Virus record (IMG/VR): IMGVR_UViG_3300009703_004110
Span: 268,271 to 332,270 of that record
Reading direction: 5' to 3' (one strand)
DNA: 64,000 nucleotides
In this document: piece by piece, positions 1 through 64,000 of the stretch
Layout: every line of letters starts with the position of its first letter
Numbering within the stretch: the first letter of the stretch is position 1
Program-made: the position numbers and the translations under genes
The notes under the pieces: model-generated
What the model was told of the DNA's origin: nothing
Databases searched by the model: none
The model's input: the letters and a program-made list of their open reading frames with translations, nothing else

Positions 1-83
1 GTTGACCTCTTACGCCAAGAAATGTTACTTCTGGATTCTTAATCTTAATCTCATAGCCCATAGAAGATGGGTTTCTTATTGCC

Positions 84-569
84 TTAAGAATACCTGGGTC
101 GCTCCACACTCTTTTCTTTTTTGCCGTCATCTGACCTCCGCTCTTCTTGATTATACAATCTTCTATAGCGAATAGTCAAAACATTTTTAATATGAGTTCT
201 TACCTTCTCTGATACATCGATCTTATCAATGATATCCCAAAAATCATTCTTGGTCAATCCCATCACGTATCGGCGCGTTTTATTACTTTCCATCTTTTCC
301 AATTCAACCATTAAATTGTTAAATCGGTTTATCAAACGCCCAGCTTTATTTGCTAAATACGGATCATTTATTTCATTTAGAATTCTAGCTAAATTAACTT
401 CTGCTCTTGCATTACCAAAAGTATAGTCCTCAAGACTTACTCTGTCCTGATCTAGGCTTTCTAATTCTTGCAAGCAGTCCTCGCAGGAAATAGCCGATTC
501 TATATCGGTCCATTTCCCACGAACATGAGTTGCTCCGCAGAGTATCCTCCCCTGTATTACATAATGCAT
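84..569 (-). CDS. hypothetical protein, N-terminal Cys/His cluster
   Basis: 161-aa ORF with RBS AAGGAAAGG; H..C...CxxC pattern. Confidence 0.6.
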   Translation of the reverse strand: MHYVIQGRILCGATHVRGKWTDIESAISCEDCLQELESLDQDRVSLEDYTFGNARAEVNLARILNEINDPYLANKAGRLINRFNNLMVELEKMESNKTRRYVMGLTKNDFWDIIDKIDVSEKVRTHIKNVLTIRYRRLYNQEERRSDDGKKEKSVERPRYS

Positions 570-722
570 TAAACCTTTCCTTAGAGCTTAATAGAGCATA
601 CAAACAATCGCCGCATAACTCGCAATCCTTATACTTCCATAAGTCTCTGGTTCTATAGACACAAGGACTGCCGCCTATATTAATCGAGCAAAACATGGGT
701 ATAGGGCTATCAGGATCTTCTG

Positions 723-748
723 ATATATATATATATATATATATATAT
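723..748. repeat. (AT)n dinucleotide microsatellite
   Basis: about 13 tandem AT units at the start of ORF 430-753 (gives YIYIYI). Confidence 0.9.
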
Positions 749-769
749 GCCATATACCGTTATAGCCCT

Positions 770-3454
770 TTACCCATCCAAAGTTGAAAGACAACGCTTG
801 CATGTTCCATCCGAAAGATCAGAGTATCTCCAGCACTTGTCACACTTCTCACCTTGATGCCTGCCTACCTTTACTGAGAACTCATGCGAAGCTCCGCCCC
901 AAACATTGATACCCGAAACAATAAAAGCTTCTGTTAAATCTACATGCTTGGAATAAACAGCTTTTTCGATTTCGCAAGGAGGATCGTTAACCGGAAGGTA
1001 TAGTGTTACATCCGCCTCTAGAGACTTATTAAGAACTCCATTAGCTCGTGCCTTTTCAACTTCTTTATTAACAACTTCTCTCATTTCAAAGATTGCATTC
1101 CACCTTGGCACAAGTGCCGCATCAAGGTGAGTATCTTCAGCCTCAGCCCATCCCGCCTGGAACACAGAGTCCCCAAGAAACATCGAACCAAACGTATCCA
1201 TTTCTGCCCAAACTTCTTCAGATAGATACGAACATACTGGCGCGATCATTCTAACCATATCCTGTAGGTAATAACAAAATACAGTCTGGACAGATCTACG
1301 CGCTACACTATCTGATCTTTCGACATACAACCTGTCTTTTGTGATATCCAGATAGAAGGCAGATAGTTTTTGGCGAATAAAATCCATAAGATCACGGTAT
1401 GCACCATAGAAGTCATATTCGTCATAAGCCTGGTTAAAGCGTACTTTCAACTCTTCCAACTCATGAAGCATATATCTATCAACTTCATGCATATCTTCTA
1501 ATGCAACGGAATCTGTTTCGAAATTGAAATCGGATAAGTTACCAAGAAAGAACCTGAATGTATTACGAAGTCTTCTATAATTTTCATTAACCTGATTTAG
1601 AATTTCATCAGAGATTCTTACGTCAGTTTTGTAATCTACAGATACTGTCCATAATCTAAGTACGTCTTTATTGTACCTGCTAACAACATCGTCTGGAGAG
1701 ACCACATTCCCAAGAGACTTACTCATCTTACGACCCTTACCATCAACAACAAATCCATGAGTTACAACGGCCTTGTATGGAAGCTCACTATCGCTTGCTA
1801 CCGCAGTTAGTAAGGAGGTTTGGAACCAGCCACGATATTGATCGTGACCTTCTAGATATAAGTCTGCATTTGATTTGCCAACTGCTCGGTGTGATACACC
1901 AGAGTCGAACCAAACGTCCATGATATCCGTCTCTTTTTTGAGTGAATCTACAAGTGGGTTACCACGTAGATCATACTCTAAACCAAGGGATAATCTTTCT
2001 CCAAGTAATTCTCTTGGTGACCAAGTAAACCATACCTCTGTGCCATACTCTTCAAATACTTCGAGCAATCGCGCAAAGATTCTTTGATTATAAAGAGGCT
2101 GACCATCGTGATAAAAGACAGGGATTGGTACGCCCCAAGCTCTTTGTCGAGAGATACACCAGTCCGGTCTACCAAGAATCATCCCGATCATCTTATCTCT
2201 GCCATGGGGCGGATAAAATTCAACTTCTTTAAGCGAAGCCAATGCCATCACTTCTAAAGTATCTTCTACCTTAACAAACCACTGATTGGTAACTCGAAAA
2301 ACGATTGGCTTCTTCGTTCTCCAATCATGTGGATATGAGTGAGTAAAGTCTTCTTCATAGAGGACCGCATTTAGAGACGCACGCACGCGCTTGTCTGCCT
2401 TCATATAGAAGTCGCCAGCATATACTCCGGCGAGATCATTATAGTGACCTCTTTCATCTAAGATGCAATCACTTCCTAATCCGTGTTCTTGTCCGATCCA
2501 ATAGTCATCTTCACCGTGTCCGGGAGCGATATGAACCAATCCGGTCCCCATTGAGTCGGTAACATGATGCCCAACTACAACAGGACATAGTTCGTTAGAG
2601 AATGGATGATAGTATTCTAAGCCTTCAAAGTCAGTAAATGGCTTTGTACGATAAGAATCTATTTCAAGCTTATCTACAAACTCTGTATAAAGGGCCCTCG
2701 CCAATACGTAACTTCTTCCATCATCCAATGTAAGCAATACGTATGGAACGTCTTTGCCATAAGCAACCGCTCTATTGGCCGGAAGAGTCCATGGTGTTGT
2801 AGTCCAGATTACCAGCTTAACTCTTGCAGTAGTTTCCAACTCGACATAAACCGCCTTAGCGGTCACGTCCTTATATTCAAGCTCTGCTTCAGCTAATGCC
2901 GTTTCAGAAGATGGCGACCAATAAACAGGACGCTTACCTCTGTAAACATATCCGTTACGAAACATTTCATTAAAAACTCTAAGCTGCTCTCGCTTATATT
3001 CTTCATCTAATGTTTCGTATCTATGATCCCAATCAGCATGGATACCTAAGCTTTGAAACTGACGCTCTTGTTCGTCAACCCACTTACGAGCATACTTCCG
3101 GCAAGCAGCACGGACACTACTTCCGCTACTATCTGTGGCCTCTTCCGATGCCTTTAGTTCGATTGGAAGTCCGTGAGTATCCCACCCAGGAACAAACGGT
3201 GCATTATAACCCTGCATTCTCTTTCGCTTTAAGATTGCGTCCTTAAGAACCTTATTTAAAGCGTGGCCGATATGGATATTTCCATTGGCATATGGAGGGC
3301 CGTCATGTAGGATAAATGACTCCCCGTCTTTGTTTAATGAGAGATCATAAACTTCTTGTTCGCCCCATAACTCTTCGGTATCAGAAAAGCTCTGATCGCT
3401 TGGACGCATCCCAAAGTCTGTCTTAGGAAGATTTAGTTTGTGCTTCTTTGACAT
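770..3454 (-). CDS. ileS: isoleucine--tRNA ligase
   Basis: LHDGPPYANG-HIGH, GWDTHGLPIE, WTTTPWTLP editing motif, KMSKS, C-terminal CxxC..CxxC; 894 aa. Confidence 0.97.
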   Translation of the reverse strand: MSKKHKLNLPKTDFGMRPSDQSFSDTEELWGEQEVYDLSLNKDGESFILHDGPPYANGNIHIGHALNKVLKDAILKRKRMQGYNAPFVPGWDTHGLPIELKASEEATDSSGSSVRAACRKYARKWVDEQERQFQSLGIHADWDHRYETLDEEYKREQLRVFNEMFRNGYVYRGKRPVYWSPSSETALAEAELEYKDVTAKAVYVELETTARVKLVIWTTTPWTLPANRAVAYGKDVPYVLLTLDDGRSYVLARALYTEFVDKLEIDSYRTKPFTDFEGLEYYHPFSNELCPVVVGHHVTDSMGTGLVHIAPGHGEDDYWIGQEHGLGSDCILDERGHYNDLAGVYAGDFYMKADKRVRASLNAVLYEEDFTHSYPHDWRTKKPIVFRVTNQWFVKVEDTLEVMALASLKEVEFYPPHGRDKMIGMILGRPDWCISRQRAWGVPIPVFYHDGQPLYNQRIFARLLEVFEEYGTEVWFTWSPRELLGERLSLGLEYDLRGNPLVDSLKKETDIMDVWFDSGVSHRAVGKSNADLYLEGHDQYRGWFQTSLLTAVASDSELPYKAVVTHGFVVDGKGRKMSKSLGNVVSPDDVVSRYNKDVLRLWTVSVDYKTDVRISDEILNQVNENYRRLRNTFRFFLGNLSDFNFETDSVALEDMHEVDRYMLHELEELKVRFNQAYDEYDFYGAYRDLMDFIRQKLSAFYLDITKDRLYVERSDSVARRSVQTVFCYYLQDMVRMIAPVCSYLSEEVWAEMDTFGSMFLGDSVFQAGWAEAEDTHLDAALVPRWNAIFEMREVVNKEVEKARANGVLNKSLEADVTLYLPVNDPPCEIEKAVYSKHVDLTEAFIVSGINVWGGASHEFSVKVGRHQGEKCDKCWRYSDLSDGTCKRCLSTLDG

Positions 3455-3974
3455 GCTTTCTCTCTTTTACTTTCTTTCGTTTTAATTTTCCGAGAGCCGA
3501 TTTATTAGGAACAGATATCATCTGTTCTTCATCAATCTGGTCACCAAAAGAATAGTCTGCTGGTATAGCATTACACCAACTTACTTCTTTCTCGGCAATG
3601 CGATTCCATCTTTTGACCTTTATTAAGTCGCCATGTTCTGCACCACGTACTTGCTCTATGTTTTCGAAAAGTCTGGTAATTCTATCTGAATTTAATGCAA
3701 ATATAGGATCATTCAAAATTACCACGGAGGCGTTTGTACCCTCTCTGACCATATGCTTTGAGCCGTACCACCCATTATATGTAACAGTGTGAACACAATG
3801 CGAATAGTTCGAGCCGGCACCCTTGGTGATAGAGGTGACAACGCCGACATACATATTTCGCTCGCCCTGCCCCGCCTTGCTATAGGCAATTACCTGTCCT
3901 CTGACAAGCTCATTCCCCATTATATCAAGTACAGGTTTCTCTGAGTTTACTAGTTCATATATTTCATCACTCAT
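3423..3974 (-). CDS. hypothetical protein (N-terminus D-x-x-G-x-E-x-x-x-G like 9175-9522)
   Basis: 183-aa ORF downstream of the promoter motif at 3981-4010. Confidence 0.65.
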   Translation of the reverse strand: MSDEIYELVNSEKPVLDIMGNELVRGQVIAYSKAGQGERNMYVGVVTSITKGAGSNYSHCVHTVTYNGWYGSKHMVREGTNASVVILNDPIFALNSDRITRLFENIEQVRGAEHGDLIKVKRWNRIAEKEVSWCNAIPADYSFGDQIDEEQMISVPNKSALGKLKRKKVKERKHVKEAQTKSS

Positions 3975-3980
3975 TTATAT

Positions 3981-4010
3981 ATTACCCTCAGCTTTTTCTT
4001 TTTATGTCAG
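3981..4010 (-). promoter_or_regulatory. putative phage promoter, class A motif
   Basis: CTGACA-TAAAAAGAAAAAGCTGAG-GGTAAT; the same 30-nt pattern occurs at 4 other intergenic sites. Confidence 0.65.
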
Positions 4011-4025
4011 GTTTATATTCTCAAA

Positions 4026-4207
4026 TGGTAGGGGTTAGAAGACTCGAACTTCTTTGCGCCATAATAGTCCAACTCCAACTTCATGTTGCATATCGATCGC
4101 TTTGCAACTTCCATTCTTGCTGAAAACGAGCCGCCACATCACCCGTTCCTAGGTTGGGTATTGCGCACACTCTTATGGTTCGTTTTACACATATAAACTA
4201 AACCCCT
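4026..4207 (-). ncRNA. tRNA-like RNA with an insert of about 110 nt replacing the anticodon loop
   Basis: acceptor AGGGGTT/AACCCCT+ACCA, D arm GTTT/AAAC, T arm AGAAG-TTCGAGT-CTTCT, CCATAA/TTATGG closing the insert. Confidence 0.7.
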
Positions 4208-4210
4208 CAA

Positions 4211-4285
4211 TGGAGCGGATAACTGGATTCGAACCAGCGACATTTACGTTGGCAACGTAATGCTCTACCACTGAGCTATATCCGC
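4211..4285 (-). tRNA. tRNA-Gly(GCC)
   Basis: cloverleaf, TTACG-TTGCCAA-CGTAA, CCA end. Confidence 0.95.
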
Positions 4286-4571
4286 AAATGGGCCAGTCCT
4301 CATTTCTTTTTAAGTCTGACTCACCGCCTTCTTAAAATACCAGATTAGCAGTATTCTAAGCAATTTGTTCTGGCCGCAACCCAGAACACCGCCTTTAGTA
4401 ATAATTTGTCCACTCCTGATCAAATTGGTGGGACACCGCCTTTTAAATTACAATACATATGTGAGGAAGATGTATCATGCGATTGGTTCATCGACAACGC
4501 TTTTTTAGCTGGCCTTGAACACACCGTCTATAAAAATATTAGCTTATCACATGACACACCTTCCTGTTTTA

Positions 4572-5750
4572 TTACTCTACAATACTGGTAACGTAACCGG
4601 CGCCGACAGTCTTGCCTCCCTCACGAATGGCAAAACGCATCTGCTCTTCCATACCAACAGGCTTCTGTAGACGGAAAGTAATATCCGCACGATCACCTGG
4701 GTTTACGATACCCACCTCTCCTACATCAATAGTACCAGTTACATCAGTAGTTCCGAAGAAAAACTGAGGACTGTAACCAGTTCCGAATGGACGGTGACGG
4801 CCGCCCTCGTCCTTAGTAAGAACAAGAACGTGAGCAGTTGCCTCAATGTGAGGAACAATAGCACCAGGAGCAGTAATTACCTGACCTCTCTGGACGCCAT
4901 CACGCTTCACACCACGAAGTAATAGACCAACGTTCATACCAGCTACTGCTGCATCAACATCCTTGTGGAAAGCCTGAGTACCAGTTACCACAGTGTCTTC
5001 GCCTTCGCTGTCAAGACCAACGATCTCAACCTTATCACCAACCCGTAGGGTTCCTCTTTCTACCTTGCCAGTAACTACGGTTCCACGACCCTTGATGTTA
5101 AATACATCTTCAATAGGCATCATGAAAGGAGAGTCATAGTCACGAGTAGGCTCAGGAATAGCATCCAAAGCTGTTACCAACTCTGTAATACAATTCAAAG
5201 CCTCGGCCTCGGCGTCTCCGGCGAGTGCGGCATTAAGAGCTTGTAGAGCGCTACCAAAGATAAAGGCCACATTGGTGTAACCATTGGACTCCAGTTGCTC
5301 TTCCACTTCCATCTCAACTAACTCAAGTAACTCAGGATCAGCTACGTCACACTTGTTAACGAAAACAACCATGTGCTCAACGCCGACCTGACGAGCCAAT
5401 AGAATGTGCTCAACGGTCTGCTTCTGTGGTCCTTGAGAACCATCGACAAGCAAGATTGCTCCATCCATCTGAGACGCGCCAGTAATCATGTTCTTGATAT
5501 AGTCAGCGTGACCCGGACAGTCAATGTGTGCATAGTGACGAGTGTCACTCTCGTATTCTACGTGAGAGGTATTAATGGTAATACCACGCTCCCTCTCTTC
5601 TTTGGCATTGTCAATCTCATCAAAAGACTTAGCCTTGCTTCCCTGCAATACTGCCTGTACCTGAGTAATAGCAGCAGTTAGAGTAGTCTTACCATGATCA
5701 ACGTGGCCGATGGTTCCTACATTTATATGGCACTTAGATTCTGTACTCAT
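4572..5750 (-). CDS. tuf: elongation factor Tu
   Basis: [25 protein letters not shown]; start reassigned to ATG 5750 (RBS, ATGA overlap with upstream HNH). Confidence 0.97.
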
Positions 5751-6316
5751 TTTATTTTCCCTCTTTCTATTGTTGTATATGAAATAATTTTTTTCATATG
5801 TTGAATCCACTCATCAAATGAATGAGAGCGCTTCATATAGTTGCAAGTTTTGCAACATATTTTAATATTGCTTAATACATACCCAACATCATTATTGGGT
5901 CTGTCAAGCCCTATTGTATCTATTTTTGAACCACAATATTCGCATGGTTTTTGCCACAAAGATTTAAACTCAATAAAAGATATACCAAATTTATATCCAC
6001 GTCTTTCAGCTTCGTTTTTATAAATAGTGTATTTACTGACCGGCGAATATCTGTGCCTATCTTTGCACGGTTTACAGTTGGGGTGATACCCATCCTTTCT
6101 GCTTGCTAATTTGTGATATTCAGCAATCGGTTTTTTAACATTACAATGCCCACAAACTTTTTCTGTTATAGCGGGCTTTGCCTTTGTTTTCATTTCTGAT
6201 TGAATTTTCTTTACGCAGTCCTTACATCTGGCCATCACACCCAATCGGCAAGTCTTGTTTTTATAAAACTCTGAAAGCTCTTTCACCTTACTACACTTAG
6301 TACATGTTTTCGTCAT
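5747..6316 (-). CDS. HNH-type homing endonuclease
   Basis: repeated CxxC..K...EFY modules, CEYCG..GLDRPNN..GY..SN...CCKTCN; AT-rich. Confidence 0.85.
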
Positions 6317-6358
6317 AATATATTCTCCTATAACGATTGTACCAAATAACTTTAGGAA

Positions 6359-6628
6359 CTATTGATTAATTTTAATCCCAAAATCTTGATCATTCTCTGA
6401 GGCTTTTAAGATCTCTATGAATGCATCAATATCTTCTTTACTAGGTGTATAGTCATCGCTACCAATATTTACAACAGTCACAGAAGATAAGTCCATAAGT
6501 GCGGCTAGTAAAATTTTTTCTCTAAGTGGGACACCATTACCATCTGTGTACGGTGAAGCTCTAGACCAGATGCGATCACCTGTCGCATCAAGCCTTCTGC
6601 TGATTTCACATACATTCCGGTCTAACAC
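6359..6628 (-). CDS. hypothetical protein
   Basis: 89-aa ORF in gene-dense orientation. Confidence 0.5.
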   Translation of the reverse strand: MLDRNVCEISRRLDATGDRIWSRASPYTDGNGVPLREKILLAALMDLSSVTVVNIGSDDYTPSKEDIDAFIEILKASENDQDFGIKINQ

Positions 6629-6872
6629 GTCAGAATATATTAGATATAGAATTGTTAGTGACGACTATTCGTGCAGGCATATCATTGACCTGCCCTTCCC
6701 AGATAACTTTCGGATATTCGCTCATTATCTCTCCATATAAATAATCCTAACATAGCTTTTTAAGACTACATCAGGACATTGAATCAAGACCTCTCCATTA
6801 CTAGATAGACAACGCTAACCAACTCAGCGCAAAAGAGTGTAAGTCTATAGTGGGTATTTCTACCGTCTTGAA

Positions 6873-6984
6873 TGAAGTCACCAAAGGGACTCGAACCCTC
6901 GATCTCAAACGGGGGAGGTCCACCCATCGATCGCGCCCAACCAATAGCCCCTTCCTCTCAGGACTAAAGACACCTGCTGATGAC
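6873..6984 (-). ncRNA. tRNA-like RNA with a non-canonical expanded core
   Basis: acceptor GTCATCA/TGGTGAC, T arm GAGGG-TTCGAGT-CCCTT, 3' TTCA; no canonical anticodon arm. Confidence 0.55.
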
Positions 6985-6992
6985 ATAAAAAT

Positions 6993-7119
6993 AGGGTGCG
7001 TTTTGTTGTAACGGTGTCCTACCATTAGACGATCACCCCATAAGATGGTGGGGCGAGTGGGATTCGAACCACACATTACCGGCTTTTCATGCTTAACTTT
7101 GGATTGCTGTTTACACCCT
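6993..7119 (-). ncRNA. circularly permuted tRNA-like RNA (YrlA/Y RNA-like architecture)
   Basis: order is T arm, 3' acceptor strand+ACCA, TCTTA loop, 5' acceptor strand, D arm; ends paired AGGGTGT/GCACCCT. Confidence 0.75.
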
Positions 7120-7121
7120 TA

Positions 7122-7197
7122 TGGCGGACTGTGGGGGTTACGATCCCCGTACTTCAGCGTGACAGGCCGATGTGTTACCAATTACACCACACAGTCC
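7122..7197 (-). tRNA. tRNA-Asp(GTC)
   Basis: TCGGC-CTGTCAC-GCTGA, GCCA end; variant T loop ATCGTAA. Confidence 0.9.
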
Positions 7198-7414
7198 ATA
7201 TTATCTTGCGCCTATTAATTTTTCAATACAGGCTTCTAACTCTTCTTCTTTCATCTTTTTAATGCCATGTTGTGTTCCTTGGGAGTATCTCCCAAGCGAC
7301 GATCCCATTTGCAATGAGCCATATCACAACCATGATAACAAAAGCTATCAGAGCATGGTCCCATCCACTTATCTCGTTCTTCTGAGACTATCTTATATTG
7401 TTCAGATGGGAACT

Positions 7415-7780
7415 TCATATGTTCTCCTTAATTTGAAATAATGCATTTATCCATTCCGGTGTAATACCCCTAGAGAATACTACCCATCCTATGACATTAT
7501 CTTCATCAATTAAAGCTCTCGCTTCTTCCATTGATTTACCAGTTGTTAAAACATCATCAACTATTAAAAAAGGCAACTTTGAATTTTCAGGTATAACATG
7601 AGCCTTTGCTAATGGTGTACCACCAGTTGGTACCCCATATACGCCTCTAAAGTTTTGATACTCGGAAATCATATATGCCAAAGTTTTCCAATCTTCATCA
7701 GTTAGGGCATCACACTCTATCTTCCAGCCAGCTAAACGTCCGGCATATGTAGTAAACTTTTTTCTTTCAAAGAGCGGCAT
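7415..7780 (-). CDS. type I phosphoribosyltransferase-like protein
   Basis: PRPP-binding motif LIVDDVLTTGKS, GVPTGG. Confidence 0.8.
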   Translation of the reverse strand: MPLFERKKFTTYAGRLAGWKIECDALTDEDWKTLAYMISEYQNFRGVYGVPTGGTPLAKAHVIPENSKLPFLIVDDVLTTGKSMEEARALIDEDNVIGWVVFSRGITPEWINALFQIKENI

Positions 7781-8078
7781 TTAGTCTTTCTCTCCAACCA
7801 ACTACAAATTCTTCTCCGTATGTATCACGAATAATAAACTCCAATTTATTGATTGTTCGATCAAGCTTCCAATTATGCTTAGTAGCATTTTTCAGAAAAT
7901 GAATCCAGTCTGGCATCATACCGTGTTCTTTTAGGGACCATACAATTGTTTCGAGATCAATCCCTTTCTCGCTTACAAATCTAAATGCGCCTCTTACAAT
8001 CTTTATACCGTCGTCAGTTTCGCCCACAATTTCAAAATGAGGCTTTGTCTTTTTCTTTCTACCCATGACGACCCCCAA
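7767..8078 (-). CDS. hypothetical protein, weak resemblance to the AlaRS helical motif
   Basis: GAFRFVSEKGIDLE..PDW..F resembles AFKLYDTYGFP..VD..GF. Confidence 0.5.
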   Translation of the reverse strand: MGVVMGRKKKTKPHFEIVGETDDGIKIVRGAFRFVSEKGIDLETIVWSLKEHGMMPDWIHFLKNATKHNWKLDRTINKLEFIIRDTYGEEFVVGWRERLNAAL

Positions 8079-8260
8079 GGATCGTACTTTGGATAGAGGT
8101 TAGGCTGCTTCCCGCTGTGTCATAACTTCTCCCTATCTAAAATTTTAGTCGCCAAAAACTCCCGGGCTTCTGTCGTGGCGGTCGATGCTGGGTCTCTCAC
8201 CCATCCAATTGAATCCCTTAATTTACCCCGGTAATGAGCACCTGCTTTCGCAGACTAAAA

Positions 8261-8335
8261 TGGTAGCCGATGACGGATTCGAACCGCCGACCTTCGCTTT
8301 GTAAAAGCGACACTCTCCCGCTGAGTTAATCGGCC
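8261..8335 (-). tRNA. tRNA-Val(TAC)
   Basis: TCGCT-TTTACAA-AGCGA, ACCA end. Confidence 0.93.
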
Positions 8336-8384
8336 AGATACCATGATTTCTATTTCTACTAATAATACCAAAAGAAAGCAATTT

Positions 8385-9140
8385 TTAATTATCTATTTTT
8401 TCTTGGCCCCAATACCATGTGCTATGCGACTCTGCCTTGAACCGCTCTTTGCTTTTGCTATTTATATGATTAATTCTTTCGTTGTATAGATATTCTAAGT
8501 AACCCTTTGGATCTCTTCGACTATTATAACTTCTACCGGTAGTAGAAACTTTAGTAATGCCGCCTAGAACCATTGGCAAAACATTTTCTGGACAATTATT
8601 TATTGTATAGGTTATTACCTCTACGTTTTTTGATCTTGCAATAATATCCCATGCGCTGCCAGGAAGGTTGCCGGCTGCTAAGTTTCTATGAACCCAATCG
8701 CCATTACTTCCTGATGTAGCGTACGTCTTTATATAATATAGCTTACCCGAATCTGGTAGCAAATCTTTATCTAACGCCCTTATTGCAACACCCTTTCTAA
8801 ACTCGGAAGAAAAGCCAAAGCCTCTCTTCTTTGCCGCAAGGAATAGCTTATCCAAATAAGCCCTACAAACATCGGGATGAGAATCTAGCATTCTTGAGAA
8901 CATATCTAAGAATAGCCGCGAAGCACCATAGTGACCAGTGTCAGCTAGTAAGCCCTTGCGAATTAGAAAGTCTACACCAGGATCTTCTGGAACTTTCCAA
9001 TCATGCTTTAAGCTAATTTCCTTAGGAAAAGAATCAGTTAGTATCTTTGCGTCTTTCATCTCTCTAATGCCGATCATTAAGACCGCATTTATATTATCTA
9101 ACTGATCTTGCGTTAATTCAATAGATATTTTATCAGACAT
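8385..9140 (-). CDS. hypothetical helical protein (possible paralog of 21780-22505)
   Basis: 251 aa; segment INNCPENVLPMVLG resembles IERAPLDKLPFLLG. Confidence 0.65.
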   Translation of the reverse strand: MSDKISIELTQDQLDNINAVLMIGIREMKDAKILTDSFPKEISLKHDWKVPEDPGVDFLIRKGLLADTGHYGASRLFLDMFSRMLDSHPDVCRAYLDKLFLAAKKRGFGFSSEFRKGVAIRALDKDLLPDSGKLYYIKTYATSGSNGDWVHRNLAAGNLPGSAWDIIARSKNVEVITYTINNCPENVLPMVLGGITKVSTTGRSYNSRRDPKGYLEYLYNERINHINSKSKERFKAESHSTWYWGQEKIDN

Positions 9141-9174
9141 TCTTCCTCTTGTTATTCGGCTAATATGCCGAGCC

Positions 9175-9522
9175 TTACAATGCTTTGCATATGAATCCTG
9201 ACGGCATCTTTTCGTTTTTTAATGCAAACTTTAAAATTGCAATTATAGAGGCACGGAAAGAAGCGTGAGAACCTTTTGGTATTTCATCTATTATATAGAG
9301 CTGTTGCTCCGATCGTTTTAAATTATGAGCCCTTCCGCTTTCAAAAATAAAGGTATTATTTATGTAATCGTATTTACCTGTTGCGGTGATGACTCTTAAT
9401 GACTTTGCATTTATTTTGGTAATTATAGCTGGATGATATGAGCAATTAGTTCTGCCCATAGCACCTTCAAGGTATAAGACTATATCACCTACTTGGATTT
9501 CTCTTCCAGTTACATCAGTCAT
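9175..9522 (-). CDS. hypothetical protein
   Basis: 115 aa, MTDVTGREIQVGDIV N-terminus typical of small phage proteins. Confidence 0.65.
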   Translation of the reverse strand: MTDVTGREIQVGDIVLYLEGAMGRTNCSYHPAIITKINAKSLRVITATGKYDYINNTFIFESGRAHNLKRSEQQLYIIDEIPKGSHASFRASIIAILKFALKNEKMPSGFICKAL

Positions 9523-9533
9523 GCTACTTCCTA

Positions 9534-9630
9534 TGGAGGCAGGCTGGGAGTCGAACCACGAGCAGCATAGGGTATGAACCTAGCCAGCCCAATCCCGAAG
9601 GATAACCGGGGCTATTAAGCTTTTCCTGCA
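9534..9630 (-). tRNA. atypical tRNA (CAT anticodon) with an inserted UUCG hairpin in the D region
   Basis: TAGG-TTCATAC-CCTA arm, TTCGACT T loop with a weak stem, GCAGG/CCTGC acceptor, TCCA end. Confidence 0.55.
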
Positions 9631-9667
9631 TGGAAGCGGGTGCCAGAATTGAACTGATTCACCCACT
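9631..9667 (-). ncRNA. tRNA minihelix (acceptor stem plus T arm only)
   Basis: AGTGGGTG-AA-TCAG-TTCAATT-CTGG-CACCCGCT-TCCA. Confidence 0.6.
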
Positions 9668-9671
9668 ATAA

Positions 9672-10283
9672 CTATTTAAAATTATACTTAGCCTTAATCT
9701 CCAAATCAAGAGACGGTATACGAATATGCTGAATCATTCCGTGACTCTTTGCTTCTTCAGGAGTCAGCCACCAATCTGCGTGACCGCGATTGTGAGTCTC
9801 GGTTAGAAAATGCTCTTCATCTTTGCCACAGTTTCTTGCCATTCTTCTGTATACAAGCTGGTTAAGTCTTTCGGTTTCTGCGGCACCAGCTTTTATTTCC
9901 TCAACCTTACCCCATTCCATACTTGAAACATCATGAATTAAGACAGTACTATTGGGTCCGGCAAAACGCATACCATCCTGCCCACAAGTCAAGAGGATAG
10001 CTCCACAACTCATAGCCTTACCTTCAACAATTGTTGCTACAGGCAAAGAGGCTGACTTAATACAATCCATCATAGCAAGCAAAGAATATACTTGGCCGCC
10101 ATATGAGTCAATTACAATTGGGATAACAGGCTGCCCTGTGCCATGAGCCTCTTCCATACTTTCAGTAAATTTCTTAACCGCATCTTCATTAAATTTATTA
10201 ACGCGGATAATTACCGGAGGTATAACCAAATCTTTTGGCTTACGTACAGTTAAAAGAGGGTCAATCTTGCAGGTCGCTCTCAT
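9672..10283 (-). CDS. clpP: ClpP-like serine protease
   Basis: IDSYGG, AMSCGA (catalytic Ser), LIHD, WWLTPEEA. Confidence 0.9.
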   Translation of the reverse strand: MRATCKIDPLLTVRKPKDLVIPPVIIRVNKFNEDAVKKFTESMEEAHGTGQPVIPIVIDSYGGQVYSLLAMMDCIKSASLPVATIVEGKAMSCGAILLTCGQDGMRFAGPNSTVLIHDVSSMEWGKVEEIKAGAAETERLNQLVYRRMARNCGKDEEHFLTETHNRGHADWWLTPEEAKSHGMIQHIRIPSLDLEIKAKYNFK

Positions 10284-11165
10284 CGCTTTCTCCCTTTGTA
10301 TTTTCTGTCAAAGCTTGCTAATTTTTGCAAGTCAATATTGGCAGGAGAATTCCTCATCTTCCCGCCATCAATAAATAAGTCTAATGCCTGATCTCTAGTG
10401 ATAATAGCCGTAGACTTATCATCTTTGCGCGGGCCCCATCCTAAGCGTAGAAGGAAGTTTAGCATAGCACCTGGATCGACTCCAGAGTCCATGTAACTAA
10501 TCATAGATGCAGCACCGTCCCGTTTTACTTAACTTCTTCTTATCTTTAAACAGAAGGCCGGTATGGGCGTATTGCGGGACTTTAATTCCTGACATTGGAA
10601 TAGTGCTCAAAAAATAATAAAGCACAATCTGCTTACCAGTATTCTTCTGGTGGTCAACACCGCGAATAACATAATTTACACCAATATCAAAGTCGATATC
10701 GTCACAGACATTGGCAAAGTTATATGTTGGCGATCCATTAGACTTAATTAAAACCATATTTGAAATATAATCAAAGTCTGATTGTCCAATCTTAATATCT
10801 CCAGCAATATTATCATGCCATGATTTGCAAGGAAAGTTGTCCCAATCCTGGAAATCTAAAACTACTGCTCCATCGTCTAATCGCTTTGCGAAACCGCCAT
10901 CAATCAGACACTCTGCTACGTGCTGATAAAGATCGAATCGGTTACTCTGATAAACGAGCATATCATAGTCAAGACTGAGCCAGTCCATAACTTTTAAAAT
11001 ATCATCAACTTTGCTTTGATCATTTCTTGCAATATCTGTATCATCAATTCTTAAGATGAATTTTCCGTCTGTAGCCCGAGCTGCCAACCAATTAAAGTAA
11101 GCGGTACGAGCCGTCCCCATATGCATATCACCCGTGGGGCTCGGTGCTATTCTTGTATTAAACAT
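10280..11165 (-). pseudogene. gltX: short glutamate--tRNA ligase (GluRS/GluQ-like catalytic domain) split by a 1-nt frameshift
   Basis: RIAPSPTG-HMGT, LRIDDTD, VIRGVDH; removing one A at 10523-10526 restores KLSKRDGA and joins the two ORFs (about 294 aa). Confidence 0.85.
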
Positions 11166-11385
11166 GCCTACACTCATAATGAAAGTCATCCAAAGTCATA
11201 GCCTTATATTCTGTGAACTCCGAATCTTTATTTAATTTATGTGCAGCCAATACAGCGGTATCTTCTTTAAAGGAAGGACCAGCAGTAATGCTCCATAAAC
11301 CAGGGTCATTACTATAAGGATTGCGAGACCAGCTTGCTACAACCCATAGATCGTAAACGCTTACGTCAGCTTCAGGTATTTCCAT
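11158..11385 (-). CDS. hypothetical protein
   Basis: 75-aa ORF with RBS GAGGCGG. Confidence 0.55.
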   Translation of the reverse strand: MEIPEADVSVYDLWVVASWSRNPYSNDPGLWSITAGPSFKEDTAVLAAHKLNKDSEFTEYKAMTLDDFHYECRHV

Positions 11386-11574
11386 TACCGCCTCTCTATC
11401 TGAGTGTTATAGATCTGTTTTTATTTGAATTAATTCCCATCTAGAGGCTCACGTCCTCTTACTCTTGCCTCTCACTGTGATCAAACAGTCCCGGGTGCTT
11501 TACTTCTATTAGATACGTCAGTCGGCATCTAAAGACCTTAAGCCGCTGGTAGCACCGAGGTTCGGTAATCAAAC

Positions 11575-11703
11575 ATGAATAAATATATTACAAAAAAATG
11601 TTTAAATTGTCAAAACGATTTTGACGCATTATTAGAAATACTTTGTCCTACTTGCCATGACGAAGAACACTATCTGAAACAAGACGGCAGATTTAATAGA
11701 TGA
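11575..11703 (+). pseudogene. internally deleted HNH endonuclease remnant (42 aa)
   Basis: MNKYITKKCLNCQNDF fused directly to LEILCPTCHDEEH; ends at the tRNA-Leu 3' end. Confidence 0.65.
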
Positions 11704-11705
11704 TA

Positions 11706-11781
11706 TGGTAGCTCTGGTGGGAGTCGAACCCACACTGTAGCGGTTTTAAGCCGCTTGTCTCTGCCGTTGGACTACAGAGCC
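11706..11781 (-). tRNA. tRNA-Leu(TAA), short variable loop
   Basis: AGCGG-CTTAAAA-CCGCT, ACCA end. Confidence 0.9.
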
Positions 11782-11834
11782 ATAACGTACTTCTTACGTT
11801 ACGAATAGATAAAAATCAAATTTCTACTCTATTC

Positions 11835-11864
11835 ATTACCTTCTTGTTTTTATTTTTAAGTTAA
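11835..11864 (-). promoter_or_regulatory. putative phage promoter, class A motif
   Basis: TTAACT-TAAAAATAAAAACAAGAA-GGTAAT upstream of tRNA-Leu. Confidence 0.55.
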
Positions 11865-11928
11865 GGCGTAACTCATACTGAATTATACGGTAAGCCAAGG
11901 TTTTGCCGCCGAAGCGGCTGCGGAGAAC

Positions 11929-13278
11929 CTAAAGGGTCTTTAGCAGGCTATCAGACTCAGTGGCTTCCGCCACATCATTATCATCAAGCCTTTCAAAATC
12001 CGCATCAGGTACTTCTACATATCCCTGACCGATCATGCTTCTAGAAACTAGATCAATCTCCATTTCTCCGCCGCACCATTCGCAAGCCCTCTCTCCCGAG
12101 ACATAATGGCTGCCGGTACTTTTCTGGCAGACTTCACAGATGGTCGCATAAGCAAGAAGCTGATCATCACCGTTATTATCCATTGGCTCAGGATCAACTA
12201 AGGTAAGTTGTGAGCCACTGGACTTTGTAGTAGTAATTGAAGACTTAGACCACTTCTCTCTATTCTCCTTATTGATTTCTGTTTCAATCTGGCGAAGACT
12301 CTTTCCATCTCCATCCTTAATCAACCAGAAGTCTGGAGTACTAGAGCCAGGATATTCCCTATACTTAGGTAGCACTAACGGCTTATTGTAAGTAATAAGC
12401 TCTTGTCGATCCATCTTAATAGACATATGCCAGCCATCGGCACTCATCTTGGATCTTGGACCAAAGTAGTTTGAGCCGCCATTGTGACCAACTGAGGTCA
12501 TACCAAACTGACGCATAGTAACGGCGCCCTTTAGAGGCTCATCAGCGCACTCAAATCTCCACATTGAAAACATTTTTTCACGCATTTCATCGCGCTTGCT
12601 TTCATCAGGAAACATCTTCTCCAGAGCTTCTTCGTTAGTAGTAGATCCGTCCACTAAGAAAAATGGGTTGCAGCCCAGAGAGGCAATAAACGGATGATAA
12701 TCTTCAAAGCGCCTTGTGTTTCTTGGAACTAGAATCCTGCTAATTCCGAGTCCATAAGGTTCGATTAATTGATGTAATACAGTAAATGTATACTGCTGTT
12801 GCAATCCATCTTTGGTGCACATATCATTTAACTTATACCACTCTCGGTCGTCTCTGTCCAGCTTCATTCCAAGCCAATGCTGCATATAATCATTGGTTGC
12901 ATTATACGCACAACAGGCAACAGTTCTGTTCTTAGTAATTCTATGTGGAATGTCATTAATATCCATAGCGATGGCAGGAATATACCCTTTTCCGTGAGCA
13001 TATTTCCATACCTCATCCTTCGGAGATAACGTAACTTTCCAGTGGTCAAAATTACCACGTTCAAAAATCTCACCCATTTTATATTCGCTGAGAATCTTTA
13101 TCTCTTCGAAATCGGGATCAGTTCTGTCCGTCATAACAATAGCGGCATATCCAGTCTTCTTTGGCGGGACATACTTCTTTGGCCTCGGTGTGTTACGAGA
13201 GGTGTTGCCATAATAGCCACCATACCCTCCATATCCTCCGCCTGAGCTACCTTGTGATCTACCGTTATTCATCTTCAC
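11929..13278 (-). CDS. putative papain-fold cysteine protease with C-terminal zinc ribbon
   Basis: CAYNATNDYMQ resembles the Josephin/C39 catalytic helix (CAxHxLNNLLQ); later VGH; CEVC..CEWC; G/Y-rich N-terminus. Confidence 0.45.
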   Translation of the reverse strand: MKMNNGRSQGSSGGGYGGYGGYYGNTSRNTPRPKKYVPPKKTGYAAIVMTDRTDPDFEEIKILSEYKMGEIFERGNFDHWKVTLSPKDEVWKYAHGKGYIPAIAMDINDIPHRITKNRTVACCAYNATNDYMQHWLGMKLDRDDREWYKLNDMCTKDGLQQQYTFTVLHQLIEPYGLGISRILVPRNTRRFEDYHPFIASLGCNPFFLVDGSTTNEEALEKMFPDESKRDEMREKMFSMWRFECADEPLKGAVTMRQFGMTSVGHNGGSNYFGPRSKMSADGWHMSIKMDRQELITYNKPLVLPKYREYPGSSTPDFWLIKDGDGKSLRQIETEINKENREKWSKSSITTTKSSGSQLTLVDPEPMDNNGDDQLLAYATICEVCQKSTGSHYVSGERACEWCGGEMEIDLVSRSMIGQGYVEVPDADFERLDDNDVAEATESDSLLKTL

Positions 13279-13996
13279 TCCCTACATGAACAGGAAAGAA
13301 ATCATCATGGAGGAACATATCATCCATTTGCAACTGGCAACCATTAATGTCTATATTCCAACATGTCATAGTTCCTTCGTCCTCTGCGCCTTCAAGAATA
13401 TTCCAAGGATCAAGTCCGAAAAAGAATCCAGCAGCCTTTGCAATACCCTGGACCAGCATAACTCCCGCAGTACGGTACTTATACATTTCACACGGAGGCT
13501 CTTTAATATCCTGCTCCTTCAAGGTACGTCCACCAACAACATCCGGTCGGAATGGAAAGGTATCAAAGTTGGGAGAGGCCCAATTGATAATTCCCTGTCC
13601 TTGCCTTGAGATACCTGTATGCATACAAGGTCCAGAAACTCCAGCTAATGCGAAGCCCCAAAGTAACTGACGAGTAGGAATGTTATCTACACAGTCAATA
13701 ATCAGATCAGCGTCACTAAGCAGTTGCTTTGCATTAAAGGCCGTTAGCTTTTCAGTAACTGCCTCAGAAGTAATGCCAGGGTATGAACTGGCATAACGGG
13801 CACAAGTCTCAGCCTTCATAATTCCATCTTCTGCTTCAACGCCATCTACGTTTTGATTGGCCGCGTTTCTTCCTTCCCAGGTATCAAAATCAACGAACCT
13901 AAAGTTAGCTGATACGTCCTGAGAATAAAGAAGCTTCGGAATTTCATCAGCAACATGACTTCCAATGAAGCCACAACCAATTACTACAATATTCAT
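13265..13996 (-). CDS. ThiF/MoeB (E1-like) adenylyltransferase
   Basis: GCGFIG, VDFD..RN..NQ, K, IIDCVDN..R, crossover-loop Cys (PPCE); no CxxC zinc pairs. Confidence 0.9.
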   Translation of the reverse strand: MNIVVIGCGFIGSHVADEIPKLLYSQDVSANFRFVDFDTWEGRNAANQNVDGVEAEDGIMKAETCARYASSYPGITSEAVTEKLTAFNAKQLLSDADLIIDCVDNIPTRQLLWGFALAGVSGPCMHTGISRQGQGIINWASPNFDTFPFRPDVVGGRTLKEQDIKEPPCEMYKYRTAGVMLVQGIAKAAGFFFGLDPWNILEGAEDEGTMTCWNIDINGCQLQMDDMFLHDDFFPVHVGSEDE

Positions 13997-14016
13997 TTAT
14001 TTGCCTTGGTTAAATG

Positions 14017-15597
14017 TTATCGGCCCTGCATGGCGCGCATCTTATTCAGAACTGCTGCCTTGCGGTCCTTCTTCTTTGACTTATTACCAAAGAATACAAT
14101 TGGAGCTTCGGTGATCTGTAGATTGCATCGCTCTGCAAATGGTCCGGCAAGCCAATCCTCTAGTAACCAGTCGCCATTCTTCTGGTCGACTCTTCCTGTA
14201 GCCTTGGTCCACTTTGAAACTCTCTGACACCAAGCGGACTGCTGCATACGCATATTACCATCCTCATCTTCGAACACTACAACGTATCCTCGCTGAGAAC
14301 CTCTTACTCCAACAATGTTAGAGCCGTGATATGAAATAGCAATATTGAAATGAGTCCCCATCTTTCCGACACCGTAGGAATTCTTGTCCTTAACCCAGTC
14401 ATGAATCTGGGCAGAGTCCTTAAATCTAATTCCTACAGCCTCTGTGATCTTAAATCCAGGGAATCCTCGTGCAGCAAGATAGTCGTTAATCTTGCGCTTG
14501 AATACAGGACCAGCCTCTTTGGACAGAAGCTCTCTTGTGTGCGCATTATACGCCTTCTTGTTTTCTACAAGGCGTGCCTGCATTAGAGTGTGTGCTTCTT
14601 CGGCTAATTGATCAGAGCGTACAAAGGCCCCTGTCTCAATATCATAAGCGAGAATATGAAGAACGGCCTCGTAGGATCCAGTGTGATTATCTTTCATAAA
14701 TGACGGCCTACCAACAGCAAACATCGAATGACTATGAGACTCCAAATGGATAAATAGATTTACAGCCAATTGGTCCGAACCCTTGATTGCAGGTAGCACA
14801 AACTTAGTTGCACTTACAAGCTTTCGGTTAGCACCAAGATAATAAATATAATTCTTCTGACTACCCCAATCGCCAGAAGTGACGCTGTACGCTTGAACGA
14901 TAACTGGAATATATCGATTGTGCAAAACAGTATACTTAGCGTACTTATCATCTGCCTTCTCAGGTGCAGCCTCAAGAACTTTCCTGCCCTTCTTTACAGC
15001 CCTCTTTGGTAGCTCAATAAAGTCAAAGTTCTTAATTTCTTTCTGGATAGCCTTAAAGGCCGCAGACTTCTTGATTTCGGCTTCTGTCTCAACACCGTAA
15101 GGCATTACCTTCTTAAACTCAGACTGCATAATTGTAGCAAGTTCCGAATTATCAGTTGTCACATGAGCATTCTCTTGATCGATCTTAGGGCAGCTAAGAA
15201 GCTTGGGCAATCTGTCCATATAGATGCCTTTGCCGATAAACTTCTGACCGGTTCCTCGCATATACTTATAGATTCTTACCAAAGAGAACTTGCCAGCTTC
15301 AGGAAAGAATACGTATCTAAAGTTCTTTGCAGACTTCTTAATCATACTTGGAAGCTCATAAATACCGGGCTCATCAACTACGATACTCATACCCTCTCTA
15401 GAGGCGTCGCCAGGAAGACTTCCAAATGCCGCCGTGATTGGTGCGGGCATATAATAATAGCTATACCCACCTACATCAACATGCTGATAAGCATGAGCGT
15501 AGTGATTTGAATATCCATATCGATTCCTACGTCGACGAACCGAATTAATATCTTCAAGTGAGGTTTGTAAAGACGCAATTACTTCTACCGTGTGCAT
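14017..15597 (-). CDS. hypothetical protein ending -GR
   Basis: 526-aa ORF, RBS AGGAGAG. Confidence 0.75.
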   Translation of the reverse strand: MHTVEVIASLQTSLEDINSVRRRRNRYGYSNHYAHAYQHVDVGGYSYYYMPAPITAAFGSLPGDASREGMSIVVDEPGIYELPSMIKKSAKNFRYVFFPEAGKFSLVRIYKYMRGTGQKFIGKGIYMDRLPKLLSCPKIDQENAHVTTDNSELATIMQSEFKKVMPYGVETEAEIKKSAAFKAIQKEIKNFDFIELPKRAVKKGRKVLEAAPEKADDKYAKYTVLHNRYIPVIVQAYSVTSGDWGSQKNYIYYLGANRKLVSATKFVLPAIKGSDQLAVNLFIHLESHSHSMFAVGRPSFMKDNHTGSYEAVLHILAYDIETGAFVRSDQLAEEAHTLMQARLVENKKAYNAHTRELLSKEAGPVFKRKINDYLAARGFPGFKITEAVGIRFKDSAQIHDWVKDKNSYGVGKMGTHFNIAISYHGSNIVGVRGSQRGYVVVFEDEDGNMRMQQSAWCQRVSKWTKATGRVDQKNGDWLLEDWLAGPFAERCNLQITEAPIVFFGNKSKKKDRKAAVLNKMRAMQGR

Positions 15598-15639
15598 TAT
15601 ATACTCTCCTAAGTCTTAATTTAGTATCATGCAAACATG

Positions 15640-15673
15640 AAACAGCGCAGGCTAACTAAAGTCTGCGCTGTTT
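15640..15673 (-). terminator. strong hairpin (terminator or attenuator)
   Basis: AAACAGCGCAGAC/GCCTGCGCTGTTT stem between the 151-aa and 526-aa genes. Confidence 0.65.
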
Positions 15674-15708
15674 AAACAAAGTCCTGCTAAGTCGTTCTAA
15701 GGATCGGT

Positions 15709-16164
15709 TTATCGGCCCCAGGTACCCACGGCAGTAACGCGCCAGAAACGCTCGTCACCAACTTCCATAGGACCAGCGATGTTGATCGCATCCTGAGAGA
15801 TAACGTAACCGTCACCCTGATCGGTGGTGTTGTAGACGTGACCCTTCGGGCGAGTATCTAGAACCCAACGAACAACAGACTCAGCTAGAGCTTCCGCAGG
15901 AGGAACCTGACCAGAGGCCAGATATTCAGCGGTAGCATCAGCGAAAGCACCCTGCATTCTTAGTGCAGCCTCCGGATCGCTTTCCAGCAACTTAGTAAAA
16001 GCAGCGGTATCAAACTCCGGTGCCGCAACCTTAACGCCACCTTTGACACCAAGATCCGCAACGGAAACCTGCTCATTAAGCTCCACGGTGGAGAGAGAAT
16101 CCCTGCCGCGAAGTGTCAAACGAATAAGAACCTTATCGGTATCAAGTACATGTAATTCAGCCAT
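15709..16164 (-). CDS. candidate ubiquitin-like (beta-grasp) protein ending -TWGR
   Basis: two N-terminal strands followed by SVADL, final strand FWRVTAV then GTWGR; upstream of the E1; fold is inferred. Confidence 0.45.
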   Translation of the reverse strand: MAELHVLDTDKVLIRLTLRGRDSLSTVELNEQVSVADLGVKGGVKVAAPEFDTAAFTKLLESDPEAALRMQGAFADATAEYLASGQVPPAEALAESVVRWVLDTRPKGHVYNTTDQGDGYVISQDAINIAGPMEVGDERFWRVTAVGTWGR

Positions 16165-16196
16165 TTATTCTATCTCCTGATTGTTAATTAGACCGC

Positions 16197-16655
16197 TTAT
16201 CGGCCCTTGTTTCGTCTCATTCTACGAGACTCAAACTCTCTAAGTTTGCGCTCATATCGCGCCTCAAACATACTATTCCATGCCGCAGAAATCCTACTAA
16301 GAAATCCAACCGGCTCTGTCATATCAACGTCAAGATTTTCGGAACGTTCCATCCATCTATCAATTAATTTCTGGTCTGATGCCGACACCTCCTCTTCTAC
16401 CGTATCAGGTAGACTTTCCGAAGCTGTCATCCATCTTTCAATATCTGCCATATCAGACTGAGAAAGACCGGCCATTGGGTCCGTCTTAAGTCCTTCGTAA
16501 TAAGCAAGAGTGTGCTCAGAACCATCGCCTAAAGCATCAGCTCTACTATTCAGTTCCTCACTGTACGAACCACTTGAGTTGGTTACGAACCTGTCGTATC
16601 TACTATATACGCTGTCCATAAGCCCGCGAAAACTGCCGCGTCCTTCCTCTTTCAT
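16197..16655 (-). CDS. hypothetical protein ending -GR
   Basis: 152 aa with internal repeat SDxxxI(E/D)RWM; first gene after the promoter motif. Confidence 0.7.
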   Translation of the reverse strand: MKEEGRGSFRGLMDSVYSRYDRFVTNSSGSYSEELNSRADALGDGSEHTLAYYEGLKTDPMAGLSQSDMADIERWMTASESLPDTVEEEVSASDQKLIDRWMERSENLDVDMTEPVGFLSRISAAWNSMFEARYERKLREFESRRMRRNKGR

Positions 16656-16693
16656 TATTACCTCGCTTTATAATCGGTCGGCCTTTTCAACCT

Positions 16694-16723
16694 ATTACCT
16701 ACCGATTTTTCTTTTTATGACAA
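16694..16723 (-). promoter_or_regulatory. putative phage promoter, class A motif
   Basis: TTGTCA-TAAAAAGAAAAATCGGTA-GGTAAT. Confidence 0.65.
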
Positions 16724-16749
16724 GCAATACTCATGCTAATGAGTCTAGG

Positions 16750-17169
16750 CTATACTCTGTCGATGGTAACTGGTACATTACTTTTCTTGGCGATATTGAT
16801 CGTCATATATGTTCCAGAGTACCTTGTCTTTCCGGTCCAAAAAGCGTGCATCTTATCTACTGATGAAACTATAAGTTCATTTCTAACCCTATAGTCATTC
16901 TTACCCTCAGAGCCTTTTGGGGCGTTTATTCTAACATCGCTGTTCTTGATTGATTCCCAATCAACAGCCTTCCTATTGTATGGTACAACTGCAATAACAT
17001 ACAGTCCGCTCTCTTTAGCTTTCTTGGCGACCAAAGCATCGGCGCCTTCACATGCTCCGTGATATACAATAGCGTTATCCGGCAGAGACCTAATCCATGC
17101 CGTAATGGCATCATCTAATAACGGTGTGACTGTTCTTGTTCCGGTCATACCAAACTTAGGCCGTATCAT
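16750..17169 (-). CDS. SLOG-superfamily protein (YspA/DprA-like)
   Basis: GMTGTR, HGACEGAD, RNELIV, SGTYMTI. Confidence 0.75.
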   Translation of the reverse strand: MIRPKFGMTGTRTVTPLLDDAITAWIRSLPDNAIVYHGACEGADALVAKKAKESGLYVIAVVPYNRKAVDWESIKNSDVRINAPKGSEGKNDYRVRNELIVSSVDKMHAFWTGKTRYSGTYMTINIAKKSNVPVTIDRV

Positions 17170-17531
17170 AATACATCCAAATGATACACAAGCTCTTCCT
17201 GTAGCTTTTTTGGAATATTCGCATGGAATATATCTTCTATCGGAATTTCTTCAAACCCAGGGGTTGACAGAGTATGTCCAGAAAATACAATTCCACTATT
17301 CTTCTTTTCTCTTAAGAGGTGTATTTTATCTGCTATATGATTATGGGCCAGCCACACTGACGTTCCTTTGATTTTGTATAAGCTTAACTTTAGAACCTGG
17401 TTTGGAAGTGCCCTATGTACTCTATGTATTTCCATAGGCTCACCCCAATTGGCATATCCGAAATCTTCTGAAACCTCATCAAACATATGTTTAATTATCT
17501 TTTGTTTTTCAAGGTTATTCAGAAGCTTCAA
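17166..17531 (-). CDS. hypothetical protein, C-terminal LDLF-module family
   Basis: TTG start after GGAG; ends LVYHLDVL. Confidence 0.6.
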   Translation of the reverse strand: MKLLNNLEKQKIIKHMFDEVSEDFGYANWGEPMEIHRVHRALPNQVLKLSLYKIKGTSVWLAHNHIADKIHLLREKKNSGIVFSGHTLSTPGFEEIPIEDIFHANIPKKLQEELVYHLDVL

Positions 17532-17544
17532 TTTATATCTCCAG

Positions 17545-17620
17545 TGGCAACCGCCCAGGGAACCGAATCCCCGCAGCCCCAGGGTTTGGAATCCCAAGTG
17601 TGTCCCAAAGCACAGCGGCT
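17545..17620 (-). tRNA. atypical tRNA (Trp CCA-like; ambiguous loop ATTCCAAA)
   Basis: acceptor AGCCGCT/GGCGGTT+GCCA, reduced D arm, 8-nt T loop. Confidence 0.5.
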
Positions 17621-17627
17621 ATATGCT

Positions 17628-18014
17628 TTATACGAAGAGATCTAAATTAAACAGAAAAGTTTCTTTATCTTTTTCATCAATAATTTGCTCAAGAATATCC
17701 TGAGCATCTAATGATCCTTCCCTTAGCCCGCAGTCCTGCTCAACTATTACGTGATACCACCGAATTCGTCCACCTTCTCGAACCTCTATCCAAATAGAGG
17801 GATCGCTTTTAAGCTCAATAGAGAACTTTGTCAGATGCATATAGAACTCATATACAAGATCGTTTTCTGACATTAATTCATAATCAAGTTCTGTTTTCAC
17901 TTTACTAGTGGAAACTCTGATACTTTTCGGATTGAATAAGCCGGTATCAAAATACCGGCTTATCTTTTTAATCTTGCCACAGGCACTATGAAACTTGGCG
18001 TCCCATAGCATCAT
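17628..18014 (-). CDS. hypothetical protein, C-terminal LDLF-module family
   Basis: ends FLFNLDLFV. Confidence 0.65.
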   Translation of the reverse strand: MMLWDAKFHSACGKIKKISRYFDTGLFNPKSIRVSTSKVKTELDYELMSENDLVYEFYMHLTKFSIELKSDPSIWIEVREGGRIRWYHVIVEQDCGLREGSLDAQDILEQIIDEKDKETFLFNLDLFV

Positions 18015-18520
18015 CGAGGGACGAAAGTTAATGTCATAAAGCGTCCGCTCATTCTTGGCGGCTGGTCTACAACGGCAACGTCTTCCACTAACGCGATAAG
18101 ATCATTGCATCTTTCACGTCCAATATCAATGTGACGCATATCCGCACCCTTAAACTTCATAGCAACCTTAACTTGGTTTCCTTTGCTAATGAAGTTCTTA
18201 ATTTGGTTAGCTCGGACGTTTAAGTCTCCGTCAGCTATCCTCGGACTCATGCGAACTTCTTTCATCTTAACCCTTGTTGAAGATGCCTTTGTTGCCTTTT
18301 GCTTCTTCTTTCGGTCATAGACGTGCTTGCCCCAATCCATAAGCTTGCACACCGGGACTTGTGCATCTGATACTCTTACCAAATCTAAGCTTCTATCTGC
18401 TGCTAATTTAATAGCATCATCACGTAGAAACTCTCCCATCTTTTTTCCGTGCTCATCAATTACGAGCACCCTTCTTGCTTTAATGTTGTAATTGATTTGC
18501 TGAACATTTTTCTTGATCAA
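18011..18520 (-). CDS. infC: translation initiation factor IF-3
   Basis: IN..I....V.VID..G...G, LDLV, PVCKLMDWGK, MKEVRMSPRI..GD; probable TTG start overlapping the upstream TGA. Confidence 0.93.
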   Translation of the reverse strand: MIKKNVQQINYNIKARRVLVIDEHGKKMGEFLRDDAIKLAADRSLDLVRVSDAQVPVCKLMDWGKHVYDRKKKQKATKASSTRVKMKEVRMSPRIADGDLNVRANQIKNFISKGNQVKVAMKFKGADMRHIDIGRERCNDLIALVEDVAVVDQPPRMSGRFMTLTFVPR

Positions 18521-19005
18521 ACTGGATTCTCCCTGAGAATTGTTGAAATTGTTATGGCATACTGAGTGCCATCTTTCATTGGATACATACAATACTTTGG
18601 GCCCATTGAATATCCATTTGTACACTGTTGAACAATGATATCTCCCGGCCTAATTTCTTCTACCGTCTCATCAAATTTATATTGACAAGATTCGAAGTTT
18701 CCCATAACTAATGTTACGGACTCTCCGACAGTATTTCTTGAATCAATATGTGGTATTACATAGTCTCCAACCTCAAGCTTCCTGATTGTTACAGTATTAA
18801 AATTCTGCTCTATTTCTAAGATATCAATTATAGCTGTGACAGCTTTGAAAACAAGTGGGTTAATATCTTCGTTGTCTTCATTATATCTAATAGCAGTATG
18901 TCTACCTTCCCAGCTTACACCAGTATATGTCAGGTCTTCTATTTTGGATATAACGTAATTTTGCTGTCTTGTGTTTAATTTGCTTCTTATAATTCTGTGC
19001 TTCAT
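18517..19005 (-). CDS. 2OG-Fe(II) oxygenase-like protein
   Basis: FNTVTIRK..GD..PHID; distal His not evident. Confidence 0.5.
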   Translation of the reverse strand: MKHRIIRSKLNTRQQNYVISKIEDLTYTGVSWEGRHTAIRYNEDNEDINPLVFKAVTAIIDILEIEQNFNTVTIRKLEVGDYVIPHIDSRNTVGESVTLVMGNFESCQYKFDETVEEIRPGDIIVQQCTNGYSMGPKYCMYPMKDGTQYAITISTILRENPV

Positions 19006-19136
19006 AAAATGTCCATTTGTATAATATTAGATGTTAATTTTGCAGACCGATACATCGTATCCACTATGAATATTATACGTTTTTGAGAACACTTTTCCAA
19101 TCCCACAACAGGATATTACCTTCCCGATTTTCTTTC

Positions 19137-20090
19137 TTACTCGGCCTGCCATTCCCACTTGTAGCGGGTTTGATGGCTGCGGTAGTAACTGTATTCACCA
19201 TAGTGATTATTGTTACCGCGAGCCACCAAGTCTTCAAACGCCTGCTTGTCATCACGGTGGTCTCTGTAAAGCTCCACGAACATCATAACCATATGACATA
19301 GATGATGTTGATTAGCAGGATTCGGCAACCAAGCCTGAGTGTACTGCCCACGATAGTTTTTGCTATAGTGTTTACCATCACCCCTTATACTTACGGGCCG
19401 CCCATGTCTGTAGAAATCTAAAAACTTTTCTACGTTATGCACGCCAAGCAAAAGCTCTAGCTCGCCAGTTTTATGATACGGTACATACTTCATAGCAGAA
19501 GTAGATTCGCCATATAGCTTATGGGTTACTACTTCTTCGTAGACATACCAAGTAACGTACTTCTTGTGACGCTTTAGCATATCGTTTAGTTTACGATGTG
19601 CCCAGGAGTCTTCAAGTATTTCCTGCATTACTTTGCGAATATCGGCGGCGGCAAAAACTTCTCTTGTATCTCTATGGCGGTAACTGTATCTCCAGCTATA
19701 CGGGTTCTTATCGAAACCGTCTATCCACTCTAAATGAGAATAGGCGTGCTCAATAATTACGCCCTTACCTTTAATGACGCCTTTGATGTAGTCCATCTTT
19801 TCGCCATCGGGAATGTCTTTTGCCTTTACTTCTGCCCAATGACAGAAGTGATTGGTCTTATCAGCGCCACGTCTATCTGCAACGATCCAGCTTCTTTCGT
19901 GCTCGCCATCGTCCCAAAAATCAGTGTCGTCGTCCAACCAATCTTCTTCGCTTCTAATTTCACTCAATGCTTGACGTGCGTTTCTACGCAATCGTCTGTT
20001 TAATTTGGCCTTTCCTAAGCGGGCGGATCTGCGCCTACTGGAAGGTAAGATGCTTCTTACCATTTGACGTACTTTTTCGTCGCCGTACAT
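19137..20090 (-). CDS. hypothetical Arg-rich protein
   Basis: ATG after GGAGG; preceded by an 11-bp hairpin GTTCTCTTGGA/TCCAAGAGAAC. Confidence 0.7.
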   Translation of the reverse strand: MYGDEKVRQMVRSILPSSRRRSARLGKAKLNRRLRRNARQALSEIRSEEDWLDDDTDFWDDGEHERSWIVADRRGADKTNHFCHWAEVKAKDIPDGEKMDYIKGVIKGKGVIIEHAYSHLEWIDGFDKNPYSWRYSYRHRDTREVFAAADIRKVMQEILEDSWAHRKLNDMLKRHKKYVTWYVYEEVVTHKLYGESTSAMKYVPYHKTGELELLLGVHNVEKFLDFYRHGRPVSIRGDGKHYSKNYRGQYTQAWLPNPANQHHLCHMVMMFVELYRDHRDDKQAFEDLVARGNNNHYGEYSYYRSHQTRYKWEWQAE

Positions 20091-20220
20091 ACGATCCTCC
20101 AATCGTTCGTTCTCTTGGAGGAATTTCAGATATTATTTTATATCCAAGAGAACTTAATCATAATGCACACTAGTATTTAGTGTGTTAATCTTTGTCGTCT
20201 TAGATAGGTGTAAGCGCATC

Positions 20221-20463
20221 TTACTCTCCGTAAATTAGGATCTCATCGAAATCCTTATGAAACATTACGAGCCTGACTCCATCATACTTAATTACATAAT
20301 GTACGCCAGATTCTTCATCTGGATCAGGATCGATAGAATGTATTGGTAATTTTTCTGGCATTATAGCCAATAGATTGGGTATCTTAGAAGCGGTAAACTC
20401 AAGCATACTTAGCCACACTTTTAATTTAGGGACTAAGTATCCTAAAACTACATCTTCTTTCAT
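20221..20463 (-). CDS. hypothetical protein
   Basis: start trimmed to the ATG downstream of the tRNA, RBS GAGGA. Confidence 0.55.
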   Translation of the reverse strand: MKEDVVLGYLVPKLKVWLSMLEFTASKIPNLLAIMPEKLPIHSIDPDPDEESGVHYVIKYDGVRLVMFHKDFDEILIYGE

Positions 20464-20501
20464 AGATTCCTCTGGTGGCTTTATAGCTGCAATTTTAAAA
20501 A

Positions 20502-20578
20502 TGGTAGCTCCGGTGAGATTCGAACTCACGATACACAGGATATGAACCTGCTGCCTTAGACCTCTTGGCTACGGAGCT
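20502..20578 (-). tRNA. tRNA-Met/Ile2 (CAT)
   Basis: GCAGG-TTCATAT-CCTGT, ACCA end. Confidence 0.9.
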
Positions 20579-20614
20579 ATATATATCCAATAGTACTAAG
20601 GATGCGAAAGGGAA

Positions 20615-20920
20615 TCAACCCCAAGTTGCTGATACAAGATAATGTCCAGGTTCAAGGTGCCCCTTTTTAATCAAGGCCATTATCATCATATTTAAACTTA
20701 CAGTTCCGTCAGAATAGTCCGTCATTTCGGTGACAGCTTCGTCTACCCACTTCTGACGTGATTTAATTATATCACTCGTACAATCGAACAGAGTTTCTCC
20801 GCCGCTATCGTGCCCAGCAATTTCATCTTCATATGGTTCACATGTGAATCCGAAATGCTCCTTGGCTAATGATAGAATATCTTCTATATCCGTCCAATAT
20901 ACTTCTAGTCTCTTTATCAT
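20615..20920 (-). CDS. hypothetical protein
   Basis: 101 aa, overlaps the stop of the RF gene. Confidence 0.6.
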   Translation of the reverse strand: MIKRLEVYWTDIEDILSLAKEHFGFTCEPYEDEIAGHDSGGETLFDCTSDIIKSRQKWVDEAVTEMTDYSDGTVSLNMMIMALIKKGHLEPGHYLVSATWG

Positions 20921-21603
20921 TTGTTTAATTCCCCAAGCTGGCCTCTAGAGTAAGCTTTGTACGTAATAGTTTTATCATTGATGTGATCATAAACTTTGCC
21001 AGCTTGAACTCTAATGGTTCTAATCTTTTCTTCGCCTCTGCCTCCAGAACCAACTTGTTGCTTACGCTTACTTCTTCTGTTCAAATAAGCCTCTCTGTCA
21101 GCTATGGCTTGTAACTTTGCAGAAATAACGCTGAGTGCATTTTCTTTATTCTGCTTTTGACTACGTTCAGATTCGCATCGCACAATAATCCCTGTTGGCT
21201 TATGCTTAATCTGAACAGCAGAGTCAGTCACATTTCTATGTTGTCCGCCAGCACCAGAACCTCGGGCAGTCTTTATTTCAAGCTCATCCTTTCTAAAGGA
21301 TAATTGTTCAGCCTTTTGAGATTCTGGCAGCACGGCGACAGTAATCGTAGAGGTGTGCACCCTTCCTTTACGTTCAGTAGGCGGGACCCTTTGCCACCTT
21401 ATAATTCCCGATTCTTTCTGAAATAACTTACCGGCATTTTTTCCGATAACTTTAAATATAATAATTCCATCCCTACATGTAATCAAATCTATATCTAACT
21501 TATTTCTTTTTGCATACTTACAATAAATTTTGAATTGAATCTTCACTAGATCTTTTGAATCTGATCCGCCTTCGCCCGCTCTTATTTCTATAATTAATGT
21601 CAT
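20917..21603 (-). CDS. RF1-like peptide chain release factor lacking the N-terminal domain
   Basis: EIRAGEGG, RVPPTERKGRVHTS (PxT motif), GAGGQHRN, ERSQ..N. Confidence 0.9.
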   Translation of the reverse strand: MTLIIEIRAGEGGSDSKDLVKIQFKIYCKYAKRNKLDIDLITCRDGIIIFKVIGKNAGKLFQKESGIIRWQRVPPTERKGRVHTSTITVAVLPESQKAEQLSFRKDELEIKTARGSGAGGQHRNVTDSAVQIKHKPTGIIVRCESERSQKQNKENALSVISAKLQAIADREAYLNRRSKRKQQVGSGGRGEEKIRTIRVQAGKVYDHINDKTITYKAYSRGQLGELNK

Positions 21604-21662
21604 AATAATTCCTATGTAGTTGAAAATCTATTTTTATTTCTACAATATATAAAGGAGTTATT

Positions 21663-21800
21663 ATGAAACTAACTGAACGCCAAACTAAAATTATCAATGG
21701 ATTGATGCTTGGCGATGGAAATATCACTAAGCGTGGAAATGGGAATGGAAGACTTAGAATAAATCGTAGTTTCTCAACTTTATTTACTTATACTATATAG
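21663..21800 (+). pseudogene. truncated LAGLIDADG endonuclease remnant (45 aa)
   Basis: RBS AAAGGAG, MKLTERQTKIINGLMLGDGNI, then runs into the convergent gene. Confidence 0.65.
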
Positions 21801-22505
21801 CTTCTTCTCAAGCAAGGCCAAAAGTTTCTTATTCTTTGTCCCAAGTAAGAAAGGTAATTTATCCAGCGGAGCCCTTTCTATCAACATTTTTTGAACAACT
21901 ATAGCTCTTGACTTCCAAAATATCTCTAACTTATCCAATTCCTCATCTGCAATTAATGCCTCCATTACTTGGACCTTTTCTTTGCCAGAAAAATACCCTC
22001 TAAGAAACAGCTTAATTACATCTTCATCTTTGTGAAGATCGTTTTCTATGACCCAACCAATTAAGCCAAATCTACAATTGGTGTTGAGATTGCCTCTATT
22101 AGTTTTAAACTCCTTTGAAGTAACCAGGCCTAGTAAGTCTTTTATTGATTCGTGCTTTAAAGCAATATCGAATATTTCATCGAATACTTTTACTCTCTCT
22201 CCTTTTCCGTACCAGTCATATCTACCTTTTGCTTCCGTTCGATGCTTTCCCCATCCATAACCACCTTGATAATAATGTCGCTGGTTATCAATGTCAAGAG
22301 ATAGAATAAGAAGTCTTTCGGTAGCTCTATCAATATTGAATACGCCATCAGGAGCTAGGAACTCCTCAAGGCCGTCCACTGTTGGTATGGAGTAGCAACG
22401 CAACAAATGACCCAAGTCTTCCGGAAGCCACCCTTGACCATGATTATAATTTATTCGTCGTGCTAACTGGATGATGTGCTCTTCTGATAGAGTAAATTCT
22501 GTCAT
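21780..22505 (-). CDS. hypothetical helical protein
   Basis: 241 aa; see 8385-9140. Confidence 0.65.
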   Translation of the reverse strand: MTEFTLSEEHIIQLARRINYNHGQGWLPEDLGHLLRCYSIPTVDGLEEFLAPDGVFNIDRATERLLILSLDIDNQRHYYQGGYGWGKHRTEAKGRYDWYGKGERVKVFDEIFDIALKHESIKDLLGLVTSKEFKTNRGNLNTNCRFGLIGWVIENDLHKDEDVIKLFLRGYFSGKEKVQVMEALIADEELDKLEIFWKSRAIVVQKMLIERAPLDKLPFLLGTKNKKLLALLEKKLYSISK

Positions 22506-22816
22506 ACTATATAATGATCCGTTACAAAGTTCTCAAGACCTTGAGAGCCTGCGTGTCGCCCAACCTCTACTCCGTCCCTAAAGGCAATGATAGTTGGAAT
22601 ACTACGTATCCCTGCTTCTTTTGCAGTCTTTCTTGACACGCCAGTATCTGCCTTCAAGAAAGTTGCCTCTTCATATACTTCAGATAGCTCTTCATATTGT
22701 GGCGCTAATGCTTTGCACGGCCCACACCATTCGGCCCAAAAGTCTACAAATACTAGACCTTTTGATTTCGTTACTTTTACTTCAAAGGTTTTATCCGTTA
22801 CTGCTTCTACTGACAT
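22502..22816 (-). CDS. trxA: thioredoxin
   Basis: VDFWAEWCGPCK, IRSIPT. Confidence 0.95.
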   Translation of the reverse strand: MSVEAVTDKTFEVKVTKSKGLVFVDFWAEWCGPCKALAPQYEELSEVYEEATFLKADTGVSRKTAKEAGIRSIPTIIAFRDGVEVGRHAGSQGLENFVTDHYIV

Positions 22817-22827
22817 TAATTTCCCTC

Positions 22828-23424
22828 TTATTGCTTGACGTTTTTATTTTGCCTGCAAAAAGTTGATGTTTGGCTATGGCAATTCGGACAAAGCAATCTT
22901 AAGTTACTTATTTCATTATTGTTTGGTATTCCATCTATATGGTCTAATTGCAATACTAATTTTTTATTCTGCCATTTGCTAATATTACACACTGAGCAGT
23001 TATATTTTAAAAGACCTGCCGTTAAAAGCCTTTTCTTCAAAGAGTCGCGACTTTTGTATGGGCTATCTTTGACCAAAATTTCACTTAAATTATACTTATA
23101 TGTTATACGATTCTTTTGCCAACTACCAAAATGCGATATATCGATATTTAGCTCGCTAATATAGCGATCTATTGTTTGAAAATTTCCAGACGCATTAGGG
23201 CTTAGTCCCAATTTTTTAATTACATCAGTTTTAGTTACAGATGCTTTCACTGCTTCGATTAAGTCATCATCAGTCCATGTTCTTTGCGCCCCACGCTTAT
23301 CTCCGCTCATTCCGTATTTTTTCAAATAAAATCTAACCGTAGAGTATCCCGCCCCCATTTTTTCGGCAATTTCTTTTATAGTCTTACATTCTTTCCTATA
23401 TTTCATCAAAGCTTGCTTGTCCAT
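22828..23424 (-). CDS. HNH homing endonuclease with N-terminal HTH
   Basis: LQLDHIDG..NNN..SNLRLLCPNCHSQT; start trimmed to ATG 23424. Confidence 0.9.
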   Translation of the reverse strand: MDKQALMKYRKECKTIKEIAEKMGAGYSTVRFYLKKYGMSGDKRGAQRTWTDDDLIEAVKASVTKTDVIKKLGLSPNASGNFQTIDRYISELNIDISHFGSWQKNRITYKYNLSEILVKDSPYKSRDSLKKRLLTAGLLKYNCSVCNISKWQNKKLVLQLDHIDGIPNNNEISNLRLLCPNCHSQTSTFCRQNKNVKQ

Positions 23425-23469
23425 ATTAGCTCTCCCTATATTAGCTAATATATTAATAGACGGGATATA

Positions 23470-23545
23470 TGGTGGACTGAGACGGAATCGAACCGCCGAC
23501 GCGAGGATCTTCAATCCTCCGCTCTACCGACTGAGCTATCAATCC
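23470..23545 (-). tRNA. tRNA-Phe(GAA)
   Basis: GAGGA-TTGAAGA-TCCTC, ACCA end. Confidence 0.95.
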
Positions 23546-23575
23546 ATACAAATTGTATTATTAACGGAGATTGAT

Positions 23576-24115
23576 ATGATTAGAGACTTTGAATTTATCG
23601 GCCTTGAGTTTGGCTGCGGAAATACTCCAGCTAAGCCAGAATATTACGGAGTTGATATCAGAGGCTTTGAAAGTGTTAAGTATGTATGTAACGCCTGGGA
23701 TATAACAGACCACGTTGAGCCTGAATCAATAGACGATATATATAGCAAACATTTTCTCGAGCATCTAACTTTTTATGATGCTAACCGAACTCTCGAAAGT
23801 TGGTATAAGATTTTAAAAAAGAAAGGTACTCTTCATGTTATTGTTCCTGACTTAATATATCATATAAATCAATTTTTAGATCCAAATAGAACCAGACGAA
23901 TGAAAGTCAAGAAAGGAATCTGGACCGTCGAAGATATGGCTGGATTTGGATTTTGGGGATTTCAAAGACAAGCTGAACTTGGAGAGACTTGGGATATACA
24001 CAAGTCTGGTTATGACTTTGACCTTCTAAAAAGAAAGCTTATAGAGCATGGGTTTCATAAAGTCACGCGACTTGAAGCCGGAAGGGAACACCTCTCTGTT
24101 ATCGCATATAAATAA
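23576..24115 (+). CDS. class I SAM-dependent methyltransferase
   Basis: LEFGCG, HFLEH, IVPD; RBS GGAG; inverted between two tRNAs. Confidence 0.8.
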   Translation: MIRDFEFIGLEFGCGNTPAKPEYYGVDIRGFESVKYVCNAWDITDHVEPESIDDIYSKHFLEHLTFYDANRTLESWYKILKKKGTLHVIVPDLIYHINQFLDPNRTRRMKVKKGIWTVEDMAGFGFWGFQRQAELGETWDIHKSGYDFDLLKRKLIEHGFHKVTRLEAGREHLSVIAYK

Positions 24116-24193
24116 TGGTCCGAGCGGCAGGAGTTGAACCTGCAATAAGCCTGCTTCCAAAGCAGGTAACCGCGCCACATGGATCGCGCCCGG
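24116..24193 (-). tRNA. tRNA-Pro(TGG), atypical D arm
   Basis: CCTGC-TTTGGAA-GCAGG, ACCA end. Confidence 0.85.
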
Positions 24194-24450
24194 ATATGGG
24201 TGCGAAGTCGTCCTATTTCACTTTTGTCTTAAGGCAGGGGAAAGTGTTCCTTTCCCGAGAGGGCGACTCCTCACCTAATAAATCGCTCGCTGCTCGGGAA
24301 AGGTGCAAACTTAGCACTATGCGCCACATACTCTGCCTCGTATTTGATTCCGTTATTTATGATGTAATGCAACATAGTTGTTCTCCATTGAGGCATAAGC
24401 CTGCTTTCACTTTCTATCTTACGCCCTCGAATTAAGAGGGTCAAGGGAAA

Positions 24451-24915
24451 TTATGATAATTTTTTAATCAGTCTATCTACTAGGTCTTTCTGTCCCACAA
24501 TTAATCTGAACTTAGCTACCTCTGCTGATACAAATTCACCACGATCAATTTCTGGCACTTGAATCATTGTACCAGAGCCACGCGGCCATTCTATTGTAGT
24601 TAAATTAGAAACGATGATTGGGTCATCTGGTGCTAAGTATCTAGCTCCCCACGCAAACACGTCTTTACGACTTTGTCTGGCTACACCAAGATTTATCAGA
24701 TTGTCGTAATTTAAATCACTAATGCCCGTCTCTTCAAGAAGCTCTCTCTTGGCCGCCTCTAATTGATCCTCACCAGCCTCAATCTTTCCTTTCGGAATTG
24801 ACCAGCGGTCTTTGTCGGGGCCTCTACCGTATGGTCCGCCAACATGACAGACTAAGAATTCTAAATTGTCATCCCTAAAACGATACAGAAGAATTCCGGC
24901 GCTTTTAGCTCTCAT
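24451..24915 (-). CDS. NUDIX hydrolase
   Basis: KGKIEAGEDQLEAAKRELLEETG; H.GGP, EWP..SG, PEIDR. Confidence 0.9.
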   Translation of the reverse strand: MRAKSAGILLYRFRDDNLEFLVCHVGGPYGRGPDKDRWSIPKGKIEAGEDQLEAAKRELLEETGISDLNYDNLINLGVARQSRKDVFAWGARYLAPDDPIIVSNLTTIEWPRGSGTMIQVPEIDRGEFVSAEVAKFRLIVGQKDLVDRLIKKLS

Positions 24916-25381
24916 TGAATTTCTCCATATTGAATAAGATTGTATCTACTAAGGCAGAGTTCTTGGTATTATTTAGAACCTCATCTGGTTCTATTTCATA
25001 ACATATATAATACAACTTATCAGAATGGAGAATAAAGTTAGGACTCTGAGCAAGAATACTGTCCAAAGCTTTAGAAACTTCTGCGGCTTTTTTCTCAGCC
25101 TTCTCTCTTCTTCCAATTGCCTTATGATGATTCTTCTTTTTTCTTTTACCATTTAGGTTGCGAACATTACGTAAAGCTTTCTCATGAGCTTTGCGTACTT
25201 CAGTTATTTTATGAGTATATCTATCTGCCCATTCACGATATGCTTCATGATTTCTGAAGATGCGCTTTTCAATTCTAACCCAATTAATCTCAAATAACTT
25301 ATGCCAGTAATAAGATTTCGTGTTGGCGATAATTATTCCGTGTTCATTAAAAAACTCGCATCCCTGCACGAACGATGGCAT
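24905..25381 (-). CDS. hypothetical protein, C-terminal LDLF-module family
   Basis: ends ILFNMEKFNES. Confidence 0.6.
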   Translation of the reverse strand: MPSFVQGCEFFNEHGIIIANTKSYYWHKLFEINWVRIEKRIFRNHEAYREWADRYTHKITEVRKAHEKALRNVRNLNGKRKKKNHHKAIGRREKAEKKAAEVSKALDSILAQSPNFILHSDKLYYICYEIEPDEVLNNTKNSALVDTILFNMEKFNES

Positions 25382-25453
25382 CCATAAGCTAGTCTTACCC
25401 CCTTATGAGGCTCTCCAGGTAGCTTTAAATGCTTTTCATGCCAACCGTTGTCC

Positions 25454-25939
25454 TTAAGAAGCTGAGTGAATTCCTGAATTGATATCATTTTTAACTCGCG
25501 TTAGAACTTCACCAAGCCAATTCTTTCCCTGCCAGGTGCTACGGCTTTGTGCTCGCTTATCATCCTTAGCTAATCCAATTCCCCAAATTTTATCATAAGG
25601 GCTGGCTTCAACCAAAATTTTATCACCTGTTGCCAATAGAATCTCTTTAAGCTTTTCATCCTGTGTAAATTTCGCCATGCTAGCACGATAAACAATATCT
25701 TTAGCAGCGCTCTGCCACTTGCCCACATTAAAGTTTTTAACTTTGCGGCCAAGGGCCTTTTGTTCTCTTGGACTATTTGTCTTCATAATCTTACGAAGAG
25801 ATTTAGCGTCCTTGAACATTCTGGCCTTCTCTGCCATCATATATTGTTCTGCGCAATTATACTTAACACCGTTAATTACAAAAGAAGATGGATGCCATTG
25901 ACTAAACGGTCCGCTCCAAAAGAATTCAAATTCTTCCAT
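25454..25939 (-). CDS. NADAR (YbiA-like) family protein
   Basis: FSQW, AEQYMMAEKA, LGR.V.NF, EASPYDKIWGIG, G.N.LG. Confidence 0.93.
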   Translation of the reverse strand: MEEFEFFWSGPFSQWHPSSFVINGVKYNCAEQYMMAEKARMFKDAKSLRKIMKTNSPREQKALGRKVKNFNVGKWQSAAKDIVYRASMAKFTQDEKLKEILLATGDKILVEASPYDKIWGIGLAKDDKRAQSRSTWQGKNWLGEVLTRVKNDINSGIHSAS

Positions 25940-25948
25940 TTTAAATCC

Positions 25949-26353
25949 CTATATAAATTTGTCAAGATTGTAAACTATTGATTCCCCAGCCCTCTTTGGT
26001 ATTACCCCGAGAACATCTTCAATTGGAACCTCTACAATAAAGTCGTTGCCCTTATCGAAAGACATTTGGACAAAGACTCTTTTCTTTTCTTGTCTATTAG
26101 GATCTCTTTCTATTATATACAAAAAGTCTGTGCCACGTATATAATAAGCTTCTGTTCCGTTTAGAAATCCAATCAGTGGCATAAAACAATTAATATCTTC
26201 TGCTAATGGGTATTCTTTTTTAATTCGCTCTTTAACACGCGGATTGGCATAGGATAGGTAAAGATCATAATATGCCAGAGTTCTAATTAGAATGGTTATA
26301 AAACGTCTAATCGTTCGCTTTTGTAATTTATACATTAGCTCGTTTTTGTTCAT
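25949..26353 (-). CDS. hypothetical protein, C-terminal LDLF-module family
   Basis: ends IVYNLDKFI; start placed at the ATG with an RBS. Confidence 0.6.
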   Translation of the reverse strand: MNKNELMYKLQKRTIRRFITILIRTLAYYDLYLSYANPRVKERIKKEYPLAEDINCFMPLIGFLNGTEAYYIRGTDFLYIIERDPNRQEKKRVFVQMSFDKGNDFIVEVPIEDVLGVIPKRAGESIVYNLDKFI

Positions 26354-26450
26354 TCTTTTAGTGGCCCTCTTATTGTGGGTTCTTATCACCTGAATCAGAA
26401 TCCATAAGATATTATATACATTAACTTTCATACTATCTCATAGGAGCTTA

Positions 26451-26525
26451 TGGATGGGGTATTAGGACTCGAACCTAAAGTAGCAGGTCCAGAGCCCACT
26501 GTGTTGCCAATTACACCATACCCCA
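26451..26525 (-). tRNA. tRNA-Gln(CTG)
   Basis: T1-A72, GTGGG-CTCTGGA-CCTGC. Confidence 0.92.
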
Positions 26526-26559
26526 ATAGCATCTTTACTTATTACTGATTTGTTATAGT

Positions 26560-26874
26560 TTAAACAAACAGGTCAAAGTGAAAGATCACTTGTGATTTTA
26601 TATTTGGTGGAAGCATTTCGAAGAATTGCTCAATAGGAATTTCTACCCTGTCGCTATAAGCTTGTCCAAAATAATATCTTACTAAAGGACTCCCATCAGA
26701 ATTTATTCCGCATATTTCAATTAGTAAGTGTGTTCCATTGACTTTATAAAAGCCGCGATATATCTGAGAAAGAAAGGGCAAATGATGGGCTTCTTCGGCC
26801 CCATCAACTACGCCATATCTATTCGGTATATTCCTATAGCTCACCTTGCTATAAGCCTCTCTAAGTATTCCCAC
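26560..26874 (-). CDS. hypothetical protein, C-terminal LDLF-module family
   Basis: ends VIFHFDLFV. Confidence 0.6.
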   Translation of the reverse strand: MGILREAYSKVSYRNIPNRYGVVDGAEEAHHLPFLSQIYRGFYKVNGTHLLIEICGINSDGSPLVRYYFGQAYSDRVEIPIEQFFEMLPPNIKSQVIFHFDLFV

Positions 26875-27389
26875 ATTTCTGCGGGAGCATTAGTTGAGCC
26901 TTGCAGCTTTGCCTTAAAGGCAGACCATTCCTTACGATACATGCCAAGGAGATTCTTTTTCTTAGTATGACAATGCTCTATGTTGGCAATTCGATCTGCT
27001 AACTTTAGAATGATTGCATCTTTAATCTCTATAATCTTGCCATGACTTTTGGCATGACGCTCCCTACGGTTCTTACCAGGCTCATTAGAGACGGCATAAA
27101 CAAGTAATGCCACGTCATCACCGAAGACTTCCGCAACCTCTTCTCTAGTCACATGAGTATCCTCAATAACATCATGAAGAATTGCGGCAAGAATCAGCCT
27201 TCTTGATCTGGCACGTTCATAGTCGTCTTCTAACCAGGGGCCAAATCCATAACGAACCAGCACTTGAGACACTTGTACAAGATGCATAACATAAGGCACA
27301 TTGCCATACATTTGATCGCCATGAGCATCAACAGCAAACTCAATTGCTTTTTGGTATTCACTATCAAACTCTTTAATACCAAACAACAT
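26841..27389 (-). CDS. HD-domain (p)ppGpp hydrolase-like protein (Mesh1/SpoT type)
   Basis: AH..Q, PY..H, AAILHDVIEDT, KLADR..N. Confidence 0.88.
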   Translation of the reverse strand: MLFGIKEFDSEYQKAIEFAVDAHGDQMYGNVPYVMHLVQVSQVLVRYGFGPWLEDDYERARSRRLILAAILHDVIEDTHVTREEVAEVFGDDVALLVYAVSNEPGKNRRERHAKSHGKIIEIKDAIILKLADRIANIEHCHTKKKNLLGMYRKEWSAFKAKLQGSTNAPAEMWEYLERLIAR

Positions 27390-27410
27390 AATACACCTCG
27401 ACTATATTCT

Positions 27411-27440
27411 ATTACCTGTCAGCTTTTCTTTCTAAGTTAG
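27411..27440 (-). promoter_or_regulatory. putative phage promoter, class A motif
   Basis: CTAACT-TAGAAAGAAAAGCTGACA-GGTAAT. Confidence 0.55.
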
Positions 27441-28906
27441 CCGCTAGTTCTCATGGTTGGAAATAAGATTACATCCCGGATAGAGGTTCGATTTGTTAAA
27501 ATCATAACCAGCCGGTCAATACCGATACCTTCGCCAGCCGTTGGTGGCATACCGAAAGTTAAAGCTCTAACGTAATCTTCATCAAAATACATTGCCTCAT
27601 CATCGCCGGCATTCTTCCTCACTACCTGAGCAGCAAAGCGATCAGCTTGATCCATCGGATCATTAAGTTCGGAAAAGGCATTTGCAATTTCCATACCAGC
27701 AACAAATAACTCAAACCTATCGGTCACCCGTGGGTCGTCATCATTACGTCTAGCAAGCGGGCTGATCTCTGTTGGATAGTGAGTTACAAACGTTGGATTA
27801 ATCAACTGATCTTCAATGTATGTATCAAAGATTAATGTAAACATTTCTCCAATAGAGTCTGGTAGCTCACTCTCATAAGCTGGATTAGCTGACTGCCAAA
27901 ATTCGTGCAAGTTTTGAATCGAATAAGGATCGCCCTCAACACCAACCTTTGTTAGCAACTCATCAAACCTGGCTTCGCCCCATTGGCCGAAGTCAATTTC
28001 AGTATCACCATACGGTCTAACTAAATTACTATAGCCAAACAAATCTCCAACCAACTCAGTAATCATATTCTGAGTCATCTTCATTAGATCACGATAAGTA
28101 GAGTGAGCCGCATAGAATTCAACAGTAGTGAATTCAGGATTGTGCTTGGTGGAAATCCCCTCATTTCTGAAATTCTTTCCAATCTCATATACACGATCTA
28201 GCCCGCCAACAATTAATCTCTTAAGATAAAGCTCTGGAGCAATTCTCATAAAGAGATCCATATCTAAAGCATTATGGTGCGTTACGAATGGCTTAGCTGA
28301 CGCTCCGCCAGGAATCGGCTGTAAGGTCGGGGTCTCTACCTCTAAAAAACCTCGATCTTCTAAGTGCCGACGTACTCCGCTAACAATCTTAGATCTTGTA
28401 ATAAAGACTTGCCTACTGTCATCATTGACTGCCATGTCTAAGTAACGCATTCGAGAACGTGTCTCTTGGTTAGTTAGACCGACATGCCTATCTGGCATAC
28501 CCGCAATATTCTTGGAATACAAATGAATCTCTGCTACATTTACAGTCAACTCACCCATGCGCGTGCGCATCATGGTTCCAGCGAACCAGACCCAATCACC
28601 AATATCCATCGCCTTCCATTCGGCAAACTGTTCTGCACCAACAGTCTTCTTTGATACCATAATCTGAATGGCAGCATCTTGACCATTTACGCGGCCAAAC
28701 CCAAGCTTACCAAGCTCATTCTTAAATCGCAATCTTCCAGCGGATGATACGGTCATATCATTCATGGCCGCAATAGAGTGCTCACTATAAGCAGTAACAA
28801 TGCTCTCAACGCTGGTGTCAAATGGTATATCATTCGGATATGGCTCGATTCCTTCTGCCCTGAGGCGTAGCGCCTTGTCTCTCATTTCTTCATTAAACTG
28901 AAACAT
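27437..28906 (-). CDS. lysS: lysine--tRNA ligase (class II)
   Basis: OB fold, FLEVETP, RIAPELYLKRL, FRNEG..HNPEFT, GMPPTAGEGIGIDRL. Confidence 0.97.
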   Translation of the reverse strand: MFQFNEEMRDKALRLRAEGIEPYPNDIPFDTSVESIVTAYSEHSIAAMNDMTVSSAGRLRFKNELGKLGFGRVNGQDAAIQIMVSKKTVGAEQFAEWKAMDIGDWVWFAGTMMRTRMGELTVNVAEIHLYSKNIAGMPDRHVGLTNQETRSRMRYLDMAVNDDSRQVFITRSKIVSGVRRHLEDRGFLEVETPTLQPIPGGASAKPFVTHHNALDMDLFMRIAPELYLKRLIVGGLDRVYEIGKNFRNEGISTKHNPEFTTVEFYAAHSTYRDLMKMTQNMITELVGDLFGYSNLVRPYGDTEIDFGQWGEARFDELLTKVGVEGDPYSIQNLHEFWQSANPAYESELPDSIGEMFTLIFDTYIEDQLINPTFVTHYPTEISPLARRNDDDPRVTDRFELFVAGMEIANAFSELNDPMDQADRFAAQVVRKNAGDDEAMYFDEDYVRALTFGMPPTAGEGIGIDRLVMILTNRTSIRDVILFPTMRTSG

Positions 28907-29249
28907 CTGAGGCTCCGGCGTTTAAAATATCTTCTACTTCAACCATCATTCTGCCATAAGCATCATATGTGCCAGGCAACATCATCATGGTTTCGGCGGT
29001 AAAAAGATTATCTGCTGCACTTTCGTGAACACCGGACAGGTGATCCAAAGCTTCCTCTGTATCCATTCCGGTAATTGATTCAAGTAATTGTTCGTGAGCC
29101 TCTGCATATAAAGATCTGTATTCAGACGGATCTTCCGCAGAGTCATCAACAACCTTCTGTAATGTTTGTCTAAACCTATCAAGCTTTTCTTCCGCAGTAT
29201 TTCCGCGAACACGCCCTGGTCTAAAAAATTCTAATGGGTTATCCTGCAT
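28893..29249 (-). CDS. hypothetical protein
   Basis: 118 aa, overlaps both neighbours. Confidence 0.6.
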   Translation of the reverse strand: MQDNPLEFFRPGRVRGNTAEEKLDRFRQTLQKVVDDSAEDPSEYRSLYAEAHEQLLESITGMDTEEALDHLSGVHESAADNLFTAETMMMLPGTYDAYGRMMVEVEDILNAGASDVSV

Positions 29250-29808
29250 TTGCTCTCTCCATAAGCCTTTTGCTAATCTTCTTCAACTTCTTATTAAAAC
29301 GACTTCGTTTAAGACTGCTAGCGTGCTTAAGGAGAGTGATTCCATCTAAATGGTCAATCTCATGTTGGATAATAACTGCAACAAACCCTGTGAAAATTTC
29401 TTCTACAAAGTCGCCGGTCACTGTTTGATATCTGACAGATACTTCATCTGGCCTTGATACTTTGACGGCCATTGAGGGCAAGGATAAGCATCCTTCTTCT
29501 GACGTGATCTCTGTTTCTGATGCTTCAAGAATTACTGGATTGACGAGCTTTAATGCTCCTGAGGCATATCCTCCACCATAAGCTGATGCCGGAGAATAGT
29601 CTCCAACATGCCCTGTATCAATCACAATTAATCTGCGACTATCACCAACTTGTGGCGCAGCTAATCCCACACCATTGTTGCCGTACATAGTTATCAGCAT
29701 TTCAGACATATATGCGTCCAGATCATCTCCGAACTCATCTTCGGTTACATCACGAGCAACCTGATTCAAAATTGTACTGCCTGGAAATCCAGGAATTAAA
29801 ATTCTCAT
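29239..29808 (-). CDS. def: peptide deformylase
   Basis: GVGLAAPQVG, EGCLS, QHEIDHLDG. Confidence 0.97.
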   Translation of the reverse strand: MRILIPGFPGSTILNQVARDVTEDEFGDDLDAYMSEMLITMYGNNGVGLAAPQVGDSRRLIVIDTGHVGDYSPASAYGGGYASGALKLVNPVILEASETEITSEEGCLSLPSMAVKVSRPDEVSVRYQTVTGDFVEEIFTGFVAVIIQHEIDHLDGITLLKHASSLKRSRFNKKLKKISKRLMERANAG

Positions 29809-29837
29809 AATTACTTTCCTTTATCCAATTTCTTTTA

Positions 29838-29924
29838 TGGCGGAGAGTACAGGATTCGAACCTGTGAGGCTGTTACGCCGACGAGTTAGCAACCCGTTCC
29901 CTTAAACCGCTCGGGCAACTCTCC
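29838..29924 (-). tRNA. tRNA-Ser(GCT)
   Basis: ACGGG-TTGCTAA-CTCGT, long variable arm, GCCA end. Confidence 0.93.
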
Positions 29925-29929
29925 ATACT

Positions 29930-30265
29930 TTATTCTATATATTCAAATATGATATATTCACGAGACCATTCAGGAAAAGCTCTGCGTATCAGTTCTTTGA
30001 CTTTAAATTCTTTATTAGATTGCTGCTTATAGCTTTTAAACTTCTTACGCAATTTAACAGGAATAGTTAATCGCAATTGCTGGCCGCCACCTTCTGGGCA
30101 GACATAATATTCTAATCTAATGCGTTGACCAAATCGACTATAGCCGTTCATTACTTCGTGAGCAATTGATTCAATACGAGGCAGATAGTCTAAAACAATG
30201 TCGTGCGCTTTACTAGCTGTCATCAGATACCTGCTTCTCAGCAATATCTTCCGGCATACTTTCAA
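29930..30265 (-). CDS. hypothetical protein
   Basis: ORF in operon orientation; true start may be MTASK. Confidence 0.5.
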   Translation of the reverse strand: MKVCRKILLRSRYLMTASKAHDIVLDYLPRIESIAHEVMNGYSRFGQRIRLEYYVCPEGGGQQLRLTIPVKLRKKFKSYKQQSNKEFKVKELIRRAFPEWSREYIIFEYIE

Positions 30266-30428
30266 GTCGCTTTAGCTCTAGCAGCCTATCATGCAGATAC
30301 TTTAGTCCGGTAAGTCTCTCCATGTGAAGCAGGTAAGGCACATTTTGCGAGACAACTAGTTGCTCTAAATCGCCCAACACAAGTTCCGCTTTTTCAAATT
30401 CTGTTTCAGCACTCATAATATTCTCCAA
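30213..30428 (-). CDS. hypothetical protein
   Basis: 71-aa ORF, TAG TAA double stop. Confidence 0.5.
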   Translation of the reverse strand: MENIMSAETEFEKAELVLGDLEQLVVSQNVPYLLHMERLTGLKYLHDRLLELKRLESMPEDIAEKQVSDDS

Positions 30429-30542
30429 ATAGGTGCGGCAAAGATTAGGGATCCAAACCCCTTGAAAACAACCTAATCTTTGCCTACCTCTTTGAATAGT
30501 ACCATGCAGAGTAACTTCGTTCAGAAAAATATTCTGTCTTTC

Positions 30543-32213
30543 TTACTCGTATGCATTCATGCTGCCACTTTCAATCTTGGCTGCTTCGACTTCCAACTTC
30601 TCTCGCATCAGTGGGCTTAGAATATCACACTTAGCAGGACGCTTTGCCCAATCAGCATTAAGACGCTCACGCATTTGATCGAAGTCTTCGAAGACATAAT
30701 CAACAGGTCCACAGTCCCAGATGACCTCAAGCAAGTCTGTCTCCATACGATAATCTTCCCAGCTTGTTCCTGTTGCAGGATATACCTTCAACTCAGAACC
30801 AACGGAATTAACGATGGTAAGTCCGGGCAGGCTCATCTTGCTAAGGTCACGACTCGGCTTCTTCATAACATCACGAACCGTTCCGTCCGCATACTCGATA
30901 CGACAAAGCTTGGTTGCACACTTTAGTGTGTCACGGTTCTGCTTCTGTAGCAAACCACCGCCCATACCAAAGGCGACATTCTGAGCACTATAACCAGCAT
31001 TCAAAACGGCACGGAGAATAGCGGCAAGGATGCGAGCATCAATACCGTCTCCCTGGATTACAGCCGCTCCGTTAAGAACCTTGTAACCCTTGCTGTTAAC
31101 TGTCACACCGAATGCTGCCTCGCAAGCTTCCAGTCCATCTAGAACACATCTAACAGGATCGCCAGAGTCAGGACGTACTACGAATAGAATTCCCTGCTTC
31201 TGCGCCAGTGGTGCAATCTGAGGAAGAATCGTCCAAAGGAACGATGCTCGATCAGGATTATTATAGTTATAAGAATCAGCAACACAGCTAAGGATTGCTC
31301 CCTCAGGAGTGATTCCAATAAGATGCTCAACTGCGGCCATTTCCTTAGGCCAAGCTGTCATCACACTGTGCTCAGATGCAAGTACCGATTCACCAACCGG
31401 ACGACCTTCGTTCCACTTAGTTGCAAGCCAACCAGCAGTCATGGTATCAGTACCTTCAAAACTTAGAAGGTGACCGGCACCAGTAGTCATCGCAGTTTCT
31501 GCGCTCGATACTCCACGCGAACCAAAATCATGCAAACGGCTGGGAAGCAAGAAGTCAAGCTCTGCTTCAACAGACTCATCAAATGCGGCACGAATCAGAC
31601 GCCAAACATGACGGCTCTTAGTAGCAGTAACGGACGGGCTCCACAGACGCATCAACGCAGTCTCAAGCCAAGTCACCAGATACACAAACTCATCGTCTGT
31701 TAGATTATCTGTGCTTGCCGTAATTGTAAAGCAAGGAACATTCGGATAAACCACTGTTCCATCACGTAGCGCCTTAATCTTGATGGGAATATATCCACCA
31801 TTATCTACGACCTTCTGCCATAGATGCTTGGGCCAACTCATCGGAGTCTTTGCGACACCATGAGTCTTTAGATAGGTCTCTGCTTCATCTACTTCAAACT
31901 GCTCAATTCGATGAGAGATAACAGTTTCAAATAGGTAGCGCATACCAAAGAAAACGATTCGCTCGTCCTCTGCTGTGAGTGGGCCACGGAATGTAAAGTA
32001 CGCAGTCATTGACTTTGCGTCAGGATACATCTGCCAGTGTCCAGTCTTATAAGTATCCGTGTCCAGTAGGAACGGGATACGTCGAGGGTCGCTTTTTAGA
32101 ATGTCAATCTTAAGCTGTTCCATCAGATCCGCTAAGGCATCTGATCCTGCTGCGCCGTGTATCTGTAAGATATTACATTCTGCTTCTCTAATAATATCAT
32201 TTATATTTCTCAT
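30543..32213 (-). CDS. nadV: nicotinamide phosphoribosyltransferase
   Basis: TDTYK.GH, LHDFGSRG, ASEHSV, VADSYN, RPDSGDP, IQGDG, FGMGGGLLQ. Confidence 0.95.
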   Translation of the reverse strand: MRNINDIIREAECNILQIHGAAGSDALADLMEQLKIDILKSDPRRIPFLLDTDTYKTGHWQMYPDAKSMTAYFTFRGPLTAEDERIVFFGMRYLFETVISHRIEQFEVDEAETYLKTHGVAKTPMSWPKHLWQKVVDNGGYIPIKIKALRDGTVVYPNVPCFTITASTDNLTDDEFVYLVTWLETALMRLWSPSVTATKSRHVWRLIRAAFDESVEAELDFLLPSRLHDFGSRGVSSAETAMTTGAGHLLSFEGTDTMTAGWLATKWNEGRPVGESVLASEHSVMTAWPKEMAAVEHLIGITPEGAILSCVADSYNYNNPDRASFLWTILPQIAPLAQKQGILFVVRPDSGDPVRCVLDGLEACEAAFGVTVNSKGYKVLNGAAVIQGDGIDARILAAILRAVLNAGYSAQNVAFGMGGGLLQKQNRDTLKCATKLCRIEYADGTVRDVMKKPSRDLSKMSLPGLTIVNSVGSELKVYPATGTSWEDYRMETDLLEVIWDCGPVDYVFEDFDQMRERLNADWAKRPAKCDILSPLMREKLEVEAAKIESGSMNAYE

Positions 32214-32243
32214 GAGTCTATTCTCCTATTTGTTTTGCGGGAT

Positions 32244-32453
32244 CTATTCCCTAATTATGATGATGGTTCTCTTTCCATCTTTAATGCCCCTTCCCTTAAC
32301 AGGCTTGGCATTTGTTGGGTTATCATAGTAACCGCCTCTTCCATCGTCTATCCACTCGCCTCTATTACAGTTGCAAGTCAATACAGGTCCGTCTCCGCAT
32401 CTACCATCATAGAGTGCTCCGGCACCACATACACTACACTTATAGTCTCTCAT
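32244..32453 (-). CDS. small Cys-rich protein
   Basis: CxxC..C..CxC, RBS AAGGAG. Confidence 0.55.
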   Translation of the reverse strand: MRDYKCSVCGAGALYDGRCGDGPVLTCNCNRGEWIDDGRGGYYDNPTNAKPVKGRGIKDGKRTIIIIRE

Positions 32454-32477
32454 ACTCCTTTTCCTTCGGGTCTATTC

Positions 32478-33611
32478 CTAGTATGCCATGCTTTCGATAA
32501 TATCAAGGTGATCCTCAAACAAAAGGTGTGGCATATCATTAATGACTTCGCTTAGAGCGAACCATTGTACTCTGGTTACTTCCCTCTCAAATCCACGCTC
32601 GGGCTTAAGTTGGGGAATCTTAAACCATGAAGGAACATCCCATCGAAACGCATGTGTGAGCACACGCCCACGCTGGCTTCTCTTTGGGTGATCGAAACGG
32701 TCTTCCTTAGTCAACCATTCGTCACGTACCTTCATTCGTGTCTCTTCCTGTAGCTCGCGCTTTGCGCCAGCAACAGCCGTCTCATCCGCCTCAAGGAATC
32801 CTCCTGGCAGAGCCCACAGTCCCTTGCCGGGATGTGAGCGACGACGAACAAGTAGAATGTTACCCTGATGGATAACTACATTATCTGTCGTCATAAACTG
32901 TAGCTTATGACCAGCGGGGCTAATTTGCCTAATCCTTTCTCCGGACTCATCAATGATCCAGAGATACTGATCTTTTGGCAACCCTTCTAATGGGTCATAC
33001 TTGCTTCGATACTTTAGAATATGCTTATGTCCAGCGGCCATGTTCTTGCCGTGCTCTGTGCCTATCCATTGGGACAGGAGCTCTGAAGTAGATGAGGCAA
33101 CAAGGCTCATCCAGTCATTGGACTCGTTCATATAAAGTCCGTGCATAATTTCTGCATATCGGCTTTCAATATCTTCAATAACCTCTACCTCAGAATTCCA
33201 TCGAGGGAAGCTATTTAAATAGTCAGTTTCTTCATGCCTTCTATCTACACCATACAAAGTGATATTGCAATCACTTAGTCGGTGATCTGGCCCATAGGCT
33301 GACTTAATTCCTTCTGAGACAGCCTCTTGAACCTTAGTAAGAAAACGTGTCTTATTATACCAGTAATCACGAGCCCTTCTGTATTCGACCTTGTGATAAT
33401 CTAAACCGTAATCTGCAAGGGCCTCATCAATCATGTTTGATCGTTCTGCCGCTACAAAGGGGTCTCTGGAGTCACGGGCTGTATCAGATGAGCCAAGGAT
33501 AACTACTACAATGTTATTATCACTAATGGCCGGGCTGAATAGCCGCTCAATTTGTTCTAGGGTCACAGGCTGAAATCGCCCAATGATTACGCCTACATTT
33601 GGATTCTGCAT
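32478..33611 (-). CDS. nadM: bifunctional NMN adenylyltransferase / Nudix hydrolase (NadM-Nudix)
   Basis: IIGRFQP, LGS..R.PF...ER; Nudix box PGG....E....AKRELQEET; FEDH; the HxGH motif is degenerate (TLEQ). Confidence 0.88.
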   Translation of the reverse strand: MQNPNVGVIIGRFQPVTLEQIERLFSPAISDNNIVVVILGSSDTARDSRDPFVAAERSNMIDEALADYGLDYHKVEYRRARDYWYNKTRFLTKVQEAVSEGIKSAYGPDHRLSDCNITLYGVDRRHEETDYLNSFPRWNSEVEVIEDIESRYAEIMHGLYMNESNDWMSLVASSTSELLSQWIGTEHGKNMAAGHKHILKYRSKYDPLEGLPKDQYLWIIDESGERIRQISPAGHKLQFMTTDNVVIHQGNILLVRRRSHPGKGLWALPGGFLEADETAVAGAKRELQEETRMKVRDEWLTKEDRFDHPKRSQRGRVLTHAFRWDVPSWFKIPQLKPERGFEREVTRVQWFALSEVINDMPHLLFEDHLDIIESMAY

Positions 33612-33637
33612 AAGAGTCTATCTCCTAATTATATTAT

Positions 33638-33910
33638 TTACCACTTAACTACGACGTCGTCTCCCGAGTCGTTATCTCTCTGATCTGACTAAGTACTTCT
33701 GCTGACAGTAAAGCCGTTCTCTTCAAGGGCCGCTTTGATGCCCAAATAAACACGGCCTCTATAGCTGTAGTCTATTTTCATTAGCGACACGCTTACACTT
33801 GTTCTGCCGCTTGCGGCCGCCCGCCTAATCTTTTCGTAAATAGACTCGGGATCTAGCTGCTGTGTTGCCGCATATTTATCGTTTAATTCTTTTGCCTCAC
33901 TGGCTTTCAT
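33638..33910 (-). CDS. small phage protein with in-frame TAG at 33689-33691 (probable readthrough)
   Basis: ...GFTVSRST*SDQRDNDSGDDVVVKW-TAA; the extension fills the gap exactly up to the nadM RBS. Confidence 0.6.
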
Positions 33911-33947
33911 TTTATTCTCTCTTCGGCGTCTGTCGCCTATTTTTATC

Positions 33948-34256
33948 TTACTTTTTTGCGGAAAGAATATCTAAATAAAATAATATCTCCAAGTCATCGT
34001 CGCCAAGACCTGACATGAATTCTTCCCCATCGATTGTAGTCGCACAGCCTGTGTGATTAATTTTAACAAAAGTGACTTTGCCGTGATCTGATACAAAACC
34101 AACCTTATCAGAATCCATAATAACAACATTCATACGCCTTGGCGACGTAACTCTAACTTTTCGACTATTGATTAACGAAATATAAACGAGCATGGCCCGG
34201 CTCTTTTTCTTAGCACAATATTCTATAAAAGAAAGCTTCCGCCCAATCTTTATCAT
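33948..34256 (-). CDS. hypothetical protein, C-terminal LDLF-module family
   Basis: ends ILFYLDILSAKK. Confidence 0.6.
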   Translation of the reverse strand: MIKIGRKLSFIEYCAKKKSRAMLVYISLINSRKVRVTSPRRMNVVIMDSDKVGFVSDHGKVTFVKINHTGCATTIDGEEFMSGLGDDDLEILFYLDILSAKK

Positions 34257-34714
34257 AGCAAAGGAAGGTGGCCGGTAATCCTATCAACATCTTCAACAAA
34301 ACCTGGGCCAATTGCAACGGCTGTCTTTGTCGGAACACCATCAAACTCAGTGAATCCAGCGTCGGTGATTAAAGAGCACGGAAGATTAGCGGCCTTAGCC
34401 GCCTCATATAACTCCACTAACTCTTCTTCACTATCAACACTAACACAGATCTTAGCAAACCTTCCGGCAATCCAAGCACAGACACCCTGTAGCTTTCTGA
34501 TATAACTCTTAAGCCCCCTTGGACCGAAATGTAAATCTACTACCCCGTAAATCCCGCCTTCTTCCCAAAGACCTATATCACCACTACCCCAATCAATTAG
34601 ATCTAATAGTACAGCGCAAGAAGCATGAGCGCCTTGCGACACCATCTTACCTTTCCTCATATTAAGATCTTTTCTTATTATGATTACCTGCTTTGCTTTA
34701 TAATTTTTGGTCAT
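34253..34714 (-). CDS. pth2: peptidyl-tRNA hydrolase, Pth2 family
   Basis: KQVIIIRKDLNMRKGK..SQGAHA, ITDAGFTE, T.VAIGP, ITGHLPLL. Confidence 0.93.
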   Translation of the reverse strand: MTKNYKAKQVIIIRKDLNMRKGKMVSQGAHASCAVLLDLIDWGSGDIGLWEEGGIYGVVDLHFGPRGLKSYIRKLQGVCAWIAGRFAKICVSVDSEEELVELYEAAKAANLPCSLITDAGFTEFDGVPTKTAVAIGPGFVEDVDRITGHLPLL

Positions 34715-35289
34715 ATATTCCTCGGTGGCTTTACGGCCTCAACATTTAAACTAACCAAAGTTCCTTTGTGCCATATTTCATCTGGCAGCTCATTACCATC
34801 CTCATCATGCCTTGGAACATAATCCCTGCTCCAGTCTCTTACATTAGCATGTGAAGTTGTAAATGGATCATATCGTTTGATATTGACAAATCCCATTTCA
34901 GACAAATCTTTTTGAAGCTGGTTGAAATCCCATCCCCAACAGTGATAGTCGTAAGGATTTCTTTGGCCACCGAACATGGTGCCTCTTATCTCAGATAGAT
35001 CACCAGTCTCATTGTAGTGACGAATCAGCCCTTCAAAATCAGGAACCGAAATCCTTAGCATTCCGCCCGGTGCTAACAAATCAAGTAAGGTTGATAGAAC
35101 ATCTTTGTACTCGTGTCGTGAGAAGTGTTCTAAAACATGGCAAGCATAGATGTAATCAACACTGTTCTTTTCAAACTTTGTATGCAAATCTTTTATATCA
35201 CATATCAAATCAGTAGCGTCAGTTTCATAAATATCTATGTTTACAAAGCCTTCTATCTTTTTTGGTCCGCATCCTAAATGTAATTTCAT
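34711..35289 (-). CDS. class I SAM-dependent methyltransferase
   Basis: KLHLGCG, NID, HVLEH, L.PGG.LRISVPD. Confidence 0.85.
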   Translation of the reverse strand: MKLHLGCGPKKIEGFVNIDIYETDATDLICDIKDLHTKFEKNSVDYIYACHVLEHFSRHEYKDVLSTLLDLLAPGGMLRISVPDFEGLIRHYNETGDLSEIRGTMFGGQRNPYDYHCWGWDFNQLQKDLSEMGFVNIKRYDPFTTSHANVRDWSRDYVPRHDEDGNELPDEIWHKGTLVSLNVEAVKPPRNI

Positions 35290-35305
35290 TTTCCCTTCAA
35301 TTTTA

Positions 35306-35381
35306 TGGCACGCTGTAAGGGATTCGAACCCTTGACGCGGAGGTCTAGAATCTCCCGCTCTGACCGCTGAGCTAACAGCGC
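35306..35381 (-). tRNA. amber suppressor tRNA (anticodon CTA)
   Basis: canonical 76-nt numbering gives GGAGA-TTCTAGA-CCTCC; A31-C39 mismatch, G73, CCA end. Confidence 0.85.
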
Positions 35382-35460
35382 AAAATGAAATAGAAAGCTT
35401 AGGCCGAAGCCTTTGTGTCCTCTCTATTTCATTACCCTTTGAATTTTGTTTTTAGCTTGC

Positions 35461-35835
35461 TTACTGAAGGCTTGCCGCATACAGCGCTGTCTTGGCTGAG
35501 TAGTTGCTGTTTGAAAGTGCCCAACTTCTCATCCAATCCCAATCACCCATCACATAGGCAGAGAATTGAGTTTCAGAAAGGTCAATCTCTGTGTCTACAG
35601 ACATTTCCTGCATTCGGATAATTCTATCGAAGGTTTTGACATGTGATTGCAGTTCTGCTAAGCTAAATTGCATATTAACTTTTTCGCCATTCTCTAGTTG
35701 GCGCAGCTTCTTCATTAAAATTCTCTTGGACTCTCGACGATAGCCCTCCATCACCTCTTCATACATTTCGATGTGCTCTTCTCGGTTAGTTCTTAGCGCC
35801 TCAAGAACATCTTTTCTTAATACTGTTACATTCAT
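35461..35835 (-). CDS. hypothetical protein
   Basis: 124-aa helical ORF. Confidence 0.65.
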   Translation of the reverse strand: MNVTVLRKDVLEALRTNREEHIEMYEEVMEGYRRESKRILMKKLRQLENGEKVNMQFSLAELQSHVKTFDRIIRMQEMSVDTEIDLSETQFSAYVMGDWDWMRSWALSNSNYSAKTALYAASLQ

Positions 35836-35862
35836 TTCGTCACGGCTTCCCCTTATATTTCC

Positions 35863-36156
35863 TCACTTTGCATATACCTCGTTCAGAGGCCAGAATCCAT
35901 ATCCTGTACGGATCCCTTTGATTAATCTTCTTAAGATTGCAGCTTCCTCATTAGAAACTACACGAGACCAAAAGTGTCTTAAGAAATCTTCTCTATCTTC
36001 ATAGTCAAGATATTGGTTTGAACCAAATCCATAATGAAGTGGCTGATTAGATGGAATTTTGCTTTGTGCGTTATTCCACTCTTCTTCCTCCATTAATGCT
36101 ACTCCGCCAAGATTAAACTCATCAGCCCAATTATCATTAAAGTAAATTAACAACAA
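35863..36156 (-). CDS. hypothetical protein
   Basis: NWADEF and FGSNQ motifs; RBS AGGAG. Confidence 0.6.
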   Translation of the reverse strand: MLLIYFNDNWADEFNLGGVALMEEEEWNNAQSKIPSNQPLHYGFGSNQYLDYEDREDFLRHFWSRVVSNEEAAILRRLIKGIRTGYGFWPLNEVYAK

Positions 36157-36157
36157 T

Positions 36158-36385
36158 TCAATCTCCTTTGTTATTCAAAAATGAAATGAACACTCCAGAA
36201 CGTTCATCCCACCATGTAAATTCAACATAAATACTTGAAATAACATTTGCTGCACTACTTTTTTCAGTTACTCTCAGCCAAACTCCACCGGGCAAATTCA
36301 TGGCTGATGTAACAATGTCACCACTACCATAGCCACCATAAGATTTATCTACTCTTAACCACTTGCCCATTATGGGGTCGCTCAT
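36158..36385 (-). CDS. hypothetical protein
   Basis: 75 aa, tightly packed. Confidence 0.55.
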   Translation of the reverse strand: MSDPIMGKWLRVDKSYGGYGSGDIVTSAMNLPGGVWLRVTEKSSAANVISSIYVEFTWWDERSGVFISFLNNKGD

Positions 36386-36388
36386 AAT

Positions 36389-37327
36389 TTAACCATTAAA
36401 AAGATGTTTACAAATAGCTCGACCTCTGCGATCGATCTGCTTCCACTTAATCTTAAAACTATCAGATTCTCTTCCGCCAAATATCTTGGCATTACTATGA
36501 ACCTCAGATAAGCCTGCAAGTAACAAAGTAATTGCAACGATCTTATTTCTACAGAACTCTTCAGCTTCTGATGCTTTGATAGTATGAATCTCCATATCTC
36601 TCAGAATAAGCTCTCCAATAATTGGGTCGCCATTAATTTTATTCCAAGTCTGATATGATATCTTTGCGTGATCAGGAAAATGAACACGGCCTTCTTCATC
36701 CATTTCTTTACAGTAAGGCTTGCCACAATCATGCATGGTAGCGTACTGCTGAATGATATCCGATGATAACAAACTATTTTTGATATCCTCTCTGTACCCT
36801 TCAAACCAAGAAGGCAGTTTCCAGTCTAGTCGCAACTCTTGTCCGTCCAGATAATGAAGCAAATCTTCATAATGCTTCCAGACGGATAGTCCGTGCTCGT
36901 AAATTGTTTGCCCTTTGGTCTGCTCTATATGCTTCATATCTCGTACCACTTTTTGGTACGGCGTCTCTGGCTGACTAAATTCTTTTAGTGCCAGCGGAAG
37001 CGAGCCACAGAATCTTCGACCTTTATCTCCAGGCTCAATTGCAAGTGCAGTAATCTGATTGTTAATGTCGGGCTCTCGAAAAACAGAAAATCTAATCTTC
37101 TTCTTTTCGGCTCGTGCAATCAGCTTGATTAGCTCGTCTTCATCCTTCGCAGATAGAATTGCGATATGATTAGAAGACTGATACCATTCCGATTCGATCT
37201 CAGAATGCTCTGAAATGAATTCACGAAATGCGTGAAGTGCCTGTGCAATTTGTGTGCCAGGATCTAAATCCTTGCGAGTAATAATATATAGCTTGTCAGT
37301 TGGACAGAGGCCCTAAGTGTGTTCCAT
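36389..37327 (-). CDS. Pth2-like/HD-domain fusion protein with in-frame TAG at codon 5
   Basis: RBS AGGAGAGGG, ATG GAA CAC ACT TAG then open frame KLYIITRKDL..G.Q.AQ..HA..FREPD..ITALA..LPLAL continuing into the HD domain (HG..V, MHDCGKP, HF.DHA); 312 codons. Confidence 0.8.
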
Positions 37328-37336
37328 TTCCCTCTC

Positions 37337-37744
37337 CTATAAGGTCTGTTGTATGCTATCCATATCTTCTATCTCTATTTCATCAAAGCCAAAGTCGGCT
37401 TGAAATGTGCGGACGCTAGTGCTATCTGTTTCATCAGAATGAATTGAGTGCCAATACTGCCCATCATATTCTGCGTTATTTACAAGATGCACATGATGCA
37501 CATGATAGACTCTTCCATTAATTTCTTTACTTAACCAAGTAGATAAAAGACGCTTATTCTTTCCCGATTCTCCAGCTTCGCCAGTAATATACCAGCCATG
37601 CCCAAATAATGAATCGGTGTTTCCAATGCCCCACTCATCAGAAGTTAAGTTATTATAAAGATGATTCATTCTATCTCTGTAGAAATCCCATTCTCCAATC
37701 CATAGAACATTATAACCAACATCTGAATAAGTATTCCTGCCCAT
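37337..37744 (-). CDS. hypothetical protein
   Basis: 135 aa, RBS GGGAG. Confidence 0.6.
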   Translation of the reverse strand: MGRNTYSDVGYNVLWIGEWDFYRDRMNHLYNNLTSDEWGIGNTDSLFGHGWYITGEAGESGKNKRLLSTWLSKEINGRVYHVHHVHLVNNAEYDGQYWHSIHSDETDSTSVRTFQADFGFDEIEIEDMDSIQQTL

Positions 37745-37796
37745 CTTAATTCTCCCATGTGATATGCAGGCCGGTAGGCGGCAAAATCTTTATAGT

Positions 37797-38027
37797 CTAT
37801 TCACTCTCGTCAGCTTTCTCTTTCACTAATTTAATATAAGCAGTATAAGCAACTTGACTATATGCCATGTTAATTGAGGCGGACATTACTACCAGTGATA
37901 TACCAAAGATTGCTTCTTCATCTGTGCCATGCATCATATCATAAATGATATAAGCAAATTCCTCTGGTGTGTTTTGTTCAATTAATTTCTTACAAAACCG
38001 GGCTGGGTCGATTGACTCTAATAACAT
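37797..38027 (-). CDS. hypothetical protein
   Basis: 76 aa, RBS GAGG. Confidence 0.5.
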   Translation of the reverse strand: MLLESIDPARFCKKLIEQNTPEEFAYIIYDMMHGTDEEAIFGISLVVMSASINMAYSQVAYTAYIKLVKEKADESE

Positions 38028-38043
38028 GGTTTCCTCGTAATTA

Positions 38044-38120
38044 TGGAGGCGACGGCAGGATTCGAACCTGCGAATAGACGAGTTGCAGTCGCCTCCCTTA
38101 AGCCTCTTGGGTACGTCGCC
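38044..38120 (-). tRNA. tRNA-Cys(GCA)
   Basis: GGCGA-CTGCAAC-TCGTC, U73. Confidence 0.95.
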
Positions 38121-38150
38121 ATTATGGGGAGATTTCTCTCCCCAATTAGA

Positions 38151-38513
38151 TCAGTTCAAAAGTTCCTTCACACGTTCCAACGTCCAGTCCTTCCTTTCGG
38201 AATAACCTACGTGAGACTTAATGATGCTCAAAACCTCTTCCGCGTCAGGCGCCTCCTTGCAACTTGCTTCAATCTTACGATAAGCCATACCCCTAATGAG
38301 GCCATTGGCTACGTTAAGACTGCGAGCATAAGATGCCCGGTCAACACGAAGTGATGCTGCCGCATACGTAGTGTTGCCCCAATGCTTAGTCTCCTGAGAG
38401 TCTATCATCTTCTGCGCTGTTTGAAATAAAGTTCTGGCTCTTGCCTTCACCATACGGCGATGGTAAGCGGTTGACTTAAGTTCTGCTCTAAGTAGTTCAC
38501 GATACATATTCAT
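38151..38513 (-). CDS. hypothetical basic helical protein
   Basis: 120 aa; R...(V)A.GL.RG..Y..IE motif; follows the amber/RGPP leader. Confidence 0.7.
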   Translation of the reverse strand: MNMYRELLRAELKSTAYHRRMVKARARTLFQTAQKMIDSQETKHWGNTTYAAASLRVDRASYARSLNVANGLIRGMAYRKIEASCKEAPDAEEVLSIIKSHVGYSERKDWTLERVKELLN

Positions 38514-38529
38514 TTTGTTTTATCCTTTT

Positions 38530-38649
38530 TTAGTTTTTTTGAATTGCTGCCATCACAGCCGACTTTGTGTGGCACGATTTAAACGCTGTTATATCAACTC
38601 CAAAACTAAAAGGTGGACCTCTTGCATAAGTCTAACAATATTCTCGCAT
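38530..38649 (-). promoter_or_regulatory. leader peptide MREYC*TYARGPP... (amber stop followed by an arrest-like motif)
   Basis: RBS GGAG, TAG at 38632-38634, RGPP 4 codons later, hairpin at about 38548-38574, TAA abutting the next RBS. Confidence 0.65.
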
Positions 38650-38714
38650 AACTATCTCCATATTAACAATATACCGAAGTGTACATTGTCGTTCAAAAAA
38701 ATTTAATTAGTTTC

Positions 38715-39482
38715 TTACAGAAACCTACTAACGTACTCTCTATCTTCTTTAAAGAGAGGAATCTCCCAGTCGATAGTCCATCTATTACGTTTGGCTATCA
38801 CAGTTTCTTTAGCCCCATGCTTCATAAAAGTCACAGGTTCTTCAAAGCTTTTACGAGTTACAGTAAATCCTTTTTGAAAATGACTTGGGACGTCTTCCCA
38901 CGGAGTACCATTATTTCTCAACATTTCTTTCATCTGCAAAACAGTTCTACCATTACATTCTTTATGAGAAAAATAATGCCTTGCATACATTGAAACAGAA
39001 TTGCGCAAAGCGTCTTGCTGTCTCCATACAAAAGCATTAACAACTTCATGCTCAGGAAGATTCCAGAACCTAGAATCAAATTTTGGTCTAGAGTCTGCAA
39101 GGCTTGGATCGCTCATAACTAATGCTGCATAAAACTCAACTGCTACAGCAGAAGCAATAACGCTATTCATCTTTCTGGTTTTATAACCAAAATAAGGCTG
39201 AGTCTGCTCTGATTCAGTATCAGTTATTAGAAAGGATATTTCATCAGACTGGACGTAAGCCATCTTACAACCTTGGATTTCTTGGCACCCAACAATGGCA
39301 CCTACAGCCATAGCCAAAACAAATTTTTCATTCCAAGGAGAATTAGCTTCTTTCTTTAGACTCTTAGTAAATTTACTAAAATTCTTTCCATCTACTCGGC
39401 CAATAACAGGAACGCCACTAACTAGCTTAAAGTTAGTTTGCTTCTCGTAACCCTTCATCCTATTTTCTAATGTATCAAACAT
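38715..39482 (-). CDS. thg1: tRNA(His) guanylyltransferase Thg1 / Thg1-like protein
   Basis: RMKGYE, RVDGKNFSKFT, YVQSDEIS, FDSR, WRQQDA.RNS. Confidence 0.93.
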   Translation of the reverse strand: MFDTLENRMKGYEKQTNFKLVSGVPVIGRVDGKNFSKFTKSLKKEANSPWNEKFVLAMAVGAIVGCQEIQGCKMAYVQSDEISFLITDTESEQTQPYFGYKTRKMNSVIASAVAVEFYAALVMSDPSLADSRPKFDSRFWNLPEHEVVNAFVWRQQDALRNSVSMYARHYFSHKECNGRTVLQMKEMLRNNGTPWEDVPSHFQKGFTVTRKSFEEPVTFMKHGAKETVIAKRNRWTIDWEIPLFKEDREYVSRFL

Positions 39483-39912
39483 CGGGAGCCTCTCCGCTCT
39501 TAGTTATCTGCTCAGCTGCCGCAATACCCGCCAGCTTATCAACCACTTCGTTATATTCATTTCCAGCATGACCCTTAACCCATTTAATATCAAGGTTTGG
39601 ACAGTTTTCTAATTTTTCTCTTATTGTTTTAACACGCTCGGTATTCTTCCTAGCAATCCAGTTCTTAGTAAAAAGTCCCACACAGTAACTTGAGTCGGTA
39701 TATATAACGGCCTCTTCCCAATTCCTGCCTTCTCTTATTAGATAATCTATGGCATACTCTATTCCGCTCATTTCAGCAACATTATTTGTCTCGACTCCAA
39801 TGTGGCCGGCACAATAGTGTATTACCTTATCATCTTCTAAAACTATAACGCCATATCCTGCTGGACCTGGATTGGTTGGCTTGCATGAGCCATCCGTATA
39901 TATTGAGATCAT
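39475..39912 (-). CDS. rnhA: ribonuclease HI
   Basis: IYTDGSC..NPGP.G, TNN.AE, TDS.Y, WVKGH.G...NE.VD. Confidence 0.95.
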   Translation of the reverse strand: MISIYTDGSCKPTNPGPAGYGVIVLEDDKVIHYCAGHIGVETNNVAEMSGIEYAIDYLIREGRNWEEAVIYTDSSYCVGLFTKNWIARKNTERVKTIREKLENCPNLDIKWVKGHAGNEYNEVVDKLAGIAAAEQITKSGEAPDV

Positions 39913-39932
39913 CTGTTATTAGACTCCTTAGG

Positions 39933-40544
39933 TTATGCTAGCTCCTCGTAAAGAGCCTCGTCATTTCTGCATCTTTTACGTAGTTCAGTATACCAAGCTT
40001 GATTCTTAACTTTGAACATTAAGACGCCAGGCTTCTTTGGATGCTTGGCTTTGCATACTACGCCTTCGAATGTCATCCCCGGTAACGTACCGTTTCTAAC
40101 TTGCTCTAAGAACGTGGCATTCGGCTTACCTCTATAGAGCATAGGTGCTATATCTAAATGTCCAAACAGCTTTAAGAATTCTTTGGGCGGAACCATTCCG
40201 CTCTTAAATAGATTGGCATCAAACAAGACTATTTGATGCTCTTCGGTATTGTCGTGCCATCCAAAAGATGAACTCTCTCCAAAGAATTCAAAGAACAATA
40301 CGACTTTATCGAGCCGTTGTTTTCTCATGATCTTGGAAACATCATCTTCGTACTTATTTCGGATAAGACCTATGGCTTCACCAAAGGTTTCGTCGTCTGC
40401 ACCAAGCATTCTCTTGCGAGTGCCAAACTTATAGAAGCCACGCTTCTTTGACCATTCGGCTCTGATGTTGGAACCATCTAATTTGTCAAAGGCATAAACA
40501 TCAAGATTAGATATCTCGCCTGTTATTGATGGATACTGTTTCAT
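39933..40544 (-). CDS. RNA ligase-like nucleotidyltransferase (Rnl2-type core)
   Basis: KLDGSN, EFFG, FD, EGVV, KVK. Confidence 0.75.
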   Translation of the reverse strand: MKQYPSITGEISNLDVYAFDKLDGSNIRAEWSKKRGFYKFGTRKRMLGADDETFGEAIGLIRNKYEDDVSKIMRKQRLDKVVLFFEFFGESSSFGWHDNTEEHQIVLFDANLFKSGMVPPKEFLKLFGHLDIAPMLYRGKPNATFLEQVRNGTLPGMTFEGVVCKAKHPKKPGVLMFKVKNQAWYTELRKRCRNDEALYEELA

Positions 40545-40545
40545 T

Positions 40546-40836
40546 TTATTTCCAGATGATTACCCTGTTCTCTCTTGAGTCTATAACATAAGAAAAATAA
40601 ACCGCGCCCTCTTTGGCAGGGTCTATTTTTTCATATACTTCTATAGCCGGACCAGTACTGTAATCAATAAAGTTTACTCTTTTAAGGTTGACAATACCTG
40701 CCTCATAAAACATATCACTATAATCGTATGCCTCTACCGGAACCAGCAAGAAGCCGTTCATAATTGTTCCAGCAACCTCTTGGTAGGCGCGCTCCTCGTT
40801 ATCTTCATCTACATATTTTCTTGTATTCATATGCAA
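40546..40836 (-). CDS. hypothetical protein
   Basis: 96 aa, RBS GAGG. Confidence 0.55.
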   Translation of the reverse strand: MHMNTRKYVDEDNEERAYQEVAGTIMNGFLLVPVEAYDYSDMFYEAGIVNLKRVNFIDYSTGPAIEVYEKIDPAKEGAVYFSYVIDSRENRVIIWK

Positions 40837-40851
40837 CCTCAGCTTATTTTA

Positions 40852-40928
40852 TGGTAGCCCCATCAGGAGTCGAACCTGAAACCTTTCGCCTATCAAGCGA
40901 CTGCTCTAGCCAATTGAGCTATGGAGCC
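40852..40928 (-). tRNA. tRNA-Ile(GAT)
   Basis: TCGC-TTGATAG-GCGA, ACCA end. Confidence 0.9.
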
Positions 40929-41008
40929 ACATTCATAATAAGTGGTCGTGTGGTTGCCCGCAGTCCCACACGACCTTACCCTAGGTCGTAACTTTACTTA
41001 TTATGAAA

Positions 41009-41086
41009 TGGTAGGGGTAGTTGGATTTGAACCAACGGCCTTTCGCTTATCAGGCGGCTGCTCCAACCAAACTGAGCTATACCCCT
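41009..41086 (-). tRNA. tRNA-Ile(GAT), second divergent copy
   Basis: CGC-CTGATAA-GCG, AGGGGTA/TACCCCT+ACCA. Confidence 0.88.
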
Positions 41087-41500
41087 AAATACTTTATTGC
41101 TTCACGCAATCTATCAACATCATCTTCAAACATTCCAAGTCCAGTATTACAGTTGCTACAAAGCAGACCTCTTACTTTTCTAGTAGAATGGCAATGATCA
41201 ACGTATGGTGTTCCTTTAAAAGTTACTTTACAAATCCCACAAGAATTATTCTGAGCAGCTCTCATATCTTTAAAGTCTTCTAATGTAATACCATATTTAT
41301 ACTTCAACTGATATGACTTCTCAGTTGAATATTTATTTTCCTTCTTACTTTTTTGACGAGAAAGATTATAACACTGTGTCGTACAATATTTAGCCTTCCC
41401 TCGTCTAACCTTAATAGCTAAAGCAATGAAGTCTTGATTGCAACCCTGGCAAACTCTCTTAACCTTTTTTCCCGCCTCTACCTTTCGTATTATCTATCAT
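41077..41500 (-). pseudogene. endonuclease VII-type HNH endonuclease, frameshifted near the 5' end
   Basis: YGIT...Q...CGIC..VDHCH...VRGLLC..CN..LG; ATG 41500 is 1 nt out of frame across GGGAAAAAAG; the stop overlaps the tRNA 5' end. Confidence 0.75.
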
Positions 41501-41661
41501 AGTATCCCCTCTATGTATATAGTAATAGATTTTGGACTAGTGCGACAAACCGTATTCGCCTACTCTCCAAATAGAAACCATGTAACCATTGTAATAAAAA
41601 ATGCAGTGACTGGATCAATTCCCATACACATAAATAAAAAGAAAAAGAAGAAAAATGACAC

Positions 41662-42846
41662 CTATACCTCACTTACAATATTCATTCCAAGAAAAGTCAT
41701 GCCTAGTGCCAAGTCATCTAACATTGGCTGAAACAAAGCTTGTCCCTCTGGATTATTCTGAATTTTAACATCCATATAAAGTCCGTTAATTTTCTTTGCT
41801 AACTTAACCAGAGCCGTTAGTAAAGTCTTTGGATTAAGATCACTTTGTGATTTAATCAAAGCATAGATAAGCTCCGGAGACTTTAGCGCACCAGACTCTG
41901 GCTTTAGCCCGGCACTCTGTAAGCGTGCCAAAGTATAGCTCAAGTATAGGCCAGAAGATTGTTTCAGAGATTTAATCTGGTCCAAATCTAATTTCTTAGT
42001 ACTCTTTGGTGAGCTATTCAAAATGAAGCCAACTAATACATTATACGCCAAATCAGGGTTTGGAAACTCGTCAATCAGTAGATCATAAACCTCTTGGGCC
42101 ATGACGGTGTTGCCCTCCCTGCTTGACATCTTCTTCCCTTTAGCGATTACTAGTCCAAGCGGAACATGCGTAATTTCGCCCTCGGGAAATAGCTGTGCCA
42201 ACTTCTTAAAGTGCGGGCCTTGCTCCGAACCCGTTAGATATAACTTACTCTCACCATTCCAGGCTTGAGCTAGAGCGACGTCTTGCCAAAAATAGCTAGT
42301 ACTTCCATCGCTTTTAATTCCAACAACATACTCGTCGTCAGCTATAAAGCCTTTAGTACCTTCATACTTACCATTTCCGCTTACTAAAAGAGAATCGTCA
42401 TTCAATATCATATCTGATGCAAAGAAGACTGCACCATTAATATAGTAGTCAGACCACTTAAGCCATTCTTCTAGTTTGCTTAGGGCGTCTTCTTTGGAAA
42501 CATCACCATCTAATGTGTCCCCAAGGATGGCCACAAAGTCAAGGCCAATCCCCATGTTTTCAAATGCTTTGGCAATGACAAGGTTTGATAGGTGACCAAT
42601 ATGAAGGTGCTTATTTAGATTCGGACTAAACCCATCAACTATCGAATAAGCCTTAGGCTCTACAAACAGATCGTGTAGACTTATACTCTCTGGAATATTA
42701 ATGTTAGTAAACCTTCCAGACTTAACCAAAGTTAAGCTATGATAGTCTGCCCACTTACTGATCTCTTCTGATGGTTTGCCAAATACACATAAAGCAAAGT
42801 CCATCATCGGCGGCGTTGTAGCTACCTTTCCAATATCGATTTTCAT
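41662..42846 (-). CDS. argS: shortened arginine--tRNA ligase
   Basis: SPNLNKHLHIGH, KSDGSTSY..D, Q..HF, KMSSR.G, G.YL.Y..AR; 394 aa. Confidence 0.88.
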   Translation of the reverse strand: MKIDIGKVATTPPMMDFALCVFGKPSEEISKWADYHSLTLVKSGRFTNINIPESISLHDLFVEPKAYSIVDGFSPNLNKHLHIGHLSNLVIAKAFENMGIGLDFVAILGDTLDGDVSKEDALSKLEEWLKWSDYYINGAVFFASDMILNDDSLLVSGNGKYEGTKGFIADDEYVVGIKSDGSTSYFWQDVALAQAWNGESKLYLTGSEQGPHFKKLAQLFPEGEITHVPLGLVIAKGKKMSSREGNTVMAQEVYDLLIDEFPNPDLAYNVLVGFILNSSPKSTKKLDLDQIKSLKQSSGLYLSYTLARLQSAGLKPESGALKSPELIYALIKSQSDLNPKTLLTALVKLAKKINGLYMDVKIQNNPEGQALFQPMLDDLALGMTFLGMNIVSEV

Positions 42847-42868
42847 AACGACACCTTTGACATTTTAA

Positions 42869-42956
42869 TGGAGGAGGATAGAGGAATCGAACCCCGTGGC
42901 TTTTATACACACCCCAAGGGTTCAAGCCTTGTTTATCTCCGAGTGAGGTATCCTCC
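42869..42956 (-). tRNA. tRNA-Ser(TGA), atypical D arm and U73
   Basis: CAAGG-CTTGAAC-CCTTG, long variable arm. Confidence 0.8.
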
Positions 42957-42965
42957 GATTTTATC

Positions 42966-43910
42966 TTACCTGCGTCCGGGATCAAATCCTGGGACCAGCC
43001 TTAATGAGTTAGCAATCTCTGTTAGATTATCTGGATCAACTTCTATTCCGTAAAAGCCATAATGAGTACCAAACTTTCCAATAGCTAGCTTAACTCCCGC
43101 TTCCGTCTTTGTTCCCCACCATCCGTCAATATCTCCGACGGGGATTCCCATTCTATTGCAATGAGACTGGACAGCTCTAACTCTATCACGCCTCTTAAAG
43201 TTTACGTCAAGTAACTCAGGCATTTCACAGTGCGCCTTCATTTCAATATACTTTCTAATGTATTCCCAATTAAATGCAGGACCCGGATCAGACTTTCTGT
43301 GAGGTGTAACATGTTCGTGGCCAATTACATTCTCTGGAAGAATCTTATATTCCTTCATCCATTGCCATACCTGCCATGATACTGCTTCCATCTGAGGGTC
43401 CGGATATTTAGCCCAATACTTGTCATCCCAATTACCCCTATGATCGGTAAACTTTGCGCACTCTTGTCTGGTAGCAACTCTGACTTTGCGGCTCCTGTAA
43501 GATTCGTCTCGATACCATTCGTCTGGACCCTGAAATACTTCTGGATCAGACTTTGATCTGTTACGATAAACACCGTGCGGAGAGGGTCCGTCCATCTTTC
43601 CATCGGCCCAGCCAAAGTTTACAACTTCTATTCCGAAGCTATGATGGTTCATATTGGAGCGGCCACCCCATTGACCATAACCAGCGTGCCATCCTCTATC
43701 TCCATCCTTTAGATATCGATACAGTGTTCCGTCTCTTTCAATACAAAAGTGAACAGACAAGCCTCTCTTATTCAAAACCTTATAAGTCTGTTTGGCGGTA
43801 AAACCAGCAGTATAGTGCAGGACAATTACCCACGGTGTACGACTCCATCCTTTAGAATAGCCCTTTGTAAGTGGTTGCTCAATAATATTCATAAGACCCT
43901 CCGAATACAT
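42966..43910 (-). CDS. N-acetylmuramoyl-L-alanine amidase with peptidoglycan-binding domain (endolysin-like)
   Basis: IVLHYTAG, SVHF, WHAG, GIEVVN, GHE..RK.DPG, DG.WG.KT. Confidence 0.9.
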   Translation of the reverse strand: MYSEGLMNIIEQPLTKGYSKGWSRTPWVIVLHYTAGFTAKQTYKVLNKRGLSVHFCIERDGTLYRYLKDGDRGWHAGYGQWGGRSNMNHHSFGIEVVNFGWADGKMDGPSPHGVYRNRSKSDPEVFQGPDEWYRDESYRSRKVRVATRQECAKFTDHRGNWDDKYWAKYPDPQMEAVSWQVWQWMKEYKILPENVIGHEHVTPHRKSDPGPAFNWEYIRKYIEMKAHCEMPELLDVNFKRRDRVRAVQSHCNRMGIPVGDIDGWWGTKTEAGVKLAIGKFGTHYGFYGIEVDPDNLTEIANSLRLVPGFDPGRR

Positions 43911-43933
43911 TATACTATTAGTATTCGGAACTA

Positions 43934-44275
43934 TTAGTCTATATCATCCCAAGACTTACCTTTCTCAAAAAACCATTTTTGCCTTACTCTTATAAAATCA
44001 AACGGACGCTCTATCGTCACGCCCATATCAAGCAATCTAAGATCTGCTACAAACTGCGCAGCTTCTGGAGTATAATACTCAACCTCATCGGCAATCCACT
44101 TGAAATCTGAAAAATCATAGTAATTATATTTCCAAGTTTCTTTTATCAAATTGTCCGTTTCATAAACCTCAACTACAGTATGTGATCTAGGTATACCATT
44201 CAAAGTTGCCTTTCTTATGATAATGGGATAAGCATCAGCAAAGTCTTTATCTTTAATTTCCCATGCAGTTATCAT
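43934..44275 (-). CDS. hypothetical protein
   Basis: 113 aa. Confidence 0.55.
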   Translation of the reverse strand: MITAWEIKDKDFADAYPIIIRKATLNGIPRSHTVVEVYETDNLIKETWKYNYYDFSDFKWIADEVEYYTPEAAQFVADLRLLDMGVTIERPFDFIRVRQKWFFEKGKSWDDID

Positions 44276-45009
44276 TAGTTTCTTCTATTAAGAATCTTTT
44301 CGACTAACCGCCGAGTAAAATTGTGACCAGCAAAGTATCCAAGCTTGAGAGTCTGCTCACCAAAAACTACGCGCACAACAGTCTCGCCATCATGGACGCG
44401 ACCATCAGTTACAACTCTTACAGGTCTATATTTGGTATCTTCCGCGCGAATGATGACTTCTGTGGTGCCCGGCAAAACAACAGATCTAAAGTTAGGGTGG
44501 TGTGCGTTGTTAGGCGTAACAACCATATTCTTATTCAGCGGGTGAATAACTGGACCTCCCGCAGAAAAATTATAACCTGTTGAACCAAGCGGTGTTGCTA
44601 CAATAACTCCGTCAGCTACCATCTTTTGAACCAATGACGCACCATCAACTGCAACAGAAATTCTAGCAGTTTGTCCCGATGCTCTTTCGATATAAACGTC
44701 GTTAATTGCGAAGTCAGTCTTGCCGCTTCCAAATTGCGCTTCAAGTGTATGAAACCCTTGAACAGTCCATTCCTGATAACGAATCCCATCCTTAATATCT
44801 GTAGATTCATTCATAAGGAAGCCAAGATGGCCGCCGTTAATAGGTATATAGGTTTTATCAAGCCCATGCTTGCTTGCCGATCCCAAGAGATATCCGTCTC
44901 CTCCAACGACAACAATAATATCTTTGCTTTCGATCAATTCTTCATCAGCCCAATTAAATACAGCTTTTGCCATACTCTTTGCATTAGGACTTTTTCCAAC
45001 TACAATCAT
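44275..45009 (-). CDS. nadK: NAD kinase
   Basis: GGDG, G.LGFL, ND, DG....TP.GSTGYN.SAGG; start trimmed to 45009. Confidence 0.92.
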   Translation of the reverse strand: MIVVGKSPNAKSMAKAVFNWADEELIESKDIIVVVGGDGYLLGSASKHGLDKTYIPINGGHLGFLMNESTDIKDGIRYQEWTVQGFHTLEAQFGSGKTDFAINDVYIERASGQTARISVAVDGASLVQKMVADGVIVATPLGSTGYNFSAGGPVIHPLNKNMVVTPNNAHHPNFRSVVLPGTTEVIIRAEDTKYRPVRVVTDGRVHDGETVVRVVFGEQTLKLGYFAGHNFTRRLVEKILNRRN

Positions 45010-45034
45010 CTTCTCTCCCGTCTCTCGGGTTGTA

Positions 45035-45167
45035 TGGTCGTGTCGCAGAGGATTCGAACCTACATTGACCCGGCGATTAAACCCGGGAATGTCCAAGTGA
45101 TAGAGGGCACGCAGAGAGACTTGCTAATCGCAGCAAGATCATTTACCATTTTCACTACACGTCACGA
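45035..45167 (-). ncRNA. tRNA-like RNA with an expanded multi-hairpin core
   Basis: TCGTG/CACGA+CCA, AGG-TTCGAAT-CCT, D-loop-like AATGGTAAA, hairpins CTTGCT/AGCAAG and CCCGG/CCGGG. Confidence 0.6.
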
Positions 45168-45171
45168 TATA

Positions 45172-45200
45172 TGGTAGGAAGTCTGAGATTCGAACTTCCA
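45172..45200 (-). pseudogene. 3' tRNA fragment
   Basis: GTTCGAATC...GACTTCCTACCA; the 5' part is replaced by the HNH upstream region. Confidence 0.55.
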
Positions 45201-45241
45201 GTTTTCTATTACTATTCTACCTATAAATATAGGAGATCGTT

Positions 45242-45883
45242 ATGAAAATTTTAAATTGTAATAAATGTAATAAAGAATTTGAAAGGCGCACAGGAGAATA
45301 TAACCAAGCTATTAGGCGTGGTTATAGGCGTTTTTATTGCTCTAATGAATGTCGAAAGACTCACTGTAAAAAGATTACTAAGATAAATATATCTTGTACA
45401 AATTGTGATACTATATTCCAAAGGCGTCCGCGAGACATTGAAAAGTCTAACACAGGGCGCTTCTTTTGTTCACGAAGTTGCGCAGCTACTTACAATAACA
45501 AACTTAATCCAAAAAGAATAGCGCGACACAGAATTTGCCCAGAGTGTCTTAATAAATTTAAAGGGCAAAATAAATATTGTAGCGCCGAATGCATACCTAA
45601 AAAATCAAAAGAAGAATATAAAAGCGACCATAGAAATAATGTTTCTAACTTAAGAAAGAGAATGAAAGAAAAGGCTATATCTCTTATGGGCGGTGAGTGC
45701 CAGATTTGCAAATACAACAAGTGTTCTCGCGCCTTGCATTTTCACCATATAAATCCGGAAGAAAAAGACTTTAATATATCTCTTGCATCAAGCTGGGAAA
45801 AGGCGAAGTCTGAACTTGATAAGTGTGTTTTATTGTGCGCGAACTGTCATGCCGAAGTTCACGATGGACTTATTGATATATAA
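45242..45883 (+). CDS. HNH homing endonuclease
   Basis: CxxC..F..CS..C repeats, GGECQIC..ALHFHH..P..K, LLCANCHAEVH. Confidence 0.9.
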   Translation: MKILNCNKCNKEFERRTGEYNQAIRRGYRRFYCSNECRKTHCKKITKINISCTNCDTIFQRRPRDIEKSNTGRFFCSRSCAATYNNKLNPKRIARHRICPECLNKFKGQNKYCSAECIPKKSKEEYKSDHRNNVSNLRKRMKEKAISLMGGECQICKYNKCSRALHFHHINPEEKDFNISLASSWEKAKSELDKCVLLCANCHAEVHDGLIDI

Positions 45884-45888
45884 TATAA

Positions 45889-45964
45889 TGGTAGAGTACC
45901 TTGGATTCGAACCAAGAACGCCGACGTCACAGGACGGAATGATAACCAATTTCAACAATACTCC
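45889..45964 (-). tRNA. tRNA-His(GTG) with A73 and no encoded G-1
   Basis: CCGTC-CTGTGAC-GTCGG; GGAGTAT/GTACTCT-A-CCA; base -1 is T. Confidence 0.85.
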
Positions 45965-45967
45965 AAA

Positions 45968-46231
45968 TTATTGTATAAATAAATCTAAATTAAATAATAG
46001 AAAATCTTTAGCACAATTATTTATAATATCTTCATCTAATAGCCTCTCTAGGTTCATTTTAGTAGTATGACCCGTTAAAGTAAAAATTTCTCCCGGGAAT
46101 TGGCTATCTAATGTAAATGAAAACTTTGGCGATAGTTGGAAAATTACAACTAATATATGATCACGATCTTTAAAAATATAAATATTTTCATCTAGTGATG
46201 ATATAATACACAAAAATTTTTCAAAAGTCAT
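45968..46231 (-). CDS. hypothetical protein, C-terminal LDLF-module family
   Basis: ends LLFNLDLFIQ. Confidence 0.55.
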   Translation of the reverse strand: MTFEKFLCIISSLDENIYIFKDRDHILVVIFQLSPKFSFTLDSQFPGEIFTLTGHTTKMNLERLLDEDIINNCAKDFLLFNLDLFIQ

Positions 46232-46236
46232 ATTGT

Positions 46237-46683
46237 CTATACAAACAAATCCATGTTAAACATTATAAAGTCTTTGATAGACTCTGGACCAGAAATCATA
46301 ATCTCTTCTGTGGTTAATATTTGTGAAGTATCAACTATAGATTTATTGACACCAACTAGATAGGGCCATTCATCTGAATCTTGCCTTGCTCTTTCTAGTT
46401 CACGAAGCTGCTGATATTCCGGTACGTTGCCAAGCCTGTCAAAATTATACTTAATCCAAATGGGATTATCCTCCTTAAAGTGTCCAACTAAAACAAGATT
46501 TGTATGATTTACACCAAGGTAAAAATTGTGCGGCAGATTATGTCTATGCTTTCCATAAATCTTTATCCAGTCGAGCCCACTTGAGTAAGTTCTTCTATGA
46601 CTTATAGTCGATGGAATTAAGTTTGTAAACATACCGCTGTCTTTAGCAGTATGATACAACTCACTTATTCTATCTGGATTCAT
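46237..46683 (-). CDS. hypothetical protein, C-terminal LDLF-module family
   Basis: ends IMFNMDLFV; ATGA overlap with the upstream gene. Confidence 0.6.
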   Translation of the reverse strand: MNPDRISELYHTAKDSGMFTNLIPSTISHRRTYSSGLDWIKIYGKHRHNLPHNFYLGVNHTNLVLVGHFKEDNPIWIKYNFDRLGNVPEYQQLRELERARQDSDEWPYLVGVNKSIVDTSQILTTEEIMISGPESIKDFIMFNMDLFV

Positions 46684-47273
46684 TTCTTCCTTGCAATCAT
46701 TAGCCTTTCTAGACCTAAGGCCCATCCTGCGCCACCATCATAAGGGCCGCCCCCAAGGATCTGCTTCTTGGTTTTAACAGAAGAAATCTCAAAGGTCTTT
46801 CCTGAGTCATCATATAGATTCAAACCCCTCTTCGCTCCATCTTCTAGAGACCAAGCGTTAGAAGGCAGAACCTTTCTGAATAGCTTAATGGCATCACGCC
46901 TCGTATCTCTACGAGCGTCAAGCGCATTATCCATCAGAAGTTCTACTCCAATCTGTGTGAACTCTCTTAGTCGTTCTGCATCAGTAGTCGACTCATTTCT
47001 AAAGCATCGAGCAACATAGTAAACTTTGCTCGCTCCAAGCTTTTGAGCGCCCATTCCTCTGACATAGTTGGTGACCTCTGGAGTCAACACAACACCATTA
47101 CCTAAGTCAAACATTCTGTTCTCAGTTCCCTCTGTACAGGAAGCGAAAACTTCTTCTTTGGCCAGGATTGGGATTTCAATATAACGGTAACCCCATGCTT
47201 CCAGCCAGGCTGAAATCTCAGCGATGAAGTAACCTCCGGTCAAGACTCTCATTAGCAGAGTAGGCCCTGACAC
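46680..47273 (-). CDS. minimal HisRS-like class II synthetase catalytic core
   Basis: GY..IEIP, L.PEVT, CFRNE..RLREFTQIGVE, GGG.YD, GWALGLERL then stop; 197 aa. Confidence 0.8.
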   Translation of the reverse strand: MSGPTLLMRVLTGGYFIAEISAWLEAWGYRYIEIPILAKEEVFASCTEGTENRMFDLGNGVVLTPEVTNYVRGMGAQKLGASKVYYVARCFRNESTTDAERLREFTQIGVELLMDNALDARRDTRRDAIKLFRKVLPSNAWSLEDGAKRGLNLYDDSGKTFEISSVKTKKQILGGGPYDGGAGWALGLERLMIARKK

Positions 47274-47290
47274 CTTGCGGCGTAATTAAC

Positions 47291-47938
47291 TTAGACATTT
47301 TTCTTTCCCTCTGTTGTTTTAGCCATTTTGGCCTCGACTATCATTTGAATTAATTCAATCTGACCTTTCAGAGCGTGCTTAATATTCTCATAAGCCAACT
47401 CTTGGTCTGGAAAACGATTCCTTGCCGCTTTAAGCATCGGCAAGATATGCTGCTTGCATTCTTCCATATAAGCCACCTGCTTCTCGCAAGAGAAGACTCC
47501 TGGCATCGTTTGGAAGTTGTGTACTCTGTCGCATCCCTTTACTATAGATGCAATTGGATTGGACGCCATATCTTTGTAATACTGTGTTTGATCCTTCTTG
47601 TCACCGCGATACTTCTTCGTCAAAAGCAAGACACCATCTGCAACTTGCTCACCAAACATAACACGAATAGTTTCAATTGGTACTTCATAGTCTTCAACTA
47701 CATCATGCAAGAGGCAAACAATGAATGTCGCCTCTTCATCACGCAAACCAGTCAAGGTTCGTGCATAATGCGTAATTGATATCTGGTGATGAAACTCAGG
47801 AGTTACCTTATCTTTTCTCAGTCCGTTGTGATATTCCGATGCAAACTCAAGCGCCTCAACAGCCTTGAAGTATCCCTTTCCCAAAAGAAAGGCTCTAATT
47901 CGTTCGCGATGAATGATGAACTTAGAAACAGATGTCAC
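47291..47938 (-). CDS. HD-domain (p)ppGpp hydrolase-like protein
   Basis: H.G.RKD..TP..H, LLHDVVED, K..DRVHN; GTG start after GGAGG. Confidence 0.85.
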   Translation of the reverse strand: MTSVSKFIIHRERIRAFLLGKGYFKAVEALEFASEYHNGLRKDKVTPEFHHQISITHYARTLTGLRDEEATFIVCLLHDVVEDYEVPIETIRVMFGEQVADGVLLLTKKYRGDKKDQTQYYKDMASNPIASIVKGCDRVHNFQTMPGVFSCEKQVAYMEECKQHILPMLKAARNRFPDQELAYENIKHALKGQIELIQMIVEAKMAKTTEGKKNV

Positions 47939-47964
47939 GACGCCTCCGTTAGTTATTTTAAATA

Positions 47965-48047
47965 TGGAGCGGGTGACGAGAATCGAACTCGCCATGTTTA
48001 AAACGCCTGCTTGGAAGGCAGGTTCCCCACCTTGGGGACTCACCCGC
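47965..48047 (-). tRNA. tRNA-Gly(TCC) with an enlarged variable region
   Basis: CCTGC-CTTCCAA-GCAGG, U73, 13-nt variable region. Confidence 0.85.
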
Positions 48048-48083
48048 ATATTATTCTTTATACTACTGACGCAGTATTTTAAC

Positions 48084-48524
48084 TCATTTTTTATTTTCGC
48101 CTAATGCGTAGATTGCCTCCATCGCATCTTCGTCCTTGGTTGCCTCAAACAAATCTTCCATTGAAGAAAACTTGACACCATGAAGATAGTATTCCTGAGA
48201 ATACCTATCTTCAACAGCAGGTCCATCAATTCTGTGAAGGCGGTCTTCTTCATCAAGATGAACAGCCACTCTCTGTCCATATTTTTCTTGGAAAGAAATC
48301 TTACTATCAGATTCCTCTGCAAAGTATAAGCCGTCAGTATTAATTGCGACCAACATACGATCTGAAAAGCAACGGACTAACGCCATTAGTCCGTCTGTAG
48401 TTTCTTGCAATAAAATAATTCTTCCGAAAGTAGGTTCTGACCGCGCAGCTATTCCGGGCTCCGCTCTCTTATTCTTATGGAACCAGACAGCTTTGTTCAG
48501 CAAATTTTCAACGCCATATATCAT
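48084..48524 (-). CDS. hypothetical protein with an LHRxDGPA motif
   Basis: LHRIDGPAV; paralog of 48521-48943. Confidence 0.65.
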   Translation of the reverse strand: MIYGVENLLNKAVWFHKNKRAEPGIAARSEPTFGRIILLQETTDGLMALVRCFSDRMLVAINTDGLYFAEESDSKISFQEKYGQRVAVHLDEEDRLHRIDGPAVEDRYSQEYYLHGVKFSSMEDLFEATKDEDAMEAIYALGENKK

Positions 48525-48943
48525 TTGACACCCAATTCGTAAATTGCATCCATTTCTTCGCCAGCTTCTTTTGCGGCATCAAACACAGCTTCTGCCGATC
48601 TGCATTGAACTCCTCGATAAAAATACTTATTTCCACCGTAATGCTTATGAGATATAAAGGCCGGCCCACCGAGTCTATGATAACGATCATTAGAATCTAT
48701 ATAAGCTTCAATCAACGGATTTTCACTATTCGTTAAGTGTCCATTATTTTCGCAACCTATATAAATTTTGCCTGCTATCGTATATGAATCAAGTTCACCA
48801 TTGTCAAATGACTGAACAATAATATTGGCCGGTCCCGCTAAACTATTTACACTTAGAATTCTTCCATATTTTGGAACAGTTCTAGTCTTATCATTAGGAT
48901 CTTTACCGTAGAAGAAAACGACTCTTCCTACTAAGACATTCAT
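48521..48943 (-). CDS. hypothetical protein with an HRxGGPA motif
   Basis: YHRLGGPAF; shared FGRI/YGRI and AIYxLG. Confidence 0.65.
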   Translation of the reverse strand: MNVLVGRVVFFYGKDPNDKTRTVPKYGRILSVNSLAGPANIIVQSFDNGELDSYTIAGKIYIGCENNGHLTNSENPLIEAYIDSNDRYHRLGGPAFISHKHYGGNKYFYRGVQCRSAEAVFDAAKEAGEEMDAIYELGVK

Positions 48944-49389
48944 GCCGTTACCTGCAAGATATCAAGATAGAACAAAATACTTTCCTTGTCTTTATTACCA
49001 AAAGCGATATCAATCACATGGTATCGGTCTGTCAGTCGAATGGAGTATTGATCGCCCTTTAGAAATAACATTAGAGTTGCCAAATATTACTCGGCTGCCG
49101 TCTCTACTCGGTCTTAATATAACATTAGAAGTTCCAACCCAAAAATCAAGGGACTTTTGCAAATGATTGTCAAAGAGTCAATCTCTACAAGCCTCTCCGC
49201 AAATCTGATATAATCACCCGGGCTATAGCTATTTACTGAACCACTAATCACTTCGGCATGTGTTCCACCAATCTGTGGGTGAATCTTACACTTACCTCTA
49301 CTGCACGGGTTCTTTGGCTTGCTATAGAAAAACTTTCGTAATATACTTCCTATAAGATCCATCGACCTTCCGTGCGGCTATATGTTAAA

Positions 49390-49466
49390 TGGCTGGGGTA
49401 GTAGGGTTCGAACCTACAAACCTTCCGGTTCAAAGCCGGATGCTCCACCAGTTGAGCTATACCCCA
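49390..49466 (-). tRNA. tRNA-Gln(TTG)
   Basis: T1-A72, TCCGG-CTTTGAA-CCGGA, GCCA end. Confidence 0.93.
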
Positions 49467-49748
49467 TTAAGTTAGAAGATCCATTTCATAAATTAAGAAG
49501 CTTCTAATAGAATCAGGAATTGTATCCCAGATATCTGCCGCCCGCCCCTGGCATATTAAGCGACCTGCCATATCTCTAATTCCCAATCTAATCTGACTTG
49601 TAGTTGCCAGTATACGAATATGATAGTTGTCAAATATAAACTCTGATCTATTCTCAGATTCATAATGCAATTCACAATGCTCTTCCAGTCGTACAGTTAA
49701 TATTTCTTTCTTGACTTTGGACTCTACTGCTTCTGACCAAGTATCCAT
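49467..49748 (-). CDS. hypothetical protein, C-terminal LDLF-module family
   Basis: ends LIYEMDLLT. Confidence 0.55.
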   Translation of the reverse strand: MDTWSEAVESKVKKEILTVRLEEHCELHYESENRSEFIFDNYHIRILATTSQIRLGIRDMAGRLICQGRAADIWDTIPDSIRSFLIYEMDLLT

Positions 49749-49769
49749 TATTAACTCGCAACATAAGAA

Positions 49770-49845
49770 TGGTGAGGCTGGTGAGATTCGAACTCACACT
49801 GGATGGCTTCTAAGACCATTTTCTCTACCGTTGGAATACAGCCCC
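49770..49845 (-). tRNA. tRNA-Leu(TAG), short variable loop
   Basis: ATGGT-CTTAGAA-GCCAT, ACCA end. Confidence 0.9.
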
Positions 49846-49878
49846 AAATGTTGAATAGATGTAGTTACCTATTCAAAC

Positions 49879-49908
49879 ATTACTACTGAACTTTTCTTTT
49901 TAACTCAA
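49879..49908 (-). promoter_or_regulatory. putative phage promoter, class A motif
   Basis: TTGAGT-TAAAAAGAAAAGTTCAGT-AGTAAT upstream of tRNA-Leu. Confidence 0.6.
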
Positions 49909-49921
49909 GTTTTAATTTAAC

Positions 49922-50125
49922 TTACTGAGTTGCTAAGAAGGCTTCGCGTGCTCCGTGTCTTTCTCCTGTCTTTTCATCAACAGATATTTGGCGCCTTGCT
50001 TCAATGTATCTTTCACGCATTTCTTTAACTAGAGGGTTGTCGATTCCGTGCCTTTCATACAGATCTTTAAACATTTTTGCTAGCACTAAACTCTTTTGAT
50101 GATAGAAGGTGTCTTTGTTTTCCAT
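49922..50125 (-). CDS. hypothetical protein
   Basis: 67 aa, RBS GAGGA. Confidence 0.5.
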   Translation of the reverse strand: MENKDTFYHQKSLVLAKMFKDLYERHGIDNPLVKEMRERYIEARRQISVDEKTGERHGAREAFLATQ

Positions 50126-50179
50126 TTATCTTCCTCTCTTACGCTCATCTTATTTGCCACCCTACCACCCTTTTGTTGT

Positions 50180-51181
50180 TTAGCCTTTCCAACCTGGAGG
50201 TGCTTTTGACGCCACCTTGTTTCCAGGGAATGGATTAGGCTTATTGACAGGCTTAGAGATAACGCCCCACTTTACCAGTTTAGCTCGTGTTGCATATCTA
50301 AAGCTTGTCAAACGATTTGGCTCAGAAGATTCTCTGGTGAATGATACCGAAGTAACTTTCATTGAGGTTTCCTTGCCATAGCCTGTTCCTATGTTTGTTT
50401 CGGGAGTAGCTTCAGAAGAAACATGATTAACATTTACAGTGCCTTTAGTTATTCTTCGACTAGAACTTCTGGTCGTAGTAGATGAGCTAAAGGTTCCGCC
50501 CATTGACTGCGATCCTGATCCGTAAACTATGTTTCCGCCAAGATTGTCATAAAAATTGTCCATAGGCCAAGAAGCATCCTTCAGCCAGTACTTGTAATCC
50601 TGTTTCTCGTTAAAGACCGCTACTCCAATTACGCCAACATTATCGGTGCCCTTACCCATCTTTGCTGAGTAGGACTCACCAGTCTTTGTAAACTCAAATG
50701 AAGCAACATCATCACTTGTTCTGCGCCATCCCTTAATATCTATTATACCGTATCCGCCGAGAATATACCCGCGCTTTTCGAAGGAGGCTTCCTCTCCGTC
50801 CATCACCGAAAGCCCGTCAACCGAGACTACAATTTCTTTTCTTTGATAGTCATTATTACGAACTCGGATTATATACTCTCCACTCTCTGGTGCCTCAAAG
50901 TACACCATTCCATCATGTGCGTGCTTGGTCATATTGCTACCAGCACTGATAATTTCTACTTCAACCATTTTCTTCTCCGTATTGATCTCTGGCTTTATTT
51001 GGTAGCCTAAAGATATCATATGATTTTTGATAACGGTATCCATAACACGAGATGTTTTTTCTTCGGTATAATACTTTTTAAGGGCCTCTACTGCCTCCAT
51101 CGCCGGTGGCGTTAATGTCACAGTTAGAAGTTTATTTTTTCTTTCACTTGCCACAGGCGCTCCCTCCATTGAGTATAACAC
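50180..51181 (-). CDS. hypothetical protein with putative N-terminal ribbon-helix-helix and a beta-rich domain
   Basis: LTVTLTP..helix..helix; VSVDGLSVMDG, GWR, NVGVIGVAVF; true start may be GTG 51154. Confidence 0.65.
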   Translation of the reverse strand: MLYSMEGAPVASERKNKLLTVTLTPPAMEAVEALKKYYTEEKTSRVMDTVIKNHMISLGYQIKPEINTEKKMVEVEIISAGSNMTKHAHDGMVYFEAPESGEYIIRVRNNDYQRKEIVVSVDGLSVMDGEEASFEKRGYILGGYGIIDIKGWRRTSDDVASFEFTKTGESYSAKMGKGTDNVGVIGVAVFNEKQDYKYWLKDASWPMDNFYDNLGGNIVYGSGSQSMGGTFSSSTTTRSSSRRITKGTVNVNHVSSEATPETNIGTGYGKETSMKVTSVSFTRESSEPNRLTSFRYATRAKLVKWGVISKPVNKPNPFPGNKVASKAPPGWKG

Positions 51182-51228
51182 AGTTATCTATATCAATGTT
51201 ATACTCAAAAGTATAACCATGATCAAAA

Positions 51229-51432
51229 CTAATCTGAAATTATTTTAAATCTATCACCATCGCTAGGGAGCATGGCCAAAGCGGAACCGTTATCCCACTT
51301 GACATAAACCTGCATACCCATATCAAAAGGCATCATTGCATGACCTGTAATTATTCCGGTATCACCTGGCTTTAAATTTGTATAAGGATCTTTAGTGTAA
51401 ACCAACTTGATACGAGTACCTTCTTTATACAT
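51229..51432 (-). CDS. DUF4314-like small protein
   Basis: GTRIKL...DPY..L.PG..G, V.WDNGS.L. Confidence 0.75.
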   Translation of the reverse strand: MYKEGTRIKLVYTKDPYTNLKPGDTGIITGHAMMPFDMGMQVYVKWDNGSALAMLPSDGDRFKIISD

Positions 51433-53501
51433 CAGCCTCTCCTGTTTGCTATAATATCTTCTGCAACGCTACGCGGAACCTCTGCGTAATGAGATAGCTC
51501 CATAGTATGAGTACCACGGCCGCTAGTCTTAGAACGAAGCTCTGTGGTGTAACTAAAGGTTTCTGCTAGCGGGACCATAGCTGTAATGATTGATGTTCCA
51601 CCCTTATCCTCCATGCCCTGGATTTCTCCACGACGAGCATTAAGGGTTCCAATTACTGTACCAAGATAATCCTTTGGAACAATAACTTCAATCGCCATAA
51701 TCGGCTCAAGAAGAACAGGCTTGGCGTTTCGCATGGCCTCCTTAAAAGCCATAGCTCCGGCTTGAGAATACGTTCGCTCATTAGCATCAACACTATGAGT
51801 TGAGCCATCAATTAGCCTGACCAAAACATCAACTACTGGATAATCAGCAAGGACTCCAGAAGTAAATGCCTCTTCGATTCCCCTAAAGACTGGCTGGATA
51901 TATTCCTTGGGAATGGCACCACCAACAACTTTATTAATAAGCTCATGACCGCTACCTGCTTCACGAGGTTCAATCTCGATCACAGCATGACCATAAGAGC
52001 CCTTTCCACCGGTATGCCTCCAGAGCTTCTTATCAGCACTAGCAGCCGCACGAATAGTCTCTCGATAAGAAACCTGTGGGCGTCCAACACTAATCCCGAC
52101 ACCAAAATCGTCACGAAGTCGGGTAGTTAAAACTTCAAGGTGAAGCTCTCCCATGCCAGCCATAATAGTCTGTCCGGTCTCTCGATCAGTCCAAACTTTA
52201 AATGTTGGATCTTCATTGGTAAGCTTGGACAAAGCAAGTCCGAGCTTATCTTGATCAGAGTTCTTATTTGGTTCAACAGAAACTTGAATCACTGGCTCAG
52301 GAAAAGACATAGACTCAAGTAGAATTGGATTACCACGAAGAGATAAGGTGTCTCCTGTAGTAGCGTCCTTAAGACCTACAAGAGCGACAATATCTCCAGA
52401 ACGCATTTCAGTTCTATCTGCTCGTTCCTTTGCGTGCATTTCAAGAATACGAGAGATTCGCACCTTGCGACCCTTGGTGGCATTATAAGCATTACTGCCG
52501 GATGCCATAACTCCAGAGTAAACTCTCGCATAAGCAAGGGAACCAAAGAACTTATCCGTTACAATCTTAAAGACAAGTGCACTAAATGCCTCATCATCAT
52601 TCAGCTGCAAAACGATCTCTTCTTCTGAATCATCAATAGCTTTAATTTCGCCAATATCAGCAGGAGAAGGAAGGTATCGTACAATTGCATCAAGCAAAGG
52701 CTGAACGCCCTTATTCTTATATGCAGAGCCACATAGTACAAGTGTCGCTTCATTACTCAGAGTAATTTCACGAAGTCCTGCAACAAGATTCTCAACTGAA
52801 ATACTATCTGTTTCTGACCACTCCTTAAAGTAATCATCATTAAGCATAGCAACCGCTTCAAGAATCTCACAGTGCATATCATATGCGTCATCGTACATAT
52901 CAGAAGGAATATCCGAGTCGACCATTTCTAGCCCCATCTTGTCCTTCCAAGTAATTGCCTTCATTTCCACTAGATCAATTACTCCCTTGAAATCAGGGCC
53001 AGAACTAATCGGTAACTGTAGCGGTAAGACTGTAGCTCCAAGGCGTTCAATCATTGAGTCTACTGCACTTTGGAAGTCTGCACCAATCGCGTCCATCTTG
53101 TTGATGAAAGCAATTCGTGGAACGCCATAACGCTCTGCCTGACGCCATACGGTCTCTGACTGAGACTCGACACCACCCTTCGCACAAAAGACTGCCACAG
53201 AGCCATCTAGGACCCTTAGGGAGCGTTCTACTTCCACAGAGAAGTCAATGTGTCCCGGAGTATCAATGATGTTGATAGTGTGACTATCCCATTCGACAGT
53301 TGTAGCGGCAGAACTAATGGTAATGCCACGAGCCTGTTCCTGCTTTCCATCATCCATTGTAGTGTTACCATCATGGACCTCACCCATCATATGGTTCTTC
53401 CCGGTATAGAAAAGAATCCTTTCTGTGGTTGTAGTCTTGCCCGCATCAATGTGGGCCATGATCCCAATATTACGGGTGTGACTAATTCGTTCGGTACTCA
53501 T
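51432..53501 (-). CDS. fusA: elongation factor G
   Basis: [37 protein letters not shown]; 689 aa. Confidence 0.97.
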
Positions 53502-53568
53502 GATTTATTCTCCGTAAACTTATCCATATTGTGGATAATTAAAATCTGCAAGCTCTTCGGCATTTCAT

Positions 53569-53808
53569 CTAGACATTCTTCAATTTTTTTGCATGAAATA
53601 TAGTTCTATTTGGAAAGTCTGCCTCATAGAGTGAAAATAAAAGACCTTTTGCCTTTCCTCTGAAGCGCAATAAATATAAGTTATCTATAGAGTGATCAAA
53701 CCACCATCCTTCTTGATCAATAAATGGAAATCCATGTGTGTCAAAAAATACAGATATAAGTTTACTAGTTTCATGTGACTCATGTAGTAACTTCCATTTA
53801 CTTATCAT
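53569..53808 (-). CDS. hypothetical protein
   Basis: 79 aa, RBS GAGG. Confidence 0.45.
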   Translation of the reverse strand: MISKWKLLHESHETSKLISVFFDTHGFPFIDQEGWWFDHSIDNLYLLRFRGKAKGLLFSLYEADFPNRTIFHAKKLKNV

Positions 53809-53903
53809 AAGAACCTCAAGCTATTTTGGACTGACCACTAATTAAAGTAATCAGCCCATACATATTACAATAAAACTACGAACCGCCTTCCAAAAAAGTA
53901 TTT

Positions 53904-55085
53904 CTACTTATACGTCAGAGCATAAATGCTCTTTACAACTTCTTCAATCTTATCCATATCAGGTTCCTTTGGAACTACTGATTTTCCACTTCTCTCAATC
54001 TCATGAAGTTCATTCTTCTCGCGCTCGGCCCATTCAATTAACTTAGAATAAGACCAGTCGCCATTCCGAATTTCCTTCAACTCTTCTCTATCAGGTCTAT
54101 AAACCTGAACCACGCCTTGGGTCAGAACCTCTTTCCCCATACGGAGCAATCGAACCAAGTGCATGGCATGTTTGCAATCATAACCATACCTTGCTTCAAG
54201 TTCTGCCCGAGCAGGGTTTCGATTCTTCTTCCAGGACTGAAACGACTTCCATCGCTTCTTAGCAGCATCATACTGCTTTTCCTTTCTAAGTTCTGTCATG
54301 AAGTCATCACTAAAACCTAACCTAGAACCCATTGTATAGATTGCGGTGTCTCTAACTTCTATCCACTCGTCGGCGTCGATATCGTAGATGATACTAGCAT
54401 CTTCTGCTAGAAGCAAAAGCATGTTCGCTACGCCTTCCCAAAATGCCTCTTGATATTGATTGTCCGCATCTAATAGCCAGGGCGCAAGCTCCTGAATGTT
54501 TAGCTCAGCATAACGTAAAGCTGCGCCCATCTGATCGTGATGAATTCTCTTTGCAGGTGGCAGCCCAAAGTCTGCTCTGTCTGGTGGCGCTACCGGAGGG
54601 TTATCTAACCATCCCTTATGGGTTCGAATTCTTTTCAACTGAGACATGGCATAGCCACCGAACTTATATGCTGCACGACCAGATAGAAACAAGTCACGAC
54701 TATCTCGCAATAGTCCGCCAGCTTCTGTCATGTGGACGATGTGACGCTCATCAACATACAGTCCTTCAATGATATTAGGGTTGCAAGACGATGCCAGATT
54801 TACAAACTTATTAAAGCCGTAGATAACGCCCTCTTCATCTGCCTCTGGTAGTCCTGCTACCTCACTAACTCTTCCGCTCTTCTCTTCGCTCTTCCACATT
54901 ACTTGTTCGAATTTACGAAATGGAGATAGAATCTCAATCATAGGTGTAACTAAAACACCTTTAAAATCGGTATCAGAAGTAGGAGTATCAGTACCGTAAG
55001 ACTTAGAACCAGCTAATGTCAACAAGATAGTTGCATCTCTGATATCAAATCTTTGATTCTGAAATTCTGGCCAATTAAAATCCAT
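53904..55085 (-). CDS. Pol-beta-superfamily nucleotidyltransferase (RlaP/YcgL-like)
   Basis: GSKSYGT..SDTDFKG, NPN..E, GYD.KHAMHLVRLL, L..IR.G. Confidence 0.85.
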   Translation of the reverse strand: MDFNWPEFQNQRFDIRDATILLTLAGSKSYGTDTPTSDTDFKGVLVTPMIEILSPFRKFEQVMWKSEEKSGRVSEVAGLPEADEEGVIYGFNKFVNLASSCNPNIIEGLYVDERHIVHMTEAGGLLRDSRDLFLSGRAAYKFGGYAMSQLKRIRTHKGWLDNPPVAPPDRADFGLPPAKRIHHDQMGAALRYAELNIQELAPWLLDADNQYQEAFWEGVANMLLLLAEDASIIYDIDADEWIEVRDTAIYTMGSRLGFSDDFMTELRKEKQYDAAKKRWKSFQSWKKNRNPARAELEARYGYDCKHAMHLVRLLRMGKEVLTQGVVQVYRPDREELKEIRNGDWSYSKLIEWAEREKNELHEIERSGKSVVPKEPDMDKIEEVVKSIYALTYK

Positions 55086-55401
55086 CTATAACTCGCGCCT
55101 CAAAAGTCGTAAAAACCGCGTACCCACGCGCGTCTATACAAATTAAAAATTGATACATTGGAAATCTTTTGGAATCCGGAAACCAGCTTTTAATTACCTT
55201 ATAGATTCCAATATCTCTATTATCAGTAAGTTCAGTTGGCGTAATACACCCTATCTGAAAACCAAGGGTTTGTAGATCAACAATATCAGGAACCCCCTTC
55301 TCAGATGGCTCGCACAATACGGTCATTCCTGGCATATATTCGTTTGCCCACACCCATGTCATACTCTGTTGTATACGTATTCCCGGCCTAAACCTTGTCA
55401 T
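55075..55401 (-). CDS. hypothetical protein
   Basis: 108 aa, overlaps both neighbours. Confidence 0.55.
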   Translation of the reverse strand: MTRFRPGIRIQQSMTWVWANEYMPGMTVLCEPSEKGVPDIVDLQTLGFQIGCITPTELTDNRDIGIYKVIKSWFPDSKRFPMYQFLICIDARGYAVFTTFEARVIDGF

Positions 55402-56087
55402 TTCTTGTTAGGCCAACACTCAACACAGTGGCCGCCAAGATAAGTTATGGGCCACTTACTGCGATCCATTCCATCATTATGCATAGCACGCTCACCATAT
55501 AGCCGATTACATTCGGCGCATACACCATGAGTACGCAATTTGATCTTTAGGCCGTCATCTTGAACATAGAATAGTTCATCACCAGAGATAGAACATACCT
55601 GGATTTCACCATCAGTGTCTCGTCGAGCATCCTTTAGCCCTTCGATATTCCATTCCTTAGATCCATGAAGCATGTGACGAATCTTTGCACGAGGCTCAGT
55701 AGATACAGTTTTGGTTGCAATCACTTCAGGCTCCACGGCTGTAATTTCTTCTGCTTCTTCATGCTTATTTTCAATTTCAGAACGAGCATCATCTAACTCG
55801 GTCCATTCGCCACTTGGCGTTCCCTTAATACCAATGAGATCATGCACCCACAGTTGGTCTGCATACTCTACCACATGATGCTCAGGAAGACTCGGCTCCA
55901 ATGCTAAGATTTTAATCTTACCATTATCAAACCTAGTCATTACTTCATCATGCGGAAGAGTCCCCTTGTAAACAGCCTCAACAATAAGACGTTCCTTATT
56001 GTGAAGCTCTTGTAGCGGAGGAGTTAGGAAGAGAGTCATTAAAAACTCTTGACCAATATCATAATCAACCGTGGGCACACTACTCAT
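55398..56087 (-). CDS. hypothetical protein with C-terminal Cys motifs
   Basis: start trimmed to MSSVP; CxxC pairs. Confidence 0.6.
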   Translation of the reverse strand: MSSVPTVDYDIGQEFLMTLFLTPPLQELHNKERLIVEAVYKGTLPHDEVMTRFDNGKIKILALEPSLPEHHVVEYADQLWVHDLIGIKGTPSGEWTELDDARSEIENKHEEAEEITAVEPEVIATKTVSTEPRAKIRHMLHGSKEWNIEGLKDARRDTDGEIQVCSISGDELFYVQDDGLKIKLRTHGVCAECNRLYGERAMHNDGMDRSKWPITYLGGHCVECWPNKK

Positions 56088-57270
56088 TGGGAACTCCCTT
56101 GTCATCACCGTCAATATAATCAAAGGACTGAAGCCTTGCAGCCTCAATACCATTCACAGGAATCTTCAGCACTCGGGCTGCAATAAGATCCTTAATAGAA
56201 TCTAAGCCACCATCGAGATACTTAAAGCCAACAGACATGAGCTTCCTGTTAGAGCCGGATAGCTCCTTCAACACACGAGCCTGACCCTTACGAGTCGGTA
56301 GCTCAGCGACCTGACGCTCTTCCATCTCTTCAAGAAACTTAGTTACTTCGCTAACTACATCCTGCTTATCTTCCAAGAACTGTGTCATGAAAGGTTCGGC
56401 AAAGCTTGCAGACTCCCAATCCAAACCTCTTGCAAAGAAGAAGTCTCGCAACTCTCCGACTGAATTCAAGTCAGCAAACCATGCGATCTTACGAACGCGG
56501 TCTTCCGATAGATGAAACTTTAGTCGATGAATACGCAGGTATTCGTCTGCCTTGATCTTAATTAGCATAGCACCGTTACCACACCATGCTACAATACCTT
56601 CACTACCAATCCACGGAGCAATCTCGGCACGAAGCGCATTGATATCCATAGGTAGATCGTGGAATTGAACAGGGCGAGTCCCCGTAGTTTCTGCGACCTT
56701 TTCAATCAGGTGAGCAAAGCCAAAGAACTTCGGCAAAGTCTCATCATGATAAAGGTTCATATAACCAAGGAAAGTTAGCGCAGGTTCCCTGTACTCAAGG
56801 ACGATACGGTTGTTCGGAGAAGTATACTCAAAGAGCAGAGACTTGTCTCGGAACAAAGAAGCGTCTAGCAATGCCGGATACTTTTCGCGTACCAATTCCA
56901 TGACCGGGAAGCCAAAGCCATCAGCCAAAACATGCGAACCACGGGTACGAAAGTTAACGTGACCATCAATAACAGAACGAATGATCAGAGAGCCGTCCAT
57001 CTTTTCGGCAAAGCGTACTTCACCATTGTCAAGATAACCTTCAAACATCTTATCATGCTCTGGATTCTCGAAGAGATTGAAGAATTTTGGTAAAGATGCG
57101 CTTACGATATTTCCATTGGTATCAAGAAGTAAACTTCTTAAGTGTAACTCATCTAACGCCCACTTATGTTTAGATTTCTTCGGTACAATAAGAAAATAAA
57201 CTTTTCCATTCCAACTTCTCTCTGAAATCTTAAAGTCTTTTCTATTAATTTCTTCAATATTAATGTGCAT
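56080..57270 (-). CDS. T4 Rnl1-like RNA ligase
   Basis: R.L, KFFN, EKMDGSL, FEY.SP.N.IV..Y, EGIV, KIK..Y. Confidence 0.88.
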   Translation of the reverse strand: MHINIEEINRKDFKISERSWNGKVYFLIVPKKSKHKWALDELHLRSLLLDTNGNIVSASLPKFFNLFENPEHDKMFEGYLDNGEVRFAEKMDGSLIIRSVIDGHVNFRTRGSHVLADGFGFPVMELVREKYPALLDASLFRDKSLLFEYTSPNNRIVLEYREPALTFLGYMNLYHDETLPKFFGFAHLIEKVAETTGTRPVQFHDLPMDINALRAEIAPWIGSEGIVAWCGNGAMLIKIKADEYLRIHRLKFHLSEDRVRKIAWFADLNSVGELRDFFFARGLDWESASFAEPFMTQFLEDKQDVVSEVTKFLEEMEERQVAELPTRKGQARVLKELSGSNRKLMSVGFKYLDGGLDSIKDLIAARVLKIPVNGIEAARLQSFDYIDGDDKGVPNE

Positions 57271-57290
57271 AGTAAATCCAGGAGGATTAA

Positions 57291-58082
57291 ATGAGGAGAG
57301 ACAACCGTAAATATACCGTAAATGATAATTTTCTTAAGGAGGTTGGCCCAGAGCAGGCTTATTTTATTGGCCTTATGGCCGCAGACGGCTCTATTGCCAA
57401 ATCACCAAAGGCAAAGCAAAATAAATTTAGATATTTAAAATTGAGCCAGTCTGGTTATAATGGTTTAAAAACTATAAAGTATATAACTAATTTATTAGAG
57501 TCAGATTGCAAAATCTATTCTGATCCAAAAATTAGTTCACACTCATTTCAAATAACTTCAATCTCAATTGTATCTGAGTTAATTAAAATTGGTGTAACTC
57601 CAAATAAAACACTAACACTTGGTTGGCCAAAAATAAGTCCATTGCTTTCAAATCATTTTATGAGAGGGTATATAGATGGTGATGGTTCAGTTGGAATTTA
57701 TAAACGCGGTGGTGGCACTTACCTTTCGCTTAGCTATGTTGGAACAGAAGAGTTTGTTAAATCCTCGATCCTATTTCTTCCTGTAAATAAGTATCACCTT
57801 AGAAAAGTTAAACGATGCAAAAATCTATATCAGATATATTTTAACGGACAAGCCGCAGAGATAATGTGCAAATGGCTATGGATTGATTCAAAATATAAAA
57901 GCTATAAGTATGATATATATAATAATTGGATGACCAATTATCATCCACCATATAGAAAATATACTAAGCTTAAACATCAAGCAAAAAAACTTTTTGATAG
58001 CGGTATGACACCTGTTAAAATTTCGAAAGAAATTAACATAGCTTTTCAAACTGTATATAAGTGGCGAAAAGAATGGATCTAG
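57291..58082 (+). CDS. LAGLIDADG homing endonuclease with C-terminal HTH
   Basis: YFIGLMAADGS and FMRGYIDGDGS; AT-rich, opposite strand. Confidence 0.9.
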   Translation: MRRDNRKYTVNDNFLKEVGPEQAYFIGLMAADGSIAKSPKAKQNKFRYLKLSQSGYNGLKTIKYITNLLESDCKIYSDPKISSHSFQITSISIVSELIKIGVTPNKTLTLGWPKISPLLSNHFMRGYIDGDGSVGIYKRGGGTYLSLSYVGTEEFVKSSILFLPVNKYHLRKVKRCKNLYQIYFNGQAAEIMCKWLWIDSKYKSYKYDIYNNWMTNYHPPYRKYTKLKHQAKKLFDSGMTPVKISKEINIAFQTVYKWRKEWI

Positions 58083-58092
58083 CCTTTATATA

Positions 58093-58287
58093 TTAAAAGC
58101 CTTTTCGCAAACTACTTAAATCACTAAGAGTTGCTATCTTAATATTAGCAATTAAAACAGAATATGAATCTTGCATATTTTGCTCTCCCTCAATATAAAT
58201 TATACAACGGTCTAAAGTTTGAGAGTGATATCCAAAGTCATAAATCGCATTTTTATAGACTACCTTCTGCCCACGCTTAAGTCGCAT
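58093..58287 (-). CDS. hypothetical protein
   Basis: 64 aa. Confidence 0.5.
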   Translation of the reverse strand: MRLKRGQKVVYKNAIYDFGYHSQTLDRCIIYIEGEQNMQDSYSVLIANIKIATLSDLSSLRKGF

Positions 58288-58570
58288 TATCTTGCTCCAA
58301 TTTATCTTTTTTTTGTTTGGGCTTAGTCTCTTTCTCTGAGCTTACCCAAACCTTGTATCCAATTACAAATGTAGCTACTGAGATTATAACACAGTAAATG
58401 AGGGACATTTTCCCGACAAAGTAGGCTAAGGCAAAAATCCAAAATGGCATTACATATGGTGAGCTTATTAGCTTCATCAATTGAACGATGCCATAAGCGA
58501 ATCGCTCTACTATAGGGTGCCGATACCATTCATCGTGAAAATTACTCATGCTGGTGTCTCCGCAGTACAT
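58277..58570 (-). CDS. small membrane protein
   Basis: two hydrophobic segments. Confidence 0.55.
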   Translation of the reverse strand: MYCGDTSMSNFHDEWYRHPIVERFAYGIVQLMKLISSPYVMPFWIFALAYFVGKMSLIYCVIISVATFVIGYKVWVSSEKETKPKQKKDKLEQDNAT

Positions 58571-59838
58571 GGTGTATCAGATGAATCATCCTTAGGGCTT
58601 TTATCATTTGATTCTTCTTCACCGTTCTTTGGTGATGTATATAGAATACTTTTGATTTCCTGCTCCCAATTACCAAATCCATGCACCACTAATCTTCTCG
58701 CAACCTCGCCAAGATATGCACCAGATAATTGATCTGTTAGTTTTATGATTTCATCCCAATGCGGTATGACTTCTTCAGTATTCTTACCTAGATAATATCT
58801 AAGAATCAAATTCCTTTCTTCTTCATTTGGAAGATGAAAGGTTAAAACCTCATCAACTCTTCCCGGTCTCATTCCGGGGAAGTGCCAGTCACCAATTTTG
58901 GGTTCTTTATCAGGATCATCAGCGGAGCTTGTCATTACTGTTGCAATAACCAAGCACTCCGGATCTCTTAGCGCTTCCAGTAAAGAAAGGAACCCTTCCG
59001 TCTTTTCTGTATTACTTAAAGACAGATCATCTAAAAGCAGCACTGTTGGTTTAAACAAATGAACCATAGCGATTAACTGTTCGAAGCTACAATTACCCAA
59101 AACAGAAGAGGCTATCTTTAATGTCTTTGCATTATGACCTGCACTATACGAGGCCACATGCTTTGCAAAGACACTCTTCCCAACTCCCGTTGGTCCTCTT
59201 AGCAGAACAGTCCTAGGCTCTCGTCCATAACGTGCAAGCCTCTTAGCAAAAGATTCTGGATTGTGAACCATTCCAAGAAACGGTCCCGGCTCTTGCCCTG
59301 GGTTAACACCAAACTTATTACTACCGCGATAAGAATAGTGATCATTCTCTTTTGCACTAAGCATTAAGCTTGAGTCTTTTTCCCAAACAATCTCTTGCAG
59401 GATTCCAACAATATCTTCAAACTTTCCGTTCTCTAAATATGGCCCACCAGAATATTTATCTCCAGAGAAAATAGCTCCAATGTTAATATTTCCGCTGGTA
59501 AATACGTAAGCCTGATCAGTTAGGCTAGCTGCGACTAGTTGCCTTTCCAGATTGCTGCTCATTAATAATTCGCATACAAAACCATCAATTGCTGTATCAA
59601 TAGATTGGTAACCTCTGTTACCAAAATATGACCAAGGAGAATCTGACGGATAAAAGATATTAACTATTTCGCTTGTTGCTATTGCGCTGCCTAATAGTTT
59701 TGATATTGGTCCGCCTTCTCTAGTTGCATCGGACATCTCAACTACCTTTCCAGCAGCTTTAAACCACCTCTGCTTTCCTTTTATAAACCTGACTATTCGT
59801 GGCATCCTTTTACAGATCATGACCTGTTGTCCTGCCAC
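58546..59838 (-). CDS. AAA+ ATPase
   Basis: GPTGVGKS, LLLDD, RPGRVD. Confidence 0.85.
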   Translation of the reverse strand: MAGQQVMICKRMPRIVRFIKGKQRWFKAAGKVVEMSDATREGGPISKLLGSAIATSEIVNIFYPSDSPWSYFGNRGYQSIDTAIDGFVCELLMSSNLERQLVAASLTDQAYVFTSGNINIGAIFSGDKYSGGPYLENGKFEDIVGILQEIVWEKDSSLMLSAKENDHYSYRGSNKFGVNPGQEPGPFLGMVHNPESFAKRLARYGREPRTVLLRGPTGVGKSVFAKHVASYSAGHNAKTLKIASSVLGNCSFEQLIAMVHLFKPTVLLLDDLSLSNTEKTEGFLSLLEALRDPECLVIATVMTSSADDPDKEPKIGDWHFPGMRPGRVDEVLTFHLPNEEERNLILRYYLGKNTEEVIPHWDEIIKLTDQLSGAYLGEVARRLVVHGFGNWEQEIKSILYTSPKNGEEESNDKSPKDDSSDTPCTAETPA

Positions 59839-60332
59839 CTGTTAATCATGCGCCTAATTGCTTCAACCGGAACACCATGAGTGTTGCGCTTAGCAGCAAC
59901 CTGGGGCTTTGGGTGAGGAAGGGTAACATGAGCGACAATGTATCCCTGCTGCTCAGCCTCGCGAGCATACTTACCCCATTCCTTTCGCTGCGTATTGGTG
60001 TTGTCACAAATAACAATCGGGATCTCGTCCATCAAAGACTGACGAAATGCCTTGTAGTTTGCATTGTGAAAGATACCAAGCTGCTTAGGGTTAAACTTGT
60101 AAACTCCGTCCTTCATGAAGTATTCATCAGTAGAATGAATCGCGGCACAAATCTCTTGGACCTCTCCATCATATACATAGCCGAAGTACTGAACAGACTT
60201 TTCAGTCCAAAATACCCCATGATAACTCTGCATAGAGTTCTCTGACGCCATCCAGTTAGACTGAGCAATAGCACGCGCAGCACTGGACTTGCCAGAACCA
60301 GGGACTCCACCCATGATAAAACAAAGCTTCAT
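59817..60332 (-). CDS. P-loop polynucleotide-kinase-like protein (AAA_33)
   Basis: GVPGSGKS, STDEYF, DNTN, RNTHGVP. Confidence 0.85.
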   Translation of the reverse strand: MKLCFIMGGVPGSGKSSAARAIAQSNWMASENSMQSYHGVFWTEKSVQYFGYVYDGEVQEICAAIHSTDEYFMKDGVYKFNPKQLGIFHNANYKAFRQSLMDEIPIVICDNTNTQRKEWGKYAREAEQQGYIVAHVTLPHPKPQVAAKRNTHGVPVEAIRRMINRWQDNRS

Positions 60333-60436
60333 AGCTTACCCTCCTTTCTTCCAATTCATTACCTGCACCATTTTCATTTTAAGCCAACGAAGACAAGGTT
60401 TTGCCGCCAAGGGCTTTGGCCCCTGGATCTATTCAT

Positions 60437-61099
60437 TTATCCAATTGTGATCACCGCCGGGTTGACCGTGCCAGTCTCACTTTCAACTCCATACTTTTTG
60501 TTATGCCATTGACGCAAAGTATCGCCATGCTCCCAAACCTGAGATAGAGTGTGAACAGCCGCACCATACATGAAGCCGGTAATTCCCTCATTATCTGCCA
60601 AGCTAGAGGTCCTCTTTGCAGAACTTTCAATTGACTCTCCACGACTCAACGCTGATTCCATTAGTCTTGCCCAACGCTCTGCATATGTAACTACCGCTCC
60701 ACCATAGGGATCGGTATTCTTATTCTTAAAGTCATCCCATGCATCAGAATCTTTTAGAGTCATATTGTCAGGAGCGGTAGCTAGAAGATCCTCAAGAGCG
60801 TTCTTTCGCTCGCTCTCCTTTCTTTCCGCTTCTTTCATCCTCTCTCGATATTCATCAGAAGCAAGATACTCTTCTCGACGTCTATCACTTTCTTCCCAAT
60901 AAACCTTAGCCAACTCAGGTCCCGCCTTAGAACCGTCCGCAATCAGCTCAATACCATTAAAGGAAAGAGCCTGGGTCTCGCCTGTTTCTTTAGCATAAGC
61001 AACCAAGTCATCGGCCGCGCCAGAGATGGTCGAACCGGGAGTCGCCTCTAGCTCTCCATCATAAATCCAAAGATTATCTGAAATATTTTCGTAACTCAT
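60437..61099 (-). CDS. hypothetical protein
   Basis: 220 aa; DPYG, AERWA.LME, GITGFM, W.HG motifs; RBS GAGGTG. Confidence 0.7.
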   Translation of the reverse strand: MSYENISDNLWIYDGELEATPGSTISGAADDLVAYAKETGETQALSFNGIELIADGSKAGPELAKVYWEESDRRREEYLASDEYRERMKEAERKESERKNALEDLLATAPDNMTLKDSDAWDDFKNKNTDPYGGAVVTYAERWARLMESALSRGESIESSAKRTSSLADNEGITGFMYGAAVHTLSQVWEHGDTLRQWHNKKYGVESETGTVNPAVITIG

Positions 61100-61264
61100 C
61101 TTTCACCTCTTAATGTAATTTTTATCAAAGAAGGAGCGCAGCTAATGTAACCCAAGTACCTGCTGAAGCAGCAAAGACCCACGTTGCCAAAAGGTTCCAG
61201 TCGTTCTTTAGTCCGACATATCCAATGCCAAGACCAACAGTGCTTGCAAGTAAAACATAAGGAA

Positions 61265-61708
61265 TCATATGTCCGCTCCGTTGTTAATTAGCACTACCTT
61301 GAGTGCTTTGTTATAATCTTTGTAAGTTGAAGTGTCTGCACAGATTGAGTCGTAGTCAACCCATCTAACATATCCTTCGCCTTCTTTCTTTCCTTCCTTA
61401 ACCCAATCGGCATTAATATTACCGTAGTAAAGATAGGTAGAACAGAGGTTGCCATCACAATCTCGCATCCTAAAGATTTCTTCAATAGGTCTTTTGCCTA
61501 AACGAAAGCCGGTCTCTTCAAAAGTTTCCCGAGTAATTGCCTCACGCGGAGTTTCACCAGGATCAATCTTGCCACCAGGAAGGTTTATATCATTGTCATC
61601 ATGCTTACGAGCTACTGACAGGATCCTTCCGTCTTCTGAAAAGATTACGATTGTTACAGCAAAAAGATCATCTTCCATTTCAAGTCCCATGTTCTTCACA
61701 AAAATCAT
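61265..61708 (-). CDS. NUDIX hydrolase
   Basis: PGGKIDPGETPREAITRETFEETG. Confidence 0.9.
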   Translation of the reverse strand: MIFVKNMGLEMEDDLFAVTIVIFSEDGRILSVARKHDDNDINLPGGKIDPGETPREAITRETFEETGFRLGKRPIEEIFRMRDCDGNLCSTYLYYGNINADWVKEGKKEGEGYVRWVDYDSICADTSTYKDYNKALKVVLINNGADI

Positions 61709-61716
61709 TTTGTTGC

Positions 61717-62202
61717 CTACCGTAATAATTTTTCAACATCATCAAACAAAAGGCTTCGCTCTCTATCTGTTAATGCTCTTAATTTTTCAGCAGGCTTTAT
61801 CGGCATGTCTCTGCCCCAAGGCTTACCGGATACCATGATTGTGATACAGGTTTCAAGTGGCGCGACATAGTGCCATAAGTTTTTGTCCATCATTTCATAA
61901 CAGCCTTCGTTCATAATTACTCTTGACATATTCTCTGGAGCGTCAATAGTTTCGCTATAACCGAATGCAGTTTGATACCCGCCGAATACCATAAAGGCAG
62001 CAGGCCAAGGGTGAGGATGAATCAATGCGTCACTTGGTTCGCATTTATGAAGTCTATGAATAGAAATTCTTACGTCTTCATAATCCATATAAAGTCTTTC
62101 AACTAATGGAGGATGATAATCTACATAAAGAGACTTCCAGTTTTCTCGGTCCGAAAGCAGAGCCGGAAGTTTTTCTTTTATATCTATTAGTTTCTTAATC
62201 AT
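61717..62202 (-). CDS. cupin-like protein
   Basis: HPHPW...G.Y...WHYV. Confidence 0.55.
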   Translation of the reverse strand: MIKKLIDIKEKLPALLSDRENWKSLYVDYHPPLVERLYMDYEDVRISIHRLHKCEPSDALIHPHPWPAAFMVFGGYQTAFGYSETIDAPENMSRVIMNEGCYEMMDKNLWHYVAPLETCITIMVSGKPWGRDMPIKPAEKLRALTDRERSLLFDDVEKLLR

Positions 62203-62675
62203 CTTGACTTTCCTTCTTTATATCTTTGTCTGCGAAGGAAGCGCCCATTACCTTTATTTTTAATTCCAAAAGTTGGCGTTTGGGCATGACAATTAGGACA
62301 GAGAAGTCTTACATTATTTAAACTACTATCTTCCGAGTTTCCATCTATATGATCTATTTGAATTGGAATAGGATTACCCATCCATTCTGATAAATCACAT
62401 GATGAGCATACATGACCAATTGTTTTTAAAAGATATTTTTTTGCTGTATGTGCAGTAAACTTTCCAGACTTAATTTTCATATCAAATTGATAATCCATCT
62501 GGCACCTATTAGAGCAGTACTTTCCTCTTGCTATTTTAATATCACATTGTATACAAAAATAATCTTTTCCATGACGCCTATTTCCCCTGTTGTTAAATTT
62601 TGCAGAACAACTTTGAGAGCAAAACTTTTTTGTTCGTGGGCCACGCTCTTGTCCGCACTCTTTACAAGTATTCAT
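62199..62675 (-). CDS. HNH homing endonuclease
   Basis: IQIDHIDGN..NVRLLCPNCHAQT. Confidence 0.9.
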   Translation of the reverse strand: MNTCKECGQERGPRTKKFCSQSCSAKFNNRGNRRHGKDYFCIQCDIKIARGKYCSNRCQMDYQFDMKIKSGKFTAHTAKKYLLKTIGHVCSSCDLSEWMGNPIPIQIDHIDGNSEDSSLNNVRLLCPNCHAQTPTFGIKNKGNGRFLRRQRYKEGKSR

Positions 62676-62744
62676 TTCGAACTCCTTACTGCTTTATAAT
62701 TTAAAAGTAATAGATAGTTCGAAATGTTATATGGTTACATCAGC

Positions 62745-63047
62745 TTATACTACAGTAGCATCTTCTGAGATTAACTTTCTATATTCAATAATCCATTCTT
62801 CAAGCTTATCAGCAAATTTGCCCATAGGCATATTCGGAAATCTTGGAGAGATCATCTGAGGTCCGGGAAATACTTTTTCACGAGATAGACGCGGAGCTTC
62901 CGGCATATCTAATCCAACGGCCTGAATTGTCATCGCTGTCCATATAATAGCAACTAGTTCACCATTATTTGTTGCGTACGCTTCTGGACACTTAATAACG
63001 CCGTCGAGAATCAGGTCTGCGATATCATCGTTCATATTACTCTCCAT
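62745..63047 (-). CDS. hypothetical protein
   Basis: 100 aa. Confidence 0.55.
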   Translation of the reverse strand: MESNMNDDIADLILDGVIKCPEAYATNNGELVAIIWTAMTIQAVGLDMPEAPRLSREKVFPGPQMISPRFPNMPMGKFADKLEEWIIEYRKLISEDATVV

Positions 63048-63105
63048 ATTTAATGGGGCCCTGTATAATATTCGGACCTTTTTGTGTATAGCGCAGTATA
63101 ATTAA

Positions 63106-63181
63106 TGGAGCACCATAACGGAATCAAACCGTTATCCCCAGAGTACAAAACTGGAATAATAAATCATTATACTAATGGTGC
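63106..63181 (-). tRNA. tRNA-Thr(TGT)
   Basis: GCACCAT/ATGGTGC+TCCA, CCAG(T)-TTTGTAC-(T)CTGG; variant D and T loops. Confidence 0.8.
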
Positions 63182-63211
63182 AAATTGATTTAATTAATGC
63201 AAAGGAAAAAT

Positions 63212-64000
63212 ATGAAATATACTAACAAAAACTTTAAAGACTGGCTTACACAATTCGGCTCAAGAGAGGACGTATTATTAGAGTGTGATTATTGTGATAA
63301 TACATTTACAAGAAATAAACATTCGATTATCCGATCCATTAACAAAGGTTATACGCACTCTTTTTGCTCCTCTCAGTGTAAAAGCCTATATAATGGTATT
63401 TCTATAAAGAAAAATTGTAAAACTTGTGATAAGGAATTTACCAGAAATACTAAATTAAATGGAACATTTTGCTCTCAAAGTTGCGCCGCCTCATTTAATA
63501 ACCTTGGAACTTGTAAAAATCCAAACGGTATTGGCCTAGATAAAGCCAGGAAATCACGTATTAAAAACTTAAAAGGATCTATAGGTAACAAAAAATATAA
63601 GCCTAAAAGGCAGTATCGTCCTCGACTAAGAACGAATAAATGTATAAATTGTGAAAACTCTGCATCAAAGAATGCCAAATATTGCTCTACTAGATGCCAG
63701 ATGGATTATCAATTAGAAGCCAGAATTGCCTCTGGAGAGTTTTCGGCTAGAACTGCAAAGCGATATCTTTTAAAACACAGCGGTCATATATGTTCTATGT
63801 GTGATTTATCTGAATGGAATAACCGGCCAATTCCTATAGAAATAGATCATATAAATGGAAACTCATCTGATAATTCTTTATCGAATTTAAGGCTTCTCTG
63901 CCCAAACTGTCACGCTCAAACAGTTACTTATAAATCAAGAAATAAGGGCAATGGCAGATATTACAGAAGGCAGAGATATAAAAATGGAAAATCTTATTAG
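63212..64000 (+). CDS. HNH homing endonuclease
   Basis: CxxC..FCS..C repeats, IEIDHINGN..NLRLLCPNCHAQT; close paralog of 62199-62675. Confidence 0.9.
   Translation: MKYTNKNFKDWLTQFGSREDVLLECDYCDNTFTRNKHSIIRSINKGYTHSFCSSQCKSLYNGISIKKNCKTCDKEFTRNTKLNGTFCSQSCAASFNNLGTCKNPNGIGLDKARKSRIKNLKGSIGNKKYKPKRQYRPRLRTNKCINCENSASKNAKYCSTRCQMDYQLEARIASGEFSARTAKRYLLKHSGHICSMCDLSEWNNRPIPIEIDHINGNSSDNSLSNLRLLCPNCHAQTVTYKSRNKGNGRYYRRQRYKNGKSY

What the first reader, a model, noticed from the sequence alone, without database searches (positions are those of the whole stretch)
9631..9667. Apparent natural 37-nt tRNA minihelix gene
Seen: an 8-bp acceptor-like stem AGTGGGTG/CACCCGCT, a 2-nt linker, T arm TCAG-TTCAATT-CTGG and TCCA, squeezed between the clpP stop and the next tRNA. 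Both acceptor strands are kept while the D and anticodon arms are cleanly absent. Established: minihelices are substrates for RNase P, the CCA-adding enzyme, EF-Tu and some synthetases. Inference: a processing signal or mRNA 3' stabiliser, a decoy, or a substrate of the truncated synthetases.
Basis: partly seen in the sequence, partly recalled or inferred. Interest (0 to 1): 0.65.

Follow-up and report, generated by a model that had tools for sequence, protein, structure and literature searches.

The report
tRNA-derived minihelix in huge phage
A 37-base stub of a glycine-type tRNA gene (acceptor stem, T arm and CCA end only) sits right after clpP in the tRNA-rich translation island of a phage of more than 330 kb. 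It is real and tRNA-derived and is probably cut out of the transcript like a tRNA, but nothing yet shows that it has a job of its own.

Summary
On the minus strand, 9667..9631 folds into an 8-bp acceptor stem, a 2-nt linker, a 4-bp T stem with a canonical 7-nt T loop, then U-CCA (z = -3.3). A strict descriptor finds it once in the 332-kb genome and in none of 30 simulated genomes.

Its closest relative is the acceptor/T-arm part of the phage's own Sec-like "8/4" tRNA-Gly(UCC), at 30 of 37 identical bases. It is therefore a tRNA-gene derivative that lost nucleotides 10-48, not a chance hairpin.

It starts 4 nt after the clpP stop, spaced like the 24 CCA-encoding tRNAs that sit between same-strand genes here.

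ARAGORN and Rfam both reject it.

The element lies exactly at a synteny breakpoint. The relatives whose junction can be read (ClpP 63% and 61% identical) lack it, no diverged homologue was found, and no RNA data exist.

Best reading: a top-half tRNA relic that bacterial RNase P would still cut, so it punctuates the polycistronic transcript. An independent function (decoy, charged RNA) is possible but unsupported. The neighbouring truncated GluRS gives it no support.

The parts
9631..9667 (-). tRNA acceptor/T-arm minihelix: acceptor 5' strand 9667-9660, linker AA 9659-9658, T stem 9657-9654 / 9646-9643, T loop 9653-9647, acceptor 3' strand 9642-9635, discriminator U 9634, CCA 9633-9631
   Evidence: Sequence; MFE fold, z = -3.31; unique under the strict descriptor, 0 of 30 simulated genomes; 30/37 identical to the acceptor+T-arm part of tRNA-Gly(UCC); covariance model R1 finds only this site in the genome
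9672..10283 (-). clpP-like protease gene; TAG stop at 9674-9672, 4 nt upstream of the minihelix
   Evidence: ORF list; Pfam CLP_protease E = 7e-27; NCBIfam ClpP models
9534..9630 (-). Degenerate tRNA-like element abutting the minihelix. It has a 5-bp terminal stem GCAGG/CCTGC, an anticodon-arm-like hairpin with a UUCAUAC loop (CAU) resembling the phage tRNA-Met arm, a T loop TTCGACT whose stem has only 3 of 5 pairs, and a U-CCA end.
   Evidence: Sequence; no ARAGORN or Rfam tRNA call; fold z = -0.23; best local match is tRNA-Met(CAU); no single deletion yields a tRNA
9175..9522 (-). Downstream gene (DUF7205, 115 aa); AGGAAG ribosome-binding site at 9532-9527 directly after the CCA of the tRNA-like element
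   Evidence: ORF list; Pfam family from the contig annotation; no relatives apart from itself
9681..9709 (-). Sigma-70-like promoter match (TTGATT, 17 nt, TATAAT) inside the clpP 3' end; it would start transcription a few bases before the minihelix
   Evidence: Consensus scan, 10 of 12 matches; 15 sites in the 4-kb region against 10.1 +/- 3.4 in shuffles, so not significant on its own
47965..48047 (-). tRNA-Gly(UCC) with a Sec-like 8/4 architecture; the closest paralogue and likely kind of ancestor of the minihelix
   Evidence: ARAGORN; Rfam tRNA-Sec model 44.5 bits with an 8-bp acceptor, 6-bp D stem and 4-bp T stem; alignment to the minihelix

Best explanation
The element is the 'top half' (acceptor stem plus T arm plus encoded NCCA) of a glycine-type tRNA gene. 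It is related to the phage's own 8/4-type tRNA-Gly(UCC) and has lost nucleotides 10-48. It lies in a one-strand, tightly packed array of genes and tRNAs in the translation island of a huge phage, at the point where synteny with relatives ends. Inferred mechanism: it is transcribed with its neighbours. It keeps the 12-bp coaxial stack, the T loop, a U at -1 and an N73-CCA end, so host RNase P should cleave 5' of A9667 as it cleaves synthetic minihelices. This cut separates the clpP message from the downstream DUF7205 message and releases a 37-nt CCA-ended RNA once the 3' side is trimmed. On this reading it works as a tRNA-type processing mark, whether selected for that or merely tolerated. The small RNA is then most likely a by-product. 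Shown: the structure, its tRNA origin, its position and its uniqueness. Inferred: transcription, cleavage and the effect on the mRNAs.
For: The structure is present and significant. It is 30/37 identical to the acceptor+T part of tRNA-Gly(UCC), against 26 for the next best tRNA. It has the same 8+4 = 12-bp geometry as that tRNA. All 24 minus-strand tRNAs of the genome encode CCA. They sit 0-50 nt after a same-strand stop codon and 11-30 nt before the next start, the same spacing as here. Every ORF of 450 aa or more in the genome is on this strand, which implies long co-directional transcripts. There is no U-run terminator at the helix. At least three other elements in the island keep an acceptor stem, T arm and CCA but have aberrant cores. 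So the top half is the part retained here. From established knowledge (my recall, not tested here): bacterial RNase P, the CCA-adding enzyme and EF-Tu accept acceptor/T-arm minihelices, and RNase P prefers U at -1 and pairs with the 3' CCA.
Against: There is no RNA evidence: no RNA run holds this genome, and the laid runs are DNA contigs only. There is no conservation: relatives with ClpP 63% and 61% identical have the next ORF 5 and 34 nt after clpP, and 14 IMG/VR relatives have no tRNA-like element there. No diverged homologue exists in IMG/VR or the JGI metagenomes. The only other copies are the same strain, with 0-2 differences in 6.6 kb, so covariation cannot be tested. The neighbouring element looks decayed, which suggests a region of tRNA erosion. 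The host and its type of RNase P are unknown.
Confidence: 0.5

Rival explanations
1. Inert recombination or deletion scar. A fragment of a tRNA gene was left at a mosaic junction of the phage genome. It is neither selected nor of consequence for expression, and its intact pairing reflects recent origin.
For: It lies exactly at a synteny breakpoint. The upstream 74-aa ORF plus clpP is conserved in L017 (93% identity over 30 aa), but the downstream gene is unrelated. A related contig in the source sample diverges from the window exactly at 9666. The abutting element is a degenerate tRNA-like piece. tRNA 3' fragments are common in mobile-element DNA (L018, L027-L038). It is absent from the relatives.
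Against: Both acceptor strands are kept with 12 of 12 pairs intact, although the element differs from its closest paralogue at 7 of 37 positions. Relative to that paralogue, the T stem is one pair shorter and the acceptor stem one pair longer, so the 12-bp length and the CCA register are kept. This is weak evidence from two sequences. Even a scar with this fold should be an RNase P substrate, so 'inert' is unlikely in the strict sense.
Confidence: 0.3
2. A trans-acting minihelix RNA with its own function. Candidates are a decoy or sponge for host toxins or nucleases that attack tRNA acceptor ends, a substrate or regulator of the phage's own tRNA enzymes (CCA-adding enzyme, Thg1-like protein, EF-Tu, RNA ligase), or an aminoacylated non-decoding carrier.
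For: The island encodes EF-Tu, EF-G, several synthetases, a Thg1-like enzyme, RlaP, a T4-type RNA ligase and a PolyA_pol/CCA-adding family protein. The phage therefore invests heavily in tRNA upkeep. The helix keeps the geometry these enzymes read. A promoter-like site lies just upstream.
Against: It is a single copy in a single lineage, with no conservation and no expression data. In the RNase P register the first pair is A:U and the Gly determinants (G1:C72, C2:G71, G3:C70; recalled knowledge) are shifted by one, with C2:G71 replaced by U.G. Charging by GlyRS is therefore doubtful. The acceptor stem does not resemble the phage tRNA-Glu genes, so the truncated GluRS is not an obvious partner.
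Confidence: 0.1
3. Not a minihelix by descent. Instead it is the 3' part of a tRNA (an attP-type fragment) whose upstream bases pair with the acceptor 3' strand by chance, or a chance hairpin, terminator or coding extension of clpP.
For: Pattern scans show that tRNA-Gly 3' fragments are frequent, and their G-rich stretch before the T arm can partly pair with CACCC. IMG/VR classes the record as a provirus.
Against: By my estimate from pairing odds, the chance of 7-8 perfect pairs directly beside a T arm is about 0.005, and none arose in 30 simulated genomes. The 5' strand matches the 5' end of tRNA-Gly(UCC) at 7 of 8 bases, including A8. No integrase is adjacent, and the site is internal to the viral record. 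No U-run follows. The genome uses code 11, and two TAG codons 3 nt apart close the clpP frame.
Confidence: 0.05

Closest known systems
Synthetic acceptor/T-arm minihelices used as minimal substrates of RNase P, CCA-adding enzyme, EF-Tu and some synthetases (laboratory constructs; recalled knowledge. Papers on minimal RNase P substrates turned up, e.g. PMC11221534 and PMC6614837, but I did not read them.)
   Same: Same architecture: 12 stacked pairs, a 7-nt T loop, a discriminator and CCA, about 35 nt.
   Different: Those are designed by deleting nt 8-48 of a tRNA in vitro. This one is encoded in a natural genome, is split 8+4 rather than 7+5, and has not been tested as a substrate.
8/4 and 9/3 tRNAs (allo-tRNAs, Sec-like tRNAs), including 8/4 tRNA-Ser and tRNA-His in phage tRNA clusters (Mukai et al., PMC5389517)
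   Same: Same split of the 12-bp acceptor branch into a longer acceptor stem and a 4-bp T stem; occurrence in phage tRNA clusters; the closest paralogue here is such a tRNA.
   Different: Those are complete, decoding tRNAs with D and anticodon arms. The element here has neither.
tRNA-like processing marks: mitochondrial 'tRNA punctuation' and the tRNA-like mascRNA cut from MALAT1 by RNase P and RNase Z and then CCA-tailed (recalled knowledge)
   Same: A tRNA-shaped fold inside a longer transcript directs RNase P cleavage and so defines mRNA ends. The released small RNA need not decode.
   Different: Those systems are eukaryotic or organellar and are experimentally shown. mascRNA retains an anticodon-like arm and gains CCA after transcription, whereas here the CCA is encoded and the fold is only the top half.
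Truncated tRNA genes and tRNA 3' fragments in phages and integrative elements (att-site duplicates; examples seen here: L018, L028)
   Same: Partial tRNA-Gly sequence with T arm and CACCCGC-U-CCA end, outside a complete tRNA gene.
   Different: Those are contiguous 3' pieces without the 5' acceptor strand, next to full tRNA copies or integration modules. The element here has both strands and an internal deletion.
Small stable RNAs encoded in the phage T4 tRNA cluster (species 1 and 2 RNAs; recalled knowledge, not found in the paper library)
   Same: Non-decoding RNAs co-transcribed and co-processed with phage tRNAs, with tRNA-like termini; function unknown.
   Different: They are about 120-140 nt, not minimal helices, and no sequence relation was tested.

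Membership tests
Canonical tRNA (Rfam RF00005 / ARAGORN) | Cloverleaf with D arm, anticodon arm and anticodon; score at or above the family threshold (29 bits) | tested here: not met
   No ARAGORN call. No RF00005 match at 9534-9667 at the gathering score or at E<=10. Only 2 nt lie between the acceptor and T stems.
tRNA acceptor/T-arm minihelix | 12 coaxially stackable pairs from the 5' end to the T loop | tested here: met
   8 + 4 pairs, all standard or G.U, in both the MFE and centroid folds
tRNA acceptor/T-arm minihelix | 7-nt T loop with T54 T55 C56 R57 A58, closed by G53:C61 | tested here: met
   Loop TTCAATT closed by G:C; this motif is what makes the site unique
tRNA acceptor/T-arm minihelix | Single-stranded N73-CCA 3' end | tested here: met
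   U-CCA at 9634-9631, encoded as in all 24 tRNAs of the genome
tRNA acceptor/T-arm minihelix | Accepted as a substrate by RNase P, the CCA-adding enzyme or a synthetase | not testable with these tools
   Needs enzyme assays or end-mapped RNA; no RNA run holds the genome
tRNA-derived pseudogene or relic | Sequence descent from a tRNA gene | tested here: met
   30/37 identity to the acceptor+T part of tRNA-Gly(UCC), clearly above the other 23 tRNAs (19-26)
tRNA-derived pseudogene or relic | No purifying selection (not conserved; stems decay) | tested here: inconclusive
   Absent from relatives, but the stems are intact and the only other copies are the same strain
Intrinsic terminator | GC-rich hairpin followed by a U run | tested here: not met
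   No terminator-like site on the minus strand in 8000-12000; the helix is followed by CCA-UGCAGG
attP / tRNA 3'-fragment of an integrative element | Contiguous 3' piece of a host tRNA next to an integration module | tested here: not met
   Both acceptor strands are present with an internal gap. The neighbours are clpP, DUF7205 and a GluRS fragment, not an integrase. Identity to a host tRNA was not tested because the host is unknown.
tmRNA (one- or two-piece) | tRNA-like domain plus tag reading frame and pseudoknots | tested here: not met
   No ARAGORN tmRNA call at default settings and no Rfam tmRNA match. Only a low-threshold permuted call with a nonsensical tag.

The most novel reading that the evidence does not exclude
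The phage makes a set of non-decoding 'top-half' tRNA-like RNAs. These are the 37-nt minihelix plus the 97-, 105-, about 127- and 182-nt elements, which keep the acceptor stem, T arm and CCA but have aberrant cores. They would act in trans, for example as decoys that soak up host toxins or nucleases aimed at tRNA acceptor ends. Alternatively they could be dedicated substrates or regulators of the phage's own EF-Tu, CCA-adding enzyme, Thg1-like protein and RNA-repair enzymes. That would make this a natural, functional minihelix RNA.
Probability: 0.1. Interest if true: 0.8.

Novelty: new variant of a known kind. Interest (0 to 1): 0.4.

Why it matters
Minihelices are the classic laboratory model for the 'top half' of tRNA and for ideas on how tRNA and the operational RNA code arose. 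I know of no natural, genome-encoded example ending in CCA, and three full-text searches found none. If this one is expressed and processed, it would show that a phage can use the bare acceptor/T domain as a processing mark, or as a small RNA in its own right. Such a top-half RNA would sit beside phage-encoded EF-Tu, a CCA-adding enzyme, a Thg1-like enzyme and RNA-repair genes, where its partners could be tested. If it is only a scar, it still records how tRNA genes erode at mosaic junctions of huge phage genomes. It also warns that tRNA finders miss several tRNA-like elements in such islands.

Tried and rejected
- **Comparative tests.** There was no match to 50,697 phage records.
  - 14 IMG/VR relatives by ClpP (54-60% identity) have neither synteny downstream nor any tRNA.
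  - Exact and degenerate pattern scans of IMG/VR gave nothing except one unrelated tRNA-Gly 3' fragment.
  - The DUF7205 neighbour has no relatives.
  - The closest ClpP relative (68%) has no retrievable DNA.
  - The metagenome pattern scan returned the source contig plus 12 att-type tRNA-Gly fragments, whose 5-bp complementarity was forced by my pattern.
  - Covariance model R1 found only the element itself in the genome and nothing in five related records.
- **Expression.** No RNA run exists. The DNA contigs show no variants in the element.
- **One interrupted tRNA?** No single deletion in the minihelix-plus-neighbour stretch, or in the neighbour alone, gives an ARAGORN tRNA.
- **ARAGORN at lowered thresholds.** With introns or tmRNA allowed it gives only noise, about 200 calls in 77 kb.
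- **Rejected readings.**
  - Recoded TAG extending ClpP: code 11 fits, and TAG ends 49 of 273 long ORFs.
  - Terminator.
  - A second copy elsewhere in the genome.
- **Literature.** Searches found no natural minihelix gene and nothing on the T4 stable RNAs in the held library.

Full report
**What is there**

On the minus strand, 9667..9631 reads AGTGGGTG-AA-TCAG-TTCAATT-CTGG-CACCCGCT-T-CCA. It has 8 acceptor pairs, a 2-nt linker, a 4-bp stem closing a 7-nt loop, and four unpaired 3' bases. The energy is -14.5 kcal/mol, z = -3.31, and 1 of 200 shuffles folds as well. The loop has the T54-T55-C56-R57-A58 signature and a G53:C61 closing pair.

I wrote a descriptor for such helices: a fully paired 7-9 bp stem, a 0-3 nt linker, a 4-5 bp T stem, a TTCRANN loop, then NCCA.
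- It finds this site and no other on either strand of the 332,270-bp genome.
- It finds none in 30 simulated genomes of the same size and dinucleotide make-up.
- Without the loop motif about 1.5 sites per genome arise by chance, so the T loop carries the weight.

**Where it is**

The window is the last 64 kb of an IMG/VR virus record (CheckV completeness 99%, classed as a provirus).
- The same locus occurs on longer contigs of 391 and 420 kb.
- The genome has tail-sheath, prohead-protease and phage DNA-polymerase homologues.
- It uses the standard code.
- Every ORF of 450 aa or more is on the minus strand.
- All 24 credible tRNA genes lie in the last 74 kb on that strand, and all encode CCA.

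They are interleaved with translation and tRNA-maintenance genes:
- EF-Tu, EF-G, two full synthetases, ArgRS- and GluRS-like fragments, a Thg1-like enzyme, RlaP and a T4-type RNA ligase;
- a PolyA_pol/CCA-adding family gene elsewhere in the genome.

Such repertoires are known from huge phages (PMC7162821).

The tRNAs sit 0-50 nt after a same-strand stop codon and 11-30 nt before the next start. The minihelix follows the same rule. The clpP TAG stop is at 9674-9672, and the helix starts 4 nt later.

**What it came from**

I reduced each of the 24 tRNAs to its first 9 and last 28 nucleotides and aligned these to the minihelix. The tRNA-Gly(UCC) at 47965-48047 stands out with 30 of 37 identities; the rest score 19-26.

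That tRNA is unusual. Rfam's tRNA-Sec model fits it best (44.5 bits), with an 8-bp acceptor stem, a 6-bp D stem and a 4-bp T stem. This is the 8/4 architecture described for some bacterial and phage tRNAs (PMC5389517).

The minihelix has the same 8+4 = 12 pairs. Its 5' strand matches the tRNA's 5' end at 7 of 8 bases, including A8.

Chance pairing of a bare 3' fragment is unlikely. By my estimate from pairing odds it is about 0.005, and no case arose in the simulations. The element is therefore best read as a glycine-type tRNA gene that lost nucleotides 10-48.

Relative to the paralogue, the T stem is one pair shorter and the acceptor stem one pair longer at the top (A:U). The 12-bp length and the position of CCA are thus kept. 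This hints at selection on geometry, but it rests on two sequences and is weak.

**The neighbour**

- ARAGORN makes no call.
- Rfam finds no tRNA match even at E<=10.
- Its fold has z = -0.23.
- No single internal deletion gives a tRNA.

It does have tRNA-like parts:
- a 5-bp terminal stem;
- a hairpin resembling the anticodon arm of the phage tRNA-Met(CAU);
- a TTCGACT T loop whose stem has 3 of 5 pairs;
- a U-CCA end that runs directly into the ribosome-binding site of the DUF7205 gene.

It looks like an eroded or remodelled tRNA.

**Conservation and expression**

The minihelix is identical in two other assemblies. One is the source contig, and the other differs at 2 of 6,612 bases, so neither is independent.

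The next ClpP relatives are 68, 63 and 61% identical.
- The 63% relative (L017) keeps the upstream small ORF (93% identity over 30 aa). Its next gene is unrelated and starts 5 nt after clpP.
- In the 61% relative the next gene starts 34 nt after clpP.
- The 68% contig has no retrievable DNA.
- A related contig in the source sample diverges from the window exactly at 9666.

The minihelix therefore marks a synteny breakpoint.

No diverged homologue was found.
- 14 IMG/VR relatives have none.
- Pattern scans of IMG/VR and the JGI metagenomes returned only att-type tRNA-Gly 3' fragments.
- A covariance model found nothing in five related records.

No RNA run holds the genome.

**How it most likely works**

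Established biochemistry (recalled, not tested here) holds that bacterial RNase P needs only the acceptor/T-arm stack, the T loop and the 3' CCA, and that it prefers U at -1. All of these are present, and both rulers point to the same site 5' of A9667: 12 pairs from the T loop, and the N73-CCA register.

Transcripts in this one-strand gene array must be long. The element should therefore be cut like the tRNAs around it. That would separate the clpP message from the DUF7205 message and release a 37-nt CCA-ended RNA.

I hold this reading (tRNA relic that acts as a processing mark) at about 0.5. The stricter "inert scar" is at about 0.3, and a trans-acting role at about 0.1.

- That enzyme is a GluRS catalytic core that ends at the KMSKS-like motif.
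- The helix does not resemble either phage tRNA-Glu.
- In the RNase P register the glycine determinants are shifted by one pair, so charging by GlyRS is doubtful (inference).

**Wider pattern**

A scan for T arm plus NCCA found three more minus-strand elements in the island that tRNA finders miss:
- 4026-4207: 182 nt, a perfect 7-bp acceptor stem, a perfect T arm and a D arm, directly after tRNA-Gly(GCC);
- 45035-45166;
- genome 266934-267038: 105 nt, just downstream of tRNA-Ala.

All keep the top half and have odd cores. This fits either serial erosion of tRNA genes or a family in which only the top half matters. It raises the value of end-mapped RNA data for the whole island.

**Verdict**

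The structure is real and tRNA-derived, and it is a new variant of a known kind (truncated or tRNA-like elements). The mechanism is plausible but untested, and there is no evidence of selection. Interest is moderate.

Noticed in passing
window 47965-48047 (-): tRNA-Gly(UCC) of 83 nt with a Sec-like 8/4 architecture: 8-bp acceptor, 6-bp D stem, 4-bp T stem, U73. Rfam tRNA-Sec scores 44.5 bits, just under the gathering score of 47. The paper describing 8/4 tRNAs reports phage examples for Ser and His only (PMC5389517).
   Followed up: partly
window 4026-4207 (-), 45035-45166 (-); genome 266934-267038 (-): Three further elements have an acceptor stem, canonical T arm and NCCA but oversized, non-canonical cores (182, about 127-132 and 105 nt). 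ARAGORN misses all three, and Rfam misses the two inside the window (the third was not scanned). Two sit within about 45 nt downstream of canonical tRNAs (Gly-GCC, Ala). Their nature is unexplained: eroded tRNAs, tRNAs with insertions, or non-decoding tRNA-like RNAs.
   Followed up: partly
   Followed up: yes
window 10497-11189 (-): A 230-aa GluRS-like protein holds only the catalytic Rossmann core (HIGH-like HMGT to a C-terminal KLSK). It lacks the anticodon-binding half and is shorter than GluQRS/YadB.
   Followed up: partly
window 770-57270 (-): Dense translation and tRNA-maintenance island: class I synthetase (894 aa), EF-Tu, class II D/K/N synthetase, ArgRS-like fragment, EF-G, Thg1-like enzyme, RlaP, T4-type RNA ligase, HD_4 hydrolase, NAMPT, NUDIX and an NAD-kinase domain. 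A PolyA_pol/CCA-adding family gene lies at genome 179355-179723.
   Followed up: partly
window 35306-35381 (-): A tRNA with anticodon CUA (amber-suppressor type; ARAGORN labels it Pyl) in a genome where code 11 fits and TAG ends 49 of 273 long ORFs, including clpP.
   Followed up: no
window 38715-39482 (-) and 45889-45964 (-): A Thg1-family gene occurs together with a tRNA-His that has A73 and a G.U first pair. This suggests addition of G-1 after transcription, which is unusual for a bacterial system.
   Followed up: no
window 49373-49449 (+): ARAGORN's only plus-strand call, tRNA-Arg(UCG), is the antisense image of tRNA-Gln(UUG) at 49390-49466 and is probably spurious. The genome then lacks recognisable Arg, Asn and Trp tRNAs.
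   Followed up: no
whole genome G000: All 48 ORFs of 450 aa or more lie on one strand of the 332-kb record. The same locus occurs on 391-kb and 420-kb contigs, so the IMG/VR 'provirus' trimming may have cut off part of a larger phage genome.
   Followed up: partly
L038:2998-3030 and 6611-6643 (-): An unrelated metagenome contig carries two copies, 3.6 kb apart, of a repeat of about 90 nt or more. Each copy ends in a tRNA-Gly-like T arm plus CACCCGC-U-CCA. They are probably att-type duplicates of an integrated element.
   Followed up: no

Follow-up and report, generated by a model that had tools for sequence, protein, structure and literature searches.

Does a bacteriophage with a giant genome encode its own pathway for attaching one protein to another through a C-terminal glycine, in the manner of ubiquitin? 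This question is raised by a run of five co-oriented genes, on the minus strand at 16655..11929 of a 64,000-nucleotide stretch (hereafter, the window) of the virus record IMGVR_UViG_3300009703_004110, in which three consecutive genes encode proteins ending in Gly-Arg and the fourth encodes an enzyme of the ThiF/E1 type. The original prediction, made from the sequence alone, was that a Josephin-like protease encoded by the fifth gene trims the terminal Arg from up to three modifiers, exposing Gly for activation by the E1.

Gene content of the locus

The genes were found where the original prediction placed them, and the observation on which it rested was confirmed, with the exception of a promoter motif: a sigma-70 scan identified no promoter-like site just upstream of the first gene. 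The genes are g1 (16655..16197, 152 aa, ending in NKGR), g2 (16164..15709, 151 aa, ending in GTWGR), g3 (15597..14017, 526 aa, ending in MQGR), g4 (13996..13265, 243 aa), and g5 (13272..11929, 447 aa, or 449 aa if translated from the GTG at 13278). No thiamine or Moco genes are located nearby.

All three Gly-Arg ends are encoded by the identical 9-mer GGCCGATAA, which occurs four times in the window against 0.40 expected, a count that none of 100 shuffled sequences reached. Judging from composition, the probability of a Gly-Arg end is about 0.0044 per ORF, and that of the GGC-CGA-TAA codon choice is a further 0.016; three such ends in a row are therefore not due to chance.

A stable, terminator-like hairpin with a 10+2 bp GC-rich stem follows g2 (15672..15641). 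It was not called by a generic terminator scan because the loop limit of that scan is 8 nt. Among nine relatives (loci denoted by L numbers) in which the g2-g3 spacer was inspected by eye, a GC-rich hairpin, often followed by a T-run, is visible in eight, all but L009, and also in L028.

Conservation of the cassette in huge phages

Eleven independent huge-phage loci, on contigs of 19-414 kb, retain the order g2, g3, E1, g5, whereas the neighboring genes change; the cassette was found only on huge-phage contigs. In the window and in four relatives, the cassette is located among genes for IF3, RF1, aminoacyl-tRNA synthetase and tRNAs, but the core cassette also occurs in neighborhoods unrelated to translation, next to genes for UDG, rIIB, DNA ligase or RlaP. 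The E1 is the most conserved protein of the set, with 53-74% identity in nine of the ten relatives and 29% in the outlier, L009. The E1 and g5 genes overlap or abut in all loci, with the junction between -14 and +11 nt; in this phage, the g5 start at 13272 overlaps the E1 stop by 8 nt.

Only g2 retains its C-terminus across these loci. In an alignment of 20 g2 sequences, the last nine residues before the tail, R-V-T-A-V-G-T-W-G, are invariant among homologs that are 43-73% identical, and are followed by 0-3 variable residues. Further loci end in ATWG followed by ISLG, AVWG followed by I, TWG followed by Y, TWG followed by S, and ATWG without a tail. Overall, the protein either stops at the invariant Gly or carries 1-4 unconserved residues after it (R, C, Y, K, S, I, RC, GC, VCL or ISLG), which is the pattern of a ubiquitin-like precursor. 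In this phage, the codon for Gly150 is at 15717..15715, that for the one-residue Arg tail at 15714..15712, and the stop codon at 15711..15709. The linkage between g2 and the E1 gene holds in 11 of 11 loci.

By contrast, the Gly-Arg ends of g1 and g3 are specific to this phage, as no homolog of either protein ends in Gly-Arg or in Gly, an outcome that had been named beforehand as one that would refute the original prediction. Homologs of g1 (16197..16655) are encoded upstream of g2 in only 6-7 of the 11 loci, and their C-termini are unconserved (AKR, PKK, IGQ, LDK). The g1 protein, an accessory protein without an assigned function, contains two W-M-x-x-S-E-x-L repeats and belongs to no Pfam, PHROG, NCBIfam or PADLOC family.

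The E1-type enzyme

The g4 protein is a minimal E1/ThiF-type enzyme. It passes the Pfam ThiF model (PF00899; 51.6 bits against a cut-off of 28.1, E-value 9e-14) and yields hits to the NCBIfam ThiF, UbaA and MoeB models, to MoeB and ThiF in a sequence search of the PDB, and to PADLOC Cap2 E1-E2 models, the latter weak (best E-value 5.7e-6) and covering only residues 2-135 in the Rossmann half. The GxGxxG motif maps to 13978..13961, the Mg-binding Asp104 to 13687..13685, and Cys169 to 13492..13490. Alignment with Escherichia coli ThiF and MoeB showed that G7, G9, G12, D36, D38, N44, Q48, K61, D101, D104, N105, R109 and C169 are invariant, that is, the phage enzyme retains every ATP/Mg-binding residue shared by ThiF and MoeB. 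Cys169, in or near the crossover loop, is invariant in 10 phage E1s and falls in the same alignment column as ThiF C184 and MoeB C187. The phage E1s lack the N-terminal ~30 residues of ThiF and MoeB, as well as both Cys pairs of their structural CxxC..CxxC zinc site, although not every E1 has this site.

Orphan partners

The g2 protein was modeled with AF2 at a pLDDT of 79.5, with a predicted topology of a beta-hairpin, three helices, and a second beta-hairpin. The beta-grasp fold anticipated for this protein was not confirmed: the best Foldseek match in the PDB had an E-value of 0.57, and streptokinase, the Sharpin UBL and PI3K entries appeared only at a probability of 0.11 or below. The first two of these are beta-grasp folds, as is the Ras-binding domain of PI3K, which need not be the region aligned. 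No Pfam, NCBIfam or PDB sequence hit linked g2 to the ubiquitin, ThiS, MoaD, Urm1 or Prok_Ub families, and hhalign against E. coli ThiS gave a probability of 0.3.

Homologs of g3 (14017..15597) are rare, with only 48 clusters found among 1.84 billion representative proteins. The conserved part of this protein consists of the C-terminal ~200 residues, where C457 (codon 14229..14227), located in an S-x-W-C-Q-R..W motif, W463, D471 and W482 are invariant. No match was detected in Pfam, the PDB or PADLOC at the sequence level. The gene is duplicated in L013 and L014.

The g5 protein, which contains the CCAYNATNDYMQ and GHNGG motifs, has a disordered, Gly/Tyr-rich N-terminus and a C-terminal CxxC..CxxC Zn ribbon (12138..12073). 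In its core, Cys121 (12912..12910) is invariant in the family alignment, and His263 (12486..12484) is nearly invariant, becoming invariant if the two most distant sequences are shifted by 3 residues. In the AF2 model, core residues 40-345 have a pLDDT above 90, and Cys121 is the first residue of the helix 121-134. The conserved Cys at a helix N-terminus and the downstream His are features of Josephin and papain-like peptidases. However, the Josephin-like label was not supported: Foldseek with the full-length model, not split into domains, yielded no fold match, with a best E-value of 1.0 in the PDB and 0.37 in BFVD and no Josephin, papain, DUB or any other peptidase among the hits. A Pfam scan of 18 family members at E-values up to 1 returned only zinc-finger noise, and a profile search of the PDB found nothing.

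No Pfam or PADLOC hit to an E2 was obtained for g1, g3 or g5 or their homologs, in agreement with the original prediction, in which no E2 was recognized; for g3, this rests on sequence comparison alone. A JAB/JAMM peptidase or DUF6527 protease was not detected in the cassette either, although one relative, L015, has a weak Prok-JAB gene 4 kb upstream.

A putative pathway for activation of a single modifier

Taken together, these findings partly support the original interpretation: there is a real E1, one adjacent protein has exactly the proposed signature of an invariant C-terminal Gly followed by a dispensable residue, and the fifth protein has an invariant Cys and a conserved His, but neither the multiple modifiers nor the Josephin-like assignment is supported. 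The explanation we favor, with moderate confidence only, is that this is a conserved cassette specific to huge phages, built around E1-type activation of the C-terminal glycine of one protein. In this view, g2 is the modifier or carrier, with its VGTWG end exposed either directly or after removal of a short non-conserved tail (Arg151 in this phage). The E1 would adenylate Gly150 with ATP and probably take it onto Cys169, after which the acyl group would pass to, or be handled by, the two orphan proteins that each carry an invariant Cys, g3 and the translationally coupled g5, ending on a protein or another nucleophile. With its Cys/His pair and Zn ribbon, g5 is the best candidate for a tail-trimming or deconjugating thiol peptidase; because it is retained in phages whose g2 has no tail, trimming cannot be its only job. 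The Gly-Arg ends of g1 and g3 would be a peculiarity of this one genome that is not part of the conserved mechanism.

The hairpin after g2 in most relatives is consistent with an abundant substrate gene placed ahead of less-expressed enzyme genes. Known bacterial Ubl pathways likewise process a precursor to expose Gly and physically couple the peptidase to the E1 (PMC11601596). The gene order, the conservation pattern, the E1 active-site residues and the invariant or conserved Cys and His residues are established by the present analysis, whereas adenylation of g2 by the E1, thioester transfer, removal of the Arg or any other peptidase activity, and conjugation, with whatever target, are inferred from sequence without biochemical evidence. 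The lack of a significant beta-grasp match for g2, of a detectable E2, JAB or DUF6527 component, of a known peptidase fold in g5, and of the N-terminal segment and zinc site in the E1 weighs against this scenario.

Sulfur transfer and other possible roles

A sulfur-carrier function is not excluded, although it appears considerably less likely. Under this scenario, g2 would be a carrier of the ThiS/MoaD/Urm1/TtuB type, the terminal Gly of which is adenylated by the E1 and converted to a thiocarboxylate, with g3 and/or g5 using the sulfur to thiolate a tRNA base, a cofactor or another metabolite. The best family matches of the E1 are ThiF, UbaA and MoeB; the cassette lies among translation genes in the window and four relatives; sulfur carriers with trimmed C-terminal tails, such as QbsE and CysO, exist; and the invariant cysteines of g3 and g5 could relay persulfide. 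However, g2 ends in TWG rather than Gly-Gly, no rhodanese, cysteine desulfurase, PP-loop or known synthase domain was detected in the cassette, no Fe-S-type Cys cluster is conserved in g3 or g5, and the core cassette also occurs away from translation genes.

It is also conceivable, but unlikely, that the E1 activates the g2 terminus for a modification other than protein tagging, as in MccB or PaaA, such as amidation, nucleotidylation, cyclization or ligation of a small molecule, with g3 and g5 acting as tailoring enzymes. ThiF-like enzymes carry out such reactions in secondary metabolism (PMC12596934, PMC12250964), no E2 was detected, and a precursor gene followed by a hairpin and then by enzyme genes resembles a RiPP-style layout. 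Against this possibility, g2 is a 150-aa protein, predicted to be folded and conserved along its whole length, rather than a leader-core peptide, and its terminal residue is Gly, not the Asn or Glu typical of those pathways. Furthermore, g4 starts directly at the GxGxxG motif, without the N-terminal segment present in E. coli ThiF and MoeB, whereas RiPP E1s carry their peptide-clamp (RRE) domain at the N-terminus.

The full original model, with g1, g2 and g3 all serving as modifiers trimmed by a Josephin-like g5, is doubtful. The identity of the three ends down to the 9-mer is far beyond chance and is otherwise unexplained, but the ends of g1 and g3 are not conserved, g5 shows no detectable similarity to Josephin or papain in fold or sequence, and E1s normally recognize the body of the modifier, not only its last residues. 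Least likely, the E1 might act on a non-protein substrate, for example, tRNA, as TcdA/CsdL does (E1-superfamily enzymes acting on tRNA exist, PMC4405576, and tRNA and translation genes surround the cassette in this clade), with the g2 terminus being an unrelated structural feature, but no TcdA-family hit was obtained, g2 and the E1 are strictly linked in all 11 loci whatever the neighborhood, and a variable tail after an invariant Gly is hard to explain structurally.

Relationship to ubiquitin-like and sulfur-carrier systems

Among known systems, the Bub (bacterial ubiquitination-like, formerly 6E/DUF6527) operons (Ye et al., PMC11601596) are similarly compact prokaryotic operons, with a small homodimer-type E1 resembling ThiF and UBA5, a modifier whose conserved Gly must be exposed by cleavage, non-canonical downstream partners, and a peptidase physically coupled to the E1, by fusion in BubCD and, for the candidate peptidase g5, by translational coupling. 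However, Bub includes recognizable beta-grasp Ubls, a UBC-fold E2, a JAB peptidase and a DUF6527 serine protease, none of which was detected here; the Bub E1 lacks a crossover Cys and works through oxyesters, whereas the phage E1 retains Cys169; and Bub is bacterial and linked to defense. The Bil (BilABCD, bacterial ISG15-like) anti-phage system also consists of four genes centered on an E1 and a Gly-terminated modifier, which in Bil is conjugated to protein targets, but it includes a UBC E2, a JAB deubiquitinase and a multi-domain E1 (IAD-AAD-CYS), whereas the phage E1 is a single 243-aa domain with orphan partners.

In type II CBASS Cap2/Cap3, to which the Rossmann half of the phage E1 shows weak similarity, the C-terminus of a non-ubiquitin protein is activated, as proposed here, but the phage cassette has no detected E2 domain, JAB domain, CD-NTase or effector. 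The ThiF-ThiS and MoeB-MoaD pairs are the best sequence relatives of the E1, share all adenylation residues and the Cys column, and include a carrier ending in Gly; they differ in that the phage protein lacks a Gly-Gly end, is twice as long as the carriers and has no detectable similarity to them, the phage E1 has no Zn site, and no sulfur-transfer or synthase genes were found in the cassette. Finally, there is no sequence or demonstrated fold relationship with the eukaryotic Ubl precursors (ubiquitin, Atg8, SUMO, NEDD8), and the candidate protease is not a member of any known DUB or Atg4 family, but in those precursors, as in g2, an invariant terminal Gly is followed by a short, variable, dispensable tail.

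Genomic context and the Gly-Arg-ending genes

The window belongs to a huge-phage contig (IMGVR_UViG_3300009703_004110, 332 kb; also represented by Ga0114933_10000002, 391 kb), in which nearly all genes are on the minus strand. The region encodes 20 tRNAs, including one with a CTA anticodon, along with translation proteins such as IF3 and a truncated GluRS. The latter (window positions 10280-11189, minus strand), a tRNA-synt_1c domain protein of GluQRS size, is split into overlapping ORFs of 230 and 74 aa in different frames, whereas its orthologs in two related loci, L004 and L006, are single genes of 290-307 aa as called. The split may be a frameshift, a pseudogene or a sequencing error.

Five co-oriented minus-strand ORFs occupy positions 16655..11929: g1 (152 aa, ending in ..NKGR), g2 (151 aa, ending in ..GTWGR), g3 (526 aa, ending in ..MQGR), g4 (243 aa), and g5 (449 aa from the GTG at 13278, or 447 aa from the ATG at 13272, which is preceded by a GGAG ribosome-binding site). 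The three Gly-Arg ends are encoded by the same nine bases, GGCCGATAA, at 16197-16205, 15709-15717 and 14017-14025 (minus strand), with a G preceding the 9-mer in all three copies. The window holds four copies of this 9-mer against 0.40 expected, the fourth of which, at 23595..23603, is not at an ORF end. From composition, a Gly-Arg end has a probability of about 0.0044 per ORF, and the codon triplet a further 0.016. Thus, the observation of three consecutive Gly-Arg-ending genes, made in the original prediction, is real and non-random. A stable hairpin follows g2, but the promoter motif that had been proposed in front of g1 was not supported by a sigma-70 scan.

A minimal E1-like enzyme

The g4 protein passes the Pfam ThiF threshold (51.6 bits against 28.1) and also matches the ThiF, UbaA and MoeB models, the MoeB and ThiF structures and, over its Rossmann half only, the Cap2 E1-E2 models. 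In an alignment with Escherichia coli ThiF and MoeB and with ten phage orthologs, the GxGxxG motif, D36, D38, N44, Q48, K61, the D101-x-x-D104-N105 motif, R109, and C169, which falls in the alignment column of ThiF C184 and MoeB C187, are all invariant. The phage enzyme lacks the N-terminal ~30 residues and the CxxC zinc site. It is a minimal E1 but, judging from sequence alone, looks catalytically competent.

A tblastn search with the E1 yielded three distant ThiF-like hits, in unrelated modules. In a different huge phage (L016; LR756511.1, 595 kb), a JAB/MPN+ peptidase gene with an H-x-H..S..D motif is located about 800 nt upstream of, and co-oriented with, an unrelated 217-aa ThiF-like E1 (positions 3654-5579), with two small opposite-strand ORFs nearby, one of them ending in Gly. 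This is a separate E1 module, closer in type to classical prokaryotic Ubl systems.

Only the g2 terminus is conserved among related loci

Homologs of g5, g3 and g2 exist only in metagenomic data, mostly on contigs of 100-420 kb; a metagenome scan for g2 returned only six loci. A DNA search of GenBank phages with the cassette found no match, and neither did a tblastn search of phages with g3. Examination of the contigs carrying these homologs showed the same gene order in 11 independent loci, namely, the window and the loci designated L003, L004, L006, L008, L009 (divergent), L010, L013, L014, L015 and L028.

The ends of g1 and g3 are not conserved: g3 homologs end in ..MQS, ..QNNL, ..ASLN or ..NIAK, and g1 homologs end in ..AKR, ..PKK or ..IGQ. 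By contrast, the last nine residues of g2 before the tail, R-V-T-A-V-G-T-W-G, are invariant in an alignment of 20 sequences at 48-73% identity, after which the protein either stops or continues for one to three unconserved residues (R, Y, C, K, RC, GC or VCL). More distant loci end in ..ATWG+ISLG, ..AVWG+I, ..TWG+S, ..TWG+Y or ..ATWG. This is the classic signature of a modifier or carrier whose terminal Gly carboxylate is the reactive group and whose tail is dispensable. The original interpretation, in which all three Gly-Arg proteins were potential modifiers trimmed by a Josephin-like protease and activated by the E1, is therefore only partly supported: of the three proposed modifiers, one is supported, whereas the other two fail the criterion that the prediction itself had set, conservation of the Gly-Arg ends in homologs.

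Some of the tail-less g2 genes stop at TGA where others have a Cys codon, which suggested selenocysteine decoding. This possibility was rejected because the g2 gene of L028 stops at TAA, no tRNA-Sec is present, and the downstream hairpin also follows TAA-terminated genes.

In this phage only, g1 and g3 carry the same GGCCGATAA ending as g2; the relatives have none. This could reflect lineage-specific selection for a Gly-Arg terminus, with g1 and g3 recruited as extra substrates of the putative trimming and activating machinery, or else, a cause at the nucleic acid level, such as short-patch conversion or an RNA or DNA signal.

Architecture of the conserved core

The conserved order is g2, hairpin, g3, E1, g5. 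Among the nine relatives whose g2-g3 spacers were inspected, a GC-rich hairpin, often with a T-run, is visible in eight, and also in L028. The E1 stop and the g5 start overlap or lie within 11 nt of each other in every locus, which argues for co-translation and a likely complex. The g1 gene is present only in the closer six or seven loci. Conservation is highest for the E1 (53-74% identity, apart from 29% in the outlier L009), followed by g2 (45-72%), g5 (39-59%) and g3 (27-43%). The g3 gene is duplicated in two relatives, in tandem in L013 (6610-9515) and with a second copy 4 kb upstream in L014 (686-2191 and 6552-8069). Given that g3 is also the fastest-evolving core gene, this pattern would fit a specificity or target-recognition subunit.

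The neighborhoods of the cassette differ: five loci have translation genes nearby, whereas others have UDG, rIIB, DNA ligase or RlaP, so the module is self-contained. A SLOG/YspA-like protein (16750-17169, minus strand; weak DprA and YAcAr Pfam hits; phrog_289) is encoded directly upstream of g1, but was rejected as a component of the system because it is shared only with L006. A 203-aa ORF that, by eye only, appears ClpP-like (9672-10283, minus strand) lies about 1.6 kb downstream of the cassette and has no counterpart in the flanks retrieved for the relatives. In L015 (583-2401), an AAA ATPase and a weak Prok-JAB gene lie about 4 kb upstream of the cassette, an arrangement that was not seen in the other loci. 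Scans of 185,579 GTDB reference genomes for g5 and for this E1 subfamily, which were limited to a few conserved patterns, did not detect the module.

The partner proteins g5, g3 and g2

Searches of Pfam, PHROG, NCBIfam and PADLOC with g1, g2, g3 and g5, both as single proteins and over whole families, returned nothing credible, and neither did PDB profile searches with g2, g3 and g5.

Across 18 g5 homologs (window 11929-13272), Cys121 (numbered from the ATG start; motif V-A-x-C-A-[YF]-N-A-T) is invariant, and His263 in G-H-N-G-G-S-N-Y is conserved, as are D142, N202, N213, R273 and a C-terminal CxxC..CxxC ribbon. The AlphaFold model, which is confident (pLDDT above 90 over residues 40-345), places Cys121 at the N-terminus of a helix, an arrangement typical of thiol hydrolases and transferases. 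However, Foldseek found no significant match to this model in PDB (best E 1.0) or BFVD (best E 0.37), and no peptidase family was identified by sequence profiles. Thus, a thiol enzyme is plausible, but a Josephin-like enzyme is not supported. Because g5 is retained and conserved in phages whose g2 already ends at Gly, tail trimming cannot be its sole function, and we infer that it may also act in deconjugation or transfer.

The g5 proteins start with a disordered, low-complexity segment rich in Gly, Tyr and Ser (residues 1-31, pLDDT below 50), and about half of them, including the very distant L028 copy, end in a [KR]-x-L-COOH motif following an acidic tail (..KTL, ..RSL, ..KGL, ..KSL), which could be a docking motif. 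The tRNA with the CTA anticodon (35306-35381, minus strand) is an amber suppressor that ARAGORN labels Pyl, and three pairs of adjacent same-frame ORFs are separated by a single TAG (stops at 25951, 48103 and 6361), which together may indicate TAG read-through or recoding in some genes. Read-through of the TAG stop of g5 itself was considered and rejected because its ..K-T-L end matches the [KR]-x-L ends of the homologs, so that this codon looks like a true stop.

The g3 family is small, with 48 clusters among 1.84 billion representatives, and its invariant residues C457, W463, D471 and W482 map to the conserved C-terminal domain. Comparison of g5 with g3 using hhalign showed that the two are not paralogs. 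The g3 protein could be a thioester carrier (E2-like by function), an adaptor or a target.

The AF2 model of g2 (pLDDT 79.5) shows a beta-hairpin, three helices and a second beta-hairpin that ends at the presumed reactive Gly. A Foldseek search of PDB gave no significant match, with only noise-level hits to streptokinase and the Sharpin UBL, which are beta-grasp proteins, and to PI3K entries, where the Ras-binding domain has that fold but the aligned region might lie elsewhere. An hhalign comparison of g2 with ThiS indicated no relation.

Predicted mechanism and comparison with known systems

In the best-supported reading, g2 would mature by loss of Arg151, the E1 would adenylate Gly150 and probably form a thioester on Cys169, and the acyl group would then be passed on through g5 and/or g3 to an acceptor. 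What the analysis demonstrates is the anatomy of the cassette and its conservation; the chemistry, that is, trimming, adenylation, thioester formation and transfer, is inferred from the established E1 mechanism and from parallels with Bub, where the Ubl is cleaved to expose Gly by a peptidase fused to the E1 (PMC11601596).

The main rival explanation is a sulfur-carrier pathway, which is favored by the nearest relatives of the E1 and by the translation-gene context in this clade. However, g2 lacks a Gly-Gly end, no sulfur-transfer domain was detected, and the module also occurs in unrelated neighborhoods. MccB-like C-terminal tailoring and a TcdA-like tRNA role are less likely.

A more far-reaching possibility, which we consider tentative, is that huge phages carry their own protein-tagging system, analogous to ubiquitination but assembled from parts unrelated to the known ones. 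In this view, the modifier is a 150-aa protein with no demonstrated beta-grasp fold, the E1 is stripped down, and two new families of Cys enzymes (g3 and g5) replace the E2, E3 and DUB. The phage would use such a system during infection to modify host or phage proteins, for example, in takeover, counter-defense or control of translation.

Currently, E1-driven conjugation in prokaryotes is known as a bacterial defense against phages (Bil, Bub, CBASS Cap2), or else, as sulfur transfer. A conserved module of an E1 and a Gly-terminated protein encoded by the phage itself would put this chemistry on the viral side of the conflict. Its partners have no detectable homologs in PDB, Pfam, PADLOC or, in scans limited to a few conserved patterns, the 185,579 reference genomes, and it would therefore add two new enzyme families, and possibly a new modifier fold, to the ubiquitin-like world; the system is directly testable because the predicted covalent intermediates and the tryptic remnant are defined. 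We found no description of this cassette in the literature that could be searched, and it could represent a new system if conjugation is shown. The combination of an E1 with a Gly-terminated protein is already known, but the phage cassette differs from Bil, Bub, CBASS and ThiS/MoaD in every partner, and in being phage-encoded.

What the first reader, a model, noticed from the sequence alone, without database searches (positions are those of the whole stretch)
33638..33910. Small protein whose likely C-terminus lies beyond a TAG
Seen: after ...GFTVSRST-TAG the frame continues SDQRDNDSGDDVVVKW-TAA and ends just before the nadM RBS, matching the tight gene packing elsewhere. From memory, similar small phage proteins end G[YF]xV...DQRD...[IV]xW; this was not verified by search. 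An alignment could reveal which amino acid UAG specifies.
Basis: partly seen in the sequence, partly recalled or inferred. Interest (0 to 1): 0.6.

Follow-up and report, generated by a model that had tools for sequence, protein, structure and literature searches.

The report
Amber-interrupted phage gene with own suppressor tRNA
A small jumbo-phage gene has a UAG stop where its relatives have tryptophan, the phage carries its own UAG-reading tRNA, and that tRNA's conserved target turns out to be a nearby peptidyl-tRNA-hydrolase-like gene that begins with a deliberate early stop codon in dozens of phages.

Summary
On the minus strand, a 73-codon ORF (33910..33692) ends in TAG (33691-33689). It continues in frame for 16 codons to TAA (33640-33638), just before the NadM-like gene's ribosome-binding site.

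All 46 homologues run 14-24 residues past that column and share the C-terminal motif DxRD...[IV]SW. The three closest orthologues read TGG (Trp) at that position. The post-TAG codons evolve like coding sequence and form the last strand of a confident model.

The genome (332 kb, jumbo phage) is not recoded: TAG ends about 17% of its genes. It does carry a conserved tRNA(CUA) 1.4 kb upstream.

Following that tRNA revealed its conserved client, a PTH2-like gene (37327..36389) that reads ATG, three codons, TAG. Forty-six of 47 related viral loci show the same early stop. The stop type always matches the neighbouring suppressor anticodon (TAG/CUA, TGA/UCA, TAA/UUA, no mismatch). Cultured Tenacibaculum phage pT24 has it too.

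The small gene is therefore best read as a lineage-specific Trp74-to-amber allele, probably rescued in part by the phage's own suppressor tRNA. The alignment shows the ancestral residue, not the one the tRNA inserts.

The parts
33692..33910 (-). Small protein gene, codons 1-73 (up to ...GFTVSRST); member of phrog_5321, function unknown
33689..33691 (-). In-frame TAG at codon 74. Orthologues have TGG (Trp). Context is ACT TAG T.
33641..33688 (-). Sixteen post-TAG codons (SDQRDNDSGDDVVVKW). They carry the family's C-terminal motif and form the end of strand 2, the hairpin turn and strand 3 of the model.
33638..33640 (-). TAA, the stop of the 90-codon frame, at the same place relative to the NadM RBS as in L001
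35306..35381 (-). tRNA with CUA anticodon (amber suppressor), encoded CCA, G73, G1.U72. Syntenic orthologues in L001 and L009 show compensatory stem changes.
36389..37327 (-). PTH2-like plus HD-like gene. AGGAG at 37338-37334, ATG at 37327-37325, TAG as codon 5 at 37315-37313, then 307 conserved codons with no ATG/GTG/TTG for the first 121. This is the conserved client of the suppressor tRNA.
32478..33611 (-). Downstream NadM-like cytidylyltransferase plus Nudix gene, which fixes the end of the small gene's frame
20917..21603 (-). Phage-encoded truncated RF1-type release factor (PPT and GGQ motifs, lacks domain 1). It may modulate UAG termination. Context only.

Best explanation
The gene encodes a conserved 90-residue phage protein of unknown function. 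In this genome its Trp74 codon (TGG) has become TAG. The phage carries its own amber suppressor tRNA(CUA), which its lineage maintains in order to express a nearby PTH2-like gene that starts with ATG, three codons, then TAG. Because that tRNA is present in the infected cell, some ribosomes reaching UAG at codon 74 insert an amino acid and complete the 90-residue protein. The rest terminate at 73 residues, giving a product that lacks a core beta-strand. The TAG is a lineage-specific nonsense substitution buffered by a pre-existing suppressor. It is not a sign of genome-wide recoding.

Shown here: the homology of the extension, TGG in orthologues, the conserved tRNA, the conserved early stop in the PTH2-like gene, and the match between stop type and anticodon.

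Inferred: that read-through occurs in vivo, its efficiency, and the amino acid inserted. From what is known of CUA tRNAs and GlnRS/LysRS recognition of U35, Gln or Lys is most likely; Trp is possible.
For: (1) The extension is homologous. phrog_5321 rises from 25.4 to 36 bits. An independent family profile rises from 87 to 114-117 bits, against at most 94.9 and 101.5 bits in the two controls. All 46 homologues continue past the column.
(2) Syntenic orthologues in L001 and L009 have TGG at that codon.
(3) The post-TAG codons are 62.5% identical in nucleotides but 13 of 16 identical in residues. Eight of those use different synonymous codons, including two TCN/AGY serine switches.
(4) The AlphaFold model (pLDDT 89.4) places residue 74 inside strand 68-76 and the extension in strand 81-89.
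(5) tRNA(CUA) sits at 35306-35381 and is conserved with compensatory changes in L001 and L009.
(6) The PTH2-like gene has TAG at codon 5 in the window, L001, L009-12, L013 and L023, and at codon 3 in L022 and cultured phage pT24. In the window there is no canonical start for 121 codons after it.
(7) In the survey, 46 of 47 viral loci have the early stop. Among 38 non-redundant loci the following base is always a purine, 28 have no alternative start, and 20 have a matching suppressor tRNA in the locus with no mismatch. TAA/UUA occurs in L020 and TGA/UCA in L021 and L078.
(8) The genome as a whole uses the standard code.
Against: Only this genome has TAG in the small gene, so nothing shows that selection favours the TAG. 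It could be a recent null allele. Its 3' context (TAG T) differs from the purine found after all 38 conserved early stops, so read-through may be inefficient. The window's tRNA copy has G37, U32 and an A31.C39 mismatch, unlike its relatives, and may be a weaker suppressor. The phage also encodes an RF1-type factor that would favour termination at UAG. No RNA, proteomic or population data exist; only the source sample holds this DNA.
Confidence: 0.62

Rival explanations
1. Plain nonsense mutation. The gene is a dispensable pseudogene or makes only a truncated 73-residue protein. Read-through is negligible and the nearby suppressor tRNA is irrelevant to it.
For: TAG is unique to this genome, while orthologues have TGG. 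The TAG T context is unlike the conserved TAG-purine context of the tRNA's client gene. TAG is a true stop for most genes. An RF1-like factor is encoded.
Against: A functional UAG-decoding tRNA is required for the intact, conserved PTH2-like gene in the same genome, so some read-through at any UAG is expected. The extension is fully intact and keeps every family-conserved residue. The truncated form would lack a core strand.
Confidence: 0.25
2. Selected, programmed read-through. The TAG is maintained to give a fixed ratio of 73- and 90-residue isoforms, or to make the protein depend on the suppressor tRNA, as in the PTH2-like gene.
For: The same genome uses exactly this logic in the PTH2-like gene. 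Both TAGs in the window follow an ACT codon.
Against: The TAG is not conserved. L001, L009 and all 46 family members have a sense codon there. The 73-residue form is unlikely to fold.
Confidence: 0.07
3. Sequencing or assembly error, or a minority variant fixed in the consensus. The real base is G (TGG).
For: It is a single-base difference in a metagenome assembly, and no independent sample holds the sequence.
Against: The JGI contig and the independent Logan assembly of the run agree over 6.2 kb. Substitution errors in a high-coverage consensus are rare.
Confidence: 0.04
4. Genome-wide reassignment of TAG to a sense codon (as in code 15).
For: A tRNA(CUA) is present.
Against: Coding density is 95% under the standard code. 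TAG ends 66-68 of about 390 ORFs. Extensions after TAG are no longer than after TAA or TGA. Homology ends at the TAG in tested genes, and no family spans TAG-separated ORF pairs.
Confidence: 0.02

Closest known systems
Stop-codon-recoded phages with suppressor tRNAs (crAss-like, Lak, Agate; Borges et al., bioRxiv 10.1101/2021.08.26.457843; Peters et al., PMC9523058)
   Same: A phage-encoded suppressor tRNA reads an in-frame stop in phage genes while the host uses the standard code. Their model says that in-frame stops can accumulate once a suppressor tRNA has been acquired, which fits the Trp74-amber allele.
   Different: Here the genome keeps TAG as an ordinary terminator (about 17% of genes, not depleted, GC 39.7%). 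Only two genes carry in-frame TAGs. One is a single conserved client gene with the stop at codons 3-9, not late or lysis genes with many recoded codons.
Orphan CUA suppressor tRNAs of standard-code jumbo phages (XacN1, CBB, pT24)
   Same: Jumbo phages that use the standard code and carry tRNA(CUA). XacN1 and CBB tRNAs are among the best local matches to the window's tRNA. pT24 has an annotated tRNA-Sup.
   Different: For XacN1 the authors read through all 18 amber stops in silico and found no target (PMC5852040). Here two targets are identified, one of them conserved across dozens of phages.
Laboratory amber mutants grown on suppressor hosts (T4 and lambda am mutants; T4 psu1 serine-tRNA suppressor), from established knowledge
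   Same: A nonsense codon in a phage gene is phenotypically rescued by a tRNA with a CUA anticodon.
   Different: This is a natural population, and the suppressor is a conserved phage gene with a native client rather than a selected laboratory mutation.
Lambda bar minigenes and peptidyl-tRNA drop-off (established knowledge)
   Same: The PTH2-like gene begins with a 2-8 codon mini-ORF ending in a stop. That is the minigene architecture known to provoke peptidyl-tRNA drop-off and to interact with Pth activity.
   Different: Here the mini-ORF is in frame with, and directly fused to, a peptidyl-tRNA-hydrolase-like coding sequence and is paired with a cognate suppressor tRNA. No link to drop-off was tested.

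Membership tests
phrog_5321-type small phage protein family (the 51-member family found here) | Length of about 82-95 residues, alignable end to end | tested here: met
   The read-through form is 90 aa and aligns over positions 1-90 with nearly all hits. The 73-aa form is the only member ending at position 73.
phrog_5321-type small phage protein family (the 51-member family found here) | C-terminal motif G[FY]xVxR...DxRD...[IV]SW with invariant terminal Trp | tested here: met
   Present only if the TAG is read through. W90 is invariant and D84 is at least 90% conserved.
Genome-wide TAG-recoded phage (code 15-like) | In-frame TAGs in many genes, and gene calls that fragment under the standard code | tested here: not met
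   Coding density is 95% under code 11. Only two homology-supported in-frame TAGs were found.
Genome-wide TAG-recoded phage (code 15-like) | TAG depleted as a terminator | tested here: not met
   TAG ends 66-68 of about 390 ORFs.
Genome-wide TAG-recoded phage (code 15-like) | Phage-encoded suppressor tRNA | tested here: met
   tRNA(CUA) at 35306-35381.
Functional amber suppressor tRNA | Cloverleaf with CUA anticodon, conserved in relatives with compensatory stem changes | tested here: met
   ARAGORN cloverleaf. Orthologues in L001 and L009 show covarying acceptor, anticodon and T stems and a conserved G1.U72 pair.
Functional amber suppressor tRNA | Aminoacylation and the identity of the amino acid carried | not testable with these tools
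   blastn neighbours are of mixed isotypes (Arg, Ile, Asn, Ala, Sup). The discriminator base differs between orthologues (G73 vs A73).
Programmed (conserved) stop-codon read-through gene | The stop codon is conserved at the same position in orthologues | tested here: not met
   For the small protein, orthologues have TGG. For the neighbouring PTH2-like gene the feature is met in 46 of 47 loci.
PTH2 peptidyl-tRNA hydrolase family (second gene, 37327..36389) | Pfam PF01981 match above the gathering score | tested here: met
   39.8 bits against a cut-off of 23, residues 12-102. The domain is included only if the TAG at codon 5 is read through. Catalytic activity was not tested.
Class-I release factor RF1 (window 20917..21603) | PxT codon-recognition tripeptide and GGQ motif | tested here: met
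   PPT and GGQ are present, and prfA scores 202.9 bits against 149.1 for prfB.
Class-I release factor RF1 (window 20917..21603) | Full-length, four-domain architecture | tested here: not met
   It is 228 aa and covers prfA model positions 114-328 of 361. Domain 1 is missing and the score is below the equivalog cut-off.

The most novel reading that the evidence does not exclude
Many jumbo phages that use the standard genetic code carry a two-part module. One part is a suppressor tRNA. The other is a PTH2-like/HD-like gene whose translation is gated by a cognate stop codon placed at codons 3-9, always followed by a purine. The stop type and the anticodon co-vary (TAG/CUA, TGA/UCA, TAA/UUA). This would give the 'orphan' suppressor tRNAs of such phages their first identified natural client. 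It would also explain the Trp74-amber allele of the small gene as collateral buffering, a visible first step on the path from standard code to recoding.
Probability: 0.75. Interest if true: 0.82.

Novelty: new variant of a known kind. Interest (0 to 1): 0.72.

Why it matters
Suppressor tRNAs are annotated in many large phages that otherwise use the standard code, and their targets have been an acknowledged blank; the XacN1 authors searched and found none. This window supplies two targets. One is an accidental-looking Trp-to-amber allele whose protein can only be completed by read-through. The other is a conserved client gene with a designed early stop that tracks the tRNA's anticodon across dozens of phages. 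Three things follow. It points to a regulatory use of suppression in which a tRNA-recycling or repair enzyme is made only when the phage's own suppressor tRNA works. It provides natural evidence for the proposed route to stop-codon recoding, in which the suppressor comes first and in-frame stops then become tolerable. And it shows that standard annotation mis-starts this gene; pT24 BPT24_235, for example, is called about 45 codons short. Because pT24 is cultured, the idea can be tested directly.

Tried and rejected
- **Close relatives:** megablast and tblastn of the region against deposited phages found nothing close. A viral-contig scan with the small protein also found nothing.
- **Source and independent data:** the metagenome scan returned only the source contig. 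The Logan contig is 100% identical, so it is not independent. Only the source sample holds the DNA and there is no RNA run. I therefore did not use read laying, because contigs of the same run cannot show polymorphism.
- **tRNA isotype:** blastn neighbours and comparison with the phage's other 24 tRNAs were inconclusive.
- **Dedicated aaRS:** the genome has no TrpRS/TyrRS-like gene. A GluRS/GluQRS-like 230-aa gene exists, but I could not link it to the tRNA.
- **Other candidate TAG read-throughs, rejected:** at genome 100119-100853 and 255955-256656 the homology ends at the TAG. Five same-frame ORF pairs separated by TAG are not spanned by any family. The extension of window 37797-38027 is a conserved DNA hairpin, not a peptide.
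- **P0018 (62 aa):** this looked like a second truncated family member, but it ends in an A-run at the end of a contig.
- **Function of the small protein:** there was no Pfam hit and no significant PDB match. The best Z was 6.6, to SirA/TusA, Smr, R3H and IF3-C-like sandwiches, which is below the level that means more than a common fold. BFVD matches are all uncharacterised phage proteins.

Full report
**1. The observation.** The feature is on the minus strand. An ATG at 33910 opens 73 sense codons ending ...GFTVSRST. TAG follows at 33691-33689, then 16 in-frame codons (SDQRDNDSGDDVVVKW) and TAA at 33640-33638. AGGAG lies 11 nt downstream of that TAA, and the ATG (33611) of a 377-aa cytidylyltransferase plus Nudix (NadM-like) gene lies 10 nt after the AGGAG.

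**2. The extension is homologous, not chance.**
- PHROG family phrog_5321 matches the 73-aa product at 25.4 bits and the read-through product at 36 bits, and the match then reaches profile position 87 of 92.
- The word search found a 90-aa protein (P0002, 70% identical) that covers the whole read-through product. Its contigs show the same neighbourhood: PTH2, small protein, NadM-Nudix, NAMPT.
- An exhaustive profile search found 51 family members. Almost all are 82-95 aa and align over positions 1-90. In the alignment, all 46 homologues have 14-24 residues after the TAG column, the terminal Trp is invariant, and the motif G[FY]xVxR...DxRD...[IV]SW is clear.
- Against a profile built without the window's sequence, the truncated protein scores 87.2 bits and the read-through form 114-117 bits. 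Substituting 108 post-stop extensions from other genes of this genome gave at most 94.9 bits. Two hundred shuffles of the real extension gave at most 101.5 bits.

**3. What lies under the TAG.** The syntenic orthologues in L001 (Logan DRR337523) and in the TARA contigs L009-L012 have TGG (Trp) at that codon. Across the family the column is variable: G 19, W 9, Y 8, F 3 and seven other residues once each. Swapping the residue changes the profile score by less than 3 bits. TGG to TAG is a single transition. The alignment therefore reveals the ancestral codon, not the amino acid inserted at UAG.

**4. The post-TAG codons behave as coding sequence.** Between the window and L001 they are 62.5% identical in nucleotides but 13 of 16 identical in residues. 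Eight of those 13 use different synonymous codons, including two TCN/AGY serine switches. The pattern matches the pre-TAG part, which is 61% identical in nucleotides. This shows long-term purifying selection on the extension but cannot date the TAG. A three-taxon comparison was too small to decide. An AlphaFold model built on 39 sequences (pLDDT 89.4) has helices 3-16, 21-33 and 48-63 and strands 38-42, 68-76 and 81-89. Residue 74 sits inside strand 2, and the extension supplies the hairpin turn and strand 3. A 73-residue product would lose a core element.

**5. The genome is not recoded.**
- The window belongs to a single 332,270-bp virus record with GC 39.7%.
- Under the standard code about 95% of it is coding, and TAG ends 66-68 of about 390 ORFs.
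- In-frame extensions after TAG (median 6.5 codons) are no longer than after TAA or TGA.
- 'Gap-filling' extensions are not enriched: 4 of 57 for TAG against 8 of 202 for TAA.
- In two other TAG candidates the homology ends at the TAG.
- No family spans five ORF pairs that share a frame and are separated by a TAG.

**6. The phage has its own amber suppressor.** ARAGORN finds 25 tRNAs in the genome. One has a CUA anticodon at window 35306-35381, on the same strand and 1.4 kb upstream of the small gene. L001 and L009 carry an orthologue at the syntenic position. The three copies keep the CUA anticodon and an unusual G1.U72 pair, and they show compensatory changes in the acceptor, anticodon and T stems. 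That marks a functional tRNA under selection. I could not establish which amino acid it carries. The window's copy is the most divergent, with U32, G37 and an A31.C39 mismatch.

**7. The suppressor's conserved client.** Reading TAG through between tRNA-Cys and tRNA(CUA) exposed a second case.
- The layout is AGGAG (37338-37334), ATG (37327-37325), GAA CAC ACT, TAG (37315-37313), then 307 codons down to 36389.
- The first 121 of those codons contain no ATG, GTG or TTG.
- Yet they encode a PTH2 domain (PF01981, 39.8 bits, residues 12-102), followed by an HD-like domain.
- The same layout occurs in four other lineages: L001 (MEKS-TAG-SLCSTDK), the TARA contigs L009-12 (MENS-TAG-GLNPTDK), L013 (MAKS-TAG-SLCPTDK) and L023 (MEKT-TAG-IQKKDK).
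- An uninterrupted distant homologue starts MEHKLCPEG...KLYIIT, which supports the upstream ATG as the true start.
- Genome-wide, this is the only gene where a short ATG-initiated ORF ends in a stop that opens a long frame lacking a nearby start. The first start is 121 codons away, against 19 or fewer in all 14 other matches to the pattern.

**8. The design is family-wide and tracks the anticodon.**
- The cultured Tenacibaculum jumbo phage pT24 has ATG AAA TAG, then 48 start-less codons of the PTH2 domain. Its annotated CDS BPT24_235 starts later, and it has an annotated tRNA-Sup (CUA) 2.6 kb upstream.
- Two related contigs place the stop at codon 9. L020 has TAA with a tRNA(UUA) 488 nt upstream. 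L021 has TGA with a tRNA(UCA) 707 nt upstream.
- A scan of IMG/VR returned 80 loci, of which 47 include the N-terminal domain. Forty-six of those show ATG, 1-7 codons, then a stop 8-20 codons before the TRxDL motif. The stop is TAG in 45 and TGA in one.
- Among the 38 non-redundant loci, the base after the stop is always a purine (31 A, 7 G). Twenty-eight have no canonical start between the stop and the motif.
- Twenty of the 38 have a suppressor tRNA within the 12 kb held. All 20 match the stop type (19 TAG/CUA, 1 TGA/UCA), with no mismatch.
- A 3' purine is the context known from E. coli genetics to favour amber suppression. That rule comes from established knowledge and was not tested here.

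**9. Putting it together.** The suppressor tRNA predates the small gene's TAG, because relatives have the tRNA but carry TGG in that gene. It must also work in this genome, because the intact PTH2-like gene depends on it. The most economical reading is that Trp74-to-amber is a lineage-specific nonsense substitution whose effect is softened by the phage's own suppressor.
- It does not look like a selected recoding site, since it is not conserved. Its TAG T context is also unlike the conserved TAG-purine context, so read-through may be modest.
- The phage also encodes a truncated RF1-type factor (PPT and GGQ motifs, 228 aa). That factor would push UAG toward termination, so the balance is unknown.
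- This matches the model of Borges et al., in which acquiring a suppressor tRNA lets in-frame stops accumulate at positions that were previously lethal. Here, though, it occurs in a genome where TAG is still a common terminator.

**10. Function.**
- *Small protein.* Its function remains unknown. There is no Pfam match, and PDB comparisons reach at most Z 6.6, to small alpha/beta nucleic-acid-binding-type sandwiches (SirA/TusA, Smr, R3H, IF3-C-like). That is below a meaningful level. The BFVD matches are all uncharacterised phage proteins. Its fixed place between PTH2 and the NAD-salvage genes, inside a tRNA-rich translation and repair island, suggests an RNA- or translation-related role, but that is only an inference.
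- *Why the PTH2-like gene is gated by a stop.* This was not tested. Two ideas fit the anatomy. First, expression may be coupled to a working, charged suppressor tRNA, acting as a timer or self-check. Second, release-factor action is known to be poor on very short nascent chains, which would make an early stop selectively leaky while ordinary terminators stay tight.

**11. Literature.** The XacN1 authors read through all 18 amber stops in silico and could not find targets for that phage's CUA tRNAs (PMC5852040). A jumbo-phage survey notes PTH2 in such phages but does not mention suppressors (PMC7824862). No paper in the searchable library combines Pth2, suppressor tRNA and phage. The pairing of suppressor tRNA and early-stop PTH2 gene therefore appears undescribed, within the limits of that library.

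**12. Limits.** Everything about translation is inferred from sequence. Only the source sample holds this DNA, and no RNA data exist. Suppressor tRNAs were sought only within about 6 kb of each surveyed gene. My motif filter missed some loci that do contain the N-terminal domain.

Noticed in passing
window 36389-37327 (-); also L001:7701-8639, L009 about 9773-10708, L013, L019 (pT24) 2954-3906, L020-L023, L028-L107: A PTH2-like plus HD-like gene starts with ATG, 1-7 codons, then an in-frame stop. The stop type matches the neighbouring suppressor tRNA's anticodon (TAG/CUA, TGA/UCA, TAA/UUA) and is always followed by a purine. This holds in 46 of 47 surveyed viral loci. Standard gene callers truncate the gene.
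   Followed up: yes
window 20917-21603 (-): A phage-encoded, N-terminally truncated RF1-type release factor (228 aa, PPT and GGQ motifs; prfA 202.9 bits against prfB 149.1). It is unexpected beside a UAG suppressor tRNA, because it should favour UAG termination.
   Followed up: partly
window 10497-11189 (-): A 230-aa GluRS/GluQRS-like catalytic domain without an anticodon-binding domain. It ends in TAG, and the 25-codon extension adds no homology. Whether it charges or modifies any phage tRNA is unknown.
   Followed up: partly
L001:8965-9207: An 80-aa fragment of a GlnRS-type catalytic domain (HIGH motif, PF00749, 92.5 bits) lies immediately upstream of the relative's tRNA(CUA). It may be a remnant of a former GlnRS and tRNA pair.
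   Followed up: partly
window 37746-37796 (-), L001:7635-7690, L009 about 9700-9740: A conserved DNA element (TTTTRCCGCC...CGGY) forms a small hairpin with a compensatory G-C to A-T change. It lies downstream of tRNA-Cys and upstream of the PTH2-like gene. In the window it masquerades as a 16-codon extension after the TAG of ORF 37797-38027.
   Followed up: partly
window 37337-37744 (-): A 135-aa ORF with no family match sits between the hairpin element and the PTH2-like gene. It is absent at that position in L001 and L009, so it is either an insertion here or a loss there. Its TAG stop overlaps the Shine-Dalgarno sequence of the PTH2-like gene.
   Followed up: no
L019 (Tenacibaculum phage pT24, LC168164) 2954-3906: The deposited annotation of BPT24_235 starts at L019:3088, inside the PTH2 domain. 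The homology and an ATG AAA TAG start at 2954 suggest the true start is about 45 codons upstream.
   Followed up: yes
L079 (IMGVR_UViG_3300045257_000081): A variant with the domain order reversed (HD-like domain before the PTH2-like domain). It is still preceded by a mini-ORF MNT plus TAG.
   Followed up: no
window 49373-49466: ARAGORN predicts two overlapping tRNAs on opposite strands, Arg(tcg) on + and Gln(ttg) on -. One of them is probably an artefact.
   Followed up: no
genome G000:C1:1-2500 (outside the window): The first 2.5 kb carries plus-strand ORFs with Ala/Arg/Pro-rich translations, unlike the rest of the genome. IMG/VR classes the record as a provirus cut from a 391-kb contig, so this may be a host flank or a chimeric end.
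   Followed up: no
window about 27000-40000; L001 and L009 whole loci: The small gene sits in a dense translation, tRNA-repair and NAD island. The window itself has tRNAs interspersed with PTH2, a methyltransferase, NadM-Nudix and NAMPT. The precomputed Pfam hits in L001 and L009 add Thg1-like, RNA ligase, RNase H, peptide deformylase, a class-II aaRS, ADP-ribosylglycohydrolase and NADAR.
   Followed up: partly
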